Assembly (NCBI GenBank): GCA_045653945.1
Contig: JAZOML010000066.1
Coordinates: 9,900-73,899, forward strand
DNA from: Eubacteriales bacterium
GTDB taxonomy: Bacteria; Bacillota; Clostridia; Oscillospirales; CAG-272
Length of the DNA stretch: 64,000 nucleotides
Direction: 5' to 3'
Shown here: one piece after another, positions 1-64,000 of the stretch
Layout of the letters: the number at the start of each line of letters is the position of its first letter
Position numbering within the stretch: position 1 is the first letter of the stretch
The notes under the pieces: model-generated
What the model was told of the DNA's origin: nothing
What the model saw: only the letters and a program-made list of their open reading frames with translations
Databases searched by the model: none
Translations under genes and position numbers: made by a program

Positions 1-1
1 G

Positions 2-379
2 ACGACCTTGAAGCAGGCACTTAGGGGAGAAACGATACGCTACGAAAAAACACAGTATATGCTGTATGAGGATTGGCTTATTGACTCACCCGGTGAATAC
101 GCCGAGGTACATGGCCTCAGTGCCGCACTTGCAATTTACTCCTATGAGGCGGACGTGGTCGCAATGCTGATTTCGGCTGATGACGATTACTCACTGTTTC
201 CGCCAAACTGTACTCAAATGATAAACAGAGAGGTTATAGGAATTGTAACGAAGATAGATAAAGCGCCGCCCGAAAGAGCAGAGAGCTGGCTCAGACTCTC
301 AGGGTGCGAGAAAATCTTCAAAATAGACTCCCATACAGGCGCGGGAATTAAAGAACTGAAAAAATATTTAAAAAAATAA
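2..379 (+). CDS. EutP/PduV-family small GTPase (BMC-associated), 5' end outside the window
   Basis: The frame is open to the window edge. The first residues, TTLKQALRGE, are the tail of a GKTTL P-loop. DSPGEY and IVTKID motifs match EutP/PduV. The TTG at 8 is therefore internal, not the start. Confidence 0.8.
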   Translation, partial: TTLKQALRGETIRYEKTQYMLYEDWLIDSPGEYAEVHGLSAALAIYSYEADVVAMLISADDDYSLFPPNCTQMINREVIGIVTKIDKAPPERAESWLRLSGCEKIFKIDSHTGAGIKELKKYLKK

Positions 380-404
380 TAAAATCCAAAAAGGAGAACA
401 AAAA

Positions 405-1199
405 ATGGTAAACGAGTACGAAATCAAAAAACAGATATGCGACATCGGTAAGCGTATCTACAATAAGGGAATGGTTGCATCTAACGACGGTAACATCTCC
501 GTTAAGCTTAACGACAACGAATTTCTTTGCACCCCCACAGGCGTATCCAAGGGCTTTATGACACCCGAATACATCTGTAAGGTTGACCGCGACGGAAAGG
601 TAATTCAGGCAAACAGAGGCTTTAAGCCCTCTTCTGAAATCAAAATGCATATGAGAGTTTATAAGGAGCGTCCCGACGTTAACTCCGTTGTTCACGCTCA
701 CCCCCTTTATGCAACCTCCTTCGCTATCGCAGGAATTCCGCTCACCGAGCCGATTATGCCTGAGGCAGTTATCGCTCTTGGCTGTGTTCCGATAGCTGAG
801 TACGGCACACCCTCCACTGAGGAAATCCCCGATGCAGTATCGAAGTACCTGCAGCACTACGATGCAGTTCTTCTTGCAAACCACGGCGCACTTTCCTTCT
901 CGGATAGCCTTCTTAACGCATATCACAAGATGGAGTCCCATGAGTTCTACGCTCAACTCCTTTATCAGTCCAAGATGCTCGGCGGCCCCAAGCAACTCAC
1001 CGACTCTCAGGTACAAAGACTTTACGAGATTCGCCGTCAGTTCGGTCTTAAGGGTAAGCACCCCGCAGACATCTGCCCCAATGCTCAGGCAGGTAAGCCC
1101 AGCTGCCACGGTTGCGGCGGTCATTGCTCCGATAAGGGCGCAGACGCTGATACCGTTGCAATGGTAACCAAGCTCGTTCTTGAGGCTCTCGGTAAATAA
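405..1199 (+). CDS. Class II (FucA/RhaD/AraD-type) sugar-phosphate aldolase with a C-terminal Cys/His-rich segment and an amphipathic tail
   Basis: 264 aa. NDGNISV, SSEIKMH and VVHAHP motifs are typical of class II aldolases. RBS AAGGAGAA lies upstream. About 45 extra C-terminal residues end in DTVAMVTKLVLEALGK. Confidence 0.88.
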   Translation: MVNEYEIKKQICDIGKRIYNKGMVASNDGNISVKLNDNEFLCTPTGVSKGFMTPEYICKVDRDGKVIQANRGFKPSSEIKMHMRVYKERPDVNSVVHAHPLYATSFAIAGIPLTEPIMPEAVIALGCVPIAEYGTPSTEEIPDAVSKYLQHYDAVLLANHGALSFSDSLLNAYHKMESHEFYAQLLYQSKMLGGPKQLTDSQVQRLYEIRRQFGLKGKHPADICPNAQAGKPSCHGCGGHCSDKGADADTVAMVTKLVLEALGK

Positions 1200-1201
1200 G
1201 T

Positions 1202-1672
1202 ATGACTGAAAACGAGATAAGAGAAATTGTCAAAAAAGCTCTTGCCTCGGTAAAACCCGATAAAAGCGAAATGACACTCGCTCTCGCCGAAAGAATATGC
1301 ACAGCAGTTGAAGGATACGCCAAAAAGATGGGCGTTAACGCAGTTGTTTGTGTGTCCGACGGCGCAGGAAATCCAAAGCTCGTAAAGAGTATGGACGATG
1401 CCTACATAGCAAGCTATGACGTAGCGGTAAATAAAGCCTTTACGGTAGTAGCGCTTAAAATGTCCACGAAAACCTTAAAGCCTATGGCACAGCCGGGCGG
1501 TAGCCTTTACGGAATACAGTTCACAAATGGCGGACGGATAGTGATATTCGGCGGCGGTGAGCCTCTTACCGTAAACGGTAAGATTATAGGCGGACTCGGT
1601 GTAAGCGGCGGAAGTGAGGAGCAGGATACTGAACTTGCTCGTTTGGGTAAAGAGTTTTTTGACAGTATATAA
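1202..1672 (+). CDS. GlcG/HbpS/PduO-C-like (DUF336) putative haem-binding protein
   Basis: 156 aa. The GGGEPL..NGKIIGGLGVSGGSEEQD motif is characteristic of DUF336. The gene starts 3 nt after the aldolase stop. The N-terminus MTENEIREIVKKALASV is amphipathic. Confidence 0.75.
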   Translation: MTENEIREIVKKALASVKPDKSEMTLALAERICTAVEGYAKKMGVNAVVCVSDGAGNPKLVKSMDDAYIASYDVAVNKAFTVVALKMSTKTLKPMAQPGGSLYGIQFTNGGRIVIFGGGEPLTVNGKIIGGLGVSGGSEEQDTELARLGKEFFDSI

Positions 1673-1688
1673 TGAAAGGAAGAAAAAG

Positions 1689-2879
1689 ATGAATTCAGCT
1701 GATATCGAAAAGATTGTCAGACAGGTTCTTGAAAACCTCGGTGATGCTCCCGCACAGAAAAAGGCGGCAGGTCCTATCCCGAGCAAATCAAGAGTTGCAA
1801 TGCTGACAAAGCTTGAACACTTCGACATACAGGAATATCCTATCCCCGAGCTTGGTGATGACGATATACTTGTAAAGGTCGAGGGCTGCGGTGTCTGTGG
1901 AACAGACGCGCACGAATTCAAGCGAGATCCGTTCTCACTTATCCCCGTTGTTCTCGGACACGAGGGAACGGGTGAAATCGTTAAAATGGGTAAGAACGTA
2001 AAGAAGGACAGTGCAGGAAAGCCTCTTGCCGTTGGCGATAAGGTTGTTACCTGTATGATCTTCAAGGATAACCCCGATATAACGATGTTCGACTTAAATA
2101 AACAAAACGTTGGAGGCGCAGACGTTTACGGACTTCTGCCCGATGACGATAAAAAGCTTAACGGTTGGTTTGCCGATTACATACTTGTTCGCGGCGGCTC
2201 AACCATATTCAACGTAAGCGACCTTGACCTTGATAGCAGAATACTTATTGAGCCCTGTGCGGTTCTTATCCACGCAGTTGAAAGAGCAAAGACAACAGGT
2301 ATTCTCCGCTTCAATTCAAGAGTTGTAGTTCAGGGCTGCGGACCTATCGGTCTTATTTGTATAGCTGTTCTTCGTACAATGGGTATTGAAAATATCGTTG
2401 CGGTAGACGGTGAAAATAAACGCCTTGAATTTGCAAAGCTTATGGGAGCTACACAAACTGTAAACTTTAAGGAGCATAAGGGCGTTGAGGCTCTTGCAGG
2501 TGCAGTACAAAACGCATTTGGCGGATACCTTGCGGATTTTGCCTTCCAGTGCACAGGCTCACCTGTTGCTCACGCAAATATCTATAAGTTCATCAGAAAC
2601 GGCGGCGGACTTTGTGAGCTTGGCTTCTTCATAAACGGCGGCGATGCTCAAATTAATCCCCACTTTGATATTTGTGCAAAGGAAATTACAACAGTCGGCT
2701 CTTGGGTATACACCCTGCGCGACTACGTAACCACCTTTGATTTCTTAAAGAGAGCAAAGGGAATAGGACTTCCCCTAGAAAAGCTTATTACTCATAAATA
2801 TCCCCTTGATAAGATAAACGAAGCTCTTGAAACCAACCTTAAAATGGAAGGTCTTAAGATAGCGATAGTAAACGAATAA
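1689..2879 (+). CDS. Zn-dependent MDR-family alcohol/polyol dehydrogenase with an N-terminal encapsulation-like peptide
   Basis: Start placed at ATG 1689, preceded by RBS AAAGGAAG. The ORF-track start at 1614 overlaps the previous gene. Motifs: GCGVCGTD, GHEGTGEIV, and Rossmann GCGPIGL. Confidence 0.85.
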   Translation: MNSADIEKIVRQVLENLGDAPAQKKAAGPIPSKSRVAMLTKLEHFDIQEYPIPELGDDDILVKVEGCGVCGTDAHEFKRDPFSLIPVVLGHEGTGEIVKMGKNVKKDSAGKPLAVGDKVVTCMIFKDNPDITMFDLNKQNVGGADVYGLLPDDDKKLNGWFADYILVRGGSTIFNVSDLDLDSRILIEPCAVLIHAVERAKTTGILRFNSRVVVQGCGPIGLICIAVLRTMGIENIVAVDGENKRLEFAKLMGATQTVNFKEHKGVEALAGAVQNAFGGYLADFAFQCTGSPVAHANIYKFIRNGGGLCELGFFINGGDAQINPHFDICAKEITTVGSWVYTLRDYVTTFDFLKRAKGIGLPLEKLITHKYPLDKINEALETNLKMEGLKIAIVNE

Positions 2880-2891
2880 GGGTGATACGCT

Positions 2892-3206
2892 ATGGGAAAA
2901 GCGACAGGAATAATTGAGGTCTACGGACTTGCCTGCGCCTTTGCCGCACTTGATGCGGGCTGTAAGGCGGCGGACGTAACCGTAGAAACCTTTGATAAAA
3001 ATAAGCCGGGAAATGCAGACGCTCTGCCAGTACCGCTTATCGTTCTTATTAAGTTCAGAGGAACGGTAGACAACGTAACAGCGGCAATCGAGGCGGCGGA
3101 AAGAACGGCAAATTCACTTACCGGTGTTGTTTCAAAGCATATAATCGCCAACACCGAAGACTCAACCGAAAAAATGTTGAAGCTTAATGCTTTTGATAAG
3201 AAATAA
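2892..3206 (+). CDS. Divergent BMC-H shell protein (single BMC domain) with an enlarged pore loop
   Basis: 104 aa. It aligns with the neighbouring BMC-H proteins (GIIEVYGL..AALDAGCKAADV... / ..GTVDNVTAAIEAA). The usual K-I-G-S-G pore loop is replaced by DKNKPGNADALPVP. Confidence 0.75.
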   Translation: MGKATGIIEVYGLACAFAALDAGCKAADVTVETFDKNKPGNADALPVPLIVLIKFRGTVDNVTAAIEAAERTANSLTGVVSKHIIANTEDSTEKMLKLNAFDKK

Positions 3207-3239
3207 TTAAGAAAATTTAAAGAAAAGAGGAAATAAAAA

Positions 3240-3518
3240 ATGGCACTTCAGGCACTTGGAATGGTAGAAACCAGAGGTTTAGTAGCAGCAATCGAGGCTG
3301 CTGATGCAATGGTAAAGGCAGCAGAGGTACAGCTTATCGGTACCGAGAAGATCGGTAGCGGACTCGTAAGCGTAATGGTAAGAGGCGACGTTGGAGCAGT
3401 AAAGGCTGCAACCGAGGCAGGAAGCGTTGCGGCATCTAAGCTCGGTGAGCTTGTTGCGGTACACGTAATTCCCCGTCCCCACGCTGATGTAGAGAAGATT
3501 CTCCCCACTCTTGACTAA
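3240..3518 (+). CDS. BMC-H shell protein (PduA/EutM/CcmK type)
   Basis: 92 aa. [53 protein letters not shown] is a canonical BMC hexamer sequence. Confidence 0.95.
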
Positions 3519-3678
3519 GTCCTGTAAAAATTCCCCAATACGTCGTTGCTTCCTTGTGAGCAGCTCGGCTTACGCCAAGTAAGCTCTCGCTTTGCTCCCT
3601 GCGTCGCGCCTCGTCTTGAGAAATTTTTAGGCGGACTAATAAGGACAATTATGAAAATAGCATAATTTTGGAGGAACT

Positions 3679-3972
3679 ATGAAATCACTTGGCTTTGTCG
3701 AGGTCAGCGGAACTACGGCAGCAATAGACGCGCTTGATATTATGTGTAAAAGCGCAGAGGTCAGACTGATAAGCTGGGAAAGAAAGCTTGGAGGTCGCCT
3801 TGTAACTCTCATAATAGAAGGCGATGTTTCGGCAGTCAAGGCGGCGATAGAGAACGCAGATGCGCACTGTATCAAAAAGCCCTGTGCCGTAGCGGTGATA
3901 GCAAGACCTCACGCAGAAACCGTTCGTCTTGTGGAATTATCCGCATCACGTTTAAAGAAAAACAAAAAATAA
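3679..3972 (+). CDS. Divergent BMC-H shell protein with a basic pore loop and Lys-rich tail
   Basis: 97 aa. The BMC domain reads LGFVEVSGTTAAIDALDIMCKSAEV..GDVSAVKAAIE..IARPH. The pore loop is ERKLGGR. The C-terminal tail is RLKKNKK. RBS GGAGGAA. Confidence 0.85.
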   Translation: MKSLGFVEVSGTTAAIDALDIMCKSAEVRLISWERKLGGRLVTLIIEGDVSAVKAAIENADAHCIKKPCAVAVIARPHAETVRLVELSASRLKKNKK

Positions 3973-4004
3973 TAAATAAAAACAAAATTTGGAGGTAACT
4001 CAAA

Positions 4005-4282
4005 ATGGCACTTCAGGCACTTGGAATGGTAGAAACCAGAGGTTTAGTAGCAGCAATTGAGGCTGCAGATGCAATGGTAAGGCAGCAGAGGTACAGCTTA
4101 TCGGTACCGAAAAGATCGGTAGCGGACTTGTAAGCGTAATGGTAAGAGGCGACGTTGGAGCAGTTAAGGCTGCAACCGAGGCAGGCAGCACCGCTGCAAG
4201 CAGACTCGGCGAGCTTGTTGCAGTACACGTAATTCCCCGTCCCCACGCTGACGTTGAGAAAATATTACCTACTTTAGATTAA
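4005..4282 (+). pseudogene. Frameshifted BMC-H paralog (1-nt deletion)
   Basis: Near-identical at nucleotide level to 3240-3518 and 4354-4632. At 4076-4083 it reads GGTAAGGC where copy 1 reads GGTAAAGGC. The reading frame then stops at TAA 4131-4133. The total span is 278 nt rather than 279. The ORF track shows no + ORF of 60 aa or more here. Confidence 0.8.
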
Positions 4283-4353
4283 TTTCAGTGGGTTGATTTT
4301 TCAAACTAACATAACAATAAAAAAATTAAAAATACTTATGGAGGTAACTCAAA

Positions 4354-4632
4354 ATGGCACTTGAAGCACTTGGAATGGTAGAAACCAGAGGTCTTGTTGC
4401 AGCAATCGAAGCAGCAGACGCAATGGTAAAGGCAGCAAACGTAGAGCTCATCGGAACCGAAAAGATCGGTAGCGGACTCGTATCCGTTATGGTAAGAGGC
4501 GACGTTGGAGCAGTTAAGGCTGCAACCGAGGCAGGAAGCGCAGCTGCAAGCAGACTCGGCGAAATCGTTGCAGTACACGTAATTCCCCGCCCCCACGCTG
4601 ATGTTGAGAAGATTCTTCCCACATTAGACTAA
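4354..4632 (+). CDS. BMC-H shell protein (PduA/EutM/CcmK type)
   Basis: 92 aa and almost identical to the 3240 product. It has the same RBS context (GGAGGTAACTCAAAATG) as the frameshifted copy. Confidence 0.95.
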
Positions 4633-4792
4633 TTAAAAATGCAAACGGCTTTGTGCGGCTTCCTTTATAGGAAGTCGCATAGGTCGGGCACAAAACTAAA
4701 CGAATAATGCCGTTTTGTTTTGTGCAATACACTCGGAAATAAATTTTTGCAAGTGCGTTGCAAAAAACAAAACAAAAAACAGGAGAAAAATT

Positions 4793-5068
4793 ATGATTAT
4801 AGGAAAAGTAGTAGGAAGCGTTGTTTCTACCGATAAGGACCCAAAGCTTGTCGGCTTTAAGTTTATGATAGTTGAGGCTCTTGCGGAAACCTCAAATATG
4901 AAAAGAATAGTTGCGGTTGACGACGTTGGAGCAGGAATTGGCGAAATCGTTCTCGTTGCAACCGGAAGCGCGGCAAGACTCGGTTGTAATGATCCCTCGG
5001 CACCCGTAGATGCGGCAATAGTAGGAATTATTGACAACGGAATGGCGGGAGTACCCGATTTAAAATAA
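4793..5068 (+). CDS. BMC-P vertex (pentamer) protein, EutN/CcmL/PduN family
   Basis: Start at ATG 4793 after RBS AGGAG (4781). MIIGKVVGSVVSTDKDPKLVGFKFMIV...VDAAIVGIID is typical of EutN/CcmL. The longer ORF-track start lacks an RBS. Confidence 0.9.
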   Translation: MIIGKVVGSVVSTDKDPKLVGFKFMIVEALAETSNMKRIVAVDDVGAGIGEIVLVATGSAARLGCNDPSAPVDAAIVGIIDNGMAGVPDLK

Positions 5069-5087
5069 TTAAATAAGGAAAAAATCA

Positions 5088-6410
5088 ATGGAACTTAAAG
5101 ACCTAAAAAGGCTTTTAAAGGACTGCGGAGTAGTTGGAACGGGTGGCGCAGGCTTCCCGACCTACGCAAAGCTTAGTGATACCGTTGATACCGTTATCCT
5201 CAACTGTGCGGAGTGTGAGCCGCTGCTCAGAGTACACCGTCAGGCGCTTGAAATTCACGTTAGCGAGATACTTTCCGCTTTTAATGAGATACTTTCGGCA
5301 ACGGGTGCAAAGAAGGGAATAATTGCCCTGAAAAAGCACTACAAGGGCGCAATATCGGCGCTTGAAGCGGAGCTTTCAGAATACCCGAAAATCTCTCTTT
5401 GTAAAATGGAATCGGTCTATCCCGCCGGTGATGAGGTAATACTCGTCAAGCGTGTAACGGGTAGAACTATAAACCCCGGCGACCTTCCGGGTTCCGTCGG
5501 AGTTACCGTATGTAACGTTGAAACGGTATATAACGTATATAATGCGCTTCACGGCAAACCCGTAACCCACAAATACGTTACGGTAGCAGGTGAGGTTGCA
5601 AATCCGATAACTGTATACGCCCCTGTTGGTATGAGCGTTTCAGAGCTTGTCAAATGCGCAGGCGGAGAAACCACAGACGAGCCCGTATACATTTCGGGCG
5701 GCCCGATGATGGGAAAAATAGTCAGTCCTTACTCAGCTATAACAAAAACCACAAATGCGATAATCGTTTTACCTGAAACGCACAACGTGGTAATGAATAA
5801 AAAAAGAAACGGCAAGGTAAATCTTCGCCGTACAATGTCGGTTTGCTGTCAGTGTCATACCTGCACCTACCTTTGCTCAAGACACGTTGCGGGCTACCCA
5901 GTTGAGCCTCATATGGTAATGCGTGTGCTTTCAAACGGCGGTAGAGGAGATGCAAGTTGTATAGCGGGAGCAGTATTCTGCTCAGGCTGCGGACTTTGCG
6001 AAACCTACTCCTGCCCTCAGGGACTTTCCCCAAGAGCTTTAATTGACGAAATCAAGGCTCAGGCAAAGGCGAACGGCATAATGCCGCCAAGAGGAATTAA
6101 GGCAAAGGAACACACCGAACACGAGGAGTACCGCAAGGTATCGGTTGAAAGACTCACAAGTCGCCTCGGACTAAAAAAATACGATAAGAACGCACCTGTA
6201 ACCTCGATTAGTGAGCCAAGCTCGGTTAAAATTGAGTTTTCGCAGCATATCGGAGTACCGGCAAAATCGGTTGTAGCCGTTGGCGATAAGGTCAAAAAGG
6301 GTGATATTATCGGTGTGTCAGATGAAAAGGGACTTGGCGTAAATATTCACGCCTCAATTGACGGTACCGTAACCGATATCACACAAAGATACATAAAAAT
6401 TGAAAAATAA
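5088..6410 (+). CDS. pduS: PduS/RnfC-like NAD(P)H-FMN iron-sulfur flavoprotein
   Basis: 440 aa. It has a GTGGAGFPTYAKL nucleotide/FMN motif and two ferredoxin-type Cys clusters (CCQCHTCTYLC and CSGCGLCETYSCP). The C-terminus carries a barrel-sandwich-like GDKVKKGDIIG segment. Confidence 0.8.
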   Translation: MELKDLKRLLKDCGVVGTGGAGFPTYAKLSDTVDTVILNCAECEPLLRVHRQALEIHVSEILSAFNEILSATGAKKGIIALKKHYKGAISALEAELSEYPKISLCKMESVYPAGDEVILVKRVTGRTINPGDLPGSVGVTVCNVETVYNVYNALHGKPVTHKYVTVAGEVANPITVYAPVGMSVSELVKCAGGETTDEPVYISGGPMMGKIVSPYSAITKTTNAIIVLPETHNVVMNKKRNGKVNLRRTMSVCCQCHTCTYLCSRHVAGYPVEPHMVMRVLSNGGRGDASCIAGAVFCSGCGLCETYSCPQGLSPRALIDEIKAQAKANGIMPPRGIKAKEHTEHEEYRKVSVERLTSRLGLKKYDKNAPVTSISEPSSVKIEFSQHIGVPAKSVVAVGDKVKKGDIIGVSDEKGLGVNIHASIDGTVTDITQRYIKIEK

Positions 6411-6436
6411 CCCTTACGGGAAAGGAATAATCAGAG

Positions 6437-6982
6437 ATGAAAAAAGCTCTTGGAATGATTGAATTTAAAACGGTAGCATCGGGTATAACCGCAACCGACG
6501 TAATGCTTAAAACGGCTGAGGTCGAGGTTGTAACGGCAGGCCCCGTATGTCCCGGAAAATACATAGCCACAATAGCAGGCGAGATTAGTGCAGTTAAGGC
6601 ATCTATCGAGGCGGCGGAAAAATACAATCCGTCAATGCTTATAGATAAATTTCTGCTCGGTAACCCTCACGAAACCGTTCAGCCCGCAATTTGCGGCTCT
6701 CTTGAAGTCAAAAATAAGGGTGCAATAGGTATCATAGAAACCTATACGGCGGCATCGGCTGTCGTTGCGGCGGATACCGCAGCAAAAACCGCTATCGTTG
6801 ACCTTATTGAGGTACGTCTTGCAAAGGGTATGTGCGGTAAATCCTACGTTATCCTAACAGGTAGCGTTTCCTCGGTAACTGCGGCTATTGACAGAGCAAA
6901 GGCGGGTGTTGAGGACGGACTACTTCTTGATACCTCGGTAATCGCAGGTCCTGATGAACGCTTATGGGAATCAATTCTTTAA
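6437..6982 (+). CDS. pduT: BMC-T (tandem BMC-domain) shell protein, PduT-like
   Basis: 181 aa with two BMC domains (ALGMIEFKTVASGI... and AIGIIETYTAASAV...). A single Cys sits at residue 38 (GPVCPGKY), the position of the pore 4Fe-4S ligand in PduT. Confidence 0.85.
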   Translation: MKKALGMIEFKTVASGITATDVMLKTAEVEVVTAGPVCPGKYIATIAGEISAVKASIEAAEKYNPSMLIDKFLLGNPHETVQPAICGSLEVKNKGAIGIIETYTAASAVVAADTAAKTAIVDLIEVRLAKGMCGKSYVILTGSVSSVTAAIDRAKAGVEDGLLLDTSVIAGPDERLWESIL

Positions 6983-7006
6983 AATAAACGAAAGGTAGAA
7001 AAAACC

Positions 7007-7768
7007 GTGCTTGCAATAGAAAGAAAGCGTGAGATACTTTCGCGTCTTGCATCAGATGGTAAGGTAATAGTATCCGAGCTTGCCAAGGAATTCGGCGTAA
7101 CCGAGGAAACCGTGCGCCGCGACCTTGAAAAGCTTGACAGCGAGGGACTTGCTTATAAAATTTACGGCGGAGCAGTATCAAGAAAAAGTGAAACTCTTGA
7201 CCTGCCGTATAGCGTAAGAGTTGCGGTAAACGTTGAAGAAAAAGAGGTTATATCGGACCTTGTTTCGCAGTTTGTAAAAGACGGCGACAGACTGATGCTT
7301 GACTCAAGCTCAACCGCAATATATATTGTCAAAAAGCTCAAAAATAAGAAAAACCTTACTATTATCACAAACTCGGTAAAAATTTTGCTTGAGCTTTCCG
7401 ATAAGCCTGATTTTACGGTGCTTTGTACGGGTGGCAGCCTCAAAGAAGGCTCGCTTTCGCTTACAGGCTCGTCGGCTGAGAAGATGATAAGCTCCTATCA
7501 CGTTGATTTTGCGATATGCTCCTGCAAGGGAATAGATATGTCGCTGGGGGTTACCGACTCAAGCGAAAAGGACGGTCAAATAAAGCAGGCAATGTTTGCC
7601 TCGGCTGACAAAAAGCTCCTTGCCCTTGACAGCGGTAAATTTGATAATAAATCCTTTGTTAAGTTATGCGACGTAAAGGATCTCAATATGATAGTAACAA
7701 ACGCATCTCCAAGCGAAGCGTGGCAAACCTATTGCCGCGAGCACGGAGTTCAGCTTATTTATAAATAA
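7007..7768 (+). CDS. DeoR-family transcriptional regulator
   Basis: GTG start. The N-terminal HTH reads VSELAKEFGVTEETVRRDLEKL. The C-terminal part is a DeoR-type sugar-phosphate sensor domain. 253 aa. Confidence 0.9.
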   Translation: MLAIERKREILSRLASDGKVIVSELAKEFGVTEETVRRDLEKLDSEGLAYKIYGGAVSRKSETLDLPYSVRVAVNVEEKEVISDLVSQFVKDGDRLMLDSSSTAIYIVKKLKNKKNLTIITNSVKILLELSDKPDFTVLCTGGSLKEGSLSLTGSSAEKMISSYHVDFAICSCKGIDMSLGVTDSSEKDGQIKQAMFASADKKLLALDSGKFDNKSFVKLCDVKDLNMIVTNASPSEAWQTYCREHGVQLIYK

Positions 7769-7786
7769 CCGAAAGGATTTTCGAAT

Positions 7787-8986
7787 ATGAAAATATTAGT
7801 TTTAAATGCTGGTAGCTCATCTCTTAAATATCAGCTTTTTGATATGGATAACGGCGACGTAAAGGCAAAGGGTAACTGCGAGAGAATAGGAGCAGGCGGA
7901 ACAATAACACATAAAGTACCGAACACTGAGCCTTATTGTGAGGAAACCGATTTTCCGCATCACGGCGCAGCGCTTAAAAAGGTGCTTTCGCTTCTTGTTT
8001 CGGCTGAATACGGTGTTATTTCCGATATATCCGATATTGATGCGGTAGGACATAGAGTTGCACACGGCGGAGAACAGTGCAGACAGTCCACGAAGGTTAC
8101 CGAAAGCGTTATTAAATACCTTGAAACGATTGTTCCGATAAATCCGCTTCACGGCCCCCCTGCTATTGCAGGTATGAAGGCGTGTCTTGAGCTTATGCCA
8201 AAAACTCCTCAGGTAGCGGTATTTGATACCTCGTTCTATTCTGATATTAAGGATGAAAATTACGTCTACGCAATACCCTATGAATTCTATGAAAATGACC
8301 GAATTCGCCGTTACGGGTTTCACGGAACGTCGCATAGATACGTTAGCACCGAGGCGGCAAGGGTTGTCGGTAAACCCATAGAAGACCTCAAAATCATTAC
8401 CTGCCACCTTGGTAACGGTTCGTCAATAACAGCTGTTAAAAACGGTAAGGCAGTAGATACCTCAATGGGCTTTACCCCTCAGGAGGGAATTGCAATGGGT
8501 ACCCGCTCGGGTACAATCGACCCCACTGTTGTTACCTATATAATGAAAACAAAAGGATATACTCCCGAGCAAATGGAGGATATCCTCAACAAAAAGAGCG
8601 GTCTTCTTGGTGTTTCGGGTGTTTCAAATGACTGCCGTAACATTTCAGCTGCCGCAAACGAGGGCAATCACCGTGCCTCTCTTGCGATGAAAATACTTGT
8701 AAACGGTATTAAAAAGCTTATCGGAGCATACACCGCTGAGATGAACGGACTTGACGTTCTCGTTTTCACTGCGGGAATCGGTGAAAATCAGTGGAATATC
8801 AGAGAGGCGGTTTGTAGGGAAATGTCCTATCTCGGAATTGAGATTGACGAGGATAAAAACACTAATTTTGAAAGGGGCGTCCCCTTTAATATCACAAAAG
8901 ACGGAGCAAAAGTTCAGACGTGGATAATACCCACTGACGAGGAATTTATGATAGCTCAAGACACAAAAAGACTTGCTTTTGAATAA
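7787..8986 (+). CDS. ackA: Acetate (short-chain acyl) kinase
   Basis: 399 aa. Motifs: MKILVLNAGSSSLKYQLF, GHRVAHGG, FHGTSHRYV. Confidence 0.93.
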   Translation: MKILVLNAGSSSLKYQLFDMDNGDVKAKGNCERIGAGGTITHKVPNTEPYCEETDFPHHGAALKKVLSLLVSAEYGVISDISDIDAVGHRVAHGGEQCRQSTKVTESVIKYLETIVPINPLHGPPAIAGMKACLELMPKTPQVAVFDTSFYSDIKDENYVYAIPYEFYENDRIRRYGFHGTSHRYVSTEAARVVGKPIEDLKIITCHLGNGSSITAVKNGKAVDTSMGFTPQEGIAMGTRSGTIDPTVVTYIMKTKGYTPEQMEDILNKKSGLLGVSGVSNDCRNISAAANEGNHRASLAMKILVNGIKKLIGAYTAEMNGLDVLVFTAGIGENQWNIREAVCREMSYLGIEIDEDKNTNFERGVPFNITKDGAKVQTWIIPTDEEFMIAQDTKRLAFE

Positions 8987-9001
8987 GCGGAGGAAATAAA
9001 A

Positions 9002-10447
9002 ATGGCAAACTTCACTGAAGCCGAAATCAAAGAAATAGTAAATAAGGTACTCGCAGGCGTTTCGGCTGCGCCAAGTACCGCTGCATATACAAGCACAACC
9101 TATAACGGTAGACGCCTTATCGGTGTGTATTCCGATATGAACGAGGCAATAGACGCCGCAGAAAGAGGTTATAAAGCAGTGCGCTCAATGACCGTTGAGC
9201 AAAGAGAAAAAATAATTACCGAAATACGTCGCTTGACCCGTTTGGAAGCACCCGTAATGGCTGAAATGGGCGTTGCGGAAACAAAAATGGGTAAGGTAGA
9301 GCATAAGAGATTAAAGCATATTCTTGTTGCTGATAAGACACCCGGAACCGAGGATATCGTATCCGAAGCAAAGACGGGTGATAATGGTCTTACGCTTACC
9401 GAAATGGCTCCTTTTGGAGTTGTTGGTGCGATTACACCAAGTACAAACCCTTCAGAAACGGTAATTTGTAACTCAATCGGTATGATAGCGGCAGGAAATG
9501 GAGTTGTATTCAACCCTCACCCCGGAGCAATCTGCGTATCGAATTACGCAGTTGACTTGGTTAACAGAGCCTCTGCTGCTGCCGGCGGTCCTGAGGTGCT
9601 CGTTTGCTCAATGGATAAGCCTACACTCGATAGTGCTGCTATAATGCAATCTCATCCCAAAATCAAGCTTTTAGTATGTACGGGTGGCCCGGGAGTTGTT
9701 AAAGCAGTTCTTTCCTCAGGTAAAAAAGCAATCGGTGCGGGTGCGGGAAATCCCCCCGTTATCGTTGACGATACCGCCGATGTCCGTAAGGCGGCGAAGG
9801 ATATTATTGACGGCTGTACCTTTGATAATAACCTACCGTGTATAGCTGAAAAAGAGGTGTTTGCATTTGATAGCATCGCAACCGAGCTTATAAACGAAAT
9901 GCAAAGAAACGGAGCATATCTTATCACAAGAGAACAGGCTGAAAAGCTTATCCCCGTTGTACTTAATGAAAAAACAGGCAAAAACGGCAAAGTATCCAAG
10001 GTTGTAAGCCGTGATTGTGTAGGACGTGATGCCGACGTAATTCTTGCGAAAATCGGCATTAACGTTGGTAAGGAAGTACGTTGTATTATTTGCGAAACCG
10101 ACTTTATGCATGATTTCGTTCAGCACGAGCTTATGATGCCTATTCTTCCTATTGTCAGAGTCCGTGATATCGAAGAAGCGATTGACCTTGCAGTTAAAGC
10201 CGAGCACGGCAATAGACACACCGCACATATGCACTCTAAAAACGTTGATAGACTTTCAGCATTTGCAAAAGCAGTTGAAACCACGATTTTCGTAAAGAAT
10301 GCACCTTCGTATGCGGGTATAGGCTTTGGCGGTGAGGGACATACAACCTTTACCATAGCAGGACCGACAGGCGAGGGAATTACGTCAGCTCGCTCCTTTA
10401 CAAGAAAGCGTAGATGCGTAATGGCTGAGAATTTTAGAATAATTTAA
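9002..10447 (+). CDS. CoA-acylating aldehyde dehydrogenase (PduP/EutE type) with an N-terminal encapsulation-like peptide
   Basis: 481 aa. It carries the catalytic NNLPCIAEKE motif and GAGAGNPP. The N-terminus MANFTEAEIKEIVNKVLAGV is followed by a low-complexity linker. Confidence 0.9.
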   Translation: MANFTEAEIKEIVNKVLAGVSAAPSTAAYTSTTYNGRRLIGVYSDMNEAIDAAERGYKAVRSMTVEQREKIITEIRRLTRLEAPVMAEMGVAETKMGKVEHKRLKHILVADKTPGTEDIVSEAKTGDNGLTLTEMAPFGVVGAITPSTNPSETVICNSIGMIAAGNGVVFNPHPGAICVSNYAVDLVNRASAAAGGPEVLVCSMDKPTLDSAAIMQSHPKIKLLVCTGGPGVVKAVLSSGKKAIGAGAGNPPVIVDDTADVRKAAKDIIDGCTFDNNLPCIAEKEVFAFDSIATELINEMQRNGAYLITREQAEKLIPVVLNEKTGKNGKVSKVVSRDCVGRDADVILAKIGINVGKEVRCIICETDFMHDFVQHELMMPILPIVRVRDIEEAIDLAVKAEHGNRHTAHMHSKNVDRLSAFAKAVETTIFVKNAPSYAGIGFGGEGHTTFTIAGPTGEGITSARSFTRKRRCVMAENFRII

Positions 10448-10457
10448 GGTGATAAAA

Positions 10458-11108
10458 ATGAAATATACCGAAAAAGAAATAAAGGATATGGTATCAAAGG
10501 TGCTTGATGCGGTAAACGGTTCAAAAAACGAGCAGGGTAACGTACCCGTCGGCGTTTCTAACCGCCATATACACCTTACGCGTGAGCACGTTGAAATACT
10601 TTTCGGAAAAGGCTACAACCTTACAAAATTAAAGGATTTAAGCCAACCCGGTCAGTACGCCTGTAAGGAAACGCTTACGATTATCGGACCGTCAATGAGA
10701 GCTATTGAGGGTGTCCGTGTGCTCGGCCCCGAAAGAAAACGTTCGCAGGTTGAAATTTCAAGAACGGATAGCTTTACCCTCAAGGTAAAACCGCCTGTTC
10801 GTGAGTCGGGCGACCTTAACGGAAGCGCACCGATAACTATAATCGGTCCTAAAGGTATCGTAACACTTAACGAGGGCTGTATAATCGCAAACCGCCATAT
10901 ACATATGAGCGAGGACGAGGGCGCGGCATTCGGAGTTAAAGACGGAGAATACTGCGACGTCGAGCTTTACGGCGAAAGAAAATCGCTATTTTATGACGTT
11001 CAAATCCGAGTACATAAGGATTTCCGTCTTGAAATGCACATTGATACCGACGACGCAAATGCGTCAGGCGTTGGAAACGGTGCAATGGTGAAATTAATAA
11101 AAAGATAA
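10458..11108 (+). CDS. pduL: Phosphate acyltransferase PduL (PTAC)
   Basis: Start at ATG 10458 after RBS AAGGTGA. Two PduL repeats are present (VGVSNRHIHLT and IIANRHIHMS). The N-terminus MKYTEKEIKDMVSKVLDAV is amphipathic. Confidence 0.9.
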   Translation: MKYTEKEIKDMVSKVLDAVNGSKNEQGNVPVGVSNRHIHLTREHVEILFGKGYNLTKLKDLSQPGQYACKETLTIIGPSMRAIEGVRVLGPERKRSQVEISRTDSFTLKVKPPVRESGDLNGSAPITIIGPKGIVTLNEGCIIANRHIHMSEDEGAAFGVKDGEYCDVELYGERKSLFYDVQIRVHKDFRLEMHIDTDDANASGVGNGAMVKLIKR

Positions 11109-11210
11109 ATTACGCAGTGGCGTAAAGCTCCTTCCCTTTTGGGGAAGGGGGACTGCAAACTCGTAGAGTTTGTGGTGGATGAGGCAATCAAACGCTGATT
11201 TAAATATTAA

Positions 11211-11240
11211 AAAACGGCACCGTTAAAACGGCGCCGTTTT
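11211..11240. terminator. Bidirectional intrinsic terminator between the convergent pduL and DUF1540 genes
   Basis: AAAACGGC...GCCGTTTT stem with A-run and T-run flanks on both strands. Confidence 0.7.
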
Positions 11241-11250
11241 CATTTGTATA

Positions 11251-11451
11251 TTACTGCTTGGGTGCAAAGGTTGCACAGTCTGTGCACTTGCTCTCGGTAG
11301 GATTACCCTCGTGGGTAACAACCTGAATTTTGTCAAGAGAGCAGTAGTTTTCGTTTGTGCAATGGTACTTGCACTGAGTTACGGTGCAGCCGATAGACTT
11401 ATTAGCGGTGTCGCATTTTCCACTTGAGCAGTAGTTTTGAGAATTGTTCAT
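11251..11451 (-). CDS. Small Cys-rich DUF1540-family protein
   Basis: 66 aa from the ATG at 11451, with RBS GAAAGGAAG. The repeated C-x-V-x-x-C-x-Y pattern (GCTVTQCKYHCTNENYCSLDKIQV) is typical of DUF1540. Confidence 0.7.
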   Translation of the reverse strand: MNNSQNYCSSGKCDTANKSIGCTVTQCKYHCTNENYCSLDKIQVVTHEGNPTESKCTDCATFAPKQ

Positions 11452-11701
11452 CTTGAAGCTTCCTTTCAATAAACATAATATTAAAGAAAACGGTTTTGCC
11501 CGATTTCATTTTTTATTATGCTCGGTTAGTGAAGAAAAAATACAAAAATATCTTGTGCAAAATGTACGAAAAAAATAATATATAGTTGTAAAAAAGGTAA
11601 AAGAAATTATTTATATATTAAAATTCATATTTTTTTAACAAACGAAAAGATTGTTTGTGGTAAAATATCACTGTAAAATAATCTCAAAAGGAGAAATATT
11701 C

Positions 11702-13264
11702 ATGAAAATGAAAAAAATGCTCGCTTGGTTACTCATCTTTGCGATGGCGTTTTCAGGTGTTGCCCTCACCTCTTGCGGTGATGAAAACAATAACCGCGAA
11801 AGAGTCGAAGTCGATGAGAGCGATCTTTCGCCGGCTTTTGATGAGGAGGCCAAATACTACGGTGGTAGGTTTAATATACTTACTGTAAACGACGGTTCGG
11901 TTGGACAGTACGGTAACGTACACGATATCGTAGCAGACGGAAACCTCGGTGATGCCGCTATCGTTAAGGTTGTAAGAGAGAGAAACCAACGTATTCAGGA
12001 CAACTTTGGAACTGAAATTAAACGTATAACCGATACTAATCCTCAAGAAAAGGCACAGACTGCTATAAACTCTAAGAGTAATACATACGATGCCTTTAGA
12101 TTTGAGGTAAGCAAATCCCTCACCGTTGCTCTAAATGGTGGTCTTCTTGACCTTAAGAACGAAGCAACGTATCTCGACCTCGAGGAGGATTGGTGGGACC
12201 AGGGTATCACTGATAACCTTATGCTTGCTGACGGCGTTTATATCGCTATCGGCGACCTAATGACAGGTGATAAGGACTCCACTTATATTACACTTTTCAA
12301 CGAAATGCTTCTCGGCACGAAGAACATTATTCCTACCAAGGAAGGTCAGACTCCCAGTGAGTATCTCTATGAGCTCACAATGGACGGCGTTGGTCAGGAG
12401 GGCGGACTTACAATGGAGCTTCTTATGCACTATGCACAGGAAAGCGCTAATGCACCTCGTGATGCAAGTAAGCCCCTTTGGAAAGTTGAAAACCAGACAC
12501 TTGCAGGTAACTACGGCTTTTATACTCAGCGCGATATGGCAAAGGTTATCCTCCTTGCAGGTGGATTTACCTCTACTAAGAAGGATGACGGTGAGCTTTC
12601 CGGACTTAAGTCCAACATTGACTCAACGTTTGCAGATGCTGTTAACGAAGTATGGAACTACTTCGGTAAGGTAACAGGCACGGCTTGGTTTGTAGACCTT
12701 GATGAACATCAGAAGAAGGAAGATGATTTCTGGAACCTTTGTGCTCGTGGTTCGTTCAAGGCTAACAAGGCAACCTTCTTTATGTGTCACGCTGCGACCA
12801 TCGACCTTATCCGTGATATGGATGAGGACTACGGTGTTCTTCCTATTCCGAAGCTTTATGACACCCAGACCGAGTATGCATCTACCCTTCAGTATATGAA
12901 CTGTCCCTGTATCACCGTTCCTAAGCGTAGCGGAAAGAACTTAAACGAAAAGTCTTCCTACATTCTTGAGGCAATGTGCTACTACTCCAGCCAGGAATAC
13001 GCAGGTGAGCAGAGCCTTAACTATAACTACTACAACAGAGTTATGAAGGCAAAGGGTGTTCGTGATGAGAACGCTTGGGGTGTTATCGACCTTATCTTTA
13101 ACAACCGTGTGTATGACCTCGGTTTTGCTCTTAACATTGGAAAAATCGACAGCGGAGTTATAGATGCCGCAACCGGAAAAAATACTGCTACATTTAACCA
13201 AAATAGTTATGATCAATTTGACTTAGAACTTAAAAATAAACTTGAAGTACTTCTTGGTTCCTAA
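11702..13264 (+). CDS. Extracellular solute-binding lipoprotein (sugar ABC-type SBP), no cognate permease adjacent
   Basis: Start at ATG 11702 after RBS AAAGGAGA. Signal peptide with lipobox LTS-C. About 520 aa, the size of large carbohydrate SBPs. The family call is by general resemblance only. Confidence 0.65.
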   Translation: MKMKKMLAWLLIFAMAFSGVALTSCGDENNNRERVEVDESDLSPAFDEEAKYYGGRFNILTVNDGSVGQYGNVHDIVADGNLGDAAIVKVVRERNQRIQDNFGTEIKRITDTNPQEKAQTAINSKSNTYDAFRFEVSKSLTVALNGGLLDLKNEATYLDLEEDWWDQGITDNLMLADGVYIAIGDLMTGDKDSTYITLFNEMLLGTKNIIPTKEGQTPSEYLYELTMDGVGQEGGLTMELLMHYAQESANAPRDASKPLWKVENQTLAGNYGFYTQRDMAKVILLAGGFTSTKKDDGELSGLKSNIDSTFADAVNEVWNYFGKVTGTAWFVDLDEHQKKEDDFWNLCARGSFKANKATFFMCHAATIDLIRDMDEDYGVLPIPKLYDTQTEYASTLQYMNCPCITVPKRSGKNLNEKSSYILEAMCYYSSQEYAGEQSLNYNYYNRVMKAKGVRDENAWGVIDLIFNNRVYDLGFALNIGKIDSGVIDAATGKNTATFNQNSYDQFDLELKNKLEVLLGS

Positions 13265-13280
13265 TATTTAATTTGATAAA

Positions 13281-13316
13281 AAAATCACCCTGCTCAGTTT
13301 GAGTGGGGTGATTTTT
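13281..13316 (+). terminator. Intrinsic terminator
   Basis: AAAATCACCC...GGGGTGATTTTT hairpin plus T-run directly after the SBP stop. Confidence 0.8.
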
Positions 13317-13492
13317 GGTTATAATTAAATAGCTGACAAATGGCAATTTTAAGTATCTGTATCTTTTAATTTGCTTTTTGCTTATCTGGGTAATATATTG
13401 TTAACAATTCGACGTTATTTTTGCAATGATTTTGTACTATACTATAAAAGACTATATTTATTAGTAAAAATTGCTTTTTAATGGAGAATTAT

Positions 13493-15202
13493 ATGAATCT
13501 GTATTTTAATTGGAAAAACCGTGTTCTTGATGATGCTGACCTTAATCGCGAGCTTGACGAAATTGAAGGAAATGAAAAAGAAATTTTTGAAAGATTCCGT
13601 TGCGACCTTGCGTTTGGTACAGGTGGACTTCGCGGTCTTATTGGTGCAGGAACCAACAGAATGAATATCTATACTGTCGGTAAAGCTACACAGGGACTTG
13701 CCGATTGCCTTAATATTCAGAATACATCAGGTAAGGAGCTTTCCGTTGCAATAGCCTATGATAGCAGAAATAAGGGTGAGCTTTTTGCTCGTCGCTGTGC
13801 ATCAATACTTGTTGCTAACGGAATTAAGGTTTATGTTTATTCCGAACTTGCTCCAACACCGGCGCTGTCCTTTGCAGTAAGATTCTATGGATGTGATGCA
13901 GGTATTTGTGTAACCGCAAGTCATAATCCGGCAGTTTATAACGGGTATAAGGTTTATGATGCCGTAGGTTGTCAGATTGGACCTGCTATGGCTGATGTTA
14001 TTCTTGCTCAAATGGACAAGACTGATATATTTGACGGTATAAAAATAAGCGATTATGAAAAAGCGGTAAAGGACGGAAAAATCGTTCTTGTTGATAAAGA
14101 GGTTTTTGAGGCGTTTTTTGAGTGCGTAAAGGGTGAAAGTCTTATCTCTGATGACGTTAGAAATGGCGATGCTCTCAAGATAGTCTATACCCCCTTAAAC
14201 GGCGCAGGAAGGCGCTCTGTTACAACAGTGCTCGCAAGTGAGCCTTGCTATGACGTAACCGTTGTTAAGGAACAGGAAATGCCGGACGGAAATTTCTCAA
14301 CCTGTCCATATCCAAACCCTGAAAATCCGCAGGCACTTGAGCTCGCTCTGGCTCTTTGTAAGAAAACCGATGCGGATATTATGATTGCAACCGATCCTGA
14401 CTGCGATAGATGTCGTGTTGCGGCAAAGACTACGGACGGTGAATATAAGGCTCTTTCGGGTAACGAAACAGGTATTCTGCTTCTTGATTATATTGCCAAA
14501 AGAAAAAATGAGCTTGGTACAATGCCCAAAAACCCCGTTGCAGTAACGACGATTGTTTCAACTGTTATGGCTGACAGGGTTGCCAAAAAGTACGGGATTG
14601 AAATGAGAAGGGTTCTCACAGGCTTTAAGTACATCGGAGAGCAGATAGGACTTCTTGAAAATGACGGACAGACCGACAGATACCTCTTTGGCTTTGAAGA
14701 AAGCTGTGGATACCTTTCCGGAGCTTACGTAAGGGATAAGGACGGAGTAAATGCCGCGCTTCTCGTAAGTGAAATGGCTCTCTATTATAAAAGGAAGGGA
14801 CTTACGCTCGTTAGTGCGTTTGAGGCGCTTTGCAAAGAGCTTGGATACTACAAGGAAGACCTTCTCAACTTCTCGTTTGAGGGTGCTGAGGGGGCTATAC
14901 GTATGAATGAAATCATAGAGGAGTTAAGAAATAATCCGCCTATGAGTATAGCCGGTGATAAGGTTGTAGACGTTAAGGACTACCACAAGGCAGGACTTCG
15001 CGAGGGAGAATTCAATGATGTAACAGGGCTTCCCGACTCCAACGTGCTTGAATTTAACACCGAATCAGGATATAAGGTTATTATCAGACCATCAGGTACT
15101 GAGCCTAAAATGAAAGCATACCTATCTGCAGTAGGTAAGAGCGCAGATGAGGCTCTTGACGTACTTGATAAAATTAGAAATGATAAATTTTTAAAGTTCT
15201 AA
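13493..15202 (+). CDS. Alpha-D-phosphohexomutase (phosphoglucomutase/phosphomannomutase)
   Basis: Active-site loop TASHNPAVYNGYKV and sugar-binding GFEESCGY. About 570 aa. ATG 13493 follows a GGAGA. An alternative ATG lies at 13481. Confidence 0.9.
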   Translation: MNLYFNWKNRVLDDADLNRELDEIEGNEKEIFERFRCDLAFGTGGLRGLIGAGTNRMNIYTVGKATQGLADCLNIQNTSGKELSVAIAYDSRNKGELFARRCASILVANGIKVYVYSELAPTPALSFAVRFYGCDAGICVTASHNPAVYNGYKVYDAVGCQIGPAMADVILAQMDKTDIFDGIKISDYEKAVKDGKIVLVDKEVFEAFFECVKGESLISDDVRNGDALKIVYTPLNGAGRRSVTTVLASEPCYDVTVVKEQEMPDGNFSTCPYPNPENPQALELALALCKKTDADIMIATDPDCDRCRVAAKTTDGEYKALSGNETGILLLDYIAKRKNELGTMPKNPVAVTTIVSTVMADRVAKKYGIEMRRVLTGFKYIGEQIGLLENDGQTDRYLFGFEESCGYLSGAYVRDKDGVNAALLVSEMALYYKRKGLTLVSAFEALCKELGYYKEDLLNFSFEGAEGAIRMNEIIEELRNNPPMSIAGDKVVDVKDYHKAGLREGEFNDVTGLPDSNVLEFNTESGYKVIIRPSGTEPKMKAYLSAVGKSADEALDVLDKIRNDKFLKF

Positions 15203-15232
15203 AAAGAATATATAAATGAAAAGAAGCCGGAA

Positions 15233-16309
15233 ATGGAAAGAGTAGCAATTATAATGGCAGGCGGCAGGGGTGAAAGACTTTGGCCTAAGAGCCGAAAGTC
15301 TTGCCCTAAGCAGTTTCTTTCTTTAGGCGGTGGAGATAAGTCACTTATAGTTCAAACGGTTGAGCGTATGAAAACGCTTACCGACATTAGCAAAATATTT
15401 ATAGTTACGGGCAGAGATTATTTTGATATAACTCACAGGCAGCTTCCCGCTTTGCCCGTAGAAAATATAATTTGCGAGCCAATGGGGAAGAATACTACCG
15501 CTTGTATTGGATATGCGTGTCAGATTATAAAAAAGAGAATGGGCGACGCTATAATGATGGTCGTTCCCTCTGACCACGTTATAAAAAATGTTGATGCGTT
15601 CAAATCAGACTTAAACAAGTGCTGTGAAATAGCAGAACGTGAAAAGCTAATAGTTACCGTCGGTATAACTCCGACAAAGCCTGAAACAGGATTTGGTTAT
15701 ATTAAGCTTTGTAAGGAAAAAGCGATAGAAAATACTACTTTGGCTTGGAAAATGGCAAAATTTGTCGAAAAACCTAACTTTAAGGTTGCGACAAAATATG
15801 TAAACTCAGGTAAGTATTTGTGGAATGCGGGAATGTTTGTTTTTCCTATTAGCTATATGCTGCGTTCCATTAAGAAATACTGTCCTCATAATGCAGCTTG
15901 TCTTACAAATATCGGCAAGGCGATTGGTAAAAAGAACGAGGCGCTTGTTACCTATAATATGTTTGAAAAAATGGAGTCTATATCCATTGACTATGCAGTT
16001 ATGGAGCACGTTCGGGGCAGCATAACCGTTCAGTCTACCTTTGATTGGAACGATGTTGGCACTTGGGCGGCAATTCCCGAAATACAAAAGTCTGATTCAA
16101 ATGGCAACTACGTTACAGGTGAGGTTGCGTCGTTTGAGAGTACAGGCAATATAGTTGAGCTTCCTAGCGGAAAACTACTTGCTCTGCTTGGTGTTAAAGA
16201 TATTATTGTTGTTGAAAGTGGCAACGCAACTCTTGTATGTCATAAGGACTATGCTCAACAAATAAAGGAAATAACCAAGCAGATAAGAGATAGGGCAGAG
16301 TATCTATGA
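15233..16309 (+). CDS. manC: Mannose-1-phosphate guanylyltransferase (no PMI domain)
   Basis: 358 aa. IMAGGRGERLWPKSR nucleotidyltransferase N-terminus and overall ManC-like layout. The stop overlaps the next start (ATGA at 16306). Confidence 0.8.
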   Translation: MERVAIIMAGGRGERLWPKSRKSCPKQFLSLGGGDKSLIVQTVERMKTLTDISKIFIVTGRDYFDITHRQLPALPVENIICEPMGKNTTACIGYACQIIKKRMGDAIMMVVPSDHVIKNVDAFKSDLNKCCEIAEREKLIVTVGITPTKPETGFGYIKLCKEKAIENTTLAWKMAKFVEKPNFKVATKYVNSGKYLWNAGMFVFPISYMLRSIKKYCPHNAACLTNIGKAIGKKNEALVTYNMFEKMESISIDYAVMEHVRGSITVQSTFDWNDVGTWAAIPEIQKSDSNGNYVTGEVASFESTGNIVELPSGKLLALLGVKDIIVVESGNATLVCHKDYAQQIKEITKQIRDRAEYL

Positions 16310-17487
16310 TTATCGGATTTGAAGGAACTCCAATTTGTTATAATCAGCTTACAGGTATAGGAATACACGAAAAAGAGCTTTGTAAATCAATGATTTCCAA
16401 CTATCCCGATGATAGCTATGTATTCAGTTATTTTGCGGATATTTTTAGAGGCAAGCAAAAGCATAAGATTATGCAGCAGTATTTATCCGAAAACGTCGAG
16501 TTAAAAAGCTTTCCGCTTATTTCGGCAGGATTATACCGACTGATATGGGGGATACTACCAATACCTTATCGTTTCTTTTTTGGCGGCAAGCCGGAAATTA
16601 CACATTTCTTTAATTTTCTTTTGCCTCCTGGAGTTAAGGGTAAAAAGGTAGTTACCGTTCATGATTTGGCTTTTGTCAGATACCCCGAAACGGTTGCCTT
16701 CAAAACAAGAAAGGCACTTTCACTCCGACTTAGCAAAACGCTTAAAAAGGCAGACCATATATTTGTTGCTTCCGATTTTACGGCGCGGGAGCTTGACGAG
16801 CTTTACGGTGTTCCGGCTAAGAAGATGACAACAGTTTATGCTGGAGTGGACAAAAACGTTTTCAGACCTATGGAATTTTCTGAATGTAAGGATATTCTTG
16901 AGGCAAAGGGACTAGATGACAAGAGCTACTTTTTTTATCTTGGTACAATTGAACCGAGAAAAAATATTAAGCGAATGATTTACGCTTACCTGCAAACAAT
17001 AAAAAAGCTTAATGCTGAGGGAAGGGGAACAATTCCGCTTGTTATTGGCGGTAAGCTTGGTTGGTATTACGAAGAAATTCTTAAACTAATCAAAGGTGAG
17101 GGAATTGAGGATAAAATTATACTTGCGGGTTATCTTGAAGATAAAGAAAAGGTTGCACTGTATTCAAGAGCGAGGGCATTTGTTTTTCCTTCGCTTTACG
17201 AGGGCTTTGGAATCCCTGTTCTTGAGGCTATGGCGTGTGCGACACCTGTTTTGACGTCAAACGTTTCCTCTCTCCCCGAGGTTGTGGGGGATAAGGCAAT
17301 TTTATGTAACCCATTTGATGTAAATGAAATTGCAGACGGTATTTACCGTCTTGCGACAGACGAGTCATTGTGTGGGGTACTTTCACGCGAAGGCTTTGAA
17401 CGTTCCAAAATGTTTTCTTGGGACACAAGCGCCCGTGTTATGCACAAGGTTTATGAAAATTTAGTAGGTGGGATTAAAAATCAATAA
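16306..17487 (+). CDS. GT4-family (GT-B) glycosyltransferase
   Basis: 393 aa. The C-terminal FPSLYEGFGIPVLEAMACATPV motif is typical of GT4. Translationally coupled to manC. Confidence 0.85.
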   Translation: MIIGFEGTPICYNQLTGIGIHEKELCKSMISNYPDDSYVFSYFADIFRGKQKHKIMQQYLSENVELKSFPLISAGLYRLIWGILPIPYRFFFGGKPEITHFFNFLLPPGVKGKKVVTVHDLAFVRYPETVAFKTRKALSLRLSKTLKKADHIFVASDFTARELDELYGVPAKKMTTVYAGVDKNVFRPMEFSECKDILEAKGLDDKSYFFYLGTIEPRKNIKRMIYAYLQTIKKLNAEGRGTIPLVIGGKLGWYYEEILKLIKGEGIEDKIILAGYLEDKEKVALYSRARAFVFPSLYEGFGIPVLEAMACATPVLTSNVSSLPEVVGDKAILCNPFDVNEIADGIYRLATDESLCGVLSREGFERSKMFSWDTSARVMHKVYENLVGGIKNQ

Positions 17488-17507
17488 TTACCTGAGGCTT
17501 ATCCATT

Positions 17508-18701
17508 ATGATAAATAAAAGAAATAAATTGCCTGAAAAAGAGGATAGAATAAAGATTTTGCAGGCAGCTAAATGGTATTGGCCAAAGGTTGGCGGCATT
17601 GAAACGGTAGCAATGGCTATTACAAATGCCGTAAAAGACAAGGCAGATATGAGAATTCTCGTTTGCTCAGGTAATAAGCAAAAGGAAGAAGGAATAATCG
17701 GCGATAACGTTTACGTTTACAGAGCAAAAACGCCGTTTAAGATATGTTCAACGCCTATTTCATTTGATTATATACGCAAATTCAGAAAAATGTCAAATGA
17801 CGTTGATTTAATTCAGCTTCACGCACCCTTTCCGCTTTCCGACCTTGCGCTGTTTTTGAGTCCAAAAACAAGAAATATAAAAAAGGTTCTTTGGTATCAT
17901 AGCGACGTTGTAAAGCAAAAGAAACTGAAGCTTTTTTACAGCCCGCTCATTAAGTGGCTGCTAAAAAGAGTAGATAGAATCTACGTTGCAAGTCTTTCAA
18001 TAGCCAATCAGTCTGAATACCTTTCAAAATATATGGATAAGGTTGAGGAAATTCCGTTTGGAATTTCGGTCAAGGAATACGATAAGGCTGAAAAATCCCC
18101 GATTTTAACTAATAAATTAAATTGTAAAAAGAACGTAAAGCTTCTCTTTGTAGGACGTTTGGTTTATTATAAAGGCGTTGACGTGCTTTTGCAGGCTATG
18201 ACTAGGGTGGAAGGAGCAGAGCTTTTTATTATCGGCGACGGCGAGCTTAAAGGTACTCTCAAAAGACTTACGAAGGAGCTTGGTCTTCAAGAAAAGGTAC
18301 ACTTTATGGGAAGAATGCCTCAAAAGGACCTTTATGCGGCGTTTGCCGATAGCGACGTGTTTGTTTTACCTTCGGTAAACCGAGCGGAGTGCTTTGGACT
18401 TGTTCAGCTTGAGGCTATGGTTTACGGTAAGCCTGTAATTAATACAGCGCTTCCAACAGCCGTTCCCGAGGTTAGCTTAAACGGTGTAACCGGACTTACA
18501 GTAGAACCTTTAAATGTGGACGAGCTTGCACAAGCAATAACTATGTTGGTAAAAGATAAGGAGCTTCGTGAAAAATACGGAGCAAATGCGAGAATACGTT
18601 GTGAGGAAAAATTTAGTCTTACTGTAATGCAGGAAAAATTGTATAATTCCTATCTCAGACTTTTAAGTGAAAAGAAAAACGCAAATAATAAAGAAAACTA
18701 A
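17508..18701 (+). CDS. GT4-family (GT-B) glycosyltransferase
   Basis: 397 aa. LPSVNRAECFGLVQLEAMVYGKPVI motif. Confidence 0.85.
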   Translation: MINKRNKLPEKEDRIKILQAAKWYWPKVGGIETVAMAITNAVKDKADMRILVCSGNKQKEEGIIGDNVYVYRAKTPFKICSTPISFDYIRKFRKMSNDVDLIQLHAPFPLSDLALFLSPKTRNIKKVLWYHSDVVKQKKLKLFYSPLIKWLLKRVDRIYVASLSIANQSEYLSKYMDKVEEIPFGISVKEYDKAEKSPILTNKLNCKKNVKLLFVGRLVYYKGVDVLLQAMTRVEGAELFIIGDGELKGTLKRLTKELGLQEKVHFMGRMPQKDLYAAFADSDVFVLPSVNRAECFGLVQLEAMVYGKPVINTALPTAVPEVSLNGVTGLTVEPLNVDELAQAITMLVKDKELREKYGANARIRCEEKFSLTVMQEKLYNSYLRLLSEKKNANNKEN

Positions 18702-18724
18702 ATTTTCACACGAAAGGGCAGAGA

Positions 18725-19591
18725 ATGCAAAATAGCAATACTCAGAACACTATCGAAGCTGTATATGTAAAGAAAACAGGTCAAAAAGAAAGCTTTTGGC
18801 AGACGGTTTTGGAAATATGGGCATATAGACAGATGATAATCTCATTTGTAAGACGTGATTTGCGCGGACGTTATAAGGGCTCGGTATTCGGTTTTTTATG
18901 GACGTTTATAAATCCGCTTTTGCAGCTTATGGTATACACGATAGTTTTCACCGTAATTATGCCATCTGGAATTGAAAATTATCATCTTCATCTTTTTGTG
19001 GCGCTTATACCTTGGATTTTTTTCTCGGCATCAGTAACGGGCGGCTCGACCTCAGTGCTCTCATACAAGGATATGGTAAAGAAGATATACTTTCCAAGAG
19101 AGGTTCTTCCTATTTCGACGGTAACAACTAATTTTGTAAATATGCTACTTTGCTTTGTAGTTGTGTTCGCCGTCGCATTTGGAAGTGGCTACGTACCTGT
19201 AACGGGTGAGCATTTCCTTGCACTCTTGTATCTTATTCCATTGTTTATTATTGAATATGTGCTTTCGCTGGGAGTTGCTTTTTTTGCGGCAGCTATAACC
19301 GTATATTTCAGAGATATGGAGCACATTTTTGGGATTCTTGTTATGGCTTGGCAGTTCCTTACTCCCGTTCTTTACAATTTCGACCAGATAAAAAATGAAA
19401 CGGTAAGAACTGTTTTTTATCTCAACCCTATGGCGCCTATAATAAAAGGATACAGAGATATTATCTATCACCAGACTATACCTGCTGGTGCGCTTGAGCT
19501 ACTATACTCATTTGTTATCGGTCTAGTTATGCTTGTGATTGGTTGGCTAGTTTTTGAAAAACTGAAAAGACGCTTTGCCGAAGAACTCTGA
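18725..19591 (+). CDS. ABC-2-type polysaccharide exporter permease (Wzm/TagG-like)
   Basis: 288 aa with six predicted TM helices. N-terminal RDLRGRYKGSVFGFLW motif typical of ABC-2 glycan exporters. Confidence 0.85.
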   Translation: MQNSNTQNTIEAVYVKKTGQKESFWQTVLEIWAYRQMIISFVRRDLRGRYKGSVFGFLWTFINPLLQLMVYTIVFTVIMPSGIENYHLHLFVALIPWIFFSASVTGGSTSVLSYKDMVKKIYFPREVLPISTVTTNFVNMLLCFVVVFAVAFGSGYVPVTGEHFLALLYLIPLFIIEYVLSLGVAFFAAAITVYFRDMEHIFGILVMAWQFLTPVLYNFDQIKNETVRTVFYLNPMAPIIKGYRDIIYHQTIPAGALELLYSFVIGLVMLVIGWLVFEKLKRRFAEEL

Positions 19592-19612
19592 CAGTGCCTG
19601 AAAGGATAATCA

Positions 19613-20368
19613 ATGGTTTTAAATAATGAAAATATATATGCAATAGAACTTGAGAACGTTTATAAGCACTATCGTATTTATCGAGATAAGGGAAACGAGC
19701 TTAAGGAAAAAATTCTATTTTGGCGCCGTAATGAATACACCAAAAATAAGGTTATTGACGGTATATCTCTTAAGGTGAAAAAGGGCGAGGCAGTTGGATT
19801 TATCGGTCATAACGGTTGCGGTAAAAGTACACTTTTAAAGCTGCTCAGCCGAATTATTTACCCCGATAAAGGTACGGTAACCACGTGCGGAAGAATATCG
19901 GGACTTATAGAGCTTGGAGCAGGATTTCACCCAGATATGACGGGCAGAGAAAACATATATAATAATGCCTCTATATTTGGACTCAATAAGAAGGAAATTG
20001 ATAAGCGTCTTGAAAAAATTATAGAATTTTCGGGACTTGGTGAATTTATCGACTCTCCGGTCAGAACGTATTCTTCGGGTATGTATATGCGTTTGGGATT
20101 TTCGGTGGCAATAAACGTTGAGGCAGATATTCTTCTTATAGACGAAATACTTGCTGTGGGCGATGCGGAATTTCAGGCGAAATGCATTAATGCACTTAAT
20201 GGGATTAAGGCAAAGGGGACAACTATCGTAATAGTCAGCCACTCCCTTGGTCAAATTGAATCTATATGTGAGAGAACCTATTGGATAGACGACGGTAAAA
20301 TCTGTATGGAGGGAGAACCTAAGTCTGTTCACAAGGCTTATACTATTGCAATGACGGCGGAGAATTAA
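19613..20368 (+). CDS. ABC polysaccharide exporter ATPase (Wzt/TagH-like), no C-terminal carbohydrate-binding domain
   Basis: 251 aa. Walker A GHNGCGKST, signature YSSGMYMRLGFS, Walker B LLIDEILAVGD. Confidence 0.9.
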   Translation: MVLNNENIYAIELENVYKHYRIYRDKGNELKEKILFWRRNEYTKNKVIDGISLKVKKGEAVGFIGHNGCGKSTLLKLLSRIIYPDKGTVTTCGRISGLIELGAGFHPDMTGRENIYNNASIFGLNKKEIDKRLEKIIEFSGLGEFIDSPVRTYSSGMYMRLGFSVAINVEADILLIDEILAVGDAEFQAKCINALNGIKAKGTTIVIVSHSLGQIESICERTYWIDDGKICMEGEPKSVHKAYTIAMTAEN

Positions 20369-20425
20369 GTTGAGATTAAAGCGGTAAACTAATAACGCTT
20401 ACCGCTTTTACTACATAAACGGAGT

Positions 20426-21703
20426 ATGAAAATGGATAAAAAAACAAAACAAATACTGCACGTTAGCTCTTATGATGATGACGGCATACACTCAATGCAT
20501 ATAACACTTGGTGCAGCAGTACCTTTTTTGCCGTATGTATTATCACTGCTTGTGCTTGTGGTTACCGTAACCTCTATACTGCTATTTAAACGTACGCGTG
20601 AGGCTATTTTTCAACATAAAAGAATGTATACGATAGTACTTGCAATTACGGGAGTTTCGCTATTTGGCTCAGTTTTGGCGCTTAATTATATCGGAATGTT
20701 GGTTTGTCTTGGAATATTTTTGGTGCTGACCTTTGCAACCTACATCAGGACTGTAATGACAAAAAAGATGTTTGAAAGGGTACAAGCTGTGTCCGCCATC
20801 GGTGGAATTTTCGTTGGAATAGTAGCTATTATTCAGTGCTTTTTAAATAGAAAAGTGGTAAATTTTCGCCCTACATCCTTCGCGTTTAACCCCAATTATC
20901 TTGGTCTTATATGTACCCTTTCGGCACTTATTTCACTTGTGGCACTTTTGGAAAGAAATTCAAACGAGAAAAATAATAAAAACATTTTAACACAGATTTT
21001 GTTTGCTTTAAGCGGTGCTATTTGTGTAGCCACTGTATTTTTAAGCGAAAGTCGTTCCTCACTTCTTGGTCTTTTGGCGGGAATAACCGTCTATTTTCTT
21101 TTGAAAAAGAGATTTGTAATTTTCAGTTTAATCGTTATATGCGGTGCATCACTTATTATACTTGGATATTTTTATCCCAACGTATTCGGCTGGACTAACT
21201 CAATTTCCTTTGTTCTCAATCAAAGAATAGGGATATGGCTTTCTGCACTAGACATTTATATTGCAAATCCTGTCAGAATTCTGGTTGGTATGGGGCCGAT
21301 GTCATATCTGCACGCAGGACAAAACGGGCTTATTTCGGACAAATGGTTTGATGCCGAGTGGCTAAACGAAATCGGAATTTTAAAGTCGATTGAGGACAGT
21401 GCGGTGGTAGAAAAATGTATTTCCGATATAACGACTGCAATTCACTCTCACAATCTTATAATCGATATTCTTATAAACGGCGGAATCTTGGGTGCGCTTT
21501 GTTATCTTGCGCTGGGGAGAAGCTTCATCAGACACGGCAATAAGAGAAGAAAAGCAGGTGATAAATCAGCGTTTATAAGTGTTTTAGTTGCTGTTACCGT
21601 AGTTCTAACTGCGGGAATTGTTGACGTTACAATTATGTGGTACCAAAGCGCGGTGCTGTTTGTGTTGATGTGTACCACAGTATACACCGATGCAAGGGTT
21701 TAG
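20426..21703 (+). CDS. O-antigen ligase/polymerase-like (Wzy_C/WaaL family) polytopic membrane protein
   Basis: 425 aa with at least 10 hydrophobic helices and a large loop late in the protein (residues about 300-350). The family call is by architecture and context. An alternative ATG lies at 20432. Confidence 0.6.
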   Translation: MKMDKKTKQILHVSSYDDDGIHSMHITLGAAVPFLPYVLSLLVLVVTVTSILLFKRTREAIFQHKRMYTIVLAITGVSLFGSVLALNYIGMLVCLGIFLVLTFATYIRTVMTKKMFERVQAVSAIGGIFVGIVAIIQCFLNRKVVNFRPTSFAFNPNYLGLICTLSALISLVALLERNSNEKNNKNILTQILFALSGAICVATVFLSESRSSLLGLLAGITVYFLLKKRFVIFSLIVICGASLIILGYFYPNVFGWTNSISFVLNQRIGIWLSALDIYIANPVRILVGMGPMSYLHAGQNGLISDKWFDAEWLNEIGILKSIEDSAVVEKCISDITTAIHSHNLIIDILINGGILGALCYLALGRSFIRHGNKRRKAGDKSAFISVLVAVTVVLTAGIVDVTIMWYQSAVLFVLMCTTVYTDARV

Positions 21704-21715
21704 TTTATAGTAGAT

Positions 21716-21745
21716 AAACGGAAAGGTGAAGCCTTTCCGTTTTTA
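21716..21745 (+). terminator. Intrinsic terminator
   Basis: ACGGAAAGG-TGAAG-CCTTTCCGT followed by TTTTT. Confidence 0.85.
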
Positions 21746-21814
21746 TATATTCGCTAAAAAAATTTTGGTTTAATAAATATATAATAAATCTAATATGTAT
21801 AATATTTATTATTA

Positions 21815-21843
21815 TTGACAAGAGTAGAATTTTGATGTATAAT
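21815..21843 (+). promoter_or_regulatory. Sigma-A-type promoter (TTGACA-17-TATAAT)
   Basis: Perfect consensus hexamers at 21815-21820 and 21838-21843 with a 17-nt spacer, in an AT-rich gap upstream of 21877. Confidence 0.7.
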
Positions 21844-21876
21844 TAAACTAATAAATTATGTGTGCGGAGAAATTTT

Positions 21877-22542
21877 ATGAAAAAAAACCGTATTATAAAA
21901 TACTTGTGCCTTATACTCACATTAACCTTGCTGTTGACCTCTCTTTGCGGTTGCTTTGATTTTGATAAGATGATGATTGACCTTGGAATGTATGAAGAAA
22001 AAAAGGATGTAAATGCCAAGTATAACGTTATGTTACGCGATGGCGAAGGTTACGTTTGTGTAGACAAGGAAAACCTGAAATCCATTTGGGAAGGAGAACC
22101 CGTCGTATTCCAAATTCAGTTGCGTGAGGGATATATTTATATGGGTAATTCTGCGGGGGCAGATTATAATCCCGAAACGGGAACACTGAAAATAAAACGT
22201 GTTACGGCACCCGTTACAATAGACGTGCAGGTTGGAAACAAATATGACCTTTACTGTGTTGACGTAAGGATTCCCGAGGGAGTAATACGAGAAAGCAGCA
22301 AGGGGGATACATTCCCGTTTATTCGTGGCGGAGAATGGTCGACAATACCCGGAAAGGTAATCGTATCCGTTAAGGATTGCTATGATAAAAGTGTTTACAA
22401 GTTCGTTGAGTGGAGAATGCACGAGAACGGCGCCTTAATAGATTGGACAGGCTCCTCACCCGATGAGGAAGAATTTTCTTTCCAGACACTTGAAAAGGGA
22501 ATTGTAAAGCTGGAAGCCATCTTTGAGTCGGCGAATAATTAA
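21877..22542 (+). CDS. Hypothetical lipoprotein
   Basis: Start at ATG 21877. Signal peptide with lipobox LTSL-C-GC. No family recognised with confidence. Confidence 0.6.
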   Translation: MKKNRIIKYLCLILTLTLLLTSLCGCFDFDKMMIDLGMYEEKKDVNAKYNVMLRDGEGYVCVDKENLKSIWEGEPVVFQIQLREGYIYMGNSAGADYNPETGTLKIKRVTAPVTIDVQVGNKYDLYCVDVRIPEGVIRESSKGDTFPFIRGGEWSTIPGKVIVSVKDCYDKSVYKFVEWRMHENGALIDWTGSSPDEEEFSFQTLEKGIVKLEAIFESANN

Positions 22543-22823
22543 TGGGGGAATTTAAAATGGAATACGTAATATTTAATTCGCCCCTTTCGCTTATTGCGTT
22601 TGCAGTTGCTACAGGAATTTATCTTATTCTTGGTATTATGCGCAGATATATGCCAAGAATGATTATTATACCAGGTATTCTCGGTATTTTAAATATCATT
22701 TTGCACGTTGGCATATTTTTACTTTGTATGTATCTTGGAGCAACTATGCAAGAGATATTGTTTGTATTTGTCGTGTCGGGCGCCATTGCCTTGACAGTTA
22801 CAAGGCAAAGAAAGGGGGAATAA
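22542..22823 (+). CDS. Small integral membrane protein (3 TM), unknown function
   Basis: 93 aa. The start overlaps the upstream stop (TAATG). Three hydrophobic helices. Confidence 0.55.
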   Translation: MGEFKMEYVIFNSPLSLIAFAVATGIYLILGIMRRYMPRMIIIPGILGILNIILHVGIFLLCMYLGATMQEILFVFVVSGAIALTVTRQRKGE

Positions 22824-22827
22824 CGGT

Positions 22828-24309
22828 ATGGATATAATTTCACTCGCTTTCTTACTGTTTTTGCCGATAACCCTCATTCTTTACAGAATATTTCCTGCAA
22901 GACTGCGTTGGTTTGTACTTCTTGTGGCAGGATACGTTTTCCTCGGGATATATAATCCTTTGAGTTTACTTGCGATTATACTTATAACACTTGTAACATA
23001 TATTTGCGCAAGAAAAATCGAGTCGGAAATTGAAACGACAAAGAAACGATTCTATCTTATTCTTTCAACGGTTGTTTCTGTTGGCTCACTTATTGCATAT
23101 AAATATTTTGATTTCTTTGTTGATGAAATAATAAAATTCATTTCAATTTTTGGAATAAGTTTGCGTAGCGTTACGCTTAACCTCGTAATTCCGATAGGAA
23201 TATCCTTTATCGCACTTCGTTCGATTGCTTATACAGTAGAGGTTTTTCGCAAGAAAATTAAGCCCGAAAAACACTTTGGATACTATTCGCTGTATCTTTC
23301 GTTTTTTCCGACGCTTTTCGCAGGACCGATTGAAAAGCCTGCAGAATTCATTGAACAGCTTAAGCTGAAAAAACCGTTTGCGGGGTACGACGGTGCAAGA
23401 GGCCTAAAGCTTCTTGGCGTTGGATTTTTTAAGATAGCGGTTGTTTCAAGACAGGTTGCCTTTTACGTTGATTTGGTATATTCAAACGTTGGTTCAATCA
23501 ACGCAAACCTTATGAACGGCTTTACAGTGTTTCTTTCTACAGTTTTGTTTATGGCGCAGATATACTGTGATTTTTCAGGATATTGCGATATTGCGGCAGG
23601 CTGCTCAGCACTTATGGGAATAAAGCTTTCCACAAGCTACAATGCGCCCTATCTTGCAAACGGAATAAATGACTTCCTATACCGTTGGAATATAACCGTA
23701 AATAATTGGTTTGACAGCTATGTTTTGCAGCCTATTAAGGGCGAAGGTGAGTCTAAGATAAAAAAATACATAGCGATTGCAGTTGCCTGCTTACTTGGTG
23801 GACTTTGGTATGGCGCAGAATGGAGCTTTATTGTTCTAGGTGCTACCGTAGGAGCTATGATTATACTCTCGGAACTCCTTGCGCCGTTTGGAGCAAAAGT
23901 GCTTAATAGCTTCGGGCTTAAGCCCGAGGGTAAGCTCGTAAAAGCCGTAAAACGCTTGTTTATGATATTCTTATCCTTTGTTTTTGCAATGCTTGTAAGA
24001 GCTGATGATATAGTAGACTTTGGGCGTCTTTTTGCTACACTGCTTGCGGGCTGGTCAGGTGTAAGCCTTGCGACATCACTGAGCGAAATCGGAATGACGA
24101 TGCTCACGCTTGTAACTGTTTTGGCATCAATTTACTCGGTTGTTTTGCTTGATAAACAAATTTCCTTAGAAAAGGATAAGCTTCGCTTAAACTCGGTAGC
24201 AAGAGCAGAAAGAGTACAAGCTTATACTGTGCTTGGTTGGGCGATAGCGATAGCCTTTCTTATGCTTCTTGTATCTGATACAGGCATATATCAGTATTTT
24301 GTATTTTAG
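22828..24309 (+). CDS. MBOAT-family membrane O-acyltransferase (AlgI/DltB/PatA type)
   Basis: 493 aa and polytopic. The N-terminus (SLAFLLFLPITLILYRIF) and overall pattern resemble AlgI/DltB-like MBOATs. Confidence 0.8.
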   Translation: MDIISLAFLLFLPITLILYRIFPARLRWFVLLVAGYVFLGIYNPLSLLAIILITLVTYICARKIESEIETTKKRFYLILSTVVSVGSLIAYKYFDFFVDEIIKFISIFGISLRSVTLNLVIPIGISFIALRSIAYTVEVFRKKIKPEKHFGYYSLYLSFFPTLFAGPIEKPAEFIEQLKLKKPFAGYDGARGLKLLGVGFFKIAVVSRQVAFYVDLVYSNVGSINANLMNGFTVFLSTVLFMAQIYCDFSGYCDIAAGCSALMGIKLSTSYNAPYLANGINDFLYRWNITVNNWFDSYVLQPIKGEGESKIKKYIAIAVACLLGGLWYGAEWSFIVLGATVGAMIILSELLAPFGAKVLNSFGLKPEGKLVKAVKRLFMIFLSFVFAMLVRADDIVDFGRLFATLLAGWSGVSLATSLSEIGMTMLTLVTVLASIYSVVLLDKQISLEKDKLRLNSVARAERVQAYTVLGWAIAIAFLMLLVSDTGIYQYFVF

Positions 24310-24321
24310 GAGGGCGCATAA

Positions 24322-26589
24322 ATGTTTTTAAACTATAAGCGAATACCGCTTGTATATATTGTGCTTTCCATACTAACTCTTGGATATTATAGCGTTGTAT
24401 ACAGGCAGCAGGCTGCACGCGACTTTAATATCGCCGTCGGAATGAAAATGATAGAGGTTCCATCAGGAAAGGAAATGCTTCTTCATTACGTAACGTTGGG
24501 TATATACACAATGATTTGGGATATGAAATTCTTGAGTCTTTGCGAGGTATATATAAAAGAAAACGGAAAAGAATCTGAGCTTGATTTTGAAAGCTACCGT
24601 TTTCTTGCGGCGGTACCGATAGTAAGATTTCTCGCAGTAAAGAATTTTGTTTCGCAAATAAACCTTGTTTGCCGTATTTACAGTGATAAGCAGCTTGAGG
24701 ACGTTGATGCCAGCGACCTTACGTTTAATCGCGTAAGAGAAGTAAACATTGATGATATTTATACTCCAGCAAAGCAAATTGATACCTCAATATACGACTT
24801 TTCTGCCGAAAAAATGGAAATGGAAAAACCCAAGGCTGTCGAAAAGGAAAAAGAAGCAGACGAGGTAGATGAGAAAAAACACGAAAGTCGAATGATAGCC
24901 GGCCACGCCGTTGTTGAGGAATATGACCCCACGCGCGACTATCGTAGGATAGGTTATCAGCTTCGTTTTGAACGTGAGGAAAAAATAGCTGAAAGGGAAG
25001 AAGAGGAAAAGAGAAGGATTGAAGCAGAGGAACAGGCAAAAAGTCTTGCGAAAGGCAATACAAATACTGTTCCCGTTATCGTTTCACACCGCAGTAAAAT
25101 GTGGTTTGTTAAGGTTGTTGCTTTGACCTTACTTGTATTCATTTTGCCATTTGCGGCTGTTGTAACGACGATTTTCGCGTTTCCAAGTGTATATGACGAA
25201 AGCTATGTTGGCTCACTTTCCAAAAAATATGAGCTTCTTAATAGTATAAACGATAAAAAGATAGTCATTATCGGCGGTGATTCAGTTGCAATGGGAATAA
25301 GCTCTCAAACTATTGAGGATGAGCTTCCGGAGTACCGAATAGTAAACTTCGGTATGGACTCTGAGCTGGGTATGAAAATGCTGATAGACCTTTCGCGTTC
25401 AGCAATAAATAGCGGAGATATTATAATTATATCTCCGGAGCTTAACGCACAGTCGATGTCGCTTAATTTTAACGGCGAAAAGGCTCTTGAGGCTCTTGAC
25501 GGCAATTTTGAATTGCTTATGCAGATAGATAGTGGAGATTACTCCGCATTGCTTGGCTCTTCAGTGCAGTTTGCGACAAATAAGCTCGGCTACATCTTTG
25601 AAGACAAAAAGCCAACCATCAGCCGTCCGGCATACGCAAAAGGCAATTTTGATGATTATTATGGAGATAACATATATAACAGACCTCTGAACGAAACCTT
25701 CGGCTTGTATAATCCGGTTAATTTTGAATTCAAAATTAATATGAAGGATAGCGAGGTAACCGAATATGAGGAGTTTATACAGTATATAAATGAATTTACT
25801 CACTATGCGGAAAGAAAGGGCGCAACAGTTTACTTTACCTTCAGTCCAATATGTAAGGCGGCCATTGACAGCTCGGTTAGTGAAAAATCTATAAGCGCAT
25901 TCTTTGACAATATTTGCGAAAATCTTCAATGCCGTGTTATAAGCGACATTAACAACTGCATTATGGACGAGGGATATTTCTACGACAGTGAATTTAACTT
26001 GAATGATGCAGGAAAAATTGCAAGAAGCCTTATGCTTGTTGATGATATAAAACGCGAAATGTTGAATGAAACGCAAAATTCTGAAACCAAACCTGTTGCT
26101 CCCGGTTATACATATCCGACAATTCGTGTTGAATCTTCTTCGGATATAACTAACGCAGAGGATTTTGAATTTGAAATGATTTTGCTTAAAAACGGAAACG
26201 ATTATGCTCACTATTATTCAATATGCGGAGTATCGGAGCAGGGCTTCCAAAAGGAGCTCCTTACGTTGCCAAACGTTCATAACGGAATACCAGTTGTTGG
26301 TATATCAGCAAATGCATTCAAGGAAGCGCCTTATCTGAAGGAAATTGAGCTTTCTAAAAATATTGCTGTAATTGCAGCTGATGCTTTTGCGGGAAGCTCT
26401 GTTAAAAAGGTATACTTTGCCGACGGAATCAAGCCTTATATGATTTTCATAGGTCAGAGCATTAGCGAACACGACGTGATAATAGACAAAGGGATAACGT
26501 TCTATGTAAATGCGGAAAATCTCTCTGCTTTCCAAAACGATAATCGTATGTGGAGTAAATACGCAAACTATATAGAGGCAAAATCTTAA
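24322..26589 (+). CDS. Multidomain membrane protein: DUF4234-like N-terminus, Glu/Lys-rich coiled coil, TM anchor, SGNH/DltD-like domain, C-terminal BspA-type leucine-rich repeats
   Basis: 755 aa. N-terminal LTLGYYSVVY / LGIYTMIWDMKF motifs. EEKIAEREEEEKRRIEAEEQ block. TM segment WFVKVVALTLLVFILPFAAVV. KIVIIGGDSVAMG (GDS). C-terminal IPVVGISANAFKEAPYLKEIELSKNIAVIAADAFAGSSVKKVYF. Confidence 0.6.
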   Translation: MFLNYKRIPLVYIVLSILTLGYYSVVYRQQAARDFNIAVGMKMIEVPSGKEMLLHYVTLGIYTMIWDMKFLSLCEVYIKENGKESELDFESYRFLAAVPIVRFLAVKNFVSQINLVCRIYSDKQLEDVDASDLTFNRVREVNIDDIYTPAKQIDTSIYDFSAEKMEMEKPKAVEKEKEADEVDEKKHESRMIAGHAVVEEYDPTRDYRRIGYQLRFEREEKIAEREEEEKRRIEAEEQAKSLAKGNTNTVPVIVSHRSKMWFVKVVALTLLVFILPFAAVVTTIFAFPSVYDESYVGSLSKKYELLNSINDKKIVIIGGDSVAMGISSQTIEDELPEYRIVNFGMDSELGMKMLIDLSRSAINSGDIIIISPELNAQSMSLNFNGEKALEALDGNFELLMQIDSGDYSALLGSSVQFATNKLGYIFEDKKPTISRPAYAKGNFDDYYGDNIYNRPLNETFGLYNPVNFEFKINMKDSEVTEYEEFIQYINEFTHYAERKGATVYFTFSPICKAAIDSSVSEKSISAFFDNICENLQCRVISDINNCIMDEGYFYDSEFNLNDAGKIARSLMLVDDIKREMLNETQNSETKPVAPGYTYPTIRVESSSDITNAEDFEFEMILLKNGNDYAHYYSICGVSEQGFQKELLTLPNVHNGIPVVGISANAFKEAPYLKEIELSKNIAVIAADAFAGSSVKKVYFADGIKPYMIFIGQSISEHDVIIDKGITFYVNAENLSAFQNDNRMWSKYANYIEAKS

Positions 26590-26596
26590 AGCTTTA

Positions 26597-26637
26597 ATAA
26601 CCCCATTTGCAATTAGTTAGTAAATGGGGTTATTTGT
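26597..26637 (+). terminator. Intrinsic terminator
   Basis: ATAACCCCATTT...AAATGGGGTTAT hairpin followed by TTTG. Confidence 0.75.
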
Positions 26638-26676
26638 CATAAATTGCGAAAAAGTTCGTAAAAAAGCAAAAAACAC

Positions 26677-26705
26677 TTGATTTTTAAAAAAGTGTGTGAT
26701 ATAAT
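26677..26705 (+). promoter_or_regulatory. Sigma-A-type promoter (TTGATT-17-TATAAT)
   Basis: Hexamers at 26677-26682 and 26700-26705 with a 17-nt spacer, 43 nt upstream of ATG 26749. Confidence 0.6.
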
Positions 26706-26748
26706 TTTCATATAGCCTATATATTATATTAAAAAATAGGAGAAAATA

Positions 26749-28164
26749 ATGAAATTACGCAATTTGTATACAGGCACACGAGCCTTTTCATATATAATAT
26801 TCGATAAATCGGACACAGATGTTACCGAAAATCTGCTCGATGAGTTCGATGCAGAGGGTTATCGCTATTGGTTTTCGCCGAAGCTCAATCCCGATGAAGT
26901 GGAGTTACAGGAAATTTCGGCTAAGCTGGATAAGGCGGTGGCAATCGTTCTTATTCTAACTAAAGGAGTTATCAATGATACTCATATCAAGAGTATGGTC
27001 GAATACGGAATTGAAAGACGCACAAGCTTTGTAATATATGCAATTGATTATTCTGCCGAAGGTACTTCATATATGAACTCTATATTAGAAAGAGCGAAAA
27101 ATGCTACGGTGGTTCGCGGTTGGGAGCAAAGCTTTGCTGAAAGCCGTACAATGAAACAAGTGCTTAGCCCAACTAAGGGACTTACCGAAAGCGAGGCGGA
27201 AAAATTTTACCGTAAGGGCATATCGGTATTCGAGGGAAACACACCTCCTACCAGATTCGAGCTTGCTGAGGGAATGAAAAACGTTATGTACGCAGCAGGT
27301 CAGGAATATGCTCCTGCACTGGTGTTCCTTGGGAATTACGCGCTTGAAATGGCAAGACAGGGAAGTGAATCATATTCTACCGCCATTGCATATTTTAAAG
27401 CAGCGGTTAAGCTTGGAAATATTGAAGCTATATATAACCTTGGCTGTATGATTGCTGACGGAGAGGGCTTTGCGCAAAATTACGATATTGCAGCGCCGTA
27501 TATTTCGATAGCGGCACTTAAGGGAATTCCTGATGCACAGTATAGATTTGCCGATATGCTCGATAATGGCTACGGTATGCCTCAGAACCGAGAGGAAGCC
27601 ACAAAATGGTATATAAAGGCTCTTGATAACGGTGATAAACGCTCTTATTTACCCCTTGCACACAGATACTTGGTAGGAGAGCATCTTCGCCGCGATGAAA
27701 ACGTGGCTACGAGATATTTTATAGCCGCAGCGGACGAGGGCAACGTTGAAGCGATATTTATGCTTGCAAAGCTCTACCGCGATGGCGTTGGAGTAAGAAA
27801 GGATATGATAAAATCCGAGGAATACTTCAGACGCTCAGCCGAAAATGAAATTGTTGAGGCTCAGTATGAATACGCCCTTATACTTATTGGTAAAGGAGAA
27901 TATAGCGAGGCGTTTAAATGGCTAAACTACGCATCTATTGAAAAAGAGTACGGCAAGAGCGCACCTGCGCATATACTCTTTAAGCTCGGTCAATGCTATA
28001 GCCTCGGATATGGCACCGATGTTGATAGAAAAACCGCATTTCTTTATTATCATAAGGCGGCACTTGCCGGGAATAAGGACGCCAAAGCGGCGCTATCTGA
28101 GTGCTACCGTCGCGGAGTTGGAGTTGCAATAAATAAGCGCGCAGCCGAATACTACGCATACTAA
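26749..28164 (+). CDS. TIR-like N-terminal domain fused to about 7 Sel1-like (SLR/TPR-type) repeats, cytoplasmic
   Basis: 471 aa with no signal peptide. The N-terminus FSYIIFDKSDTDVTENLLDEFDAEGYRYWF ... AVAIVLILTKGV...SMVEYGIE follows the TIR_2 strand/helix pattern. The C-terminal half has repeated A..G...A...LG..Y..G.GV..D...A..W/Y Sel1 units. Confidence 0.6.
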   Translation: MKLRNLYTGTRAFSYIIFDKSDTDVTENLLDEFDAEGYRYWFSPKLNPDEVELQEISAKLDKAVAIVLILTKGVINDTHIKSMVEYGIERRTSFVIYAIDYSAEGTSYMNSILERAKNATVVRGWEQSFAESRTMKQVLSPTKGLTESEAEKFYRKGISVFEGNTPPTRFELAEGMKNVMYAAGQEYAPALVFLGNYALEMARQGSESYSTAIAYFKAAVKLGNIEAIYNLGCMIADGEGFAQNYDIAAPYISIAALKGIPDAQYRFADMLDNGYGMPQNREEATKWYIKALDNGDKRSYLPLAHRYLVGEHLRRDENVATRYFIAAADEGNVEAIFMLAKLYRDGVGVRKDMIKSEEYFRRSAENEIVEAQYEYALILIGKGEYSEAFKWLNYASIEKEYGKSAPAHILFKLGQCYSLGYGTDVDRKTAFLYYHKAALAGNKDAKAALSECYRRGVGVAINKRAAEYYAY

Positions 28165-28166
28165 AT

Positions 28167-28198
28167 AAAAAACCGCAACGCATTGTTGCGGTTTTTTT
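28167..28198 (+). terminator. Intrinsic terminator
   Basis: AAAAAACCGCAAC-GCATT-GTTGCGGTTTTTTT. Confidence 0.9.
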
Positions 28199-28242
28199 GT
28201 ACCTTTTTTGCAAATACTAAATCAAAAAAGGTAGGTTTTGTT

Positions 28243-29415
28243 ATGAACGAAATTATAAATGATTACCGTCAGCTACACAAAATAGCAGAGGTAGGCTTTG
28301 AGCTTACAAATACCGTAGAATACGTAAAAAAACGACTTAATGAAATGGGAGTAAAATACACTGAAATCGGTAAAAGCTCAATTACCGCAACACTTGGTAT
28401 GGGCGAAAAATGCATTTTGCTTCGTGCGGATATGGACGCACTTCCAATCAAAGAGGAAACCTCTCTTGAATACTCCTGCGAAAACGGAAATATGCATGCT
28501 TGCGGCCACGATGCACATACGGCAATGCTACTCGGAGCGGTGAAAAAGCTCAAAGAAAATGAAAATAAGCTTAAATGCACTGTAAAGCTGCTGTTTCAAG
28601 CCGCAGAGGAAACGCTAGAGGGGGCAAAAAACGCCATAGAAAACGGAATTCTTGATAATCCAAGAGTTGATGCTGCCGCAATGCTTCACGTTGTTGTAGG
28701 CACTGAATTTGAAAACGGAAGCGTTATTGTATCAAGCGAAGGTGTAAGCGCACCTGCGGTAGAATATTTTCGCATAAAAATAAAAGGTAAGGGAGCACAC
28801 GGCAGCACTCCCGAAAAATCTAAAGACGCACTCGCACTTGCTTGTAGAATAGCCCTTGCTTTTGAAGAAATCAAGGCAAAGGAATTAGGCTTAAACGAAA
28901 AGGCAGTTATAACGGTAGGTAGCCTTATAGCAGGTAAGAGCGCAAACGTAATTCCCGATACCGCCGTTTTGCAGGGAAGTGCAAGAGCATTTAGACAGGA
29001 TACTATGCAATATATAAAGGAAAGAATAGAGAATATAAGCGAAGGCTACGCTAAGATGTATGGTCTTGCAACCGAAACCGAATTTTATAGCGGCGCACCT
29101 GCGCTTGAAAATGACGAAAAAATGTCCGAATTTGCCGTAAAATGCGCTGAAAGTACACTGGGTAAGGATAAAACCTTCACCTCGGAAATAATATCGGCGA
29201 AATCCGAGAAAAACGGACAAAAATCGGTTGGCGCAGGAAGTGAAGATTTTGCGTATATAGCAAGAGAAGTCCCCTCGGTAATGATTGCACTTTGCGCAGG
29301 AAAGGCATCGCAGGGATATACCTACCCTCTTCACCACCCAAAATTTCGCCTTGATGAAAGATCTCTTGAATACGGCAGTAAACTTCTTTGCGTCCTTGCA
29401 ACAAATTATATTTAA
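28243..29415 (+). CDS. M20D-family amidohydrolase (N-acyl-amino-acid / hippurate hydrolase-like)
   Basis: Start at ATG 28243; the longer ORF-track start runs through the terminator. HACGHDAHTAMLLGA metal-binding motif. About 390 aa. Confidence 0.85.
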   Translation: MNEIINDYRQLHKIAEVGFELTNTVEYVKKRLNEMGVKYTEIGKSSITATLGMGEKCILLRADMDALPIKEETSLEYSCENGNMHACGHDAHTAMLLGAVKKLKENENKLKCTVKLLFQAAEETLEGAKNAIENGILDNPRVDAAAMLHVVVGTEFENGSVIVSSEGVSAPAVEYFRIKIKGKGAHGSTPEKSKDALALACRIALAFEEIKAKELGLNEKAVITVGSLIAGKSANVIPDTAVLQGSARAFRQDTMQYIKERIENISEGYAKMYGLATETEFYSGAPALENDEKMSEFAVKCAESTLGKDKTFTSEIISAKSEKNGQKSVGAGSEDFAYIAREVPSVMIALCAGKASQGYTYPLHHPKFRLDERSLEYGSKLLCVLATNYI

Positions 29416-29475
29416 ATATAATGTACAAAATATATAGGGGATTTTAGTTAAAAATGTCGAAAATGTGAATTTCTA

Positions 29476-29504
29476 TTGATTTTTTGCACAATATATGGTA
29501 TTAT
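29476..29504 (+). promoter_or_regulatory. Sigma-A-type promoter (TTGATT-17-TATTAT)
   Basis: Hexamers at 29476-29481 and 29499-29504. This predicts a leader of about 80 nt before ATG 29594. Confidence 0.55.
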
Positions 29505-29593
29505 ATACTCAGTATTAACCTACCGCTTGTATACGGCGGGGTGGATAGGTAGAAAAAAGCCGTAAAAAATAAAAAAGAAAGGGAAATTCGAAA

Positions 29594-31108
29594 ATGAATA
29601 AGTTTTCACAGCTTCTCGGATTTGATGCCGAGAAAAAACAAACTAATGTCAAAACTGAGATTGTTGCAGGTATAGTTACGTTCCTTGCAATGGCTTATAT
29701 TTTGACAGTTAACCCTAATTCCATTTTGTATGCCGGAACAGGGGATCCCAGATGGCCCTCTCTCTTTATGGCTACAGCATTTGGTGCAATTATCGGTACG
29801 CTTCTTATGGCGTTCTTTGCAAAAATGCCGCTTGCTCAGGCGTCCGGAATGGGACTTAATTCACTGTTAGGAAGCATTATAGGCGGCGGAGTTGGTGCAT
29901 TTACGTATGTATTCAAATTCACCATTGGACAAGCACTTATGATGGTGCTTATATCCGGTGTTATCTTCCTTCTTCTTTCAGTAGTTTCTATTAAAGGCAA
30001 AACTGTTCGCGAAATGATATTCGATGGTATGCCCGTTGCAGTTAGAAGCGCAATTTCGGTTGGTATCGGACTTTTCATTGCCTACATTGGTTTCCAAAAT
30101 GCCGGTGTTATCATACACAACCAGTACACTCAGGTTGCTTTTGTAGATTTCACTAACTGGGGTGAGCAGGTTATAAACGTTGGTAAGGGAACTGCCTTTG
30201 CCGCACAAAGCGCAGTTGTTGCTCTCGTTGGACTCTTCCTCATTTCAATTCTTGACAAGCTTAACGTTAAGGGCTCGGTTATCCTTGGTATTATCGGTGC
30301 AACTATAGTAGGTATTCCGCTTGGAGTAACTAACGTTGAGGTTATCCTTGGAACAGACGGAATTTCTTGGAAGTTCTGGGAGAACTTTGCTAACTTCTTC
30401 ACCGTTGGAGAAACCAGCGTATTCGGCTCCTTTACGTCGGTATTTACCGAAGGCTTCCCGACAGGCTCTCTGTTTACCGTAATTATGCTTATTATCACTA
30501 TGTGTATGATAGATATGTTCGATACAATGGGAACGATAGTTGGCTGCTGCGGTGGTAACAGAATTCTCTCTGATGAAAATGATAAGCCCCACAACTACGG
30601 CAAAATTATGATCTCTGACTCTGTCGCAACCTGCGCAGGTGCAATGCTCGGTACTTCTACTGTAACCACCTTTGTTGAATCCGGAGCAGGTGTTTCTGCA
30701 GGCGGTAGAACAGGTCTTACCTCGTTTACCACTGCTTGTATGTTCCTTCTCGCAATCTTCGCTATGCCGGTGTTTGCAATGATTCCCTCTGCTGCAACCG
30801 CTTCCGCTCTTATCTACGTTGGAGTACTTATGATGAAGAACAACGTTAAGAGCGTTGATTTCAGCAATGCTATCAATGCTACATCCGCTTTCCTTACAAT
30901 CGTAGTAATGGTTCTTTCTTACTCGATTACTAAGGGTATAGGCGTTGGCTTGCTTTCCTTTACTCTTATGTCTGTTATTGCTTACGTAGTAGAGTTGATT
31001 GTTGCTTCTATCAAGAAGACCGAAAAGCCCAAGTGGAACGTTTCTATTGTTGCTATTGTAGTATCTGTTCTCTTTGCAATATACTTCTTTGTTCCTACTG
31101 TTATCTAA
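29594..31108 (+). CDS. NCS2/AzgA-family purine (adenine/guanine/hypoxanthine) permease
   Basis: 504 aa and polytopic. The N-terminal TEIVAGIVTFLAMAYILTVNP motif is typical of PbuG/AzgA-type permeases. Confidence 0.88.
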   Translation: MNKFSQLLGFDAEKKQTNVKTEIVAGIVTFLAMAYILTVNPNSILYAGTGDPRWPSLFMATAFGAIIGTLLMAFFAKMPLAQASGMGLNSLLGSIIGGGVGAFTYVFKFTIGQALMMVLISGVIFLLLSVVSIKGKTVREMIFDGMPVAVRSAISVGIGLFIAYIGFQNAGVIIHNQYTQVAFVDFTNWGEQVINVGKGTAFAAQSAVVALVGLFLISILDKLNVKGSVILGIIGATIVGIPLGVTNVEVILGTDGISWKFWENFANFFTVGETSVFGSFTSVFTEGFPTGSLFTVIMLIITMCMIDMFDTMGTIVGCCGGNRILSDENDKPHNYGKIMISDSVATCAGAMLGTSTVTTFVESGAGVSAGGRTGLTSFTTACMFLLAIFAMPVFAMIPSAATASALIYVGVLMMKNNVKSVDFSNAINATSAFLTIVVMVLSYSITKGIGVGLLSFTLMSVIAYVVELIVASIKKTEKPKWNVSIVAIVVSVLFAIYFFVPTVI

Positions 31109-31126
31109 GCTTAATAAACACCCCAA

Positions 31127-31158
31127 AAAGCCGTTACCGAGAAATCGGTAACGGCTTT
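31127..31158. terminator. Bidirectional intrinsic terminator (permease / purH-like)
   Basis: AAAGCCGTTACCGA-GAAA-TCGGTAACGGCTTT with A/T runs on both sides. Confidence 0.85.
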
Positions 31159-31269
31159 AACTTTTTATATAAATTATTTGTTTAGGTTTTACACAAAACC
31201 TTGTTTATCGATGTCTGAGATGTTTGCACAAAGGCTCTCATCACCTTTTCGCTGTCGGGCGCTCCCGAC

Positions 31270-32454
31270 TTAATGGTGGAAGAGACGCATACCGGTAAAT
31301 GCCATAGCCATACCGTACTTGTTGCAAACGTCGATTACGTTGTCATCACGGATAGAGCCGCCGGGCTGAGCAATGTAGGAAACGCCGCTCTTCTTTGCTC
31401 TTTCAATGTTGTCGGCGAAGGGGAAGAACGCATGGGAACCAAGTGCAACACCCGAAATAGTTGCAAGATAAGCCTTTTGTTCTTCTTTGGTGAACGGCTC
31501 AGGCTTGGTAGAGAAGAGAGTTTGCCAAACGCCCTCAGCAAGGACGTCCTCGTATTCGTCGGAAATGTAAACGTCGATAGCATTATCTCTGTCGGGACGC
31601 TTAACAGTGTCAAGGAAGGGAAGGTTAAGCACCTTGTCGTGCTGACGGAGATGCCAAATATCAGCCTTGTTACCTGCAAGACGTGTGCAGTGAATTCTCG
31701 ACTGCTGACCTGCGCCAACACCGATAGCCTGTCCGTCCTTTGCAAAGCAAACGGAGTTAGACTGAGTATATTTAAGAGTGATAAGAGCGATTATAAGGTC
31801 GCGCTTTGCATCATCGGGAAGAAGCTTGTTTTCGGTAACGAGATTGTCAAGGAGAGCCTCGTCGATAACGAAATTGTTTCTGCCCTGCTCAAATGTGATG
31901 CCGAAAACCTGCTTCTTTTCCTGCGGATTGGGAACGTAGTTTTCGTCAATCTTTACGATGTTGTAGCCGCCCTTTCTCTTTCCCTTGAGAATTTCAAGAG
32001 CCTCGTCGGTGTATCCGGGAGCAATAACGCCGTCGGAAACCTCACGGGCAATAAGCTTAGCGGTAGTAACGTCGCAAACGTCGGAAAGAGCAATCCAGTC
32101 GCCAAAGGAACTCATACGGTCGGTACCTCTTGCTCTTGCATAAGCGGTAGCAAGGGGGGACTGGTCAAGACCTTCAACGTCGTCAACAAAACAAGCCTTC
32201 TTAAGCTTTTCGCTCATTTTGTTGCCGATGGCGGCAGAGGTAGGGCTTACGTGCTTAAATGACGTAGCAGCGGGAACACCAAGCGCACGCTTGATTTCCA
32301 TAACGAGCTGCCAGCTGTTAAGAGCGTCAAGGAAATTGATGTATCCGGGACGTCCGTTGAGAATTTCGATAGGAAGCTCGCTGCCGTCTTCCATATAGAT
32401 TTTAGATGGCTTTTGGTTGGGGTTGCAGCCGTATTTGAGTTCGTAATCCTTCAT
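31270..32454 (-). CDS. purH: AICAR formyltransferase-only PurH-like protein (no MGS-type IMP cyclohydrolase domain)
   Basis: 394 aa. Begins KYGCNPNQ and contains FKHVSP and GAGQQSRI motifs of the AICARFT half of PurH. Confidence 0.85.
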   Translation of the reverse strand: MKDYELKYGCNPNQKPSKIYMEDGSELPIEILNGRPGYINFLDALNSWQLVMEIKRALGVPAATSFKHVSPTSAAIGNKMSEKLKKACFVDDVEGLDQSPLATAYARARGTDRMSSFGDWIALSDVCDVTTAKLIAREVSDGVIAPGYTDEALEILKGKRKGGYNIVKIDENYVPNPQEKKQVFGITFEQGRNNFVIDEALLDNLVTENKLLPDDAKRDLIIALITLKYTQSNSVCFAKDGQAIGVGAGQQSRIHCTRLAGNKADIWHLRQHDKVLNLPFLDTVKRPDRDNAIDVYISDEYEDVLAEGVWQTLFSTKPEPFTKEEQKAYLATISGVALGSHAFFPFADNIERAKKSGVSYIAQPGGSIRDDNVIDVCNKYGMAMAFTGMRLFHH

Positions 32455-32465
32455 TTTGTATCTCC

Positions 32466-33188
32466 TTAAACCTTTTTGAATTTGTTAATCATCCTGTTTT
32501 CTACCTTGCCGTCCTCAAGAGAAATATAGCGGACGTAAAGGGAAATCTTGTTGTTTTCGTTGAGAGAGGTCCAAATTTCGTTTGTAAATGCGTCGATATC
32601 GGCAGGGATGTCAATTCTTTCAGGCTCACCGACGAATGTAGGAATAGGATTTCCGTCGCAAACGTAGGTGTGAATAAAATGACCAAGTCCCTTAATAGGC
32701 GCATATTCAAAGAACTGACGGTTGCAAACCGTACCCTCGGCATCTCCGCTCTTTAAAATGCTCATTTTGTAGGAATATTCGTTATCAAAATTCATTATAG
32801 AGCTGATACGTGGAGTCCAGTTGGGATAGTCGGGCTCAAATGCTCTTGTGCGTAGAGCGTCCTCAAAAGTGCCGCCCTTGGAAACGAAATCGTAAATTGT
32901 GTCGGTCTGGTCGCCGTTGGTAACGATAAGAGCATTACCGCACTTTCTGATAGGAGAGTAGATGATAAGAGAGGGGTCCTCGACCTTGCTCTCGTCGTAG
33001 GGATAAATTGTAACGTCATCGCCGTTTTCTACAAAAATTCTATTTCTTGAATTTTCGCTTCTGCCCATTATAAAGTAGGCAAATACGGCACTCTTGCCAT
33101 CCGGAGTAAGACCGTTGATAATTCCGCGTCCAACGTAGGAATTACCCTCTACTGCTTTGCTTAATGATTTGGTTTCGTAAACGTTCAT
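32466..33188 (-). CDS. IMP cyclohydrolase-like protein (PurO-type fold family)
   Basis: Start at ATG 33188 after RBS GGGAGG; the longer ORF-track start runs into the riboswitch terminator. 240 aa. YVGRGI...FAYFIMGRS pattern. Lies immediately upstream of the AICARFT-only gene. Confidence 0.7.
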   Translation of the reverse strand: MNVYETKSLSKAVEGNSYVGRGIINGLTPDGKSAVFAYFIMGRSENSRNRIFVENGDDVTIYPYDESKVEDPSLIIYSPIRKCGNALIVTNGDQTDTIYDFVSKGGTFEDALRTRAFEPDYPNWTPRISSIMNFDNEYSYKMSILKSGDAEGTVCNRQFFEYAPIKGLGHFIHTYVCDGNPIPTFVGEPERIDIPADIDAFTNEIWTSLNENNKISLYVRYISLEDGKVENRMINKFKKV

Positions 33189-33221
33189 TTTATGTATCCT
33201 CCCAAAATTTATTATAATGTT

Positions 33222-33260
33222 AAAAATAAGGCAACTCCAAAAGACGTATTTGGAGTTGCC
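33222..33260 (-). terminator. Riboswitch expression-platform terminator
   Basis: The minus-strand RNA reads GGCAACUCCAA-AUACGUCUU-UUGGAGUUGCC followed by UUAUUUUU. Its 5' arm overlaps the 3' end (UGGGCA) of the ZTP aptamer. Confidence 0.8.
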
Positions 33261-33328
33261 CAGACGGTCGACTTTATTGCTCTTTGCTCCCACGCGGTTT
33301 TATCCGCTAATCCGTCAGTTACAAAGAA
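33257..33328 (-). promoter_or_regulatory. ZTP (pfl-motif) riboswitch aptamer
   Basis: The minus-strand RNA reads UUCUUUGUAACUGACGGAUUAGCGGAUAAAACCGCGUGGGAGCAAAGAGCAAUAAAGUCGACCGUCUGGGCA. P1 is UCUUUG/CAAAGA and P2 is GCGG/CCGC. The conserved ACUGACGG ... GACCGUCUGGGC pseudoknot pair is as in known ZTP riboswitches. It sits upstream of purine genes. Confidence 0.85.
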
Positions 33329-33343
33329 CCTTTTTCTAAATTG

Positions 33344-33372
33344 AGTATAACATATTTTAAAAAATATGTCAA
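33344..33372 (-). promoter_or_regulatory. Sigma-A-type promoter (TTGACA-17-TATACT) driving the ZTP leader
   Basis: Minus-strand hexamers at 33372-33367 and 33349-33344 with a 17-nt spacer. Confidence 0.7.
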
Positions 33373-33382
33373 GTAATATTTT

Positions 33383-35053
33383 TTATATTTTAAGCTTTGC
33401 GGCGATATTTTTCATACGCTCCTTATCCACCTTTAAAACCCTGCGGTCATAGGTGTAAAGACCGTTGGTTTCGTCCTCAACATCGGAAACCTGCGTGTAA
33501 ACAGAGGCGCAAAGTCCTTCTTTTACCAGCGGAATTACCTCGTTTTCGTAAAGCTTTTCAAGTGCATCCATAAAAAGTGCGCCGTCGTCGAATTTTTTGT
33601 AACCGTAGGTTTTGTCAAGATTAAAGGAGTGCTCGTCTAATTTATACGAATAACCGCCAAACTCCGATAAAACGGTAGGCTTGTCGCTTTTCTTTATTTT
33701 AACAGGCTTAAAATACACGTGAAGACTTGTAACGTCGCTCTTTTTTCCTGTAAACCAACCCGAAGTAGCATCAATAAAACGAGAACTGTCAATCTCCTTC
33801 ATAATTTCAAAAACCTTATCGGCATCAAACTGTCCCCAACCCTCGTTGAAAATTGTCCAATAACAAATGCAGGGATGATTTTGAAGCTGCCTTACTGTGC
33901 TTTTCATACCGTCGATAAATGCAACCTTAGTTTCCTTGCTCCTATGCAAAAGAAAATTTGGAAAACGCTTCATACCGATTGTGGGCAGTGCGGTATCACG
34001 GAAAAACGAGTATTTTCCATTGTTTACCATATCCTGAAAAACAACCATACCAAGACGGTCGCAATCGTAGTAAAACTGCTCAGGCTCAACCTTGATATGC
34101 TTGCGGAGCATATTGAATCCAAGCTCCTTCATAGCGAGAATATCGTTTTCAAAGCCCTTTTCAGTGGCAGGTGTAAAAATTCCGTCGGGGAAATACCCTT
34201 GGTCAAGAAGTCCGTGAAAAAAGTAGGGCTTCCCGTTAAGACAAAGTCGCAAAATACCGTCTACGCGTTTAATTTCAAGGGTACGCAATGCAAAATAGGA
34301 TTGCACCTCATCTTCGCCTGCAATCACTGTAAAATTGTAAAGACGAGGATTTTCGGGCGACCAATATTCAGGCGTGTCAATTTTTACGGTGGCAGCTCCG
34401 TTTACGATAGGGAATACCTTGCCCTCGCATATAACCTCGCCGTTAGAAATTGCGTTGACTTTAATAATCGCAGTGTCGTTTTCCGTCTTTATTTCAAGAG
34501 ACTCAATATACTTTTCCGGTACACTTTCAAGCCAAACGGTTTGCCAAATTCCGGTAACGGGAGTGTACCACATACCCCCTCGCCTTTCCTTTTGCTTTCC
34601 GTATGGGAGTACAGCCGTATCAAGCTCGTCGAAAACGTAAACGGTAAGCTCGTTTTCGGACATAAGCGCATCGGTAATATCAAAAGAAAAGCTCTCGTAA
34701 CCGCCTGCGTGCTCTCCGATTTCCTTTCCGTTTAAAAAAACACTTGCATACTGGTCAACTGCGCCAAAATGCAGTATAACTCGACTTTTAATAAAATTTT
34801 CGGGGAGAGTGAAGCGCTTTTGGTAAACAGGCGCAGGGCATTTACCCAGACGGCGTCCAATCCCTGACAAAAGCGATTCAGGGCAAAACGGCACTGTAAT
34901 TTTCTCGCAAGGGGCATCAATTCTTTCGTAAAAATCCCATTCACCGTTAAGACAGAAAAAAGAATTTCTGCGCATTTGCGGACGCGGATAGTAGTTATGC
35001 GGGATACCGCTTAAATTTTCACCCTCTACGGTATATAAATCGTTAATTTTCAA
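33383..35053 (-). CDS. Glycoside hydrolase family 2 (beta-galactosidase/glucuronidase/mannosidase class)
   Basis: 556 aa. TTG start after RBS AAGGAGA. Sugar-binding-domain motif FGAVDQYASVFLNGKEIGEH. TIM-barrel acid/base motif WTIFNEGWG. Confidence 0.85.
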   Translation of the reverse strand: MKINDLYTVEGENLSGIPHNYYPRPQMRRNSFFCLNGEWDFYERIDAPCEKITVPFCPESLLSGIGRRLGKCPAPVYQKRFTLPENFIKSRVILHFGAVDQYASVFLNGKEIGEHAGGYESFSFDITDALMSENELTVYVFDELDTAVLPYGKQKERRGGMWYTPVTGIWQTVWLESVPEKYIESLEIKTENDTAIIKVNAISNGEVICEGKVFPIVNGAATVKIDTPEYWSPENPRLYNFTVIAGEDEVQSYFALRTLEIKRVDGILRLCLNGKPYFFHGLLDQGYFPDGIFTPATEKGFENDILAMKELGFNMLRKHIKVEPEQFYYDCDRLGMVVFQDMVNNGKYSFFRDTALPTIGMKRFPNFLLHRSKETKVAFIDGMKSTVRQLQNHPCICYWTIFNEGWGQFDADKVFEIMKEIDSSRFIDATSGWFTGKKSDVTSLHVYFKPVKIKKSDKPTVLSEFGGYSYKLDEHSFNLDKTYGYKKFDDGALFMDALEKLYENEVIPLVKEGLCASVYTQVSDVEDETNGLYTYDRRVLKVDKERMKNIAAKLKI

Positions 35054-36344
35054 GCTTGCTCTCCTTTTTCTTTGAAAAGATAAACGTTAACGTGAGTATA
35101 ACACCAAGCACAAGTGCAACAATAAGTGCCCATAAGAAAATGTTTTCATTAGGCTTAAACGAGAAGGTGCCGTCATCGTTTTTAATTTGCTCGGCATTGC
35201 TAAGTACAGCAGAACCGATAGCAGGCCCGATAATACCGGGTATAAGCACCTGTCCGACAATTCGTAAGCCTTGGAACATACCGGCTTTGTTTTCGGGAGT
35301 GAGGTCGCGTATTTTAGCGCCGAAAACCGCCATACCCGAAAGGTAACCGCACATCATTAGAAGTGAGCCGATAAATACAAGTGCAGTAGCCTTGAAAAAG
35401 AATAGGATAATATATCCGACAATCAATAGCGAGAGTGCAGGAATAAGCGATTTTTTGTATCCTAGCTTATCATAGGCTCTACCCCAAAGTGCAGTAAAGA
35501 CCGATGCTAAAATTATAGCGGGTGCCATAATAAATACGTAGTCGGTCATTCCGAGAGAAACGGAATAGTACAGTATAAGATACGGCATAAAAATTTGTAT
35601 TGAAATGCCGAAAACAGCAAAGCAGATAAGGGTGATATAAAGAGAAGGATTACTCTTTATAACCGACGGTGTAAAGCCGTAAACAATATTTTTAAAATAT
35701 CCCTTGTTTTCCTCGGATTTAATAGTAGGCTCTTCAATTATAAATATACCCACAATACCGATAAGAATAACCGCTACACCTATAATTATAAAGATAGTAG
35801 TCCAGCTTGCCGCCTCGTCGAGGTTGAAGGACATAAATCCGCCGAAAACCGCTAAAATAGCAACAAGCGGCATCATAGCATTTATACCCTCAGCCTTACC
35901 TCGGTTGCTATCATCCGTAGAATCGGTAAGCCAAGCGTTGAACGCCGCATCGTTTGCACTTGAACCGAAAAAGGTCATAACGCAGTCCATAATAATAACT
36001 AAGGTTATAGCGATAGCTGCCGCACTTGCAACGGGAAATACAGAAGAAAGAATATCAGTTCTTATGAAAGCAAACGATAGAATTGAAATTCCCCAAAGAA
36101 TATATCCGCCGCACATAAATACCTTGCGCTTTCCTATCTTGTCCGAAAACGCACCGATAAGCAGTGTTGTAACCGTAGCGGCAATAGCACTTGCTGCAAC
36201 CATCGCCGAAATATCGGCGGCGCTCGCATTGAACATCTTGTAAATAAAAACGTTAAAATACATATTTTCAACGACCCAAGCGATTTGCCCCGTAAGGCTA
36301 AAAATCACAAGTACAAGGAAAAACTTTGCTTTACTTTTTTTCAT
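35043..36344 (-). CDS. MFS/GPH-type sugar transporter
   Basis: Start at ATG 36344. About 433 aa with 12 hydrophobic helices. SDKIGKRKVFM loop between TM2 and TM3. Overlaps the GH2 start by 11 nt. Confidence 0.8.
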   Translation of the reverse strand: MKKSKAKFFLVLVIFSLTGQIAWVVENMYFNVFIYKMFNASAADISAMVAASAIAATVTTLLIGAFSDKIGKRKVFMCGGYILWGISILSFAFIRTDILSSVFPVASAAAIAITLVIIMDCVMTFFGSSANDAAFNAWLTDSTDDSNRGKAEGINAMMPLVAILAVFGGFMSFNLDEAASWTTIFIIIGVAVILIGIVGIFIIEEPTIKSEENKGYFKNIVYGFTPSVIKSNPSLYITLICFAVFGISIQIFMPYLILYYSVSLGMTDYVFIMAPAIILASVFTALWGRAYDKLGYKKSLIPALSLLIVGYIILFFFKATALVFIGSLLMMCGYLSGMAVFGAKIRDLTPENKAGMFQGLRIVGQVLIPGIIGPAIGSAVLSNAEQIKNDDGTFSFKPNENIFLWALIVALVLGVILTLTFIFSKKKESKLEN

Positions 36345-36354
36345 AATAAAACCT

Positions 36355-36390
36355 CTCAAAAATGCCCTTATCAACTTTAATAAGGGCATA
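36355..36390 (-). terminator. Hairpin plus U-run between the PII-like gene and the MFS gene
   Basis: The minus-strand RNA reads AUGCCCUUAU-UAAAGUUG-AUAAGGGCAU followed by UUUUGAGAGG. The U-run runs into the MFS RBS. Confidence 0.6.
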
Positions 36391-36397
36391 ATATAAA

Positions 36398-36748
36398 TTA
36401 ATTTTCTGGCTTTGCGTCAGCTTTTTTAGTCTTTGGCGGTTCTGCAAGTCCCACTGTTGCATCAACGGGCATAGAAAAAGCAATTCCCTGCCCAGGAGTA
36501 TTAAGACCAACCGCCTTGTAAAGAGCGTGAAGAATATCGTTCTTTATTTCTTTTTGAACGAGTATCATAACAATTTCCTTTTCGGGCTGAACGGTTATTC
36601 CAAAAAGCTTTTCCGCTTCAAGACTAGCTGTACCTCTTGCGTGTATAACCGTACCGCCTCTTGCGCCGAATTCCTTTGCCGCATCCATAACGGCATCTGA
36701 GAATCCCGCATTAACTATACAAAATATAACCTCGTGCTTGTAAACCAT
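36398..36748 (-). CDS. PII-like signal-transduction protein (GlnB superfamily)
   Basis: Start at ATG 36748; the longer start would overlap the upstream gene. About 116 aa. The beta-alpha-beta pattern EVIFCIVNAGFSDAVMDAAKEFGARGGTVIHARG resembles PII. Confidence 0.65.
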   Translation of the reverse strand: MVYKHEVIFCIVNAGFSDAVMDAAKEFGARGGTVIHARGTASLEAEKLFGITVQPEKEIVMILVQKEIKNDILHALYKAVGLNTPGQGIAFSMPVDATVGLAEPPKTKKADAKPEN

Positions 36749-36764
36749 ATCCGTTACTTCCTTT

Positions 36765-37139
36765 CTATTTCGGTAAATTTGCAAGGAACTGATAGATTGC
36801 AACACCGATTGTTCCCGTCATCGGGATAGTGTAGGCAATGCCCTTGCCATTTTTGATTGTTTCAAATTTTTCTTCAAGCGTTTCAAGTGCGTTTTTAACC
36901 GTATCTTCCTTGATGACGCTGATAATTACGCCCTTTTCTGAGCTTGGTATACCGAGCATACGGAGTGTTTCCGCACTTGCAGTACCGACACCGTTAAGGA
37001 TAAGCTGCATATTTACCTCAAAGCCCTGCAAAATATCGGCGTAAAACTCAGTTTTTCGCCTGTCTACCACAGTAATAAGCAGCTTTAGCTTATGTGGTGC
37101 AGGAGCAGGAGTGGGTTTTGTTTTCGTTTGATTTCTCAT
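36765..37139 (-). CDS. PII-like signal-transduction protein (second paralog)
   Basis: 124 aa. The core reads LKLLITVVDRRKTEFYADILQGFEVNMQLILNGVGTAS. Confidence 0.6.
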   Translation of the reverse strand: MRNQTKTKPTPAPAPHKLKLLITVVDRRKTEFYADILQGFEVNMQLILNGVGTASAETLRMLGIPSSEKGVIISVIKEDTVKNALETLEEKFETIKNGKGIAYTIPMTGTIGVAIYQFLANLPK

Positions 37140-37157
37140 AGTCCACTGTTTCCTTTC

Positions 37158-38681
37158 CTACATAAAGCTGATAATTTGCTCATCGTCCGCCTCTAGTATG
37201 CGCTTCATAGCGATACGCTTACGCATATTCGACATAAAGATTGCACGGAAGCCGAGCAGCTGAATAGTGATAAGAGGAGTCATCGCAACCATAGCGACAA
37301 TTCCAAACGCAAGATTCATAACGTCGCCGCCAAGCGCATCGCAAAGACCGATTGCCATAGGTAAAATAAAACCTGAGGTGAGCGGGCCACTTGCGACTCC
37401 GCCCGAGTCAAACGCAATAGCCGTATAAAGACCTGGAACGAAGAAGGAAAGACCGAGTGAAATAAGATATCCCGGAACAACGTAGTAAAGGATGTTAAAT
37501 CCTAAAATAATGCGGATAACAGAAAGAGCAATTGAAATTCCGACACCGCACGAGAGCGCAATCATCATAGAACGCTTGCTAACAGTACCGTCGGTAATAT
37601 CCTCAACCTGCTTATTTAAAACCTGAACGGCAGGCTCGGCTAAAACTACAACCGTACCTAGAATAAATGCGAATACTATAACTATAACAGTGGGAGCATT
37701 CGCAAGAGATTGTCCGAGTTTAGAGCCGATAGGCATAAATCCAACGTTTACCGCGGTAAGGAAAATTACAAGTCCGAAAAGGGTATACGCAATACCTATA
37801 GCAATTCTCACAAGCTTCTTTTTTGGTAGCTTCAAAAAGAAAACTTGAAGAACTACGAAGAACACAACGATAAGTCCAAGAGCGAGCAGCACCTCGCCAA
37901 AGGTGTGAAATAGTGTTTCAAGAAGCGCAAAGCCAAGACTGTTTTCTATACTGTAATTTGGAACTGTGTAGGGAATATCTCCCGTAATACCTATACCGAG
38001 CATCATAACCGCAAGAATAGGTCCAACTGAGCACATAGCGATAAGACCGAAGCTGTTTTCACTTACGTTTTTACCGCCGAGTGTACCGGCAATACCAACA
38101 CCAAGCGCCATTATAAATGGTACGGTTATAGGGCCCGTTGTAACTCCGCCCGAATCAAAGGCAAGTCCAAGGAATTTTTCGTTACCATTTATGATAACCA
38201 AAGCGGCAAATGCAAAAAGCACTAAATAAAAGAATAGAAGTATTGCCGAAAGCTGCTTTTTGAATACCATTTTAAGAACGGAAACAAGCAAAAATGCTCC
38301 GACACCAATTCCAACCGCTATAATTAAAAGAAAGGAGCTTGGTATAACGTCGGAAACCTGCTCCGCAAGGACGGTAAGGTCAGGCTCGGCAATCGTTATG
38401 AGAAGTCCCATAACAAAACAAACGGAGAGAAGAAGTGAAATTTTTTTCGTTTTGGTAAGTCCTGCACCGATTTGCTCACCCATAGGCGTCATAGCAATAT
38501 CTGCCCCAAGACTGAAAAGCCCGATTCCGATTATAAGAAAAAACGCCGATACAAAAAAGACCGCAAGCTCCTTAAAGCTGAGGTTAAGTATCGGTGTGAA
38601 ATTTAAAATGATAACTATTATAGCAACAGGAAGCACTGAAAAAGCGGCTTCCTTGAATTTTTTTATAAGTGAACTATACAA
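37158..38681 (-). CDS. DUF1538-family polytopic membrane protein (two internal repeats)
   Basis: Start assigned to TTG 38681, which has RBS AGGAG 8 nt upstream. The ORF-track start at 38714 lies upstream of the predicted transcription start. Duplicated AFDSGGV(T/A)(T/S)GP motifs (LAFDSGGVTTGPITVPF and IAFDSGGVASGPLTSGF). Confidence 0.7.
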   Translation of the reverse strand: MYSSLIKKFKEAAFSVLPVAIIVIILNFTPILNLSFKELAVFFVSAFFLIIGIGLFSLGADIAMTPMGEQIGAGLTKTKKISLLLSVCFVMGLLITIAEPDLTVLAEQVSDVIPSSFLLIIAVGIGVGAFLLVSVLKMVFKKQLSAILLFFYLVLFAFAALVIINGNEKFLGLAFDSGGVTTGPITVPFIMALGVGIAGTLGGKNVSENSFGLIAMCSVGPILAVMMLGIGITGDIPYTVPNYSIENSLGFALLETLFHTFGEVLLALGLIVVFFVVLQVFFLKLPKKKLVRIAIGIAYTLFGLVIFLTAVNVGFMPIGSKLGQSLANAPTVIVIVFAFILGTVVVLAEPAVQVLNKQVEDITDGTVSKRSMMIALSCGVGISIALSVIRIILGFNILYYVVPGYLISLGLSFFVPGLYTAIAFDSGGVASGPLTSGFILPMAIGLCDALGGDVMNLAFGIVAMVAMTPLITIQLLGFRAIFMSNMRKRIAMKRILEADDEQIISFM

Positions 38682-38718
38682 GATTATAACTCCTGTGCAT
38701 AACAAATAGTACAAATTA

Positions 38719-38747
38719 AGTATAACATATACTATTAGTTAAGTCAA
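38719..38747 (-). promoter_or_regulatory. Sigma-A-type promoter (TTGACT-17-TATACT) for the DUF1538 operon
   Basis: Minus-strand hexamers at 38747-38742 and 38724-38719 with a 17-nt spacer. Confidence 0.6.
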
Positions 38748-38835
38748 TAGAATGAAAAATATTTTTAAAAACTTTATTTTTATTTAATAAAAAGAGTGTA
38801 TAATAATATTTGACAAAATGAAAGGAGAAGCTTTA

Positions 38836-40197
38836 GTGGACGAAAACAACAATCAAAATAATGAAAATTTAAACGAAAATACAGAAAATCAAACATTTTC
38901 TTCCGAAAATAAATCGAGCGCACCCGAAAACAGAGATTATACTCCGTACAAAACACCAAGCTACGGCTATAATCCTTATGCACAAATGGGAGGATATGGA
39001 TATAACGTCCCCCCACACCCCCAAAAAAAATCAAATAATAAGGTGCTTATCGGTATTATTATAGTCTTGAGCGCATTGCTACTTGTCGCTGTGATTCTGA
39101 TAGCGAGCGTTTTCGGGCCGGTGATATCCGAAATATATAGCAATAACTTAGGTAGTGATAGCTCTGTTGAGCTTCCCGAAGCTCTAAAAAGCGACGATAT
39201 GATATACGCTGATTTTCAGTTAAATCAGTCGCAAACTCCGGGAACGGCACACTCGACACTTGTAGACGCATACGAGGCAACGTATAAAACCTTTGTTGAA
39301 ATTAACACATCATCCGAAAAGGACGGTTCTATTGGCGCAGGCTCTGGTGTTATAATCAGCAAGATGAAAAATGGTATAGGTTATTATATTGTTACCAATA
39401 ACCACGTAGTCGAGGGCGCAACCAAAATCACCGTTAAGCTTCACGACGGCACGACCTACACTGCGGCAACAACCGTACTTCGTGATGAGCTTACCGACCT
39501 TGCGGTAATCTCGATTGCAGAAACCAAGGAGCTTCCAATTGCAAAGCTCGGTAAATCCGCAAATCTCCGTGTTGGCGAGAATATTTATATTATAGGAAAT
39601 CCGCTTGGCACCCTTGCTGGTACACTCACAAACGGCATTATTTCCTCAACGGTGCAGGAGCTTTATATTGAAAATCACTATATGGAGCTTATCCAAACAA
39701 ACGCTCAAATAAACCCCGGTAACTCGGGCGGCCCTATGTTCAATATGGCAGGTGAGCTTGTTGCGATAGTAAACGCAAAATACGCAGGTGTTGGTATTGA
39801 GGGTATCGGCTTTGCTATACCGATAGATAAAGCGGTAAATATCGTAACTCAAATGATTACAAAGGGATACGTCGAGGGTAGACATAACCTAGGCATAACA
39901 ACCGAGCATAACCTCTATGGAGTTGGCGGACTTTGGATATCGTCAATTGAAAAGGATTCAGCTCTTATTAAGGCAGGTATGCCGTATAAGTCAACCTACG
40001 TTTATATGATACACTCCATTAACGGTAAAGAATATATAAACGGTCAGCAGGCAAACGCCTATATCGATGAACGACTTGCTGCAGGCGATAATGTTTCAAT
40101 CACCGTTACGGTATATGAAATGACGTTTAGCGACCTTGAACCGATAGAACAAAAAACGTATAACGTAAAGCTTGAACAAAAGTTTGCAAATAAATAA
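38836..40197 (+). CDS. htrA: HtrA/DegP-family (S1C) membrane-anchored serine protease
   Basis: GTG 38836 follows RBS AAAGGAGA; ATG 38818 is an alternative start. Catalytic triad motifs TNNHVV, TDLAVI and GNSGGP. One TM helix after an Asn-rich N-terminus. C-terminal PDZ-like region. Confidence 0.88.
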   Translation: MDENNNQNNENLNENTENQTFSSENKSSAPENRDYTPYKTPSYGYNPYAQMGGYGYNVPPHPQKKSNNKVLIGIIIVLSALLLVAVILIASVFGPVISEIYSNNLGSDSSVELPEALKSDDMIYADFQLNQSQTPGTAHSTLVDAYEATYKTFVEINTSSEKDGSIGAGSGVIISKMKNGIGYYIVTNNHVVEGATKITVKLHDGTTYTAATTVLRDELTDLAVISIAETKELPIAKLGKSANLRVGENIYIIGNPLGTLAGTLTNGIISSTVQELYIENHYMELIQTNAQINPGNSGGPMFNMAGELVAIVNAKYAGVGIEGIGFAIPIDKAVNIVTQMITKGYVEGRHNLGITTEHNLYGVGGLWISSIEKDSALIKAGMPYKSTYVYMIHSINGKEYINGQQANAYIDERLAAGDNVSITVTVYEMTFSDLEPIEQKTYNVKLEQKFANK

Positions 40198-40207
40198 GTA
40201 TTACAAC

Positions 40208-40240
40208 AAAGAGGCTACTTGAAAAGTAGCCTCTTATTTT
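40208..40240. terminator. Bidirectional intrinsic terminator (htrA / GH13)
   Basis: AAGAGGCTACTT-GAAA-AGTAGCCTCTT with flanking A/T runs. Confidence 0.85.
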
Positions 40241-42062
40241 ATTCGTTGTAGGTGAATATTGCAAATTTGCCCTTGCCAAGCGAATAGCGGAAGCGTCCGT
40301 CATCACACGGCACACAGTTATCACCCGAAAATGCCTCAAAAAACGGCATATCGGAAACGAAAATTTTACTTGCGCCGAGATTTACCGCGCAGAGCGTCTT
40401 TCCTCTTTTAAAGAGGAATAAACCGTCCTTTGCCATTAAAACCTTGTATTCTCCGTCCTTAAAGCAAGAGATTGAAGAACGGATAGCACCAAGCTTTCTA
40501 TAAAATGAAAGAAGTGATTTGTCCGCCTTTGAATAGGCAAACGGCATACGGTTAAAGGGATCTCGTCCGCCCTCCATACCAATCTCATCACCGTAATAAA
40601 TGCAAGGATAACCGGGAAGCGTGTAGCAAAGAAACGCCGCAAGCTTAACCCTTTCGATAGCCTCTTTTCTCTTTGCAAGAGGCATACGGTAGGTGGATAG
40701 CTGACGGTTTGTCATATCAAGCGAACCGTCAAGGGAAAGCGTATTTAAAATTCGCTCGGTATCGTGAGTGCCGAGCAAATTCATAAGTGCATCACTTACA
40801 GCTTTTGGATAGTTGCGGTAGAGAAGTGCGGTTTCGCCTGCGATTTTCTCGGCATTTCCACTTAAAACGTAATCAATTATAGCGGTGCGAGTAGGATAGT
40901 TCATAACCGCGTCAAGCTGCTCGCCTTGAAAATAGGAGCGACGGTGATCGTACGCAATCTTGTCCGATGCGTCCTCCCAAACCTCACCTATAATGTAAGC
41001 GCTTGGGTTAATATCGTGCGAGGTTTGACGCAGCTGCTTAAGGAATTCATTTGAAAGCTCATCAGCAACGTCAAGTCGCCAGCCGTCAATACCTTTTTTC
41101 AGATAATGAGCGGCAACACCTTCTTTCCCGCATATAAACTCACGGAAAGAGTCGCTGTTTTTCTTTATGCAGGGGAGAATTTTAACGTCCCACCAACAAG
41201 TGTACCTGTCGGGGTAGTCCTTAAAATCATACCAATCGTAGTATGGCGATTCCTTGCTTTGATAAGCGCCCACAGAGTTATAATTTCCGTAACGGTTGAA
41301 ATAAACACTGTCATCGCCCGTGTGATTGAAAACGCCGTCAAGAACAACGTGCATATTTCTCTTTTTAAGCTCCGATATTAGCTCGTCAAGTGCCTCATCA
41401 CCGCCAAAGGCATCGTCAACCTTCAAATAGTCGCCAGTATCGTACTTGTGATTTGATGCTGCATCAAATATAGGATTTAAGTAAAGAGTAGTAACTCCAA
41501 GAGATTGCAAATAATCAAGCTTTTCGATTATACCGTAAAGCGTGCCGCCAAAAAAACAGTTATTTTTAAGCGGATCTCCGGGCTTTTCATTGAACTGAGG
41601 AATACCGTTTTCCCAATCCTCGTAAAGCTCCGTACCCTCTTTAAGCTTGTACGGGTGATTTTCGCTACGCGCAAAGCGGTCGCAAAAGATTTGATACATT
41701 ATACCGCCCTTTATCCAGTCGGGCGTTTCGTAGCCCCTTTTGAAAACGGTAACGTTATACGTTTCCACTTGCTCTCCAAAGGGAGTTTTGTAGATAAAAC
41801 GCAAAAAGTAAAGCCCTGCTTCATTTATATCCACGTCCGCGCGCCAAAAATCCTTGCCGTTTTTCATTTTAATCCAAGGACAAGGATATTTTTTTACTTT
41901 TCCGTCGCTATCGTTTACCACCTCAATATGTGGAGAAAATATACCGAGCCTGCGAGAGCTTTCAAAATCAAAAACTGCACTGCTACCCTCTGCAAACGCA
42001 AAGGAGGGCATTTTTTCGCCGTTTACCGTAAGTGAGGCATTAATAAGTTTACCTTGATTCAT
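40239..42062 (-). CDS. GH13 alpha-glucan hydrolase (neopullulanase/cyclomaltodextrinase-like)
   Basis: 607 aa. GH13 regions I DGVFNH, II GWRLDVADE, III IGEVWE and IV LLGTHDTER. Confidence 0.88.
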   Translation of the reverse strand: MNQGKLINASLTVNGEKMPSFAFAEGSSAVFDFESSRRLGIFSPHIEVVNDSDGKVKKYPCPWIKMKNGKDFWRADVDINEAGLYFLRFIYKTPFGEQVETYNVTVFKRGYETPDWIKGGIMYQIFCDRFARSENHPYKLKEGTELYEDWENGIPQFNEKPGDPLKNNCFFGGTLYGIIEKLDYLQSLGVTTLYLNPIFDAASNHKYDTGDYLKVDDAFGGDEALDELISELKKRNMHVVLDGVFNHTGDDSVYFNRYGNYNSVGAYQSKESPYYDWYDFKDYPDRYTCWWDVKILPCIKKNSDSFREFICGKEGVAAHYLKKGIDGWRLDVADELSNEFLKQLRQTSHDINPSAYIIGEVWEDASDKIAYDHRRSYFQGEQLDAVMNYPTRTAIIDYVLSGNAEKIAGETALLYRNYPKAVSDALMNLLGTHDTERILNTLSLDGSLDMTNRQLSTYRMPLAKRKEAIERVKLAAFLCYTLPGYPCIYYGDEIGMEGGRDPFNRMPFAYSKADKSLLSFYRKLGAIRSSISCFKDGEYKVLMAKDGLFLFKRGKTLCAVNLGASKIFVSDMPFFEAFSGDNCVPCDDGRFRYSLGKGKFAIFTYNE

Positions 42063-42112
42063 AGTTTACCTTAATTTAAGTCCTTGCCCAATAGAGCAAG
42101 GACTTAAAGCTC

Positions 42113-44626
42113 TTAATAAAGTGATTTGATGTGCCAAATGTTGTCCGCATAATCACGGATAGAACGGTCAGCCGCAAAGAAGCCTGCCGCCGCGATGTTG
42201 TGTAGTGCCTTTCTGTTCCAAAGCTCGCGGTTTGCGTAATCCTCAAGCATAACCTCGTGAGTTTTGAAGTAGGACTCAAAGTCTGCAAGACACATATACG
42301 GGTCGGCAACGCCGCCGTTACCTATAATAAGGTAATGGAGCATGTCCGCAAATGACATACCGTTAAATCCGACGGAAAGAGCGTCAACCGCATCGTGAAT
42401 ACGGCTATCGGTACGGTAATAATCTGATGCGTGGTAGCCTCTCTTCCAAAGCTCATCAACCTCGCCCGCAGTAAGACCGAAGATGTAAATATCGTCATCT
42501 CCGAGAAGCTGATGCATCTCAACGTTTGCGCCATCAAGCGTACCGCAGGTAAGAGCGCCGTTTATCATAAACTTCATATTTGAAGTACCGGACGCCTCTT
42601 TTCCCGCAAGAGAAATCTGCTCGCTTATATCCGCCGAGGGAATAAGCACCTCAGCCATAGATACGTTGTAGTCCTCCATAAAGACAACACGTATCTTTTC
42701 TCTTATTTTTGGGTTCTTTTCAATTTCGGCTGAAATTGCCCAAATAAGTTGAATAATACGCTTAGCCATATCGTAACCGGGGGCAGCCTTTGCACCGAAA
42801 ATAAAGGTTTGAGGCGGAATATCAAGGTCGGGATTCTTTACAAGGTCATTGTAAAGACTGATAACACGAAGCGCATTAAGAAGCTGACGCTTGTATTCGT
42901 GCAAACGCTTTACCTGAATATCAAATACAGAGGAGGGGTCAATAGCAATACCCGTTCTGTTTTTGACGTACTCGGCAAATCTTACCTTGTTGCCATACTT
43001 AATTTTTTCAAGTCTTTCAAGAACGGCCTTGTCGTTATCATATTTAAGGAAATCCTCAAGCCTTTCGGGATTCTTGCGGTAATCCGTGCCTATGCACTCG
43101 TCAAGCAGAGCGGCAAGTCCGGGGTTGGAGTAGCACAGCCAACGGCGGTGCGCAATACCGTTTGTAACGTTGGTGAACTTGTCGGGATCCTTTTTGCTGA
43201 AATTGCTGAATACGTCCTTAACAAGAATATCCGAGTGGAGCCTTGAAACACCGTTTACGGTGTGAGAGCCAACAATAGAGAGGTTAGCCATACGAACTCT
43301 GTTGTCGGCAACGATAGCCATTTTGGAAATTCTATCCCAATCTCCGGGGTATAGATTCCAAAGGTCAGCGCAGAATCGACGGTTAATTTCAACGATAATT
43401 TGATGAATTCTTGGCAAACGGAAGCGCATAATATCCTCACGCCACTGCTCAAGAGCCTCAGGCATAACCGTATGGTTAGTGTATGAAAATACTCTCGTTA
43501 CGGTATTCCAAGCTCTTTCCCAAGAATAAGAATAGCTATCCATAAGTATTCTCATAAGCTCGGGAATACAAAGAGTGGGGTGAGTATCGTTTAAGTGGAT
43601 TGCAACCTTACTTGCGAAATTGTCAAGTGTGCCGTAAGCGGCAAGGTGGTCGGCAATTATCGACTGAAGCGATGCGGAGCAAAGGAAATACTGCTGATTT
43701 AAGCGAAGCAGCTTACCCTCGTCGTGGTTGTCGGACGGGTAGAGAACCTTTGAGATAATCTCAGTGTTGCTGGATTGCTCCATAGCCTTCATATATTGTC
43801 CCTGTGAGAACAATGACATATTGAAGTTGGTTACGTTGTGCGCTCTCCAAAGACGCAGATAGTTACAAGCCTCGGTATCAGCTCCCGAAATCATAAGGTC
43901 GTAGGGAACAGCTCTTACCTCGTCGCAGTTTTCATAAATTATTTCAAGCCTTCCGTTATCCCATTTTTCACGCATTGTACCGCCGAATTTAACGGTATAA
44001 GCCTTATCGGAACGGGGAACGAGCCAACACTCGCCCGAAGGGAGCCAAGTGTCTGGCAGCTCGACCTGCATACCGTCAACAATTTTTTGACGGAACAGAC
44101 CATACTCATAGCAGATTGAAAATCCCGTTGCGGGATAACCAAGAGTGGTGAGCGAATCCATAAAGCAGGCGGCAAGACGTCCAAGTCCGCCGTTTCCGAG
44201 TCCCGCATCGTTTTCTACGTTATATATTTTGTCAATATCAAAGCCGTAGTCGGAAAGAAGCTCACGGTACTCATCGTCAAGTCCGAGATTGCAAAGATTG
44301 GTTTTGAGTGAACGTCCCACAAGGAACTCCATACACATATAGTAAATGCGTTTTGCGTGAGTTTTCTTGACCAAATTGTGCTGGTCGGCTCTCTTACGCA
44401 TAAGAATATCCTTGACAGAGAGAACAACGGAACGGTAAATCTGCTCCTCGGTTGCCTCACTTGGTAGAACACCGTAGTATCTTTTGAGCTTGGACTCAAC
44501 TGCCTCCCTTATGCTTTCCTTGGTCAGCTGCTCAGGTAATACCTTTGTTGCAGTCTTTTTGGCGGGAGCCTTTGCAGTAGTTTTCTTTTTTGTTGTAGTG
44601 GTTGTTGTTTTCTTTGTGGTTGCCAT
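42113..44626 (-). CDS. glgP: Glycogen/maltodextrin phosphorylase with a Thr/Lys-rich N-terminal tail
   Basis: 837 aa. PLP-site motif EASGTSNMKFMINGA and GT35 layout. The first about 32 residues are MATTKKTTTTTTKKKTTAKAPAKKTATK. Confidence 0.93.
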   Translation of the reverse strand: MATTKKTTTTTTKKKTTAKAPAKKTATKVLPEQLTKESIREAVESKLKRYYGVLPSEATEEQIYRSVVLSVKDILMRKRADQHNLVKKTHAKRIYYMCMEFLVGRSLKTNLCNLGLDDEYRELLSDYGFDIDKIYNVENDAGLGNGGLGRLAACFMDSLTTLGYPATGFSICYEYGLFRQKIVDGMQVELPDTWLPSGECWLVPRSDKAYTVKFGGTMREKWDNGRLEIIYENCDEVRAVPYDLMISGADTEACNYLRLWRAHNVTNFNMSLFSQGQYMKAMEQSSNTEIISKVLYPSDNHDEGKLLRLNQQYFLCSASLQSIIADHLAAYGTLDNFASKVAIHLNDTHPTLCIPELMRILMDSYSYSWERAWNTVTRVFSYTNHTVMPEALEQWREDIMRFRLPRIHQIIVEINRRFCADLWNLYPGDWDRISKMAIVADNRVRMANLSIVGSHTVNGVSRLHSDILVKDVFSNFSKKDPDKFTNVTNGIAHRRWLCYSNPGLAALLDECIGTDYRKNPERLEDFLKYDNDKAVLERLEKIKYGNKVRFAEYVKNRTGIAIDPSSVFDIQVKRLHEYKRQLLNALRVISLYNDLVKNPDLDIPPQTFIFGAKAAPGYDMAKRIIQLIWAISAEIEKNPKIREKIRVVFMEDYNVSMAEVLIPSADISEQISLAGKEASGTSNMKFMINGALTCGTLDGANVEMHQLLGDDDIYIFGLTAGEVDELWKRGYHASDYYRTDSRIHDAVDALSVGFNGMSFADMLHYLIIGNGGVADPYMCLADFESYFKTHEVMLEDYANRELWNRKALHNIAAAGFFAADRSIRDYADNIWHIKSLY

Positions 44627-44670
44627 TTGTTTATTTGGACCTTTCCTTAGAGTTTTACATATGTTTAGTC

Positions 44671-46104
44671 TTAATCGAGGTCAAGAACCTCATTATAAAG
44701 TGCTGTGTATTCGTTTGCTGAAACGTTCCACGAGAAGTCTATCTTCATAATCTTTGAAACGAGAGCTGTCCACTTATCCTTGTAGTCGCGGCAAAGACCG
44801 ACTGCCTTGCGAAGAGTAAATAGCATATCGTGGGCATTGTAGTTTGCGAAGGTGAAGCCGTTTCCATCGCCCGTTTCGTCGTTGTAATACTTGATAGTAT
44901 CGTAAAGACCGCCCGTTTCTCTTACTACGGGGACGGTACCGTATCTTGAAGCAATCATTTGTGCAAGACCGCAGGGCTCGCTCTTTGAGGGCATAAGGAA
45001 GATGTCGGCAGCGCCGTAAATCTTCTTAGAAAGTGCCTTATCGTAAGCAATAATAGCCTTTACCTTGTCGGGATACTTTTCCTCAAGACGTTTAAAGAAA
45101 TTTTCAAATCCGGGGTCGCCTGTGCCGAGAACCACGAGCTGTACGTCATCCTGCAGAAACTCATCGGCAACTCTTGTTACAAGGTCAAGTCCTTTATGGG
45201 AGGTAAGTCTTGTAATCATTGCAACCATAGGAACGTCCTTAACGGGAAGTCCGATTTCTTTTTGAAATGCTATCTTATTCTTAGCTTTTCCGGCAATTGT
45301 ACGGTATTTTGCATACAAATCGGGGTCAGTTAGAGGATTGTAGTAGCTCTGGTCGATACCATTTATAATACCGCAGGTCTTAAATGCATACTGATTTATA
45401 ATATCGTGAAGTCCCGACGAATACTCAGGTGTGCAAATCTGCTTTGCATAGGTGGGGCTGACGGTAGTCAGTCTGTCGCAGCATACGATAGCACCCTTAG
45501 TTAAGTTAATAGCACCGTTGTAGTCAACAATAGACGCATACTCGGGAGCAAGGTCAAAAACGTCGCCAAGAATTGAGTGGTCGTAAACACCCTGATATTC
45601 AATATTGTGAATAGAGTGAACTACTCTTATCGGTCTGTACGAATAGCTTTCGTTTCTGTAAATTTGCTTTAAGTATATTCCGACAAGAGCCGATTGCCAA
45701 TCGTTGGTGTGCAAAATGTCGGGGAAGAAGTCAATACGGGGAAGCATATCGAGAACCGCTTTTGAAAAGAAAGCGTATCTTTCGCCGTCGTCAAAGCTTC
45801 CGTAAAGCGAAGCTCGGTTGAAATAATACTCATTGTCAATAAAATAATAGGTTACCCCGTTATGGTTTGCCGTATGAATGCCGCAATACTGATTTCTCCA
45901 CGAAAGTCTTACGTTGAAATCGCAAAGATAGTCTATATTTTTGAATTTGTTTTTTATTGAGCTGTAATAGGGGATAACAACTCTTGCATCAATGCCCTTT
46001 TTGCAAAGAGCTGCGGGGAGTGAGCCTATTACGTCTGCAAGTCCGCCCGTCGAGGCAAAGGGAAGAGCCTCCGATGCAACGAACAAAACCTTAAATTTAG
46101 CCAT
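44671..46104 (-). CDS. glgA: Glycogen synthase (ADP-glucose type)
   Basis: 477 aa. N-terminal KVLFVASEALPFASTGGLADV motif. Confidence 0.93.
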   Translation of the reverse strand: MAKFKVLFVASEALPFASTGGLADVIGSLPAALCKKGIDARVVIPYYSSIKNKFKNIDYLCDFNVRLSWRNQYCGIHTANHNGVTYYFIDNEYYFNRASLYGSFDDGERYAFFSKAVLDMLPRIDFFPDILHTNDWQSALVGIYLKQIYRNESYSYRPIRVVHSIHNIEYQGVYDHSILGDVFDLAPEYASIVDYNGAINLTKGAIVCCDRLTTVSPTYAKQICTPEYSSGLHDIINQYAFKTCGIINGIDQSYYNPLTDPDLYAKYRTIAGKAKNKIAFQKEIGLPVKDVPMVAMITRLTSHKGLDLVTRVADEFLQDDVQLVVLGTGDPGFENFFKRLEEKYPDKVKAIIAYDKALSKKIYGAADIFLMPSKSEPCGLAQMIASRYGTVPVVRETGGLYDTIKYYNDETGDGNGFTFANYNAHDMLFTLRKAVGLCRDYKDKWTALVSKIMKIDFSWNVSANEYTALYNEVLDLD

Positions 46105-46118
46105 AATGTTTTCCTTTC

Positions 46119-47252
46119 TTATATCATTCTACCCTTTTCAACGTAGATAGGCATACTTTCGTGTCCGGAGAGTACTCTGCCGTCGCGAATTACTGCGTTC
46201 TTGTCGGTAACGACACAGTTAAGATAAACGTTGTCTGATACAATCGTGTCTTGGAAAAGAATAGAGTTTTTAACCACTGCTCCGTGTCCGATTTTAACAC
46301 CTCTGAACAGTATACAGTTGTCAACCTCGCCCTCAATAATGCAACCGTCAGCAATAAGAGAATCGGTTACACAGGACGAGCCAACGTACTTTGTGGGAGC
46401 TGAATTTCTTACCTTTGTAAATATCGGACGTTCCTCAACCGCAAAGAGAGAATTTCTGATTTCCTCGTTGTCGAGAAGCTCCATACTTGTCTGGAAATAT
46501 TGTTCAAACGAGGAAATACTTGCGCTGTATCCGGTGTGCTTATATACCTGCATATTGTAGATGCCGATATTTCTGCCGAGTACGTCGTGATTGAAGCTGT
46601 CAAAGCCGTGTGCTATGGCATTTGAAACCTCACGGATAAGCAAATCCTTGTTCATAACCCAAATGTGTAGGCATTCATCGTAGGTCTGACCAACCTCAGG
46701 GCAAATTGTGTAAACGTCAGTTATCTTGTTGTTTTCGTCCGAGTCGATAATTGCATACTTTACATCGTCGGGCTCGGTCTTTGTAACGGTTTTTACAACC
46801 ATTGTAATATCCGCATTTGCGTCGGTATGATATTTAAGCAGAGCGTCCATATCGAGGTTGCAAATAACGTCGCAATCCGAAAGAACAACAAGCTCCTCTT
46901 CTATATGCTGAATAGAGTGGATTACGCTCTTTAGAGCCTCAAGACGGGTATTGTAAAGAGTGTTTGTTGTATTTGCGTAAGCGGTGATATAGGGAGGAAG
47001 AATTTTAATTCCACCCTTTCTTCTTGCAAGGTCCCAGTCCTTACCTGTACCGATATGGTCCATTAAGGAGTGGTAATTGTAATGCGCGATAACGTTAATG
47101 TTGGTAATACCGCAGTTTACCATATTGGAAAGAGCAAAGTCTATAAGACGGTAACGGCAGGCAAAGGGAATTGACGCCATTGTGCGCTGCTTTGTAAGCT
47201 CGGATATAGAGTTATCGTGCAGATTTGAAAAGATTATTCCTGCTGCGTTCAT
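46119..47252 (-). CDS. glgD: Glucose-1-phosphate adenylyltransferase regulatory subunit GlgD
   Basis: 377 aa. It is a GlgC paralog lacking the GGxGxRL motif, with a left-handed beta-helix C-terminus. Its position between glgC and glgA matches Firmicutes operons. Confidence 0.85.
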   Translation of the reverse strand: MNAAGIIFSNLHDNSISELTKQRTMASIPFACRYRLIDFALSNMVNCGITNINVIAHYNYHSLMDHIGTGKDWDLARRKGGIKILPPYITAYANTTNTLYNTRLEALKSVIHSIQHIEEELVVLSDCDVICNLDMDALLKYHTDANADITMVVKTVTKTEPDDVKYAIIDSDENNKITDVYTICPEVGQTYDECLHIWVMNKDLLIREVSNAIAHGFDSFNHDVLGRNIGIYNMQVYKHTGYSASISSFEQYFQTSMELLDNEEIRNSLFAVEERPIFTKVRNSAPTKYVGSSCVTDSLIADGCIIEGEVDNCILFRGVKIGHGAVVKNSILFQDTIVSDNVYLNCVVTDKNAVIRDGRVLSGHESMPIYVEKGRMI

Positions 47253-47285
47253 ATTTATATACCGTAATTCCTTTCTGTCGTTATT

Positions 47286-48482
47286 TTAAGACTTGAGAGC
47301 ATCGGCGTTTACCATTGCGCCGACCTCAATTGTGTGCTCGGGGGTAACGGTGAGATTGCATCCGATAACGGTAATACCCTTTGCCGTTTCCTTGCTTTCG
47401 CCTATTTTGACGCCTGCCTTGATGGTAACGCCGCTGTCGATGATTGAATACTCAACGGTAGCGCCGTCCTCAATTGTTGCGCCGGGAAGGATTATACTGT
47501 CAACAACCCTTGCGCCCTTGCCAATCTTGACGGAATTAAATATAACACTGTCTTTAACAAGACCGTTTACCACGCAGCCCTCGGTGATTATTGAATTTTC
47601 AATAAATGAGGACTTGCCTGCAAAATGCGGTGGGAGTGGATTGTTGCGGAAGAAAATTCTCCAAGAACGGTCGTGAATATTGAACGAGGGTTGAGAGCCG
47701 AGCAGGTCCATATTCGCTTCCCAAAGGCTTTGAATTGTTCCAACGTCCTTCCAATATCCTTCAAAATCGTAAGCGTACATTTTCTCCCCAGCCTTGAGCA
47801 TTTCGGGGATTATGTTCTTACCGAAATCGTTTGAGGAGTCGGGATTTGCCTCGTCGGCAATAAGGTACTTGAAAAGCTCTTTTTTGGTGAAAATATAAAT
47901 ACCCATTGAAGCCTTTGTGCTCTTGGGATTCTTGGGCTTTTCCTCGAACTCGAAAATCGAACCGTCGGGATTGGTGTTCATAATACCAAAGCGACTAGCC
48001 TCGGAAAGCGGAACGTCAAGAACCGCAATGGTACACGCAGCACCCATCTTCTTGTGATACTGCAGCATAGCATTATAGTCCATTTTGTAAATATGGTCGC
48101 CCGAAAGAATTATGACGTACTCAGGGTCGTAAAGGTCGATAAAATCCATATTCTGATAAATAGCATTTGCCGTACCCTTGTACCACTCAGAGCTTTTGTG
48201 TCCCTGATAGGGAGGGAGAACACGGACGCCGCCGTAAACACGGTCAAGGTCCCAAGGCTCGCCGTTTCCGATGTACTCATTAAGCACAAGCGGCTGATAC
48301 TGCGTAAGAACACCAACGGTGTCAATTCCGGAATTTATGCAGTTTGATAAAGGAAAATCGATTATTCGGTATTTGCCACCGAAAGGAACAGCGGGTTTTG
48401 CGGTTTTTTCTGTCAGTGTGTAAAGACGGCTACCCTGACCGCCTGCGAGTAGCATTGCTACGCATTCTTTTTTCTTTAACAT
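47286..48482 (-). CDS. glgC: Glucose-1-phosphate adenylyltransferase
   Basis: 398 aa. Motifs [33 protein letters not shown]. Confidence 0.93.
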
Positions 48483-48518
48483 AAAACCTCCGATGTATTT
48501 AATAAATTTTTTTATTGC

Positions 48519-50474
48519 TTAAATTTCAATTTCCTCGTCGCTGCCGGGGGCAAAATATGCCGCCGAAAGAGGAGGGAGTGAAAAGGTTGTTACACCGTTT
48601 TCAAAAATAAGCTCCTGCGGTATTTCCTCGTTACCGCCAAAACGCTTGTCCTCGGTAAAGAACACGCATTTCCACTTTAAATCCTTAACCCTTGAACGTT
48701 TTGAACGGCGGAGCGCCTCATCGCCGCCTGCAATGGCAAGCTTGTAGTTTGCTATATAAGAGCCGGAAAAGTTAAAAATACATATAAGCTTTTCGCCTTT
48801 AGCTCCGATACGCTCATAGGCAAGTAAATTCAGCTCGCTCTCGTCCGCAAGTAGCCACTTGAAGCCGTTCCACGAAAAATCGTCCTGCCAAAGAGCATTG
48901 TTTTCAAGATAGAAATTGTTTAAATTTGCCGTGTAACGCTTTAAATCTCTATGTGTCTGATAGTCAAGCATAAACCACTCAAGCTGATTTTCGTAGTCCC
49001 ACTCACGGAACTGACCGTATTCCGTACCCATAAAGGTAAGCTTTTTGCCGGGGTGCGCCATCTGATGCGCCATAAACAAGCGTATTCCCCTGAACTTATT
49101 TTCATAAGAACCGAATTGCTTATTTATCAGCGAAAGCTTTCCGTGAACAACCTCATCGTGAGAAACGGGAAGAATAAAATTCTCACTGAAAGCGTACATC
49201 ATTGAGAAGTTGAGCTTTGAGTGCTTGTGTTTGCGGAAAATCGGGTCGGTTTGTACGTAATCGTACATATCGTTTGCCCAGCCCATATTCCACTTGAAAT
49301 TAAATCCAAGTCCACCGTCATCAGGCGGCGCAGTTATCTTTAAATTAGCCGTTGACTCCTCGGCAATCATAAGCACGTCGGGATGCCTTCCGAGAACCTC
49401 GCTGTTTAACTTTCTAAAGAAGGCAATCGCTTCAAGATTTTTGTTGTCGCCAAAGGTATTTGGTACCCACTTGCCCGGCTCTCTGTCAAAATCAAGATAA
49501 AGCATAGAGGCAACCGCATCAATGCGAAGCCCGTCTATATGATACTTTTCAATCCAAAACAGAGCACTTGATATAAGGAAGGACTGTACCTCGTTTCGCC
49601 CAACGTCAAAATATCTTGTGCCCCAGCTGTCGCTTTCCACTCGGTCATCGCCCTGATACTCATAAAGCCTTGTACCGTCGAACTTATAAAGTCCGTGCTC
49701 GTCCTTTGGAAAATGAGCAGGTACCCAGTCAAGAATTACGCCGATGCCGTTTTTGTGAAGCGTGTCAACGAAATACATAAAATCGGCAGGAGTGCCAAAT
49801 CGAGAGGTAGGCGCAAAATATGAGCATACCTGATAACCCCAAGAGCCGTCATACGGATACTCGGTTATCGGCAACAGCTCAACGTGGGTGTATCCCATTT
49901 CCTTGACGTAGGGAACAAGCTGGTCGGCTATTTCCCGATAGTTAAGATAGGCATCGGGATTGTCTACCGTACTCTTTCCGTCCCTTGTACGCCAGGATGC
50001 AAGATGCATTTCATAAATATTGATAGGACAGGCAAACTTGCCCTTGTCCGATACCTTAACCGTCTTTTTGCGGTGGGTAAGCCAATAAGCATCACCCCAC
50101 TTGTGAGAGGGAAGTCTTGAAACGACAGTTGCGGTCTTTTCAAGTGTTTGCGATTGAAATGCATAAGGGTCGGCTTTCAGTACAGTTTTGCCGTCCTTTG
50201 TGATAGCATACTTGTAGGTAGAGCCGAGAGGCACCTCGCTTGACGGAAGCTTAATAAACCAAACTCCCATACTCGTTTCCTTAGTGAGTGGGTGGCTTTC
50301 TCTGTTCCAACCGTTGAAATCACCGCAAAGCGTTACAGAGTCGGCATTTGGAGCCCAAACCCTGAAAATTGCCGTTTGACCGACAAAATGAAGCCCAAGG
50401 TACTTGTATGCAAAATAATTTGTGCCCTGATGAAAAAGGTATGCAGGCAGATTGTCTGTGTTTTGCTTTGCCAA
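48519..50474 (-). CDS. glgB: 1,4-alpha-glucan branching enzyme
   Basis: GH13 motifs GVILDWVPAHF, GLRIDAVASM and MIAEEST. Start assigned to TTG 50474, 8 nt after GGAGGA. The ORF-track start at 50501 is also TTG but has no RBS. Confidence 0.9.
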   Translation of the reverse strand: MAKQNTDNLPAYLFHQGTNYFAYKYLGLHFVGQTAIFRVWAPNADSVTLCGDFNGWNRESHPLTKETSMGVWFIKLPSSEVPLGSTYKYAITKDGKTVLKADPYAFQSQTLEKTATVVSRLPSHKWGDAYWLTHRKKTVKVSDKGKFACPINIYEMHLASWRTRDGKSTVDNPDAYLNYREIADQLVPYVKEMGYTHVELLPITEYPYDGSWGYQVCSYFAPTSRFGTPADFMYFVDTLHKNGIGVILDWVPAHFPKDEHGLYKFDGTRLYEYQGDDRVESDSWGTRYFDVGRNEVQSFLISSALFWIEKYHIDGLRIDAVASMLYLDFDREPGKWVPNTFGDNKNLEAIAFFRKLNSEVLGRHPDVLMIAEESTANLKITAPPDDGGLGFNFKWNMGWANDMYDYVQTDPIFRKHKHSKLNFSMMYAFSENFILPVSHDEVVHGKLSLINKQFGSYENKFRGIRLFMAHQMAHPGKKLTFMGTEYGQFREWDYENQLEWFMLDYQTHRDLKRYTANLNNFYLENNALWQDDFSWNGFKWLLADESELNLLAYERIGAKGEKLICIFNFSGSYIANYKLAIAGGDEALRRSKRSRVKDLKWKCVFFTEDKRFGGNEEIPQELIFENGVTTFSLPPLSAAYFAPGSDEEIEI

Positions 50475-50533
50475 ATCGTTTTTCCTCCGTAATTTTTGCA
50501 AGAATTACCGCTATTTTATACTTTTATGTTAAT

Positions 50534-50562
50534 ATTATACTCCTATAATATAACCGTGTCAA
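50534..50562 (-). promoter_or_regulatory. Sigma-A-type promoter (TTGACA-17-TATAAT) for the glg operon
   Basis: Minus-strand hexamers at 50562-50557 and 50539-50534 with a 17-nt spacer. Confidence 0.7.
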
Positions 50563-50649
50563 GAGGTTTTGTTAACAAATACATAGAATATTCGTAAACA
50601 AAATATTCCAAACTGACTTATTGTGGTAAAATATTGTAAAAATATCCGT

Positions 50650-50955
50650 TTAAATTGTGCTTTTTGACGAATAATTTGAAAATACTTCCTTTTTCTTGTT
50701 CAAATACATAGTTTTAGTAGCCTCTCCGCCTCTGATGTGCCTTTCTGCCTTGTTTTTTGCAAGTATTTCGCTAACTGCTGCAAAAAGTGGCGGATTTACA
50801 CTCCTTAGCCTCTTTGAAACGTCCTTGTGCACAGTAGACTTTGATAGCCCGAAATAAGCCGCTGCCCCACGCACAGTATCGCCAGTTGTAATTATGTAAC
50901 GTGCAATAATCTCGCACCTGTCATCGCCCTGCCCCCAAAAAACCTTGCCTGCCAC
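50650..50955 (-). CDS. spoIIID: Sporulation transcription regulator SpoIIID
   Basis: GTG start 9 nt after GGAGGG. FGLSKSTVHKDV HTH and RHIRGGEATK motifs are diagnostic of SpoIIID. Confidence 0.9.
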   Translation of the reverse strand: MAGKVFWGQGDDRCEIIARYIITTGDTVRGAAAYFGLSKSTVHKDVSKRLRSVNPPLFAAVSEILAKNKAERHIRGGEATKTMYLNKKKEVFSNYSSKSTI

Positions 50956-51046
50956 CTGTGATAGCCCTCCGAAAATAAAAATTATGCTTTAAACAATAAA
51001 TTTTTACTTCCGTTTTTTAATGTATATGCGGACATAAAGAGATTTA

Positions 51047-51075
51047 TTGACAAAAGGGATAATTTATGTTATAAT
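51047..51075 (+). promoter_or_regulatory. Sigma-A-type promoter (TTGACA-17-TATAAT)
   Basis: Perfect hexamers at 51047-51052 and 51070-51075, 28 nt upstream of ATG 51104. Confidence 0.7.
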
Positions 51076-51103
51076 TATTTATCTTCAATTTTAGGAGTTT
51101 TAA

Positions 51104-52033
51104 ATGTCTAATTGGGCAAGAGCGAGCTTGTTTAGTGCAGCAAGAAAATGTTTCCCTTGTAAATTCAACAATGGTATAACAACGGAAGTTTTAACATTAC
51201 TTGCTGAACACTGTGCTAGAAAAATTAAACGAATAACAAAGGTTGTTGTAAATGGAGCCAGCGTAACGTGTTCGATAGAATCTCAATCAAGATTATCTAC
51301 TTGGGATTTTACAGTTGATTTCAATGATTGGGGGCATATATCTTCTGCGTATTGGTACACGTCATCAAACTCGGACTCGTTGATTCCGAAGTGTTTTTCC
51401 CAAGCTTTAGCCGATGAAATTAAAAGTTATTTTATTAGAAACGGCATATATGTTGAAGAATATGGCAAACTTGTTGAAAATAATGGATTTATAGTATCTG
51501 AAGATTTGATTGATATTAATCAAAAAAAGTTAAAGTACATAGGTCAGACTGTTACTACAAATTATTCATCAAACGACTATAAAAAAGAGCATATTTTTGT
51601 TGCAGTGTCGTTGTTATTAAAGGCAGGATTTGTTAGAATAAAAGCAGTGCCGATTAAAGAGGCGACTAAAAGAAACAAAAAACAATTTTTTCAAATTAAA
51701 AGTATAACAATAGATGGTGAAGTATCTTTTGAAAAGGGGAAAAAGTTCCCTAAAAACAGCAAAGTATTGATTAAATATTATTTGAAGAAAAAGATTAAAA
51801 TGCCATATTCCAAAGAAAATTTAATGAATAAAAATTGTCATAATGTTGCAGAGAAAATGAGGGATTTAGGTTTTGTCGAAGTTAAACTTCATCCAATTAA
51901 AGATTTGGTGTGGGGGATTTTAAAAAAGGATGAATCTATCGAAAGCATTTCTATCGGTTATTGCGATATAGAAAAAGGTAAGGAATATGAGTATGATAAA
52001 AGAATAGATATATATTATCACACTTTTAAATAG
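51104..52033 (+). CDS. Hypothetical protein, AT-rich orphan, with a tandem C-terminal repeat of about 70 aa
   Basis: 309 aa. RBS AGGAG. No signal peptide or TM helix. Residues about 157-227 and 238-306 are an internal duplication (GFV..K..PIK...KK...I.SI.I....EKGK....K.I.I.YY). No family recognised. Confidence 0.7.
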   Translation: MSNWARASLFSAARKCFPCKFNNGITTEVLTLLAEHCARKIKRITKVVVNGASVTCSIESQSRLSTWDFTVDFNDWGHISSAYWYTSSNSDSLIPKCFSQALADEIKSYFIRNGIYVEEYGKLVENNGFIVSEDLIDINQKKLKYIGQTVTTNYSSNDYKKEHIFVAVSLLLKAGFVRIKAVPIKEATKRNKKQFFQIKSITIDGEVSFEKGKKFPKNSKVLIKYYLKKKIKMPYSKENLMNKNCHNVAEKMRDLGFVEVKLHPIKDLVWGILKKDESIESISIGYCDIEKGKEYEYDKRIDIYYHTFK

Positions 52034-52072
52034 AAAAACCGAGGTTGAAAATCAACCTCGGTTTTATTTTTA
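52034..52072. terminator. Bidirectional intrinsic terminator (orphan gene / groEL)
   Basis: AAAAACCGAGGTTGA-AAA-TCAACCTCGGTTTTATTTTT. Confidence 0.9.
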
Positions 52073-52115
52073 TGCTGTGGGCGGGAGCACGTAAGCGGTG
52101 TCGAGCGTTCTCGAC

Positions 52116-53762
<1,647 letters not shown>

Positions 53763-53784
53763 TTAAAATGTACCTGCCTTTCGA

Positions 53785-54075
<291 letters not shown>

Positions 54076-54093
54076 TTACCTCCGTTTTATGTT

Positions 54094-54120
54094 TTAGCAC
54101 TTGGTGTAAATGAGTGCTAA
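54094..54120 (-). promoter_or_regulatory. CIRCE operator (HrcA binding site)
   Basis: TTAGCACTT-N9-GAGTGCTAA, matching the CIRCE consensus TTAGCACTC-N9-GAGTGCTAA, between the promoter and groES. Confidence 0.92.
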
Positions 54121-54131
54121 CGCTAATTGTT

Positions 54132-54159
54132 ATTGTACTCAAAAAGTAGCTAAATGCAA
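54132..54159 (-). promoter_or_regulatory. Sigma-A-type promoter (TTGCAT-16-TACAAT) for groESL
   Basis: Minus-strand hexamers at 54159-54154 and 54137-54132, directly upstream of CIRCE. Confidence 0.6.
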
Positions 54160-54240
54160 TACCTTCGAGCGATAATTCACACAGTTTTAACATTTATATT
54201 CACGCCTTTGTATAAAATATGATAAATGGAAAAACAGTAT

Positions 54241-54273
54241 GCAAAAGGCTCGCCGTATTTACAGCGAGCCTTA
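54241..54273 (-). terminator. Intrinsic terminator after ftsZ
   Basis: The minus-strand RNA reads AAGGCUCGC-UGUAAAUACG-GCGAGCCUU followed by UUGC. Confidence 0.7.
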
Positions 54274-54285
54274 ATTGATGAGTTT

Positions 54286-55731
54286 TTATTTTTTGTCCTT
54301 GTTTCTCATAGCAACACCCTGAAGAAGCTTCCAATCAAGCTCGGTGTAGAAGGGAGAAGAGGGGGCTTGAGCAGGAGCTTCCTGCTTGGGCTGTTCAACG
54401 GGCTCGGGATTATCGGGGGCAATGATAGCCTGAGGAATAGGCAAATCAATGGCCTGCGGCTCATCTGGCTCCTCGTTGACATCAATTATCTCAGGGAGGT
54501 CGGTTGCAGTAGCAACGGGCACCTCAAACGGAGCCTTGACTGGCTCGATGTTTTTTAACTTGGGAGTGCCTTTTTTGGTCGCAATAACGGTAATTTCGAT
54601 TTTATCGCCTATACTTGGGTCAAATTTGATACCCCATATAATTCTTGCGTTGGGCGCCGCTTCTGCGCCTATTTTCTTTGCCGCCTCGTCAATTTCGTGT
54701 AGAGGAACGTCATTTGCGATAACGCTGATAATCATACCGTCAGCCTCGTTGATAGAGGTTTCAAGAAGCGGACTGTTGATAGCAAGATGTGCTGCTGCCA
54801 TAGCCTTTCCGGGGCCCTCGGCAACACCGATACCGATGTGTGCATCACCTGCATCGCGCAGGGTTGTGAGAACGTCTGCAAAGTCTAGATTTATGTAGCT
54901 TTCATCGTTAATTATACGGCAAATGCACTGAACACTCTTAATGAGTATTTCGTCGGCGGCATCAAATGCATCCTGCATTGAAAGAGGCTCTTCCGATAGG
55001 GTGAGGAGCTTTTCGTTTGGAACAACGATAACTGCATCGCACCACTGACGAAGCTTGTTAATACCGTCTTCAGCCTGTGCCATACGGGTAGCGCCCTCAA
55101 ATGCAAACGGCTTTGTAACAACGGCAATGGTAAGAATGTCCATTTCCTTTGCTATTCTTGCGATAACAGGTGATGCACCTGTACCTGTGCCGCCTCCCAT
55201 ACCTGCGGTGATATAGAGTAGGTCGGTGCCTTGGAGCATTCTTCTTATAACCTCGTGGGATTCCTCGGCAGCCGCACAACCCTTTTCGGGGCAGGAGCCT
55301 GCGCCGTAGCCTCTAGTTGTTAGACGTCCGATAGCAACCTTTTTCTTTACGGGAGAGGAGCGAAGAACGGGAATATCTGTGTTAACCACAACCATTTCAG
55401 CGCTCTTTTCACCGTTTCTATACATACGGTTAACGGCATTACAACCGCCACCGCCTACACCGAATACCTTTATTTGTACGGCGTTTCTTGAAAAATCGTA
55501 GGTTTCGAGGTCAAATTCATCCCACCCCTCGATAAAGCCTTCCGGACGCTCCTCATTTGCTGCGGGAACAGGCTTTGGAGCAGCAACAGGCTCGCTTACA
55601 GGAAGCTCGTCTATCGGAGTCTGAACAGGCTTTGCAGCTTCCTCGGAAACGGGTGGCTGTATAGGTGTGGAAAAGGGGATTGTGGGAGATCCAAATCCTG
55701 TGGGAGGATTGCTGAAATTATCTATATACAT
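54286..55731 (-). CDS. ftsZ: FtsZ tubulin-like GTPase with an N-terminal Pro-rich extension of about 85 aa
   Basis: 481 aa. [13 protein letters not shown] (T1), [14 protein letters not shown] (T4) and NLDFADV (T7). RBS GAAAGGA 7 nt before ATG 55731. No in-frame ATG, GTG or TTG close to the conserved core. Confidence 0.9.
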
Positions 55732-55811
55732 TTTAAGTCCTTTCTACCTCTGATGAGCGAGGCACAAGAGCGATAAATATTAAAATAAGACAAAATAATG
55801 CCATTAGTATT

Positions 55812-55840
55812 ATTATACAGTATTTTTTTGCGAATTGCAA
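55812..55840 (-). promoter_or_regulatory. Sigma-A-type promoter (TTGCAA-17-TATAAT) for ftsZ
   Basis: Minus-strand hexamers at 55840-55835 and 55817-55812 with a 17-nt spacer. Confidence 0.6.
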
Positions 55841-55902
55841 GAGTTATTTTTATCTTTTTAAAATTTCATAGAAAATTCATAATTCTCTTTTAAGGACAGT
55901 TT

Positions 55903-56487
55903 TTATAGGACGATAAATGTCGAATTGAGGTGCTTTTTTTCGATAAAATTTCTCTTCAAAAAGAAGAAATATTCGGTTCTTACCGCAAGTAAATTCAGTG
56001 AATACCATTTTGCGTTGATAAAGCGGTCCGAACATACAACGATTACAGGAGCGCTGTATTCCGAAGCCATAAGCTTTGCGCACCTCAGAAACAGTTTGTC
56101 GTTAGAAGCGGAAAATATGCTCTCTCGTGTAATAAAAACGGTTACGTTTTGCTTAGTAACAAGCCATTTTTTTATACTTTTTCGCATTGAAAAATGCTTT
56201 ATAATACACACTGAAACGTATATTGAAAAAGACAGTAAAACAACTGGTAAAACAAGGATTATACAGGTAAAAATCAACAGTAAAACTGCGCTTTTTTCAA
56301 GCAAGGCAACAGTGAACGCAATCGCACGTATTATACCGGAAATCAAGGTGTATTTTCGCACTCCCTTGTAGACGGAAAGCACGTATTTCCACAAATCTCC
56401 CCGACGGATTTTATTGAACAAAAAGATGGGATAGCTCCTGCTTTTTAGGTATTCATTATCGTTAATTATCACGCGAAGTTTCTCCAA
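55903..56487 (-). CDS. Hypothetical membrane protein (2 TM), AT-rich
   Basis: 194 aa ORF with a TTG start and no clear RBS, so the start is uncertain. Two adjacent hydrophobic helices (IIRAIAFTVALL..., LLLIFTCIILVLPVVLLSFSIYVSV). No family recognised. Confidence 0.45.
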   Translation of the reverse strand: MEKLRVIINDNEYLKSRSYPIFLFNKIRRGDLWKYVLSVYKGVRKYTLISGIIRAIAFTVALLEKSAVLLLIFTCIILVLPVVLLSFSIYVSVCIIKHFSMRKSIKKWLVTKQNVTVFITRESIFSASNDKLFLRCAKLMASEYSAPVIVVCSDRFINAKWYSLNLLAVRTEYFFFLKRNFIEKKHLNSTFIVL

Positions 56488-56531
56488 AAAAGTTAAAATT
56501 TAAATATAGTATAAACAAATTTTCGCTATAC

Positions 56532-56560
56532 TTGACAAAAGAAAAGAAAATGTTTATAAT
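56532..56560 (+). promoter_or_regulatory. Sigma-A-type promoter (TTGACA-17-TATAAT)
   Basis: Perfect hexamers at 56532-56537 and 56555-56560, upstream of ATG 56594. Confidence 0.7.
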
Positions 56561-56593
56561 ATTTTTTAGTAATATTTGAAAGGACAGTGTAAA

Positions 56594-58648
56594 ATGCCTG
56601 ATATAAATAATAGCAATTACGGCGACCACAGCATAAGCAGTCTTAAAGGAGCGGACAGAGTAAGACAAAAGCCTGAGGTTATCTTCGGCTCGCGCGACCT
56701 TGAGGGCTGTATCCACGCATTTTTTGAAATACTCTCAAACTCCGTTGACGAGGCAAGAGCGGGTTTTGGTAAGGTTATAAACGTTACTGCTTTTAATGAC
56801 CGTTCAATTCAGGTTGAGGACTTTGGACGAGGCGTTCCGCTTGGCTACAACGAAAAAGAGAAGAGATGGAACTGGGACCTCATTTTCTGTGAGCTCTATG
56901 CAGGCGGCAAATATAAGGGCGCAAAGGATAGCGCAAATTACGAATACGCACTCGGTACAAACGGACTCGGTGCTTGCGCTACGCAGTACGCATCGGAGTT
57001 TATGCACGTAAAGTCCTACAACGGAAAAACCGTATCCGAAATCGACTTTGCGGTTGGTGAACCTCAGGGTGAGCTTAGAGTGAGAGAAATCGGACGCGGC
57101 GAGAAGAAGACGGGTACTATTATTCACTGGCGTCCCGATAACACAATTTTCACCTCGATAAGAATTAAAAAAGAACGCTTTATGGATATTATGAAGCGTC
57201 AGGCTGTCGTAAACAGCGGAATTAAGTTTTGTCTTAAATGGCAAGAGGAGGACGGCAGCTTTACCGAGTACGAATATTATTATGAGCAGGGTATAGTTGA
57301 CTACGTTAAGGAGCTTGCAGGTGAGAAGACCGATACCGAGCCTGTTTTCTGGGAGGAAACTGTTACGGGTATAGTAAGTAACGCAGGCGATGGAGATGAC
57401 GGAGAGGACAATGACGACGAGGATACCTCCACAGGCGAGGAATATAAGCTCAAAATGTCGGTATCATTCTGTGTTACCGCACATAATAACACTCACGAAT
57501 ACTACCATAACAGTAGTTATCTTGAGCACGGTGGCTCTCCTGATAAGGCAGTACAAACCGCATTCCTTTATGCAATTGATAAATACTGCCGCGATAACAA
57601 TAAGTATAACAAAAACGAAAGTAAACCAACGTATAAGGATATTTTTGACAGTATTGTAATAGTAACAAACTGCTTTTCTAATATTATTTCCTACGAAAAT
57701 CAGACTAAAAAAGGTATATCCAATAAGTTTATTCGTGTGGAAATGACGACTTTCTTTAAGAAATACCTTGAAATCTACTTCACTGAGCACCCGGCAGATG
57801 CCGAAAAATTTGCTATGAGAGTGCTTATTAACAAGCGTAGCCGCGAACAGGCTGAAAGCACCAGAATCAGTATTAAGAAAAAGCTGACAGGTAATATTGA
57901 TATAGCCAACAGAGTAGAAAAGTTCGTACCTTGTAGCTCTAAGGACCCCGAGGTAAGAGAGCTTTACATTGTTGAGGGTGATTCTGCTATGACGTCGGTT
58001 AAGCTTGCAAGAAACGGTGATTTTCAAGCAATAATTCCCGTAAGAGGTAAAACTCTTAACTGTCTTAAGAGCTCTTATGAGAAGATTTTTGCGAGTGATA
58101 TTATAACTGACCTTATTAGAGTTATAGGGTGCGGAGTTGAAGTTGATAAAAAAATTAAAGGGGATATACCTCGCTTTGATCCGGATAATATGCGCTGGAG
58201 CAAAATCATAATTTGTACTGATGCCGACGAAGACGGTTTCCAGATAAGAACACTTCTTTTAACTCTTATTTATAGACTCATGCCCTCTCTTATTCCGATG
58301 GGAAAGATTTATATTGCGGAGTCGCCTTTGTTTGAAATAAACGCAAAGGTAGGTGGAAATGAGGAAACTTACTTTGCGTATGATGAAAGAGAAAAGATTC
58401 AGATACTCAAAAAGCTTGAGGGTTGTAAATATGTAATGCACCGTTCAAAGGGACTTGGTGAGAATACCGCACAAATGATGCGTCTTACCACAATGCATCC
58501 TGCAACCCGTCGTCTCATAAAAGTTACTGAGGCAGATGCACTTGAAACTGCAGAAATTTTTGACACGCTTCTTGGCGATAATCTTGTTGCACGTAAGGAA
58601 TATATTGCCGTAAATGGTAGCAAATATATGTCGGATGCGGATATCTGA
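56594..58648 (+). CDS. Divergent type IIA topoisomerase B-subunit (GyrB/ParE-like), no A subunit adjacent
   Basis: Start at ATG 56594. GHKL ATPase motifs EILSNSVDEA, DFGRGVP and GTNGLGAC. QTK loop. Toprim motifs IVEGDSA and CTDADEDG. RSKGLGE. Acidic insertion GDGDDGEDNDDEDTSTGEE. Confidence 0.8.
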   Translation: MPDINNSNYGDHSISSLKGADRVRQKPEVIFGSRDLEGCIHAFFEILSNSVDEARAGFGKVINVTAFNDRSIQVEDFGRGVPLGYNEKEKRWNWDLIFCELYAGGKYKGAKDSANYEYALGTNGLGACATQYASEFMHVKSYNGKTVSEIDFAVGEPQGELRVREIGRGEKKTGTIIHWRPDNTIFTSIRIKKERFMDIMKRQAVVNSGIKFCLKWQEEDGSFTEYEYYYEQGIVDYVKELAGEKTDTEPVFWEETVTGIVSNAGDGDDGEDNDDEDTSTGEEYKLKMSVSFCVTAHNNTHEYYHNSSYLEHGGSPDKAVQTAFLYAIDKYCRDNNKYNKNESKPTYKDIFDSIVIVTNCFSNIISYENQTKKGISNKFIRVEMTTFFKKYLEIYFTEHPADAEKFAMRVLINKRSREQAESTRISIKKKLTGNIDIANRVEKFVPCSSKDPEVRELYIVEGDSAMTSVKLARNGDFQAIIPVRGKTLNCLKSSYEKIFASDIITDLIRVIGCGVEVDKKIKGDIPRFDPDNMRWSKIIICTDADEDGFQIRTLLLTLIYRLMPSLIPMGKIYIAESPLFEINAKVGGNEETYFAYDEREKIQILKKLEGCKYVMHRSKGLGENTAQMMRLTTMHPATRRLIKVTEADALETAEIFDTLLGDNLVARKEYIAVNGSKYMSDADI

Positions 58649-58740
58649 TCTGCTAAAAATCTCGTAATACTTTTCCAGACCTTGACATACATTAAACGTT
58701 AAACCTAAAACCGAATTTTGATATTTATAGGAGAAAGCAA

Positions 58741-61686
58741 ATGCTAAATATCGGACTTGATATAGGCTCAACAACAATAAAAAGCGCCGTTCTTGATGAA
58801 AACGGTAACTTGGTATACAGTTCATATGAGCGCCATTTTTCCGAGGTTCAAAGTAAGGCGGTTGAGCTTCTTGAAAGAATAAAACAAGAGTTTTCGCTTT
58901 TGGATAGCGAGCGGGTTAGAATATGTATTTCTGGCTCTGCAGGTATGGGTTTTGCCGAGGACATTGGATTCCCATTCGTGCAGGAGGTTTATGCGACCAG
59001 AACCGCAGTTTTAAAGCATAATCCCGAAACAGATACCGTTATTGAGCTTGGCGGCGAGGACGCCAAAATACTCTTTTTAACGGGAGAGGAAAGTGGGGAA
59101 AAGGAGCTCGAGGTCAGAATGAACGGTACCTGTGCAGGTGGTACGGGAGCGTTTATCGACCAGATGGCTACACTTCTCAATATAACTCCCGATGAAATGG
59201 ACGAGCAGGCTAAGTCATATGAGAAAATATACGTTATCGCCTCACGCTGTGGAGTTTTCGCAAAGAGCGACATTCAGCCGCTTTTAAATCAAGGCGCAAG
59301 AATTCCCGATATATCCGCGTCAATTTTTTATGCGGTTGTTAATCAGACGGTGGCAGGACTTGCACAGGGAAGAGTTATCAAAGGTAACGTGCTTTACCTT
59401 GGAGGACCGCTTACCTTCCATACTCAGCTTCGAACCGCATTTGACTCCACACTAAAAATAAAGGGACTTTGTCCCGAGAACTCTATTTGCTACGTTGCAA
59501 TGGGCGCGGCTCTTGCACCGCAGGACAAAACCTTTGAAATAGGTAAAGCTCTTGAAGCGGTCAGAAACAGACACGCATCGGGGGCATATAAGTCTACTGA
59601 GGCGCTTTTTGAAAGTGAAGAGGAGTATAAGGAGTTTACCGAGCGCCACGCTCTTGATAAGGTTGAAAGAGGCGATATTGCCGATGCAAAGGGTGGAGTG
59701 TACCTTGGTATAGATGCAGGCTCAACCACGCTTAAATGTGCGGTTATAGATAAGGACGGCAGACTTCTTCACTCTGTTTATATGCCTAATAGTGGAAATC
59801 CTGTTCCGATTGTATTAAACTTCTTAAAGGAGCTTTACGAGGTAAATCCCGATATTAAAATTCTCTCGTCTGCTTCAACCGGCTACGGAGAGGAAATTAT
59901 AAAGAACGCATTCGGACTTGATACAGGAATAGTCGAAACCGTTGCCCACTTTTATGCGGCAAGACACTTCAAGCCTGAGGTTGATTTCATACTTGATATA
60001 GGCGGTCAGGATATAAAATGCTTTAAAATAGCCAACGGTGCTATTGATAACATATTCTTGAACGAGGCTTGTTCATCGGGCTGTGGCTCGTTTTTGCAGA
60101 CCTTTGCAGGTGCGCTCAAATATAGTATAGCCGACTTTGCAAAGCTTGGACTTTTTGCAAAATCTCCCGTTGAGCTTGGCTCACGCTGTACGGTCTTTAT
60201 GAACTCGTCGGTAAAGCAGGCTCAAAAGGACGGCGCAACCATAGATAACATATCAGCAGGACTTTCAATGTCGGTTGTTAAAAATGCACTCTATAAGGTT
60301 ATCAGAGCGACCACAAAGGACGCATCAGTTTCCCTTGGAAAGCACATAGTCGTTCAGGGTGGCACCTTCTTTAATGACGCCGTTCTGCGCGCATTTGAGA
60401 AGGAAATCGGGATGAACGTTGTCCGTCCCGATATAGCGGGTCTTATGGGTGCATACGGTGCGGCTCTCTACGCAATGGAGAAAGCGCCCGAAAAATCTAC
60501 AATCCTTGACCTTGATGAGCTTAACGCATTTACCCACGAGGTGAAGGCTGTAACCTGTAAGGGATGTACAAACCACTGTAAGCTAACAGTAAATACCTTT
60601 ACTACCCAAAACGGTCAGTCAAGAAAATTTATAGCGGGTAACCGCTGTGATACCCCCGTAAGCGGTAAAAAGAGTGAGGGTGAGGAGCTGAACCTTTACC
60701 AGTACAAGCTTGACTACCTTAATGCTCTTGAAAGCAAAGCAGGCAAAATGGGCAAGATAGGTATTCCGCTCGGACTTAATATGTATGAGCTTCTTCCTTT
60801 CTGGCACACAATGCTAACTGAGCTTGGCTTTGAGGTCGTAGTATCTCCCGCATCTAACCGTAAGCTTTACCTTGACGGTCAGCAAACAATTCCCTCGGAT
60901 ACCGTTTGCTTCCCTGCAAAGCTTATTCACGGTCATATTGAAGCACTGCTTAAAATGGGTGTAGATACAATCTTTTATCCCTGTATGTCTTATAATATTA
61001 ACGAGGGACTTGGCGATAACCACTATAATTGCCCCGTAGTTGCATATTACCCCGAGGTTATAAGAGCAAACGTAAGAGAGCTTAAAGAAAAGAAATTTAT
61101 TTCCGATTACGTAGGTATTCACCGCCCCGATGACTTTGTCAAAAGATTCACCGAGATAATGAATAAGCACTTTGACGGCGCATTTACCGTAAAACAGGTT
61201 AAAGCAGCTGCAAAGAAAGCTTTTGCAGCTTATGATAAATATCTTTCCGACGTTAGAGAAAAGGGAAAGGAATATATAGCTAAAGCAAGAGAGCAGGGAA
61301 AACAAATAATTGTCCTTGCAGGCAGACCATACCACATAGACCCCGAAACCAATCACGGTATAGATAAGCTTATTTGCGGACTTGGTGCGGCAGTTATAAC
61401 AGAGGATAGCGTAAGCCACGAGATGGAAAAATTCAAGGTTGGCGTCCTTAACCAATGGACGTATCACTCACGCCTTTACGCCGCGGCTAAATACATAGCC
61501 GATAAGCCCGATATGAACCTTGTTCAGCTCGTATCCTTCGGTTGCGGACTTGATGCCGTAACAACCGACGAAACAAGAGCAATACTTGAAGATGAGGGCA
61601 AGATTTACACGCTCATAAAAATAGACGAGATAACCAATCTCGGAGCGGTCAAAATAAGACTTCGCTCACTGTTTTCGGCGATATAA
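58741..61686 (+). CDS. Double BcrAD/BadFG/HgdC-type activase (two ASKHA ATPase modules) fused to a dehydratase-like (DUF2229-type) domain
   Basis: 981 aa. Module 1: DIGSTTIK, NGTCAGGTG, ASRCGVF. Module 2: DAGSTTLK, NEACSSGCG, GSRCTVF. A CKGCTNHC cluster follows, then a C-terminal domain with VCFPAKL and NCPVV motifs. Confidence 0.8.
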   Translation: MLNIGLDIGSTTIKSAVLDENGNLVYSSYERHFSEVQSKAVELLERIKQEFSLLDSERVRICISGSAGMGFAEDIGFPFVQEVYATRTAVLKHNPETDTVIELGGEDAKILFLTGEESGEKELEVRMNGTCAGGTGAFIDQMATLLNITPDEMDEQAKSYEKIYVIASRCGVFAKSDIQPLLNQGARIPDISASIFYAVVNQTVAGLAQGRVIKGNVLYLGGPLTFHTQLRTAFDSTLKIKGLCPENSICYVAMGAALAPQDKTFEIGKALEAVRNRHASGAYKSTEALFESEEEYKEFTERHALDKVERGDIADAKGGVYLGIDAGSTTLKCAVIDKDGRLLHSVYMPNSGNPVPIVLNFLKELYEVNPDIKILSSASTGYGEEIIKNAFGLDTGIVETVAHFYAARHFKPEVDFILDIGGQDIKCFKIANGAIDNIFLNEACSSGCGSFLQTFAGALKYSIADFAKLGLFAKSPVELGSRCTVFMNSSVKQAQKDGATIDNISAGLSMSVVKNALYKVIRATTKDASVSLGKHIVVQGGTFFNDAVLRAFEKEIGMNVVRPDIAGLMGAYGAALYAMEKAPEKSTILDLDELNAFTHEVKAVTCKGCTNHCKLTVNTFTTQNGQSRKFIAGNRCDTPVSGKKSEGEELNLYQYKLDYLNALESKAGKMGKIGIPLGLNMYELLPFWHTMLTELGFEVVVSPASNRKLYLDGQQTIPSDTVCFPAKLIHGHIEALLKMGVDTIFYPCMSYNINEGLGDNHYNCPVVAYYPEVIRANVRELKEKKFISDYVGIHRPDDFVKRFTEIMNKHFDGAFTVKQVKAAAKKAFAAYDKYLSDVREKGKEYIAKAREQGKQIIVLAGRPYHIDPETNHGIDKLICGLGAAVITEDSVSHEMEKFKVGVLNQWTYHSRLYAAAKYIADKPDMNLVQLVSFGCGLDAVTTDETRAILEDEGKIYTLIKIDEITNLGAVKIRLRSLFSAI

Positions 61687-61704
61687 GGAAAGGAGAATTT
61701 TGCG

Positions 61705-62979
61705 ATGAAAGAAATAAAAAGCCACGTAAAAGCACCCCTGCCCTTTACCCCGAAAATGAAAAAGGACTACAAAATACTTGTTCCCGATATGCTCCCCGTA
61801 CACTTTTCCATACTTATTCAGGTTATGAGAAGCTACGGCTATGATATAGAGCTGCTAAAAAACGTTGGTCCTACTGTGCAGGAGGAGGGATTAAAATATG
61901 TACATAACGATACCTGCTACCCTGCACTTTGTACGATAGGTCAGATGATAGATGCTCTTAACAGCGGGAAATACGACCTTGACCACACTGCGGTTATGAT
62001 AACCCAAACGGGTGGCGGCTGCCGAGCATCGAACTATATACACCTGCTTAGAAAAGCTATGATAAAGGCGGGTTATCCCAACGTGCCTGTAATTTCGCTT
62101 AATATTTCGGGACTTGAAAAGGGAAGCAGCTTTAAGCTCACACTTCCGATGCTCGTTAAAATGCTTTGTGCGCTTTGCTACGGCGACCTTATAATGCTCC
62201 TTAAAAACCAGATAGAGCCTTATGAAACCGAAAAGGGTGCGTCAGAGGCGGTTGTTGAAAAATGGACGAAGGAAATCGCCGCACAGCTTAATAAGGGCAA
62301 GGGCTGGACAACCAAAGCCTTTGATAAAAATATGCGTGCCATAGCCGCCGATTTTGTGGCAATTGAGCGCAACGTTACTCCTAAGGTTAAGGTTGGTATT
62401 GTAGGTGAGATTTACGTTAAATACTCCTCACTTGCCAATAATGACCTTGAAAACTTCCTACGCTCGCAGGACTGCGAGGTTAACGTGCCGGGTATTATGT
62501 CCTTTATTTGCTTTAAAATTGATAACCGAATTGAGGATATCAAGCTCTACGGAGGTAATCCAATAAAGGATAGGGTATGTAAATTCCTGCTCAAGCTCGT
62601 TAAAAAGATAGAAAGAGTTATGCATAACATACTTTCAGAATATCCGCAGTTTGAAAAGCCCTCAACGTACGAGGAGCTAAAAGAAATGGTACAGGGTGTT
62701 ATCGGCTACGGCGCAAAAATGGGCGAGGGTTGGCTTCTCACCGCCGAAATGGTGGAGCTAATCAAAACAGGCTACGGTAATATCGTATGCGCTCAGCCGT
62801 TTGGCTGCCTGCCTAACCATATAGTAGGTAAGGGTATGATAAGAAAGCTGCGAGAGCTTTATCCAAAGGCTAATATCGTGCCAATAGATTATGACCCCGG
62901 CGCAACAAGAGTTAATCAGGAAAACCGTATCAAGCTTATGCTTGCGGTAGCGGCGGAAAGAATAGGACAAGAGGACTGA
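61705..62979 (+). CDS. 2-hydroxyacyl-CoA dehydratase-family (HgdB/DUF2229-like) protein
   Basis: 424 aa. Motifs NDTCYPALC, GGGCRASNY, AQPFGCLPNH. Follows the activase gene after an 18-nt gap. Confidence 0.7.
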   Translation: MKEIKSHVKAPLPFTPKMKKDYKILVPDMLPVHFSILIQVMRSYGYDIELLKNVGPTVQEEGLKYVHNDTCYPALCTIGQMIDALNSGKYDLDHTAVMITQTGGGCRASNYIHLLRKAMIKAGYPNVPVISLNISGLEKGSSFKLTLPMLVKMLCALCYGDLIMLLKNQIEPYETEKGASEAVVEKWTKEIAAQLNKGKGWTTKAFDKNMRAIAADFVAIERNVTPKVKVGIVGEIYVKYSSLANNDLENFLRSQDCEVNVPGIMSFICFKIDNRIEDIKLYGGNPIKDRVCKFLLKLVKKIERVMHNILSEYPQFEKPSTYEELKEMVQGVIGYGAKMGEGWLLTAEMVELIKTGYGNIVCAQPFGCLPNHIVGKGMIRKLRELYPKANIVPIDYDPGATRVNQENRIKLMLAVAAERIGQED

Positions 62980-63944
62980 TGTATAAATCCTACACAATAG
63001 GAGTAAACGATGCGGACCAACGCCTTGATAAATTTCTGACGAAAACCGTCAAGGCGCTACCGCAGTCAATGCTCTATAAAGCACTCCGTACCAAAAAAAT
63101 TAAGGTTAATCGCAAAAAAGCCGAGCCAAATCAAAGACTTGCGTTAGGCGACGTGGTTGAGCTGTACTTAAAGGACGATTTTTTTGCAGGCGATACGCCC
63201 GAAAAATCCTTCCGAACACTGAAACCAAGCCTTAATATTGCCTACGAGGACGAGAATATAATAATATGTAATAAACGCCCCGGACTTATTGTCCACTCCG
63301 ACGATAACGAGGACGTTAATACCCTGATAAATCATATTCAGGCGTATCTATACCAAAATGGTGTATATAACCCCGATACGGAAAATAGCTTTGCGCCTGC
63401 GCTTTGTAACCGTATAGATAGGAATACGGGCGGACTTGTAATAGCGGCCAAAACGGCGGCGGCTCTTCGCTTTATGAACGAAAAAATAAAGAACGACGAG
63501 CTTACAAAAATGTACGTTTGTGCCGTTCACGGCGTTCCTGAAAAGAAAAAGGATACCCTTTACGGATACCTGATAAAGGACGGCGACGCAAACCAAGTTA
63601 CCGTCTATAAAACCAAGCCAAATGCAAAGGACGTCAAAACCATAATCACCAAATATAAGGTACTTGCGGTAAAGGACGGAAACGCACTTTGCGAGGTTGA
63701 GCTTGTAACGGGTAGAACGCACCAAATCCGTGCCCATATGGCATCAATCGGACACCCCCTGCTTGGCGACGGCAAATACGGTGTAAACCGTGAGGATAAG
63801 AAAAAGGGCTATAAATTCCAAGCCCTGTATTCCCGTTATATCCGCTTTGATTTTAAAGAGGAAAACGGCGATTTTGAATACTTAAACGGCAAAGAAATCC
63901 AGATACCGATGCAGGATATTTGGTTTACACACGACTTTTTATAA
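62979..63944 (+). CDS. RluA-family 23S rRNA/tRNA pseudouridine synthase with an S4 domain
   Basis: 321 aa. RLDKFL S4 N-terminus, catalytic-Asp motif NRIDRNTGGLV, and TGRTHQIRAH. The start overlaps the upstream stop (TGATG). Confidence 0.9.
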   Translation: MYKSYTIGVNDADQRLDKFLTKTVKALPQSMLYKALRTKKIKVNRKKAEPNQRLALGDVVELYLKDDFFAGDTPEKSFRTLKPSLNIAYEDENIIICNKRPGLIVHSDDNEDVNTLINHIQAYLYQNGVYNPDTENSFAPALCNRIDRNTGGLVIAAKTAAALRFMNEKIKNDELTKMYVCAVHGVPEKKKDTLYGYLIKDGDANQVTVYKTKPNAKDVKTIITKYKVLAVKDGNALCEVELVTGRTHQIRAHMASIGHPLLGDGKYGVNREDKKKGYKFQALYSRYIRFDFKEENGDFEYLNGKEIQIPMQDIWFTHDFL

Positions 63945-63957
63945 GGGAGAAAACCAA

Positions 63958-64000
63958 ATGAAGCTTGAAGGACTAAAAATTAAATTCCTTTTGCCTATAT
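63958..64000 (+). CDS. Start of an unidentified ORF running off the right window edge
   Basis: ATG 63958 lies 8 nt after GGGAGA. Only 14 codons are visible (MKLEGLKIKFLLPI). Confidence 0.3.
   Translation, partial: MKLEGLKIKFLLPI

Follow-up and report, generated by a model that had tools for sequence, protein, structure and literature searches.

A microcompartment gene cluster truncated at its 5′ end is very probably the 3′ portion of a GRM5-type glycyl-radical-enzyme operon

The first 11,108 positions of the window, by which we mean the whole 64-kb stretch of DNA that was analyzed, hold 16 co-oriented genes (Table 1) and not 17 as counted in the original prediction. The inventory given there was otherwise confirmed. 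Pfam searches and DNA alignment recovered the seven shell genes, namely four intact and one frameshifted BMC-H, one BMC-T and one BMC-P gene, and the Pfam assignments bear out the metabolosome core of aldehyde dehydrogenase (AldDH), PduL, alcohol dehydrogenase (ADH) and AckA as well as the presence of the aldolase, the DeoR regulator and the PduS-like, DUF336 and EutP/PduV proteins.

Table 1. Features of the microcompartment locus and its 3′ flank (positions in the window)
Feature	Position	Strand	Evidence
EutP/PduV GTPase, 5′-truncated, P-loop missing	1..379 (Pfam match 2-379)	+	PF10662 E=2e-39, profile positions 15-143
Class II FucA-like sugar-phosphate aldolase	405..1199	+	Pfam PF00596 Aldolase_II E=6.5e-51
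DUF336/HbpS-like (PduO C-terminal domain-like)	1202..1672	+	Pfam PF03928 E=1.9e-34
Zn-dependent MDR ADH	1689..2879	+	Pfam PF08240 (ADH_N) + PF00107 (ADH_zinc_N)
BMC-H, divergent, 104 aa	2892..3206	+	Pfam PF00936 E=2.3e-17
BMC-H, PduA-like copy 1	3240..3518	+	Pfam PF00936 E=1.3e-28
BMC-H, 97 aa, EutK/EutM-like	3679..3972	+	Pfam PF00936 E=2.7e-21; weak NCBIfam EutK/EutM matches only
BMC-H, PduA-like, frameshifted	4006..4282	+	Paralogue and L100-orthologue DNA alignment
BMC-H, PduA-like copy 3	4354..4632	+	Pfam PF00936 E=9e-30
BMC-P pentamer vertex protein, EutN/PduN-like	4790..5068	+	Pfam PF03319 (EutN_CcmL) E=4.1e-30
PduS-like flavin/Fe-S oxidoreductase	5088..6410	+	Pfam Complex1_51K + SLBB + Fer4_17 + RnfC_N
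BMC-T, PduT-like tandem BMC domain, VCPGK cysteine	6437..6982	+	Pfam PF00936, two stretches, E=3.9e-41
DeoR-family transcriptional regulator	7007..7768	+	Pfam HTH_DeoR + DeoRC
Acetate/propionate kinase (AckA/PduW role)	7787..8986	+	Pfam PF00871 E=2.7e-141
CoA-acylating AldDH (PduP/EutE type)	9002..10447	+	Pfam PF00171 Aldedh; NCBIfam PRK15398
PduL phosphotransacylase (PTAC)	10449..11108	+	Pfam PF06130 E=5.3e-78
Hairpin, bidirectional, GC-rich	11210..11241	.	Terminator scan, 14-pair stem
Cys-rich 72-aa ORF, convergent, beyond hairpin	11251-11469	-	

The aldolase retains the KPSSE, VHAH and LLANHG catalytic and zinc-binding motifs of the solved fuculose-1-phosphate aldolases, which are also its best matches in the PDB, with coverage confined to aa 6-216. 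As had been predicted, its substrate is likely L-fuculose-1-phosphate or L-rhamnulose-1-phosphate. The remaining 48 residues (aa 217-264) form a C-terminal tail that is conserved in 94 of 95 relatives and consists of a linker with a conserved Cys4 motif (C-x10-C-x2-C-x3-C), followed by an encapsulation peptide (EP) with an amphipathic end DTVAMVTKLVLEALGK. EP-like amphipathic termini are found at the N-terminus of four further proteins: the DUF336 protein (NEIREIVKKALASV, hydrophobic-moment rank 2 of 143), the Zn-ADH (EP and linker ADIEKIVRQVLENL, rank 1 of 383), the AldDH (AEIKEIVNKVLAGV) and PduL (KEIKDMVSKVLDAV, rank 1 of 203). Encapsulation of the EP-bearing enzymes is predicted from these termini. 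The acetate kinase has no terminal extension, and the hydrophobic-moment check revealed no EP-like terminus in it. The PDB matches of the Zn-ADH begin at aa ~36-46; position 1689 is its probable start, and the orthologue on the related contig L100 is called at 397 aa. The AldDH scores 673 bits against NCBIfam PRK15398 (cut-off 403). For the pentamer vertex protein the PF03319 match begins at residue 27 of the ORF starting at 4715, and we therefore placed its start at the ATG at 4790; the L100 orthologue has 91 aa. The best NCBIfam match of the BMC-T protein is eut_PduT, below the cut-off.

Codon 15 of eutP is where the window starts, with the start and the first 14 codons absent, and full-length EutP relatives have 139 aa. 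Since this first gene is 5′-truncated, the operon must continue upstream of the window. At the other end the hairpin behind pduL probably terminates the operon; apart from this hairpin, the promoter and terminator scans gave signals at background level. Within the 64-kb window a tblastn search (E≤1e-5) found neither a glycyl-radical enzyme (GRE) nor an activase (AE), and there is no PduCDE, EutBC or PFL-like protein among the annotated ORFs of at least 150 aa, as stated in the original prediction. The sole ORF of GRE-like size in the window (837 aa, 42113-44626, minus strand) encodes a glycogen phosphorylase. Isomerase, kinase and transporter genes for fucose or rhamnose were not found within the 64 kb. 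The lack of a GRE is almost certainly explained by the window edge falling inside the operon, within eutP, and not by a property of the locus.

We analyzed the upstream region in the best 80 GTDB-species relatives of the aldolase, of which 65 were informative, with EutP preceding the aldolase and an upstream stretch of 4.4 kb or more. In 64 of these 65 the order is GRE, activase, EutS/PduU-like permuted BMC, EutP and aldolase; the remaining one (L042) is rearranged and carries an activase fragment at the start (edge) of its contig. Downstream of the aldolase the relatives show the order of the window: DUF336, ZnADH, BMC-H, PduA, BMC-H, PduA (one or several), EutN, PduS, PduT, DeoR, AckA (not always), AldDH and PduL. 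Among the long contigs L100 is the closest. Its nucleotide identity is 88-92%, and it is collinear with the window in every gene across the locus, with matching protein lengths of 264, 156, 397, 104, 92, 97, 92, 92, 91, 440, 181, 253, 399 and 481 aa. Its upstream genes are GRE (6315-8837), AE (8852-9643), BMC (9651-10001) and EutP (10001-10420). The first base of the window corresponds to L100 position 10042, inside eutP, and the L100 activase ends only about 400 nt earlier. Three more collinear contigs (L102, L103 and L104) have GRE, AE, BMC and EutP upstream as in L100, the nucleotide identity of these three and L100 to the window being 84-92%, and all short contigs that are 88-93% identical to the window carry BMC, AE or GRE upstream of EutP. 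Exact-protein matches to the aldolase and the AldDH of the window were not found, the exact PduA matches lie only on contigs of at most 3.7 kb, none of which reaches upstream of eutP, and a metagenome scan with the fast-evolving DUF336 protein returned only relatives of at most 72% identity.

The upstream proteins of L004 and L100 were identified by Pfam, NCBIfam and PDB searches as a GRE diol dehydratase and its activase, the GRM5 features being PF02901 and PF01228 for the GRE and PF04055 for the activase. The L100 GRE (840 aa) has as its top PDB match the diol dehydratase of Roseburia inulinivorans (5I2A, full length, 1228 bits); the next match is 1R8W, a glycerol dehydratase independent of B12, and the protein passes the cut-off of TIGR01774. 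The L100 activase (263 aa) passes that of TIGR02494 and is without a ferredoxin insert, as is the AE of GRM5 loci (PMC6325248). PduCDE or EutBC were not found in the 10 kb upstream of the locus in L004, L100 and L102.

From gene content and synteny we estimate a probability of about 0.93 that positions 1-11108 represent the 3′ portion, roughly 11 kb out of some 15 kb, of a microcompartment operon of the GRM5 type, built around a glycyl-radical enzyme. Its host is an Oscillospirales bacterium of the herbivore gut, uncultured and Acutalibacteraceae/Oscillospiraceae-like. Almost certainly the only reason why the glycyl-radical propanediol dehydratase is not seen is that the left edge of the window lies within the operon. 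Inferring from the relatives, the absent 5′ part would encode a B12-independent propanediol dehydratase (a GRE, about 840 aa), the radical-SAM activase belonging to it (about 263 aa) and a permuted BMC-H resembling EutS/PduU (116 aa); the relatives that place GRE and AE upstream in the source genome are at most 93% identical to it at the nucleotide level. The published hallmarks of GRM5 are a pfam00596 aldolase, a pfam00107/08240 Zn-ADH, DeoR, DUF336 and PduS with PduT (PMC4207490, PMC6325248), the last two being both present in 57 of 57 GRM5 loci. The window contains the PF00596 aldolase with C-terminal encapsulation peptide, the Zn-type ADH with PF00107 and PF08240, PduS together with PduT, the core of acylating AldDH and PduL, and the ancillary DeoR and DUF336 proteins. 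The ADH had been recognized correctly as a Zn-type MDR enzyme, but it is no departure from the usual, a Zn-ADH instead of an Fe-ADH being the norm in GRM5 (PMC4207490, PMC6325248). It is the predicted counterpart of the GRM5 'lactaldehyde reductase/propanol dehydrogenase', with the direction of its reaction likewise a prediction.

The original prediction had taken the aldolase as the only signature enzyme of a PVM or PVM-like compartment. On this reading the genome would have no microcompartment-associated GRE, and lactaldehyde would be dismutated directly, one branch leading via AldDH to lactyl-CoA and on through PduL and AckA to lactate and ATP, the other via the Zn-ADH to 1,2-propanediol, which would be excreted. 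Apart from the window itself, with neither GRE, AE nor PduCDE in its 64 kb, what speaks for this reading is that PVM-like loci are a recognized type in gut Firmicutes (PMC4207490, PMC8217296) and that we found four GRE-less loci (L047, L067, L079 and L044) in Acutalibacteraceae MAGs, whose aldolases are 82-86% identical to that of the window; upstream of them lie unrelated housekeeping genes such as citrate synthase (L047) or 4-alpha-glucanotransferase (L067). These aldolase loci belong to the same bacterial family, and loss of the GRE module thus does happen in this lineage. However, all four begin at the aldolase and are without EutP. Three of them (L044, L047 and L079) have neither the Zn-ADH nor the two divergent BMC-H genes, and L067 has kept the Zn-ADH but not the divergent BMC-H genes, whereas the window has both these genes, the Zn-ADH and a eutP gene running off the left edge. 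In 64 of the 65 informative relatives with EutP before the aldolase the GRE module was found, the rearranged one still carrying its AE fragment, and the collinear contigs that are 88-92% identical to the window carry the module. We consider a locus relying on the aldolase alone highly improbable. Neither the claim of a sole signature enzyme nor that of lactaldehyde dismutation is supported in view of the upstream GRE diol dehydratase in syntenic and collinear relatives. A GRE diol dehydratase with its activase immediately upstream had itself been named beforehand as evidence against the prediction, and this is the arrangement of the 64 relatives and of L100, L102, L103 and L104, with the fragment in L042; the accompanying caveat that the locus is cut at the left edge very probably provides the explanation. 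It is very unlikely, though slightly less so, that GRE and AE were lost while eutP was kept, in a PVM-like dismutating compartment in transition from GRM5, and that, separately, the Cys4 tail of the aldolase forms a metal or Fe-S site. The motif taken by itself might be a previously unremarked site of this kind in cargo packaging or redox sensing.

The frameshifted gene raises the question whether a GRM5 locus is decaying here and no functional compartment is made any more. A one-base deletion indeed disrupts this PduA-like copy, one A being missing in GGTAAAGG at about 4077-4080, and the extra spacer of 158 nt at 3519-3676, which appears displaced in comparison with L100, could be taken as a further sign of erosion. 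Yet the rest of the copy is intact, as is its entire L100 orthologue (13920-14198), and no damage is seen in the other 15 genes, all of full length and very similar to the orthologues. Two PduA copies of identical class remain, with a natural range of 2 to 4 copies among the relatives, and the spacer is shared with the contigs L081 and L082 (96-98% identical). The spacer is single-copy in the window, its predicted fold is not significant (z = -1.15) and it has no Rfam match. As the copy has no other lesions, the frameshift may equally well stem from a homopolymer sequencing error or a very recent mutation, and erosion of the locus is to us the least probable of the readings considered, its chances being very small.

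For the GRM5-type operon favored here, protein presence and family assignments were computed, and the reaction steps follow the published GRM5 model. A cytosolic isomerase and a kinase encoded elsewhere would supply L-fuculose-1-phosphate or L-rhamnulose-1-phosphate, which the EP-tagged class II aldolase inside the shell would split into DHAP, which exits, and L-lactaldehyde. The EP-tagged Zn-ADH would reduce lactaldehyde with NADH to 1,2-propanediol, and the GRE would dehydrate the latter to propionaldehyde. The EP-tagged AldDH would convert propionaldehyde to propionyl-CoA and regenerate NADH, PduL, also EP-tagged, would form propionyl-phosphate and recycle CoA, and AckA, bearing no EP and probably cytosolic, would yield propionate and ATP. 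Part of the propionaldehyde may be reduced to propanol by the Zn-ADH. PduS and PduT are the probable source of electrons for GRE activation, and DeoR is the presumed regulator of the operon.

The locus is very probably an ordinary GRM5 locus, another example of the already well-known organelle type that converts fucose and rhamnose to propionate. As a discovery it is of little weight; what is useful is the correction of the GRE-less reading. A GRE-less appearance can arise from a window or contig edge, and the GRE-containing architecture can be recognized by eutP (with the permuted BMC gene) lying upstream of the aldolase. A close homologue of the aldolase occurs in more than 536 species-level genomes, and this locus type is evidently very common in herbivore-gut Oscillospirales.

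With regard to known systems, PDU loci resemble the window in the downstream chemistry from propionaldehyde via propionyl-CoA and propionyl-phosphate to propionate and in their PduA-, PduN-, PduS-, PduT-, PduL-, PduP- and PduV-like components. PduCDE/PduGH are, however, found neither in the window nor upstream in the relatives, where the dehydratase is a GRE instead, and with no B12-dependent PduCDE or EutBC among the ORFs of at least 150 aa in the window or in the 10 kb upstream in L004, L100 and L102 the locus fits neither PDU nor EUT. The PVM loci of Planctomycetes and Verrucomicrobia (Planctomyces limnophilus) likewise have a class II aldolase releasing lactaldehyde from fuculose or rhamnulose phosphate, DeoR and an acetate kinase (PMC4207490), but the window has five BMC-H (four intact) and one BMC-T against one BMC-P gene and a Zn-dependent MDR ADH; shell-gene ratio and ADH type rule out a PVM classification. 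The PVM-like loci of Firmicutes (the Axen 2014 cluster and the Sutter 2021 catalogue) are without GRE and AE, and the examples found here, beginning at the aldolase, have no EutP or permuted BMC gene either, unlike the window with EutP at its edge. Closely related GRE-containing and GRE-less loci within one family support the published idea that the firmicute PVM-like loci derive from GRM5.

The closest likeness is to the GRM5 loci of Clostridium phytofermentans, Roseburia inulinivorans (fucose locus) and Ruminococcus spp., which share with the window the aldolase with C-terminal EP, the Zn-ADH, the PduP-type AldDH, PduL, PduA-type BMC-H, EutN-type BMC-P, PduS, PduT and DeoR, and with its nearest relatives the 5′ GRE, the AE lacking a ferredoxin insert and the PduU/EutS-like shell protein. 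The fucose- and rhamnose-induced genes Cphy_1174-1187 of C. phytofermentans comprise the same gene set (PMC3557285); induction and compartments on L-fucose or L-rhamnose with formation of propionate and propanol have been shown only for this organism (PMC3557285). Compared with it, the window has in addition EutP, DUF336, AckA and a larger number of PduA paralogues, including the frameshifted copy. Its AldDH and PduL genes follow DeoR and AckA and form the 3′ end, whereas those of C. phytofermentans adjoin the aldolase and precede EutN. This latter gene order is also seen in two Lachnospiraceae relatives (L041 and L075).

The first 11108 bases of the window hold one co-oriented gene run on the plus strand, whose genes were assigned by Pfam, with NCBIfam added for the aldehyde dehydrogenase (see table). 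The content of this run agrees with the original prediction, the gene total being 16 and not 17. The 3′ end of the operon is marked by a strong bidirectional hairpin and a convergent small ORF. This Cys-rich ORF of 72 aa (11251-11469, minus strand) shares the hairpin with the operon and may be DUF1540-like.

Features of the microcompartment operon and of relatives' loci used for comparison
Sequence	Feature	Position	Strand	Basis or remark
window	PduV/EutP	2-379	+	Pfam
window	class II aldolase	405-1199	+	Pfam
window	HbpS-like / DUF336	1202-1672	+	Pfam
window	Zn-MDR alcohol dehydrogenase	1689-2879	+	Pfam ADH_N + ADH_zinc_N
window	BMC-H	2892-3206	+	Pfam
window	BMC-H	3240-3518	+	Pfam
window	BMC-H	3679-3972	+	Pfam
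window	PduA-like copy, fifth, frameshifted	4006-4282	+	one A lost
window	BMC-H	4354-4632	+	Pfam
window	EutN-type BMC-P	4790-5068	+	Pfam
window	PduS-type protein	5088-6410	+	Pfam Complex1_51K, SLBB, Fer4_17, RnfC_N
window	tandem-domain BMC-T	6437-6982	+	Pfam
window	DeoR regulator	7007-7768	+	Pfam
window	acetate kinase	7787-8986	+	Pfam
window	aldehyde dehydrogenase	9002-10447	+	Pfam; above cut-off of NCBIfam EutE/PduP-type PRK15398
window	PduL	10449-11108	+	Pfam
window	bidirectional hairpin, strong	11210-11241		3′ end of operon
L100	GRE	6315-8837
L100	activase	8852-9643
L100	BMC	9651-10001
L100	EutP	10001-10420
L047	GRE-less locus	10001-15740		5′ neighbour citrate synthase
L067	GRE-less locus	10001-20000		5′ neighbour 4-alpha-glucanotransferase

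As predicted, no glycyl-radical enzyme (GRE), PduCDE or EutBC is present within the 64-kb window, nor is an activase. A tblastn search of the window with one GRE and one activase query gave no match, and the other large ORFs have housekeeping or polysaccharide-related roles (glycosyltransferases, ABC-2 exporter, GroEL, FtsZ, a glycogen operon, a GyrB/ParE-like protein, and purine genes preceded by a ZTP riboswitch). Genes for a deoxyhexose isomerase, kinase or transporter are also missing from the window. The suspected cut of the locus at the left edge could be confirmed: the Pfam match of EutP spans profile positions 15-143 only and EutP in full-length relatives has 139 aa, therefore the window lacks the EutP start codon and the first 14 codons. 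Judging from this 5′-incomplete gene, the operon extends upstream of window base 1.

An aldolase scan with one genome per GTDB species (E ≤ 1e-3) confirmed at least 536 relatives. Most of them are gut MAGs (yak, sheep, deer, goat, buffalo, horse) that belong to Acutalibacteraceae, Oscillospiraceae or unclassified Clostridia. We mapped the window proteins and the upstream proteins of the relative L004, whose GRE has PFL-like and Gly_radical domains and whose activase has Radical_SAM and Fer4_12 domains (Pfam), onto the best 80 of these loci. In 65 of the best 80 loci EutP directly precedes the aldolase and 4.4 kb or more of sequence is available upstream; in 64 of the 65 a GRE (~840 aa) is followed by an activase (~264 aa), a permuted EutS/PduU-like BMC (~116 aa), EutP and the aldolase. 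The gene order 3′ of the aldolase in the same 64 loci is that of the window, namely DUF336, ZnADH, BMC-H, PduA, BMC-H, PduA(s), EutN, PduS, PduT, DeoR, (AckA), AldDH and PduL. The sole exception (L042) is rearranged, with an activase fragment at its start.

The nearest relatives show the same arrangement. With the EutP fragment as protein query, full-length proteins of 94-98% identity were obtained. The 113-kb contig L100 is 88-92% identical to the window at the nucleotide level and collinear across the entire locus with nearly equal gene lengths throughout; its position 10042 is the equivalent of window base 1. The contigs L102, L103 and L104 are arranged as L100, and the short contigs L101 and L105-L112 (88-93% identical) all have BMC, activase or GRE genes 5′ of EutP. 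The L100 GRE matches best, over its full length, the B12-independent diol dehydratase of R. inulinivorans (5I2A, 1228 bits), followed by the glycerol dehydratase of C. butyricum (1R8W), and passes TIGR01774; the activase scores above the cut-off of TIGR02494, and the small BMC resembles EutS/PduU. We infer, with a probability of roughly 0.93-0.95, that a GRE gene lies 5′ of window base 1 in the source genome.

Published descriptions of GRM5 include the components seen here. Axen et al. list a DeoR regulator, PduS, class II aldolase, DUF336 and an ADH of the zinc type, which is unusual (PMC4207490). Ferlez et al. define GRM5 by GRE, activase, fuculose-phosphate aldolase (pfam00596) and lactaldehyde reductase (pfam00107 / pfam08240); in their survey 57 of 57 GRM5 loci have PduS and PduT, and the activase has no ferredoxin insert (PMC6325248). 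On these descriptions the Zn-MDR ADH, earlier regarded as an odd feature, is diagnostic of GRM5. The gene set also equals that of the GRM5 locus Cphy_1174-1187 of C. phytofermentans, where fucose and rhamnose bring about a 20-90-fold induction (PMC3557285).

The original prediction had the aldolase as sole candidate signature enzyme of a PVM-like locus. GRE-less loci do occur in 4 of the best 80 (L044, L047, L067 and L079, all Acutalibacteraceae MAGs), with aldolases 82-86% identical to that of the window, and L047 and L067, each with a housekeeping gene as 5′ neighbour, are true PVM-like loci. In all four the aldolase is the first gene and EutP, the permuted BMC and two divergent BMC-H genes are missing; the Zn-ADH is present in L067 and missing in L044, L047 and L079, and L047 apparently lacks AldDH as well. 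The window, in contrast, has EutP, the Zn-ADH and both divergent BMC-H genes, therefore the GRE-less architecture does not fit. With GRE and activase upstream in 64 of the 65 relatives as well as in L100 and L102-L104, the PVM-like assignment is very unlikely. We conclude from gene content and order that the locus is almost certainly an ordinary GRM5 locus, incomplete through the window edge.

Presence and family of the proteins come from the tools, and we infer the reaction steps from the published GRM5 model. The aldolase would cleave fuculose-1-P or rhamnulose-1-P to DHAP and lactaldehyde, which the Zn-ADH would reduce to 1,2-propanediol using NADH. The GRE, encoded outside the window, would dehydrate 1,2-propanediol to propionaldehyde; AldDH would oxidise this to propionyl-CoA, regenerating NADH, PduL would form propionyl-P and AckA would yield propionate and ATP. 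PduS and PduT are probably the electron route for GRE activation. Upstream of the GRE, the nearest relatives L100 (1693-4071) and L102 (2407-4078) carry a gene of the Na+/H+-antiporter family in divergent orientation, along with an AraC regulator and a gene of the arabinose/fucose-isomerase family (475 aa), which could be a linked sugar-isomerase step.

Beyond its FucA core the aldolase has a C-terminal extension of 48 aa (aa 217-264, window 1053-1199), in which a conserved Cys4 linker joins the FucA-like core to a C-terminal encapsulation peptide with an amphipathic terminal helix. The four-cysteine motif ICPNAQAGKPSCHGCGGHC (C-x10-C-x2-C-x3-C) is a possible metal or Fe-S site. The relatives L001-L104 have the same tail, and tails with at least four Cys are found in 94 of 95 relatives, from both GRE-containing and GRE-less loci; a 2015 survey called the linker unconserved (PMC4594438). 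DUF336, ZnADH, AldDH and PduL share the N-terminal motif E-I-x-x-(I/M)-V-x-(K/Q)-(V/A)-L, and these N termini and the aldolase C terminus are, by their sequence, encapsulation-peptide-like. Termini of this kind are missing in AckA.

The frameshifted PduA-like copy lacks a single A from the GGTAAAGG run (4077-4080) and has no further lesion; the L100 orthologue of this middle paralogue is intact. Instead of marking a pseudogene, the missing base may come from a sequencing error in the homopolymer. Directly 3′ of the first PduA copy there is an extra spacer of ~158 nt (3519-3676), with no significant fold, no Rfam match and no second copy within the window. It is missing at the same position in L100, where a homologue follows the last PduA copy (14544-14664), and it is also present in the contigs L081 and L082 (96-98% identical), which suggests that the tandem PduA paralogues recombined.

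Downstream of the operon, a 537-aa ORF (11651-13264, plus strand) with a lipoprotein-type signal (…ALTSCGD) has no Pfam domain and is missing from the flanks of every relative examined; its sequence may be that of a divergent solute-binding lipoprotein. GC is low at 50000-52100 (0.354 vs ~0.44 around), a stretch covering intergenic sequence as well as an ORF of 309 aa (51104-52033) without Pfam match. The ZMP/ZTP riboswitch (RF01750, 56.6 bits, 33251-33332, minus strand) stands in its expected context, followed by IMP-cyclohydrolase-like (32466-33293) and AICARFT (31270-32454) genes. The glycogen operon (40239-50501, minus strand) is complete, with branching enzyme, two ADP-glucose pyrophosphorylase subunits, glycogen synthase, glycogen phosphorylase and an alpha-amylase-family enzyme.

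Follow-up and report, generated by a model that had tools for sequence, protein, structure and literature searches.

A TIR-Sel1 protein family of uncultured Clostridia without the canonical TIR glutamate: a putative adaptor rather than a stand-alone defence enzyme

Does a single bacterial gene that joins a TIR domain to a Sel1 repeat array encode a self-sufficient defence protein, or does its product serve another purpose? The question is raised by a coding sequence at positions 26749..28164 on the plus strand of the 64-kb stretch of DNA analysed here (the window), which begins with ATG, includes its stop codon and encodes a 471-aa TIR-like/Sel1-repeat protein. Bacterial TIR domains are now usually presumed to be enzymes, and a Sel1 solenoid is the kind of domain that binds other proteins. 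An earlier note, made from the sequence, had taken the gene for a single-gene sensor-effector. The TIR_2+Sel1 architecture is already labelled in databases (precomputed Pfam annotation lists both domains, and NCBI names one ortholog 'toll/interleukin-1 receptor domain-containing protein'), while a search of the literature for a described TIR-Sel1 system found none.

The open reading frame is genuine. An AGGAG ribosome-binding site, read from the sequence, lies 6 nt 5' of the ATG (26738..26742, plus strand), and a sigma-70-type promoter-like site, TTGATT-17 nt-TATAAT with an extended TG (26677..26705, plus strand; a 10/12 consensus match only), is present where an own promoter had been proposed. 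Its hexamers recur, identical and in the same relative position, in the locus of an ortholog of 89% identity (L001). The proposed strong terminator was borne out in part: an intrinsic-terminator-like hairpin with a 14-bp stem, a 3-nt loop and a T-run does lie at 28167..28197 (plus strand, readable on both strands), but it is not ancestrally the gene's own: in relatives the hairpin trails a small lipoprotein gene that has been deleted in the window. In L001 the homologous hairpin (9884-9920) sits after this downstream gene and no terminator was found between the latter and the TIR-Sel1 gene. The supposedly low G+C content of the gene (35-37%) did not hold for its whole length, as the gene has 43.9% G+C compared to 42.6% for the window and 39-43% for its neighbours, and 60-nt lines within it range anywhere from 30% to 60%. 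The compositional case for a foreign origin thus fails since the gene matches the window, and a low-G+C foreign island is ruled out.

A TIR-fold domain comprises residues ~10-142 (26776..27174, plus strand), as found by Foldseek, hhalign and, at family level, Pfam TIR_2. The full-length AlphaFold model reached a mean pLDDT of 90.2. Since a Foldseek search with the full-length model gave Sel1 solenoids alone, the N-domain was modelled (pLDDT 87.8) and searched separately. This model displays the five-stranded flavodoxin-like beta-alpha fold of TIR domains, with the elements bA14-17, aA20-36, bB38-41, aB50-62, bC65-70, aC78-89, bD93-98, aD103-115, bE119-123 and aE133-142. The top 17 matches in the PDB were all TIR domains (TM-score about 0.49-0.70), the best including RPS4, TLR15, SPARTA TIR-APAZ, SARM1 and AbTir (0.54-0.70); against viral structures, only generic flavodoxin-like, NDT or TIR matches were obtained. 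The single protein scores 19.1 bits (full length) and 21.9 bits (isolated domain) with Pfam TIR_2 (PF13676), below the gathering threshold of 28, and at family level TIR_2 was matched by 27/27 N-domains (best 4.5e-10). A search with the family profile retrieved 2683 proteins at E<=1e-3, and those checked are strong TIR_2 proteins. Comparison by hhalign with A4, a separately built alignment of a canonical bacterial TIR_2 subfamily, gave 99.3% probability (E=1e-20) and ran ungapped across the active-site region; conversely, the A4 profile found the window protein at E=1.3e-11. The N-domain is a TIR fold, and the earlier note's reading of a TIR_2-like N-terminus is confirmed by the very fold comparison it had proposed, run here by hhalign and with the modelled structure.

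The remainder of the protein, residues ~165-470 (27241..28161, plus strand), is a Sel1-like solenoid of 8 helix-turn-helix hairpins and a capping helix, close to the number of Sel1/TPR-like repeats noticed before (about seven). Five repeats keep a strict 36-residue period (residues 209-388), Pfam Sel1 (PF08238) reaches 105.3 bits where 30.7 is the threshold (E=1.1e-30, 5 scoring stretches), and all 8 helical hairpins are seen in the full-length AlphaFold model, for which Foldseek returned the Sel1 structures 6OK3, 4BWR, LceB 8SXQ, LpnE 6DEH and HcpC 1OUV (E down to 7e-16). In the literature, Sel1 is also mentioned as a peptidoglycan-associated module of iSTAND systems. The protein is cytoplasmic: a Kyte-Doolittle search for a membrane segment or, as already claimed to be absent, a signal peptide found none, the maximum 19-residue mean (1.36) falling inside the TIR core, and the N-terminus MKLRNLYTGTRAF is non-hydrophobic, with neither the signal peptide nor the lipobox of secreted SLR proteins.

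Could this TIR domain consume NAD+? A conserved Glu is needed if TIR domains are to hydrolyse NAD+, and it is fixed in those bacterial TIRs that are active (doi 10.1101/2022.05.07.491051). The candidate for this residue had been E85 (codon 27001..27003, plus strand; in SMVEYGIE). It lies two residues past the canonical column, which is occupied by M83 (codon 26995..26997, plus strand): in an HMM alignment with RUN1 and Hydra TRR2 from the PDB, RUN1 residue 100 falls on profile position 83; this residue is E100 and is replaced by Ala in 7S2Z, a chain of the E100A mutant. Among the nearest TIR relatives (286 TIR domains in the HMM alignment, 262 of them with a residue at column 83), this column holds Glu in 223/262, and in A4 the Glu is invariant. 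All 38 distinct sequences of the family carry another residue there (V18, I11, M4, A3, L1, T1), and at column 79, the Trp position of the WxxxE motif, they have L/I/F/H/V, so that the Glu on helix aC and the WxxxE motif of enzymatic TIR domains are missing from 38/38 members. Further residues that are near-invariant in A4 are altered as well (S17 to A/V/L/I, D43 to N/C/S, S77 to D, A87 variable), and all members have F for the A4-invariant Y18; Y7, G9, D22, G37 and W41 are retained. As a canonical catalytic Glu, E85 is contradicted by the alignment with the PDB structures and by both the 286-domain alignment and hhalign against A4. No register shift is needed because the bC-to-bD spacing is the same as in canonical TIR-Sel1 proteins such as P0075. 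A shift by +2 would put Lys/Ser onto buried Trp/Cys positions and require compensating indels despite that identical spacing.

Nor is E85 invariant in the family: column 85 (n=38) reads E28, D6 and M, V, A and Q once each, and is variable (N, D, E, S) among canonical relatives. Its position on the same helix and its acidic character in 34/38 members leave a slim chance of a non-canonical catalytic geometry. With a hydrophobic canonical column in all members and two independent alignments in agreement, the catalytic Glu has been lost in the whole family, and the domain is probably devoid of NADase activity. A second group of residues, the polar and aromatic D22, R39, Y97, R123, E126 and Q127 at the C-terminal edge of the sheet, is invariant in the family; as far as residue conservation can tell, it could form a conserved ligand pocket or a different catalytic pocket rather than belong to a pure scaffold.

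If the gene acted in defence, which neighbours would it keep? In the window it lies, as described before, between a glycan cluster (ABC-2 transporter, Wzy_C, MBOAT, DUF4234) upstream and housekeeping genes (M20 peptidase, permease, purine genes) downstream. The order MBOAT - DUF4234 protein - TIR-Sel1 gene - M20 peptidase - permease is kept in the orthologs of 63% and 89% identity; at the locus of the 56% ortholog the M20 gene is missing but the permease and the genes upstream are still present, and the other ortholog contexts are housekeeping. The neighbour Pfam families across loci are glycan, transport and metabolic ones (Wzy_C, MBOAT, permease, M20 and similar). In this small sample of 148 neighbouring proteins from 16 loci (15 distinct), PADLOC gave raw matches to 13 families, each in at most three proteins, and no recurring system. 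By PADLOC and Pfam, 0/15 distinct ortholog loci lie in a defence island, and the check for defence-island association that the earlier note had suggested therefore came out negative; some defence genes are, however, located outside islands. The window protein itself matched no PADLOC model for ThsB, another TIR or a further defence protein. Its sole match, to PtuA, was weak (17 bits), confined to the repeats (residues 322-366) and set aside. Of the partners that known TIR defence systems need (Thoeris, TIR-STING/CBASS, SPARTA, TIR-Avs, Pycsar TIR effectors), no ThsA, cyclase, Ago or STAND NTPase is fused or adjacent in the window or the 15 other loci (15 of these 16 being on distinct contigs), Pfam found no NTPase domain in the TIR-Sel1 protein, and no second TIR was found in the 64-kb window or at up to 8 kb from an ortholog.

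The distribution of the family tells a similar story. Among 32 full-length database proteins, one is 100% identical to the window product and the others share 44-89% identity; the family comprises ~38 distinct sequences. Orthologs were found only in MAGs of uncultured Clostridia (the relatives being Clostridia/Oscillospiraceae), at least some of them from animal guts, and the genomes of 10 GTDB species representatives have a single copy each. No full-length homolog occurs in 50,697 phage and 72,556 plasmid records. Comparison with the 89% ortholog gave a dN/dS of 0.068 for the whole gene, with 0.114 in the TIR part and 0.042 in the Sel1 part. The Sel1 array is the most constrained part, the opposite of what would be expected of a fast-evolving phage sensor, which argues against a sensor role. 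We conclude that the TIR-Sel1 gene is chromosomal, specific to this lineage and inherited vertically, and not a mobile defence gene.

Taken together, we favour the interpretation that the product of this vertically inherited chromosomal gene is a non-enzymatic 'pseudo-TIR' adaptor, to which we assign a probability of roughly 0.55. The N-terminal module has descended from a Glu-bearing bacterial TIR_2 subfamily (YxGxxPY-FISY-x-H-x-D ... GYRxWxD ... S ... E), and has lost the catalytic Glu along with several subfamily-conserved residues while keeping those that hold the fold. Such a domain would let the protein associate with itself or with others, or bind a ligand, comparable to the TIR domains of animal TLRs and MyD88, and the Sel1 solenoid (~8 repeats) would hold a partner protein; both the scaffold role and any partner are inferred. 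A scaffold is more likely than a stand-alone anti-phage destroyer of NAD+ because the Glu is lost and the chromosomal setting is ordinary.

An unlikely variant gives the inactive TIR domain a regulatory task: it would either bind a nucleotide signal derived from NAD or pair with active TIR enzymes whose genes lie elsewhere in the genome, and the Sel1 part would link it to a target. A model exists in plants, where the RRS1 TIR restrains the RPS4 TIR, and the first Foldseek match of the N-domain was a chain from the entry for the RPS4/RRS1 TIR heterodimer. Candidate partners are tandem multi-TIR_2 proteins, as the closest non-orthologous relatives of the family carry 4-5 canonical TIR_2 domains in tandem and have the N-terminal YxGxxPY in common with it, and single domains without the Glu occur inside such tandem proteins. 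The polar cluster of D22, R39, Y97, R123, E126 and Q127 is compatible with a retained pocket. On the other hand, the absence of TIR paralogs within the window or 8 kb of the orthologs and the missing defence context speak against this variant, and the nearest multi-TIR relative (P0080) sits on a 3.7 kb contig too short for context. With the same reserve we consider a more far-reaching version: a bacterial pseudo-TIR without NAD+ chemistry might have been retained on a Sel1 solenoid through hundreds of millions of generations, acting as an adaptor with a housekeeping role or as the receiver of a signal, perhaps regulating Glu-bearing multi-TIR enzymes of the same genome or binding an NAD-derived nucleotide. 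If true, bacteria would have in it an equivalent of the animal non-enzymatic TIR adaptors or of plant sensor-executor TIR pairs such as RRS1/RPS4.

Equally tentative is a role as cytoplasmic organiser of envelope biogenesis, acting with the adjacent glycan genes (ABC-2 exporter, Wzy_C, MBOAT, DUF4234/LRR protein), with a small lipoprotein, or with both. The gene directly follows a glycan cluster containing Wzy_C or MBOAT in 9/15 distinct loci, the most distant (44%) ortholog included, yet the upstream genes are unrelated in six loci and the linkage may be mere inherited gene order. Similarly, a small lipoprotein gene stands immediately 3' in 11/15 distinct loci, including ones with different outer flanks, and in L001 no terminator was found to intervene; however, these lipoproteins belong to two unrelated families, their gene has its own perfect promoter, and it is absent from the window and four other loci. 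Weak NCBIfam similarity connects the protein to AlgK and ExoR, Sel1/TPR proteins that act in exopolysaccharide systems, but both are periplasmic while the window protein is cytoplasmic.

The sensor-effector proposed at the outset, in which the Sel1 array would sense a phage component and free a TIR NADase with a shifted catalytic E85, can draw on the TIR fold, on the acidic column 85 and on solenoid-plus-TIR layouts in real immune proteins such as SARM1, as well as on Glu-bearing canonical TIR-Sel1 fusions elsewhere (P0055, P0074, P0075), but we consider it very improbable in view of the hydrophobic Glu column, the four natural members with M, V, A or Q for E85, the further losses of subfamily-conserved residues, the unmatched PADLOC models and the 0/15 loci with a defence neighbourhood, the stable synteny, normal G+C content and lack of copies on mobile elements, and the stronger purifying selection on the Sel1 array than on the TIR domain. 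The earlier claim survives in its TIR and Sel1 architecture and finds no support in its stand-alone NAD+-consuming defence role, as two of the three observations that had been named as counting against it were made here. Sel1/TPR sensor domains are mentioned for the defence protein Avs5, a point for a sensing array, although the effector domain of Avs5 comes from a different superfamily than TIR (PMC12931631).

As a defence candidate, the gene deserves little weight: the results speak against a novel NADase system made of one gene, and effort on following it up can be spared. What we describe instead is a small, well-conserved Clostridia family in which a bacterial TIR domain is systematically Glu-less yet under strong purifying selection. 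Such a naturally Glu-less, conserved domain would be a useful test case for non-enzymatic prokaryotic roles of TIR domains (scaffolding, regulation, ligand sensing) and calls for caution against automated 'TIR = defence' annotation.

How does the protein compare with known systems? It shares its fold with the bacterial TIR_2 NADases (AbTir, TcpB/BtpA, PdTIR, Thoeris ThsB, SPARTA TIR-APAZ), with TM-scores of up to 0.65-0.70 for AbTir 7UXU and MapSPARTA 8SPO, and has YxGxxP, D22, G37 and W41 in common with them (hhalign 99.3%). It differs in the WxxxE motif (Glu to Val/Ile/Met, Trp to Leu/Ile/Phe/His/Val), in the altered S17, Y18, D43, S77 and A87 relative to the nearest canonical subfamily, and in a locus without ThsA or Ago partners or a defence context. 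The metagenomic TIR-Sel1 fusions P0055, P0074, P0075 and P0054 have the same order of an N-terminal TIR followed by Sel1 and likewise no signal peptide; in contrast to the window protein, they keep W-x-x-x-E (CWVRDEL, QWFNKEL) and exceed the Pfam TIR/TIR_2 threshold, and the 29-35% identity to the window protein concerns the Sel1 part only. We know of no experimental characterisation of these fusions. The Sel1 solenoid is shared with the SLR proteins (HcpC, LpnE, LceB, E. coli c5321, Oxalobacter SLRs, AlgK, SEL1L/Hrd3), the bacterial ones matching the array at Foldseek E 7e-16 to 4e-10 and 21-30% identity, AlgK and Hrd3 more weakly; the bacterial SLR proteins are secreted or periplasmic, whereas the window protein has no signal peptide and carries an N-terminal TIR. 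SARM1 (ARM solenoid, SAM and TIR) also unites an alpha-solenoid and a TIR domain in one polypeptide (TM-score of the TIR domains 0.61-0.65), but in the reverse domain order, with additional SAM domains and with a catalytic TIR whose Glu (E642) the window TIR lacks. Finally, the animal adaptor TIRs (TLR1/2/15, MAL, MyD88, IL-1R family) are not close in sequence, as the window family stems from a Glu-bearing bacterial subfamily; nevertheless, TLR15 7YLF, MAL 5UZB, TLR1 and IL-1RAPL2 are among its best structural or sequence matches. Like the window family, they use the TIR fold without the catalytic Glu, and scaffolding of the kind they perform would be the role that we suggest for the window protein.

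The TIR-Sel1 gene (26749-28164, + strand) encodes a 471-aa protein, with an AGGAG ribosome-binding site 6 bases 5' of its ATG. The earlier note had proposed a TIR-like N-terminus followed by Sel1 repeats, and profile, Foldseek and Pfam results together establish that this architecture was read correctly. Pfam detected Sel1 at E=1.1e-30 (five scoring repeats); TIR_2 remained sub-threshold in the window protein itself (19.1 bits vs a cut-off of 28) and was matched by 27/27 family N-terminal domains tested, the best at 4.5e-10. Databases contain 32 full-length proteins of 469-491 aa, of which one matches the window product exactly and the other 31 share 44-89% identity with it, and NCBI names one ortholog 'toll/interleukin-1 receptor domain-containing protein'. 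Searched against the PDB, the N-domain profile gave only TIR domains at the top of the list, with weak matches (Hydra TRR2, RUN1, TLR1); a representative library of 1.84 billion yielded 2683 proteins, and eight of the nearest (P0112 aside), when scanned, showed strong TIR_2 matches, often 4-5 tandem TIR domains. AlphaFold models of the full-length protein (pLDDT 90.2) and of the N-domain (pLDDT 87.8) were confident; the N-domain model has the beta-alpha order of TIR domains, and its best Foldseek matches in the PDB were RPS4, TLR15, SPARTA TIR-APAZ, SARM1, MAL and AbTir (TM-scores <=0.70). The C-terminal two thirds were modelled as eight helix-turn-helix hairpins matching solved Sel1 proteins (Oxalobacter 6OK3, E. 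coli c5321, LceB, LpnE, HcpC; E down to 7e-16). As the earlier note had stated, there is no signal peptide; a membrane segment is likewise absent (the 19-residue Kyte-Doolittle mean peaks at 1.36).

The nearest canonical N-domain relatives from the representative library, P0080 (contig L046, 860-3490), P0081, P0084 and P0087, carry 4-5 tandem TIR_2 domains per polypeptide, P0087 additionally Big_3_5 and CarboxypepD_reg domains. A distant protein of the same architecture, P0112 (478 aa), has a more degenerate N-domain than other family members, with the GYRxW strand partly lost, no Pfam TIR match and strong Sel1 matches, which suggests that TIR features are being lost step by step in this lineage.

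TIR enzymes require a conserved helix αC Glu four residues past a conserved Trp (WxxxE), a residue that does not vary in active bacterial TIRs (doi 10.1101/2022.05.07.491051). In three alignments the corresponding column was family position 83 (window-protein numbering). In an HMM alignment, residue 100 of RUN1 (chain 7S2Z, an E100A mutant) paired with position 83 and W96 with position 79, and Hydra TRR2 followed the same register. The family profile also served to align 286 TIR domains recovered by the representative search; 223/262 residues in column 83 were Glu. Finally, 22 canonical relatives were aligned independently with MAFFT (invariant residues include Y18, W41 and E83), and hhalign matched this alignment to the family (99.3% probability, E=1e-20), ungapped here and with E83 opposite position 83. 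Across 38 distinct family sequences, this position holds Val (18), Ile (11), Met (4), Ala (3), Leu (1) or Thr (1), never an acidic residue; the window protein has M83. The Glu earlier nominated as catalytic, E85 within SMVEYGIE, lies two residues further on and had to be abandoned: position 85 is M, V, A or Q in four of the 38 natural sequences, its column varies in canonical relatives, and helix geometry would have E85 point away from the canonical catalytic position. Strands βC and βD are spaced just as in canonical TIR-Sel1 proteins, for example P0075 (...QWFNKEL...), which leaves no indel that could shift the register and bring E85 into the catalytic column. Other residues near-invariant in the canonical subfamily are changed (S17 to A/V/L/I, D43 to N/C/S, S77 to D, A87 variable), and Y18, invariant there, is Phe in every family member, while Y7, G9, D22, G37 and W41 are kept, presumably for structure. 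At the sequence level, these changes have the appearance of a pseudo-enzyme. A polar cluster invariant in the family (D22, R39, Y97, R123, E126, Q127) suggests a conserved surface or pocket.

What could such a protein do? The best-supported reading of the sequence, to which we assign a probability of roughly 55%, is a non-enzymatic adaptor. Its TIR domain is well folded and probably devoid of TIR chemistry, and would be used for association or ligand binding; the Sel1 array is a protein-binding solenoid that would engage a partner. The protein is cytoplasmic, and its gene behaves as stable, lineage-specific and core-like. Full-length orthologs occur in 10 GTDB species representatives, single copy in each, all of them uncultured Clostridia, Oscillospiraceae or Eubacteriales MAGs. 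Between the window gene and its 89% identical ortholog, dN/dS is 0.068 overall, 0.114 in the TIR part and 0.042 in the Sel1 part. Constraint is therefore strongest on the repeat array, unlike in a diversifying phage sensor.

We consider it unlikely that the protein instead regulates canonical multi-TIR enzymes encoded elsewhere, serves as their decoy, or senses an NAD-derived nucleotide. The multi-TIR proteins share an N-terminal YxGxxPY motif with the family, and some individual domains of their arrays likewise lack the catalytic Glu; a second TIR gene was found neither in the window nor closer than 8 kb to any ortholog.

A partnership of the protein with envelope-glycan genes, a downstream lipoprotein, or both, seems unlikely as well. 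The gene indeed lies, as first described, between a surface-glycan cluster on its 5' side (ABC-2 permease, ABC ATPase, Wzy_C, MBOAT, a 755-aa DUF4234 protein) and an M20 peptidase and a xanthine/uracil-family permease on its 3' side. The order MBOAT, DUF4234 protein, TIR-Sel1, M20 peptidase, permease is shared by the orthologs of 63% and 89% identity; that of 56% identity keeps the upstream genes and permease and lacks the M20 gene, and more distant orthologs are surrounded by other housekeeping genes. Wzy_C, MBOAT, LRR_5, permease, DUF4234 and M20 are the commonest neighbouring Pfam families.

The active NADase defence model of the earlier note is highly improbable, as the catalytic Glu is missing from the alignment and PADLOC saw no recurring defence system among 148 neighbouring proteins (16 loci on 15 distinct contigs; 13 families with <=3 proteins each, as raw model matches). 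The full TIR-Sel1 architecture was absent from phage and plasmid collections, which gave Sel1-region matches only. Thus the architecture is upheld and single-gene NADase defence is not supported: of the three outcomes the earlier note had listed as refuting it, computation points to two, a lost Glu and no defence-island association.

A four-gene block directly 5' of the gene (21862-26589, +) recurs at ortholog loci L001 (that of the 89% identical ortholog), L003, L005, L013 and L015. Its four members are a 220-780-aa relative of the DUF4234/LRR_5 protein, a small ORF (86-105 aa; 22542-22820 in the window), an MBOAT acyltransferase and a DUF4234 protein of 738-959 aa. This arrangement recalls surface-polymer acylation of the DltB/DltC/DltD type, by which analogy the small ORF is a possible carrier protein.

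The neighbouring gene on the 5' side stops at 26589, after which come a hairpin (ACCCCATTT...AAATGGGGT, 26600-26630) and a promoter-like TTGATT-17-TATAAT with extended TG (26677-26705, +); 3' of TIR-Sel1 lies a second hairpin with a 14-bp stem and T-run (28167-28197). A separate transcript is therefore plausible from sequence. The promoter-like site sits exactly where it had been placed; the terminator by descent belongs to another gene, as in relatives this hairpin follows a lipoprotein gene. Directly 3' of TIR-Sel1, 11/15 distinct ortholog loci (L001, 9420-9920; L003, L005, L007, L010-L014, L016, L018) encode a small lipoprotein of 117-146 aa with a signal peptide and L-[AVI]-S-C lipobox, whose mature parts form two unrelated families, one weakly YfmQ-like. 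The L001 lipoprotein gene carries a perfect TTGACA-17-TATAAT promoter and, on its 3' side, the terminator hairpin that in the window comes after TIR-Sel1; ~460 bp with the lipoprotein gene have therefore been lost from the window (28165-28242 region).

The surrounding window is ordinary chromosome with groEL, ftsZ, a gyrB/parE-like gene, glgB and purine genes. A ZMP/ZTP riboswitch (33251-33332, -; RF01750, 56.6 bits) precedes IMP cyclohydrolase-like and AICARFT genes (31270-33293, -), as is classical; because it overlaps the GTG start listed at 33293, the real start probably lies downstream of that codon. The low G+C previously ascribed to TIR-Sel1 disappears over the whole gene (43.9%, against 42.6% for the window and 39-43% for neighbouring genes), single 60-nt lines scattering from 30% to 60%. 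The only clear compositional outlier in the window is the sharply AT-rich kilobase (30% G+C, GC skew +0.26) around a 309-aa ORF (51104-52033, +) without a Pfam match, adjoining groEL (52116-53762, -).

Compared with known systems, the window protein is homologous to bacterial TIR_2 domains and lacks the Glu that defines TIR enzymes. As a genuine Sel1-repeat protein it differs from HcpC, LpnE and AlgK in not being exported; it resembles SARM1 only in combining solenoid and TIR, and Avs-type sensors only in the repeat array, having no STAND NTPase. Literature searches returned no characterised TIR-Sel1 system, in agreement with the earlier view that TIR-Sel1 alone is undescribed in defence. Since metagenomes contain canonical Glu-bearing fusions (P0055, P0074, P0075), the TIR-Sel1 fusion itself is not new, and its orthologs are already labelled TIR-domain proteins; the novelty lies in the Glu-less family, a variant of this known fusion.
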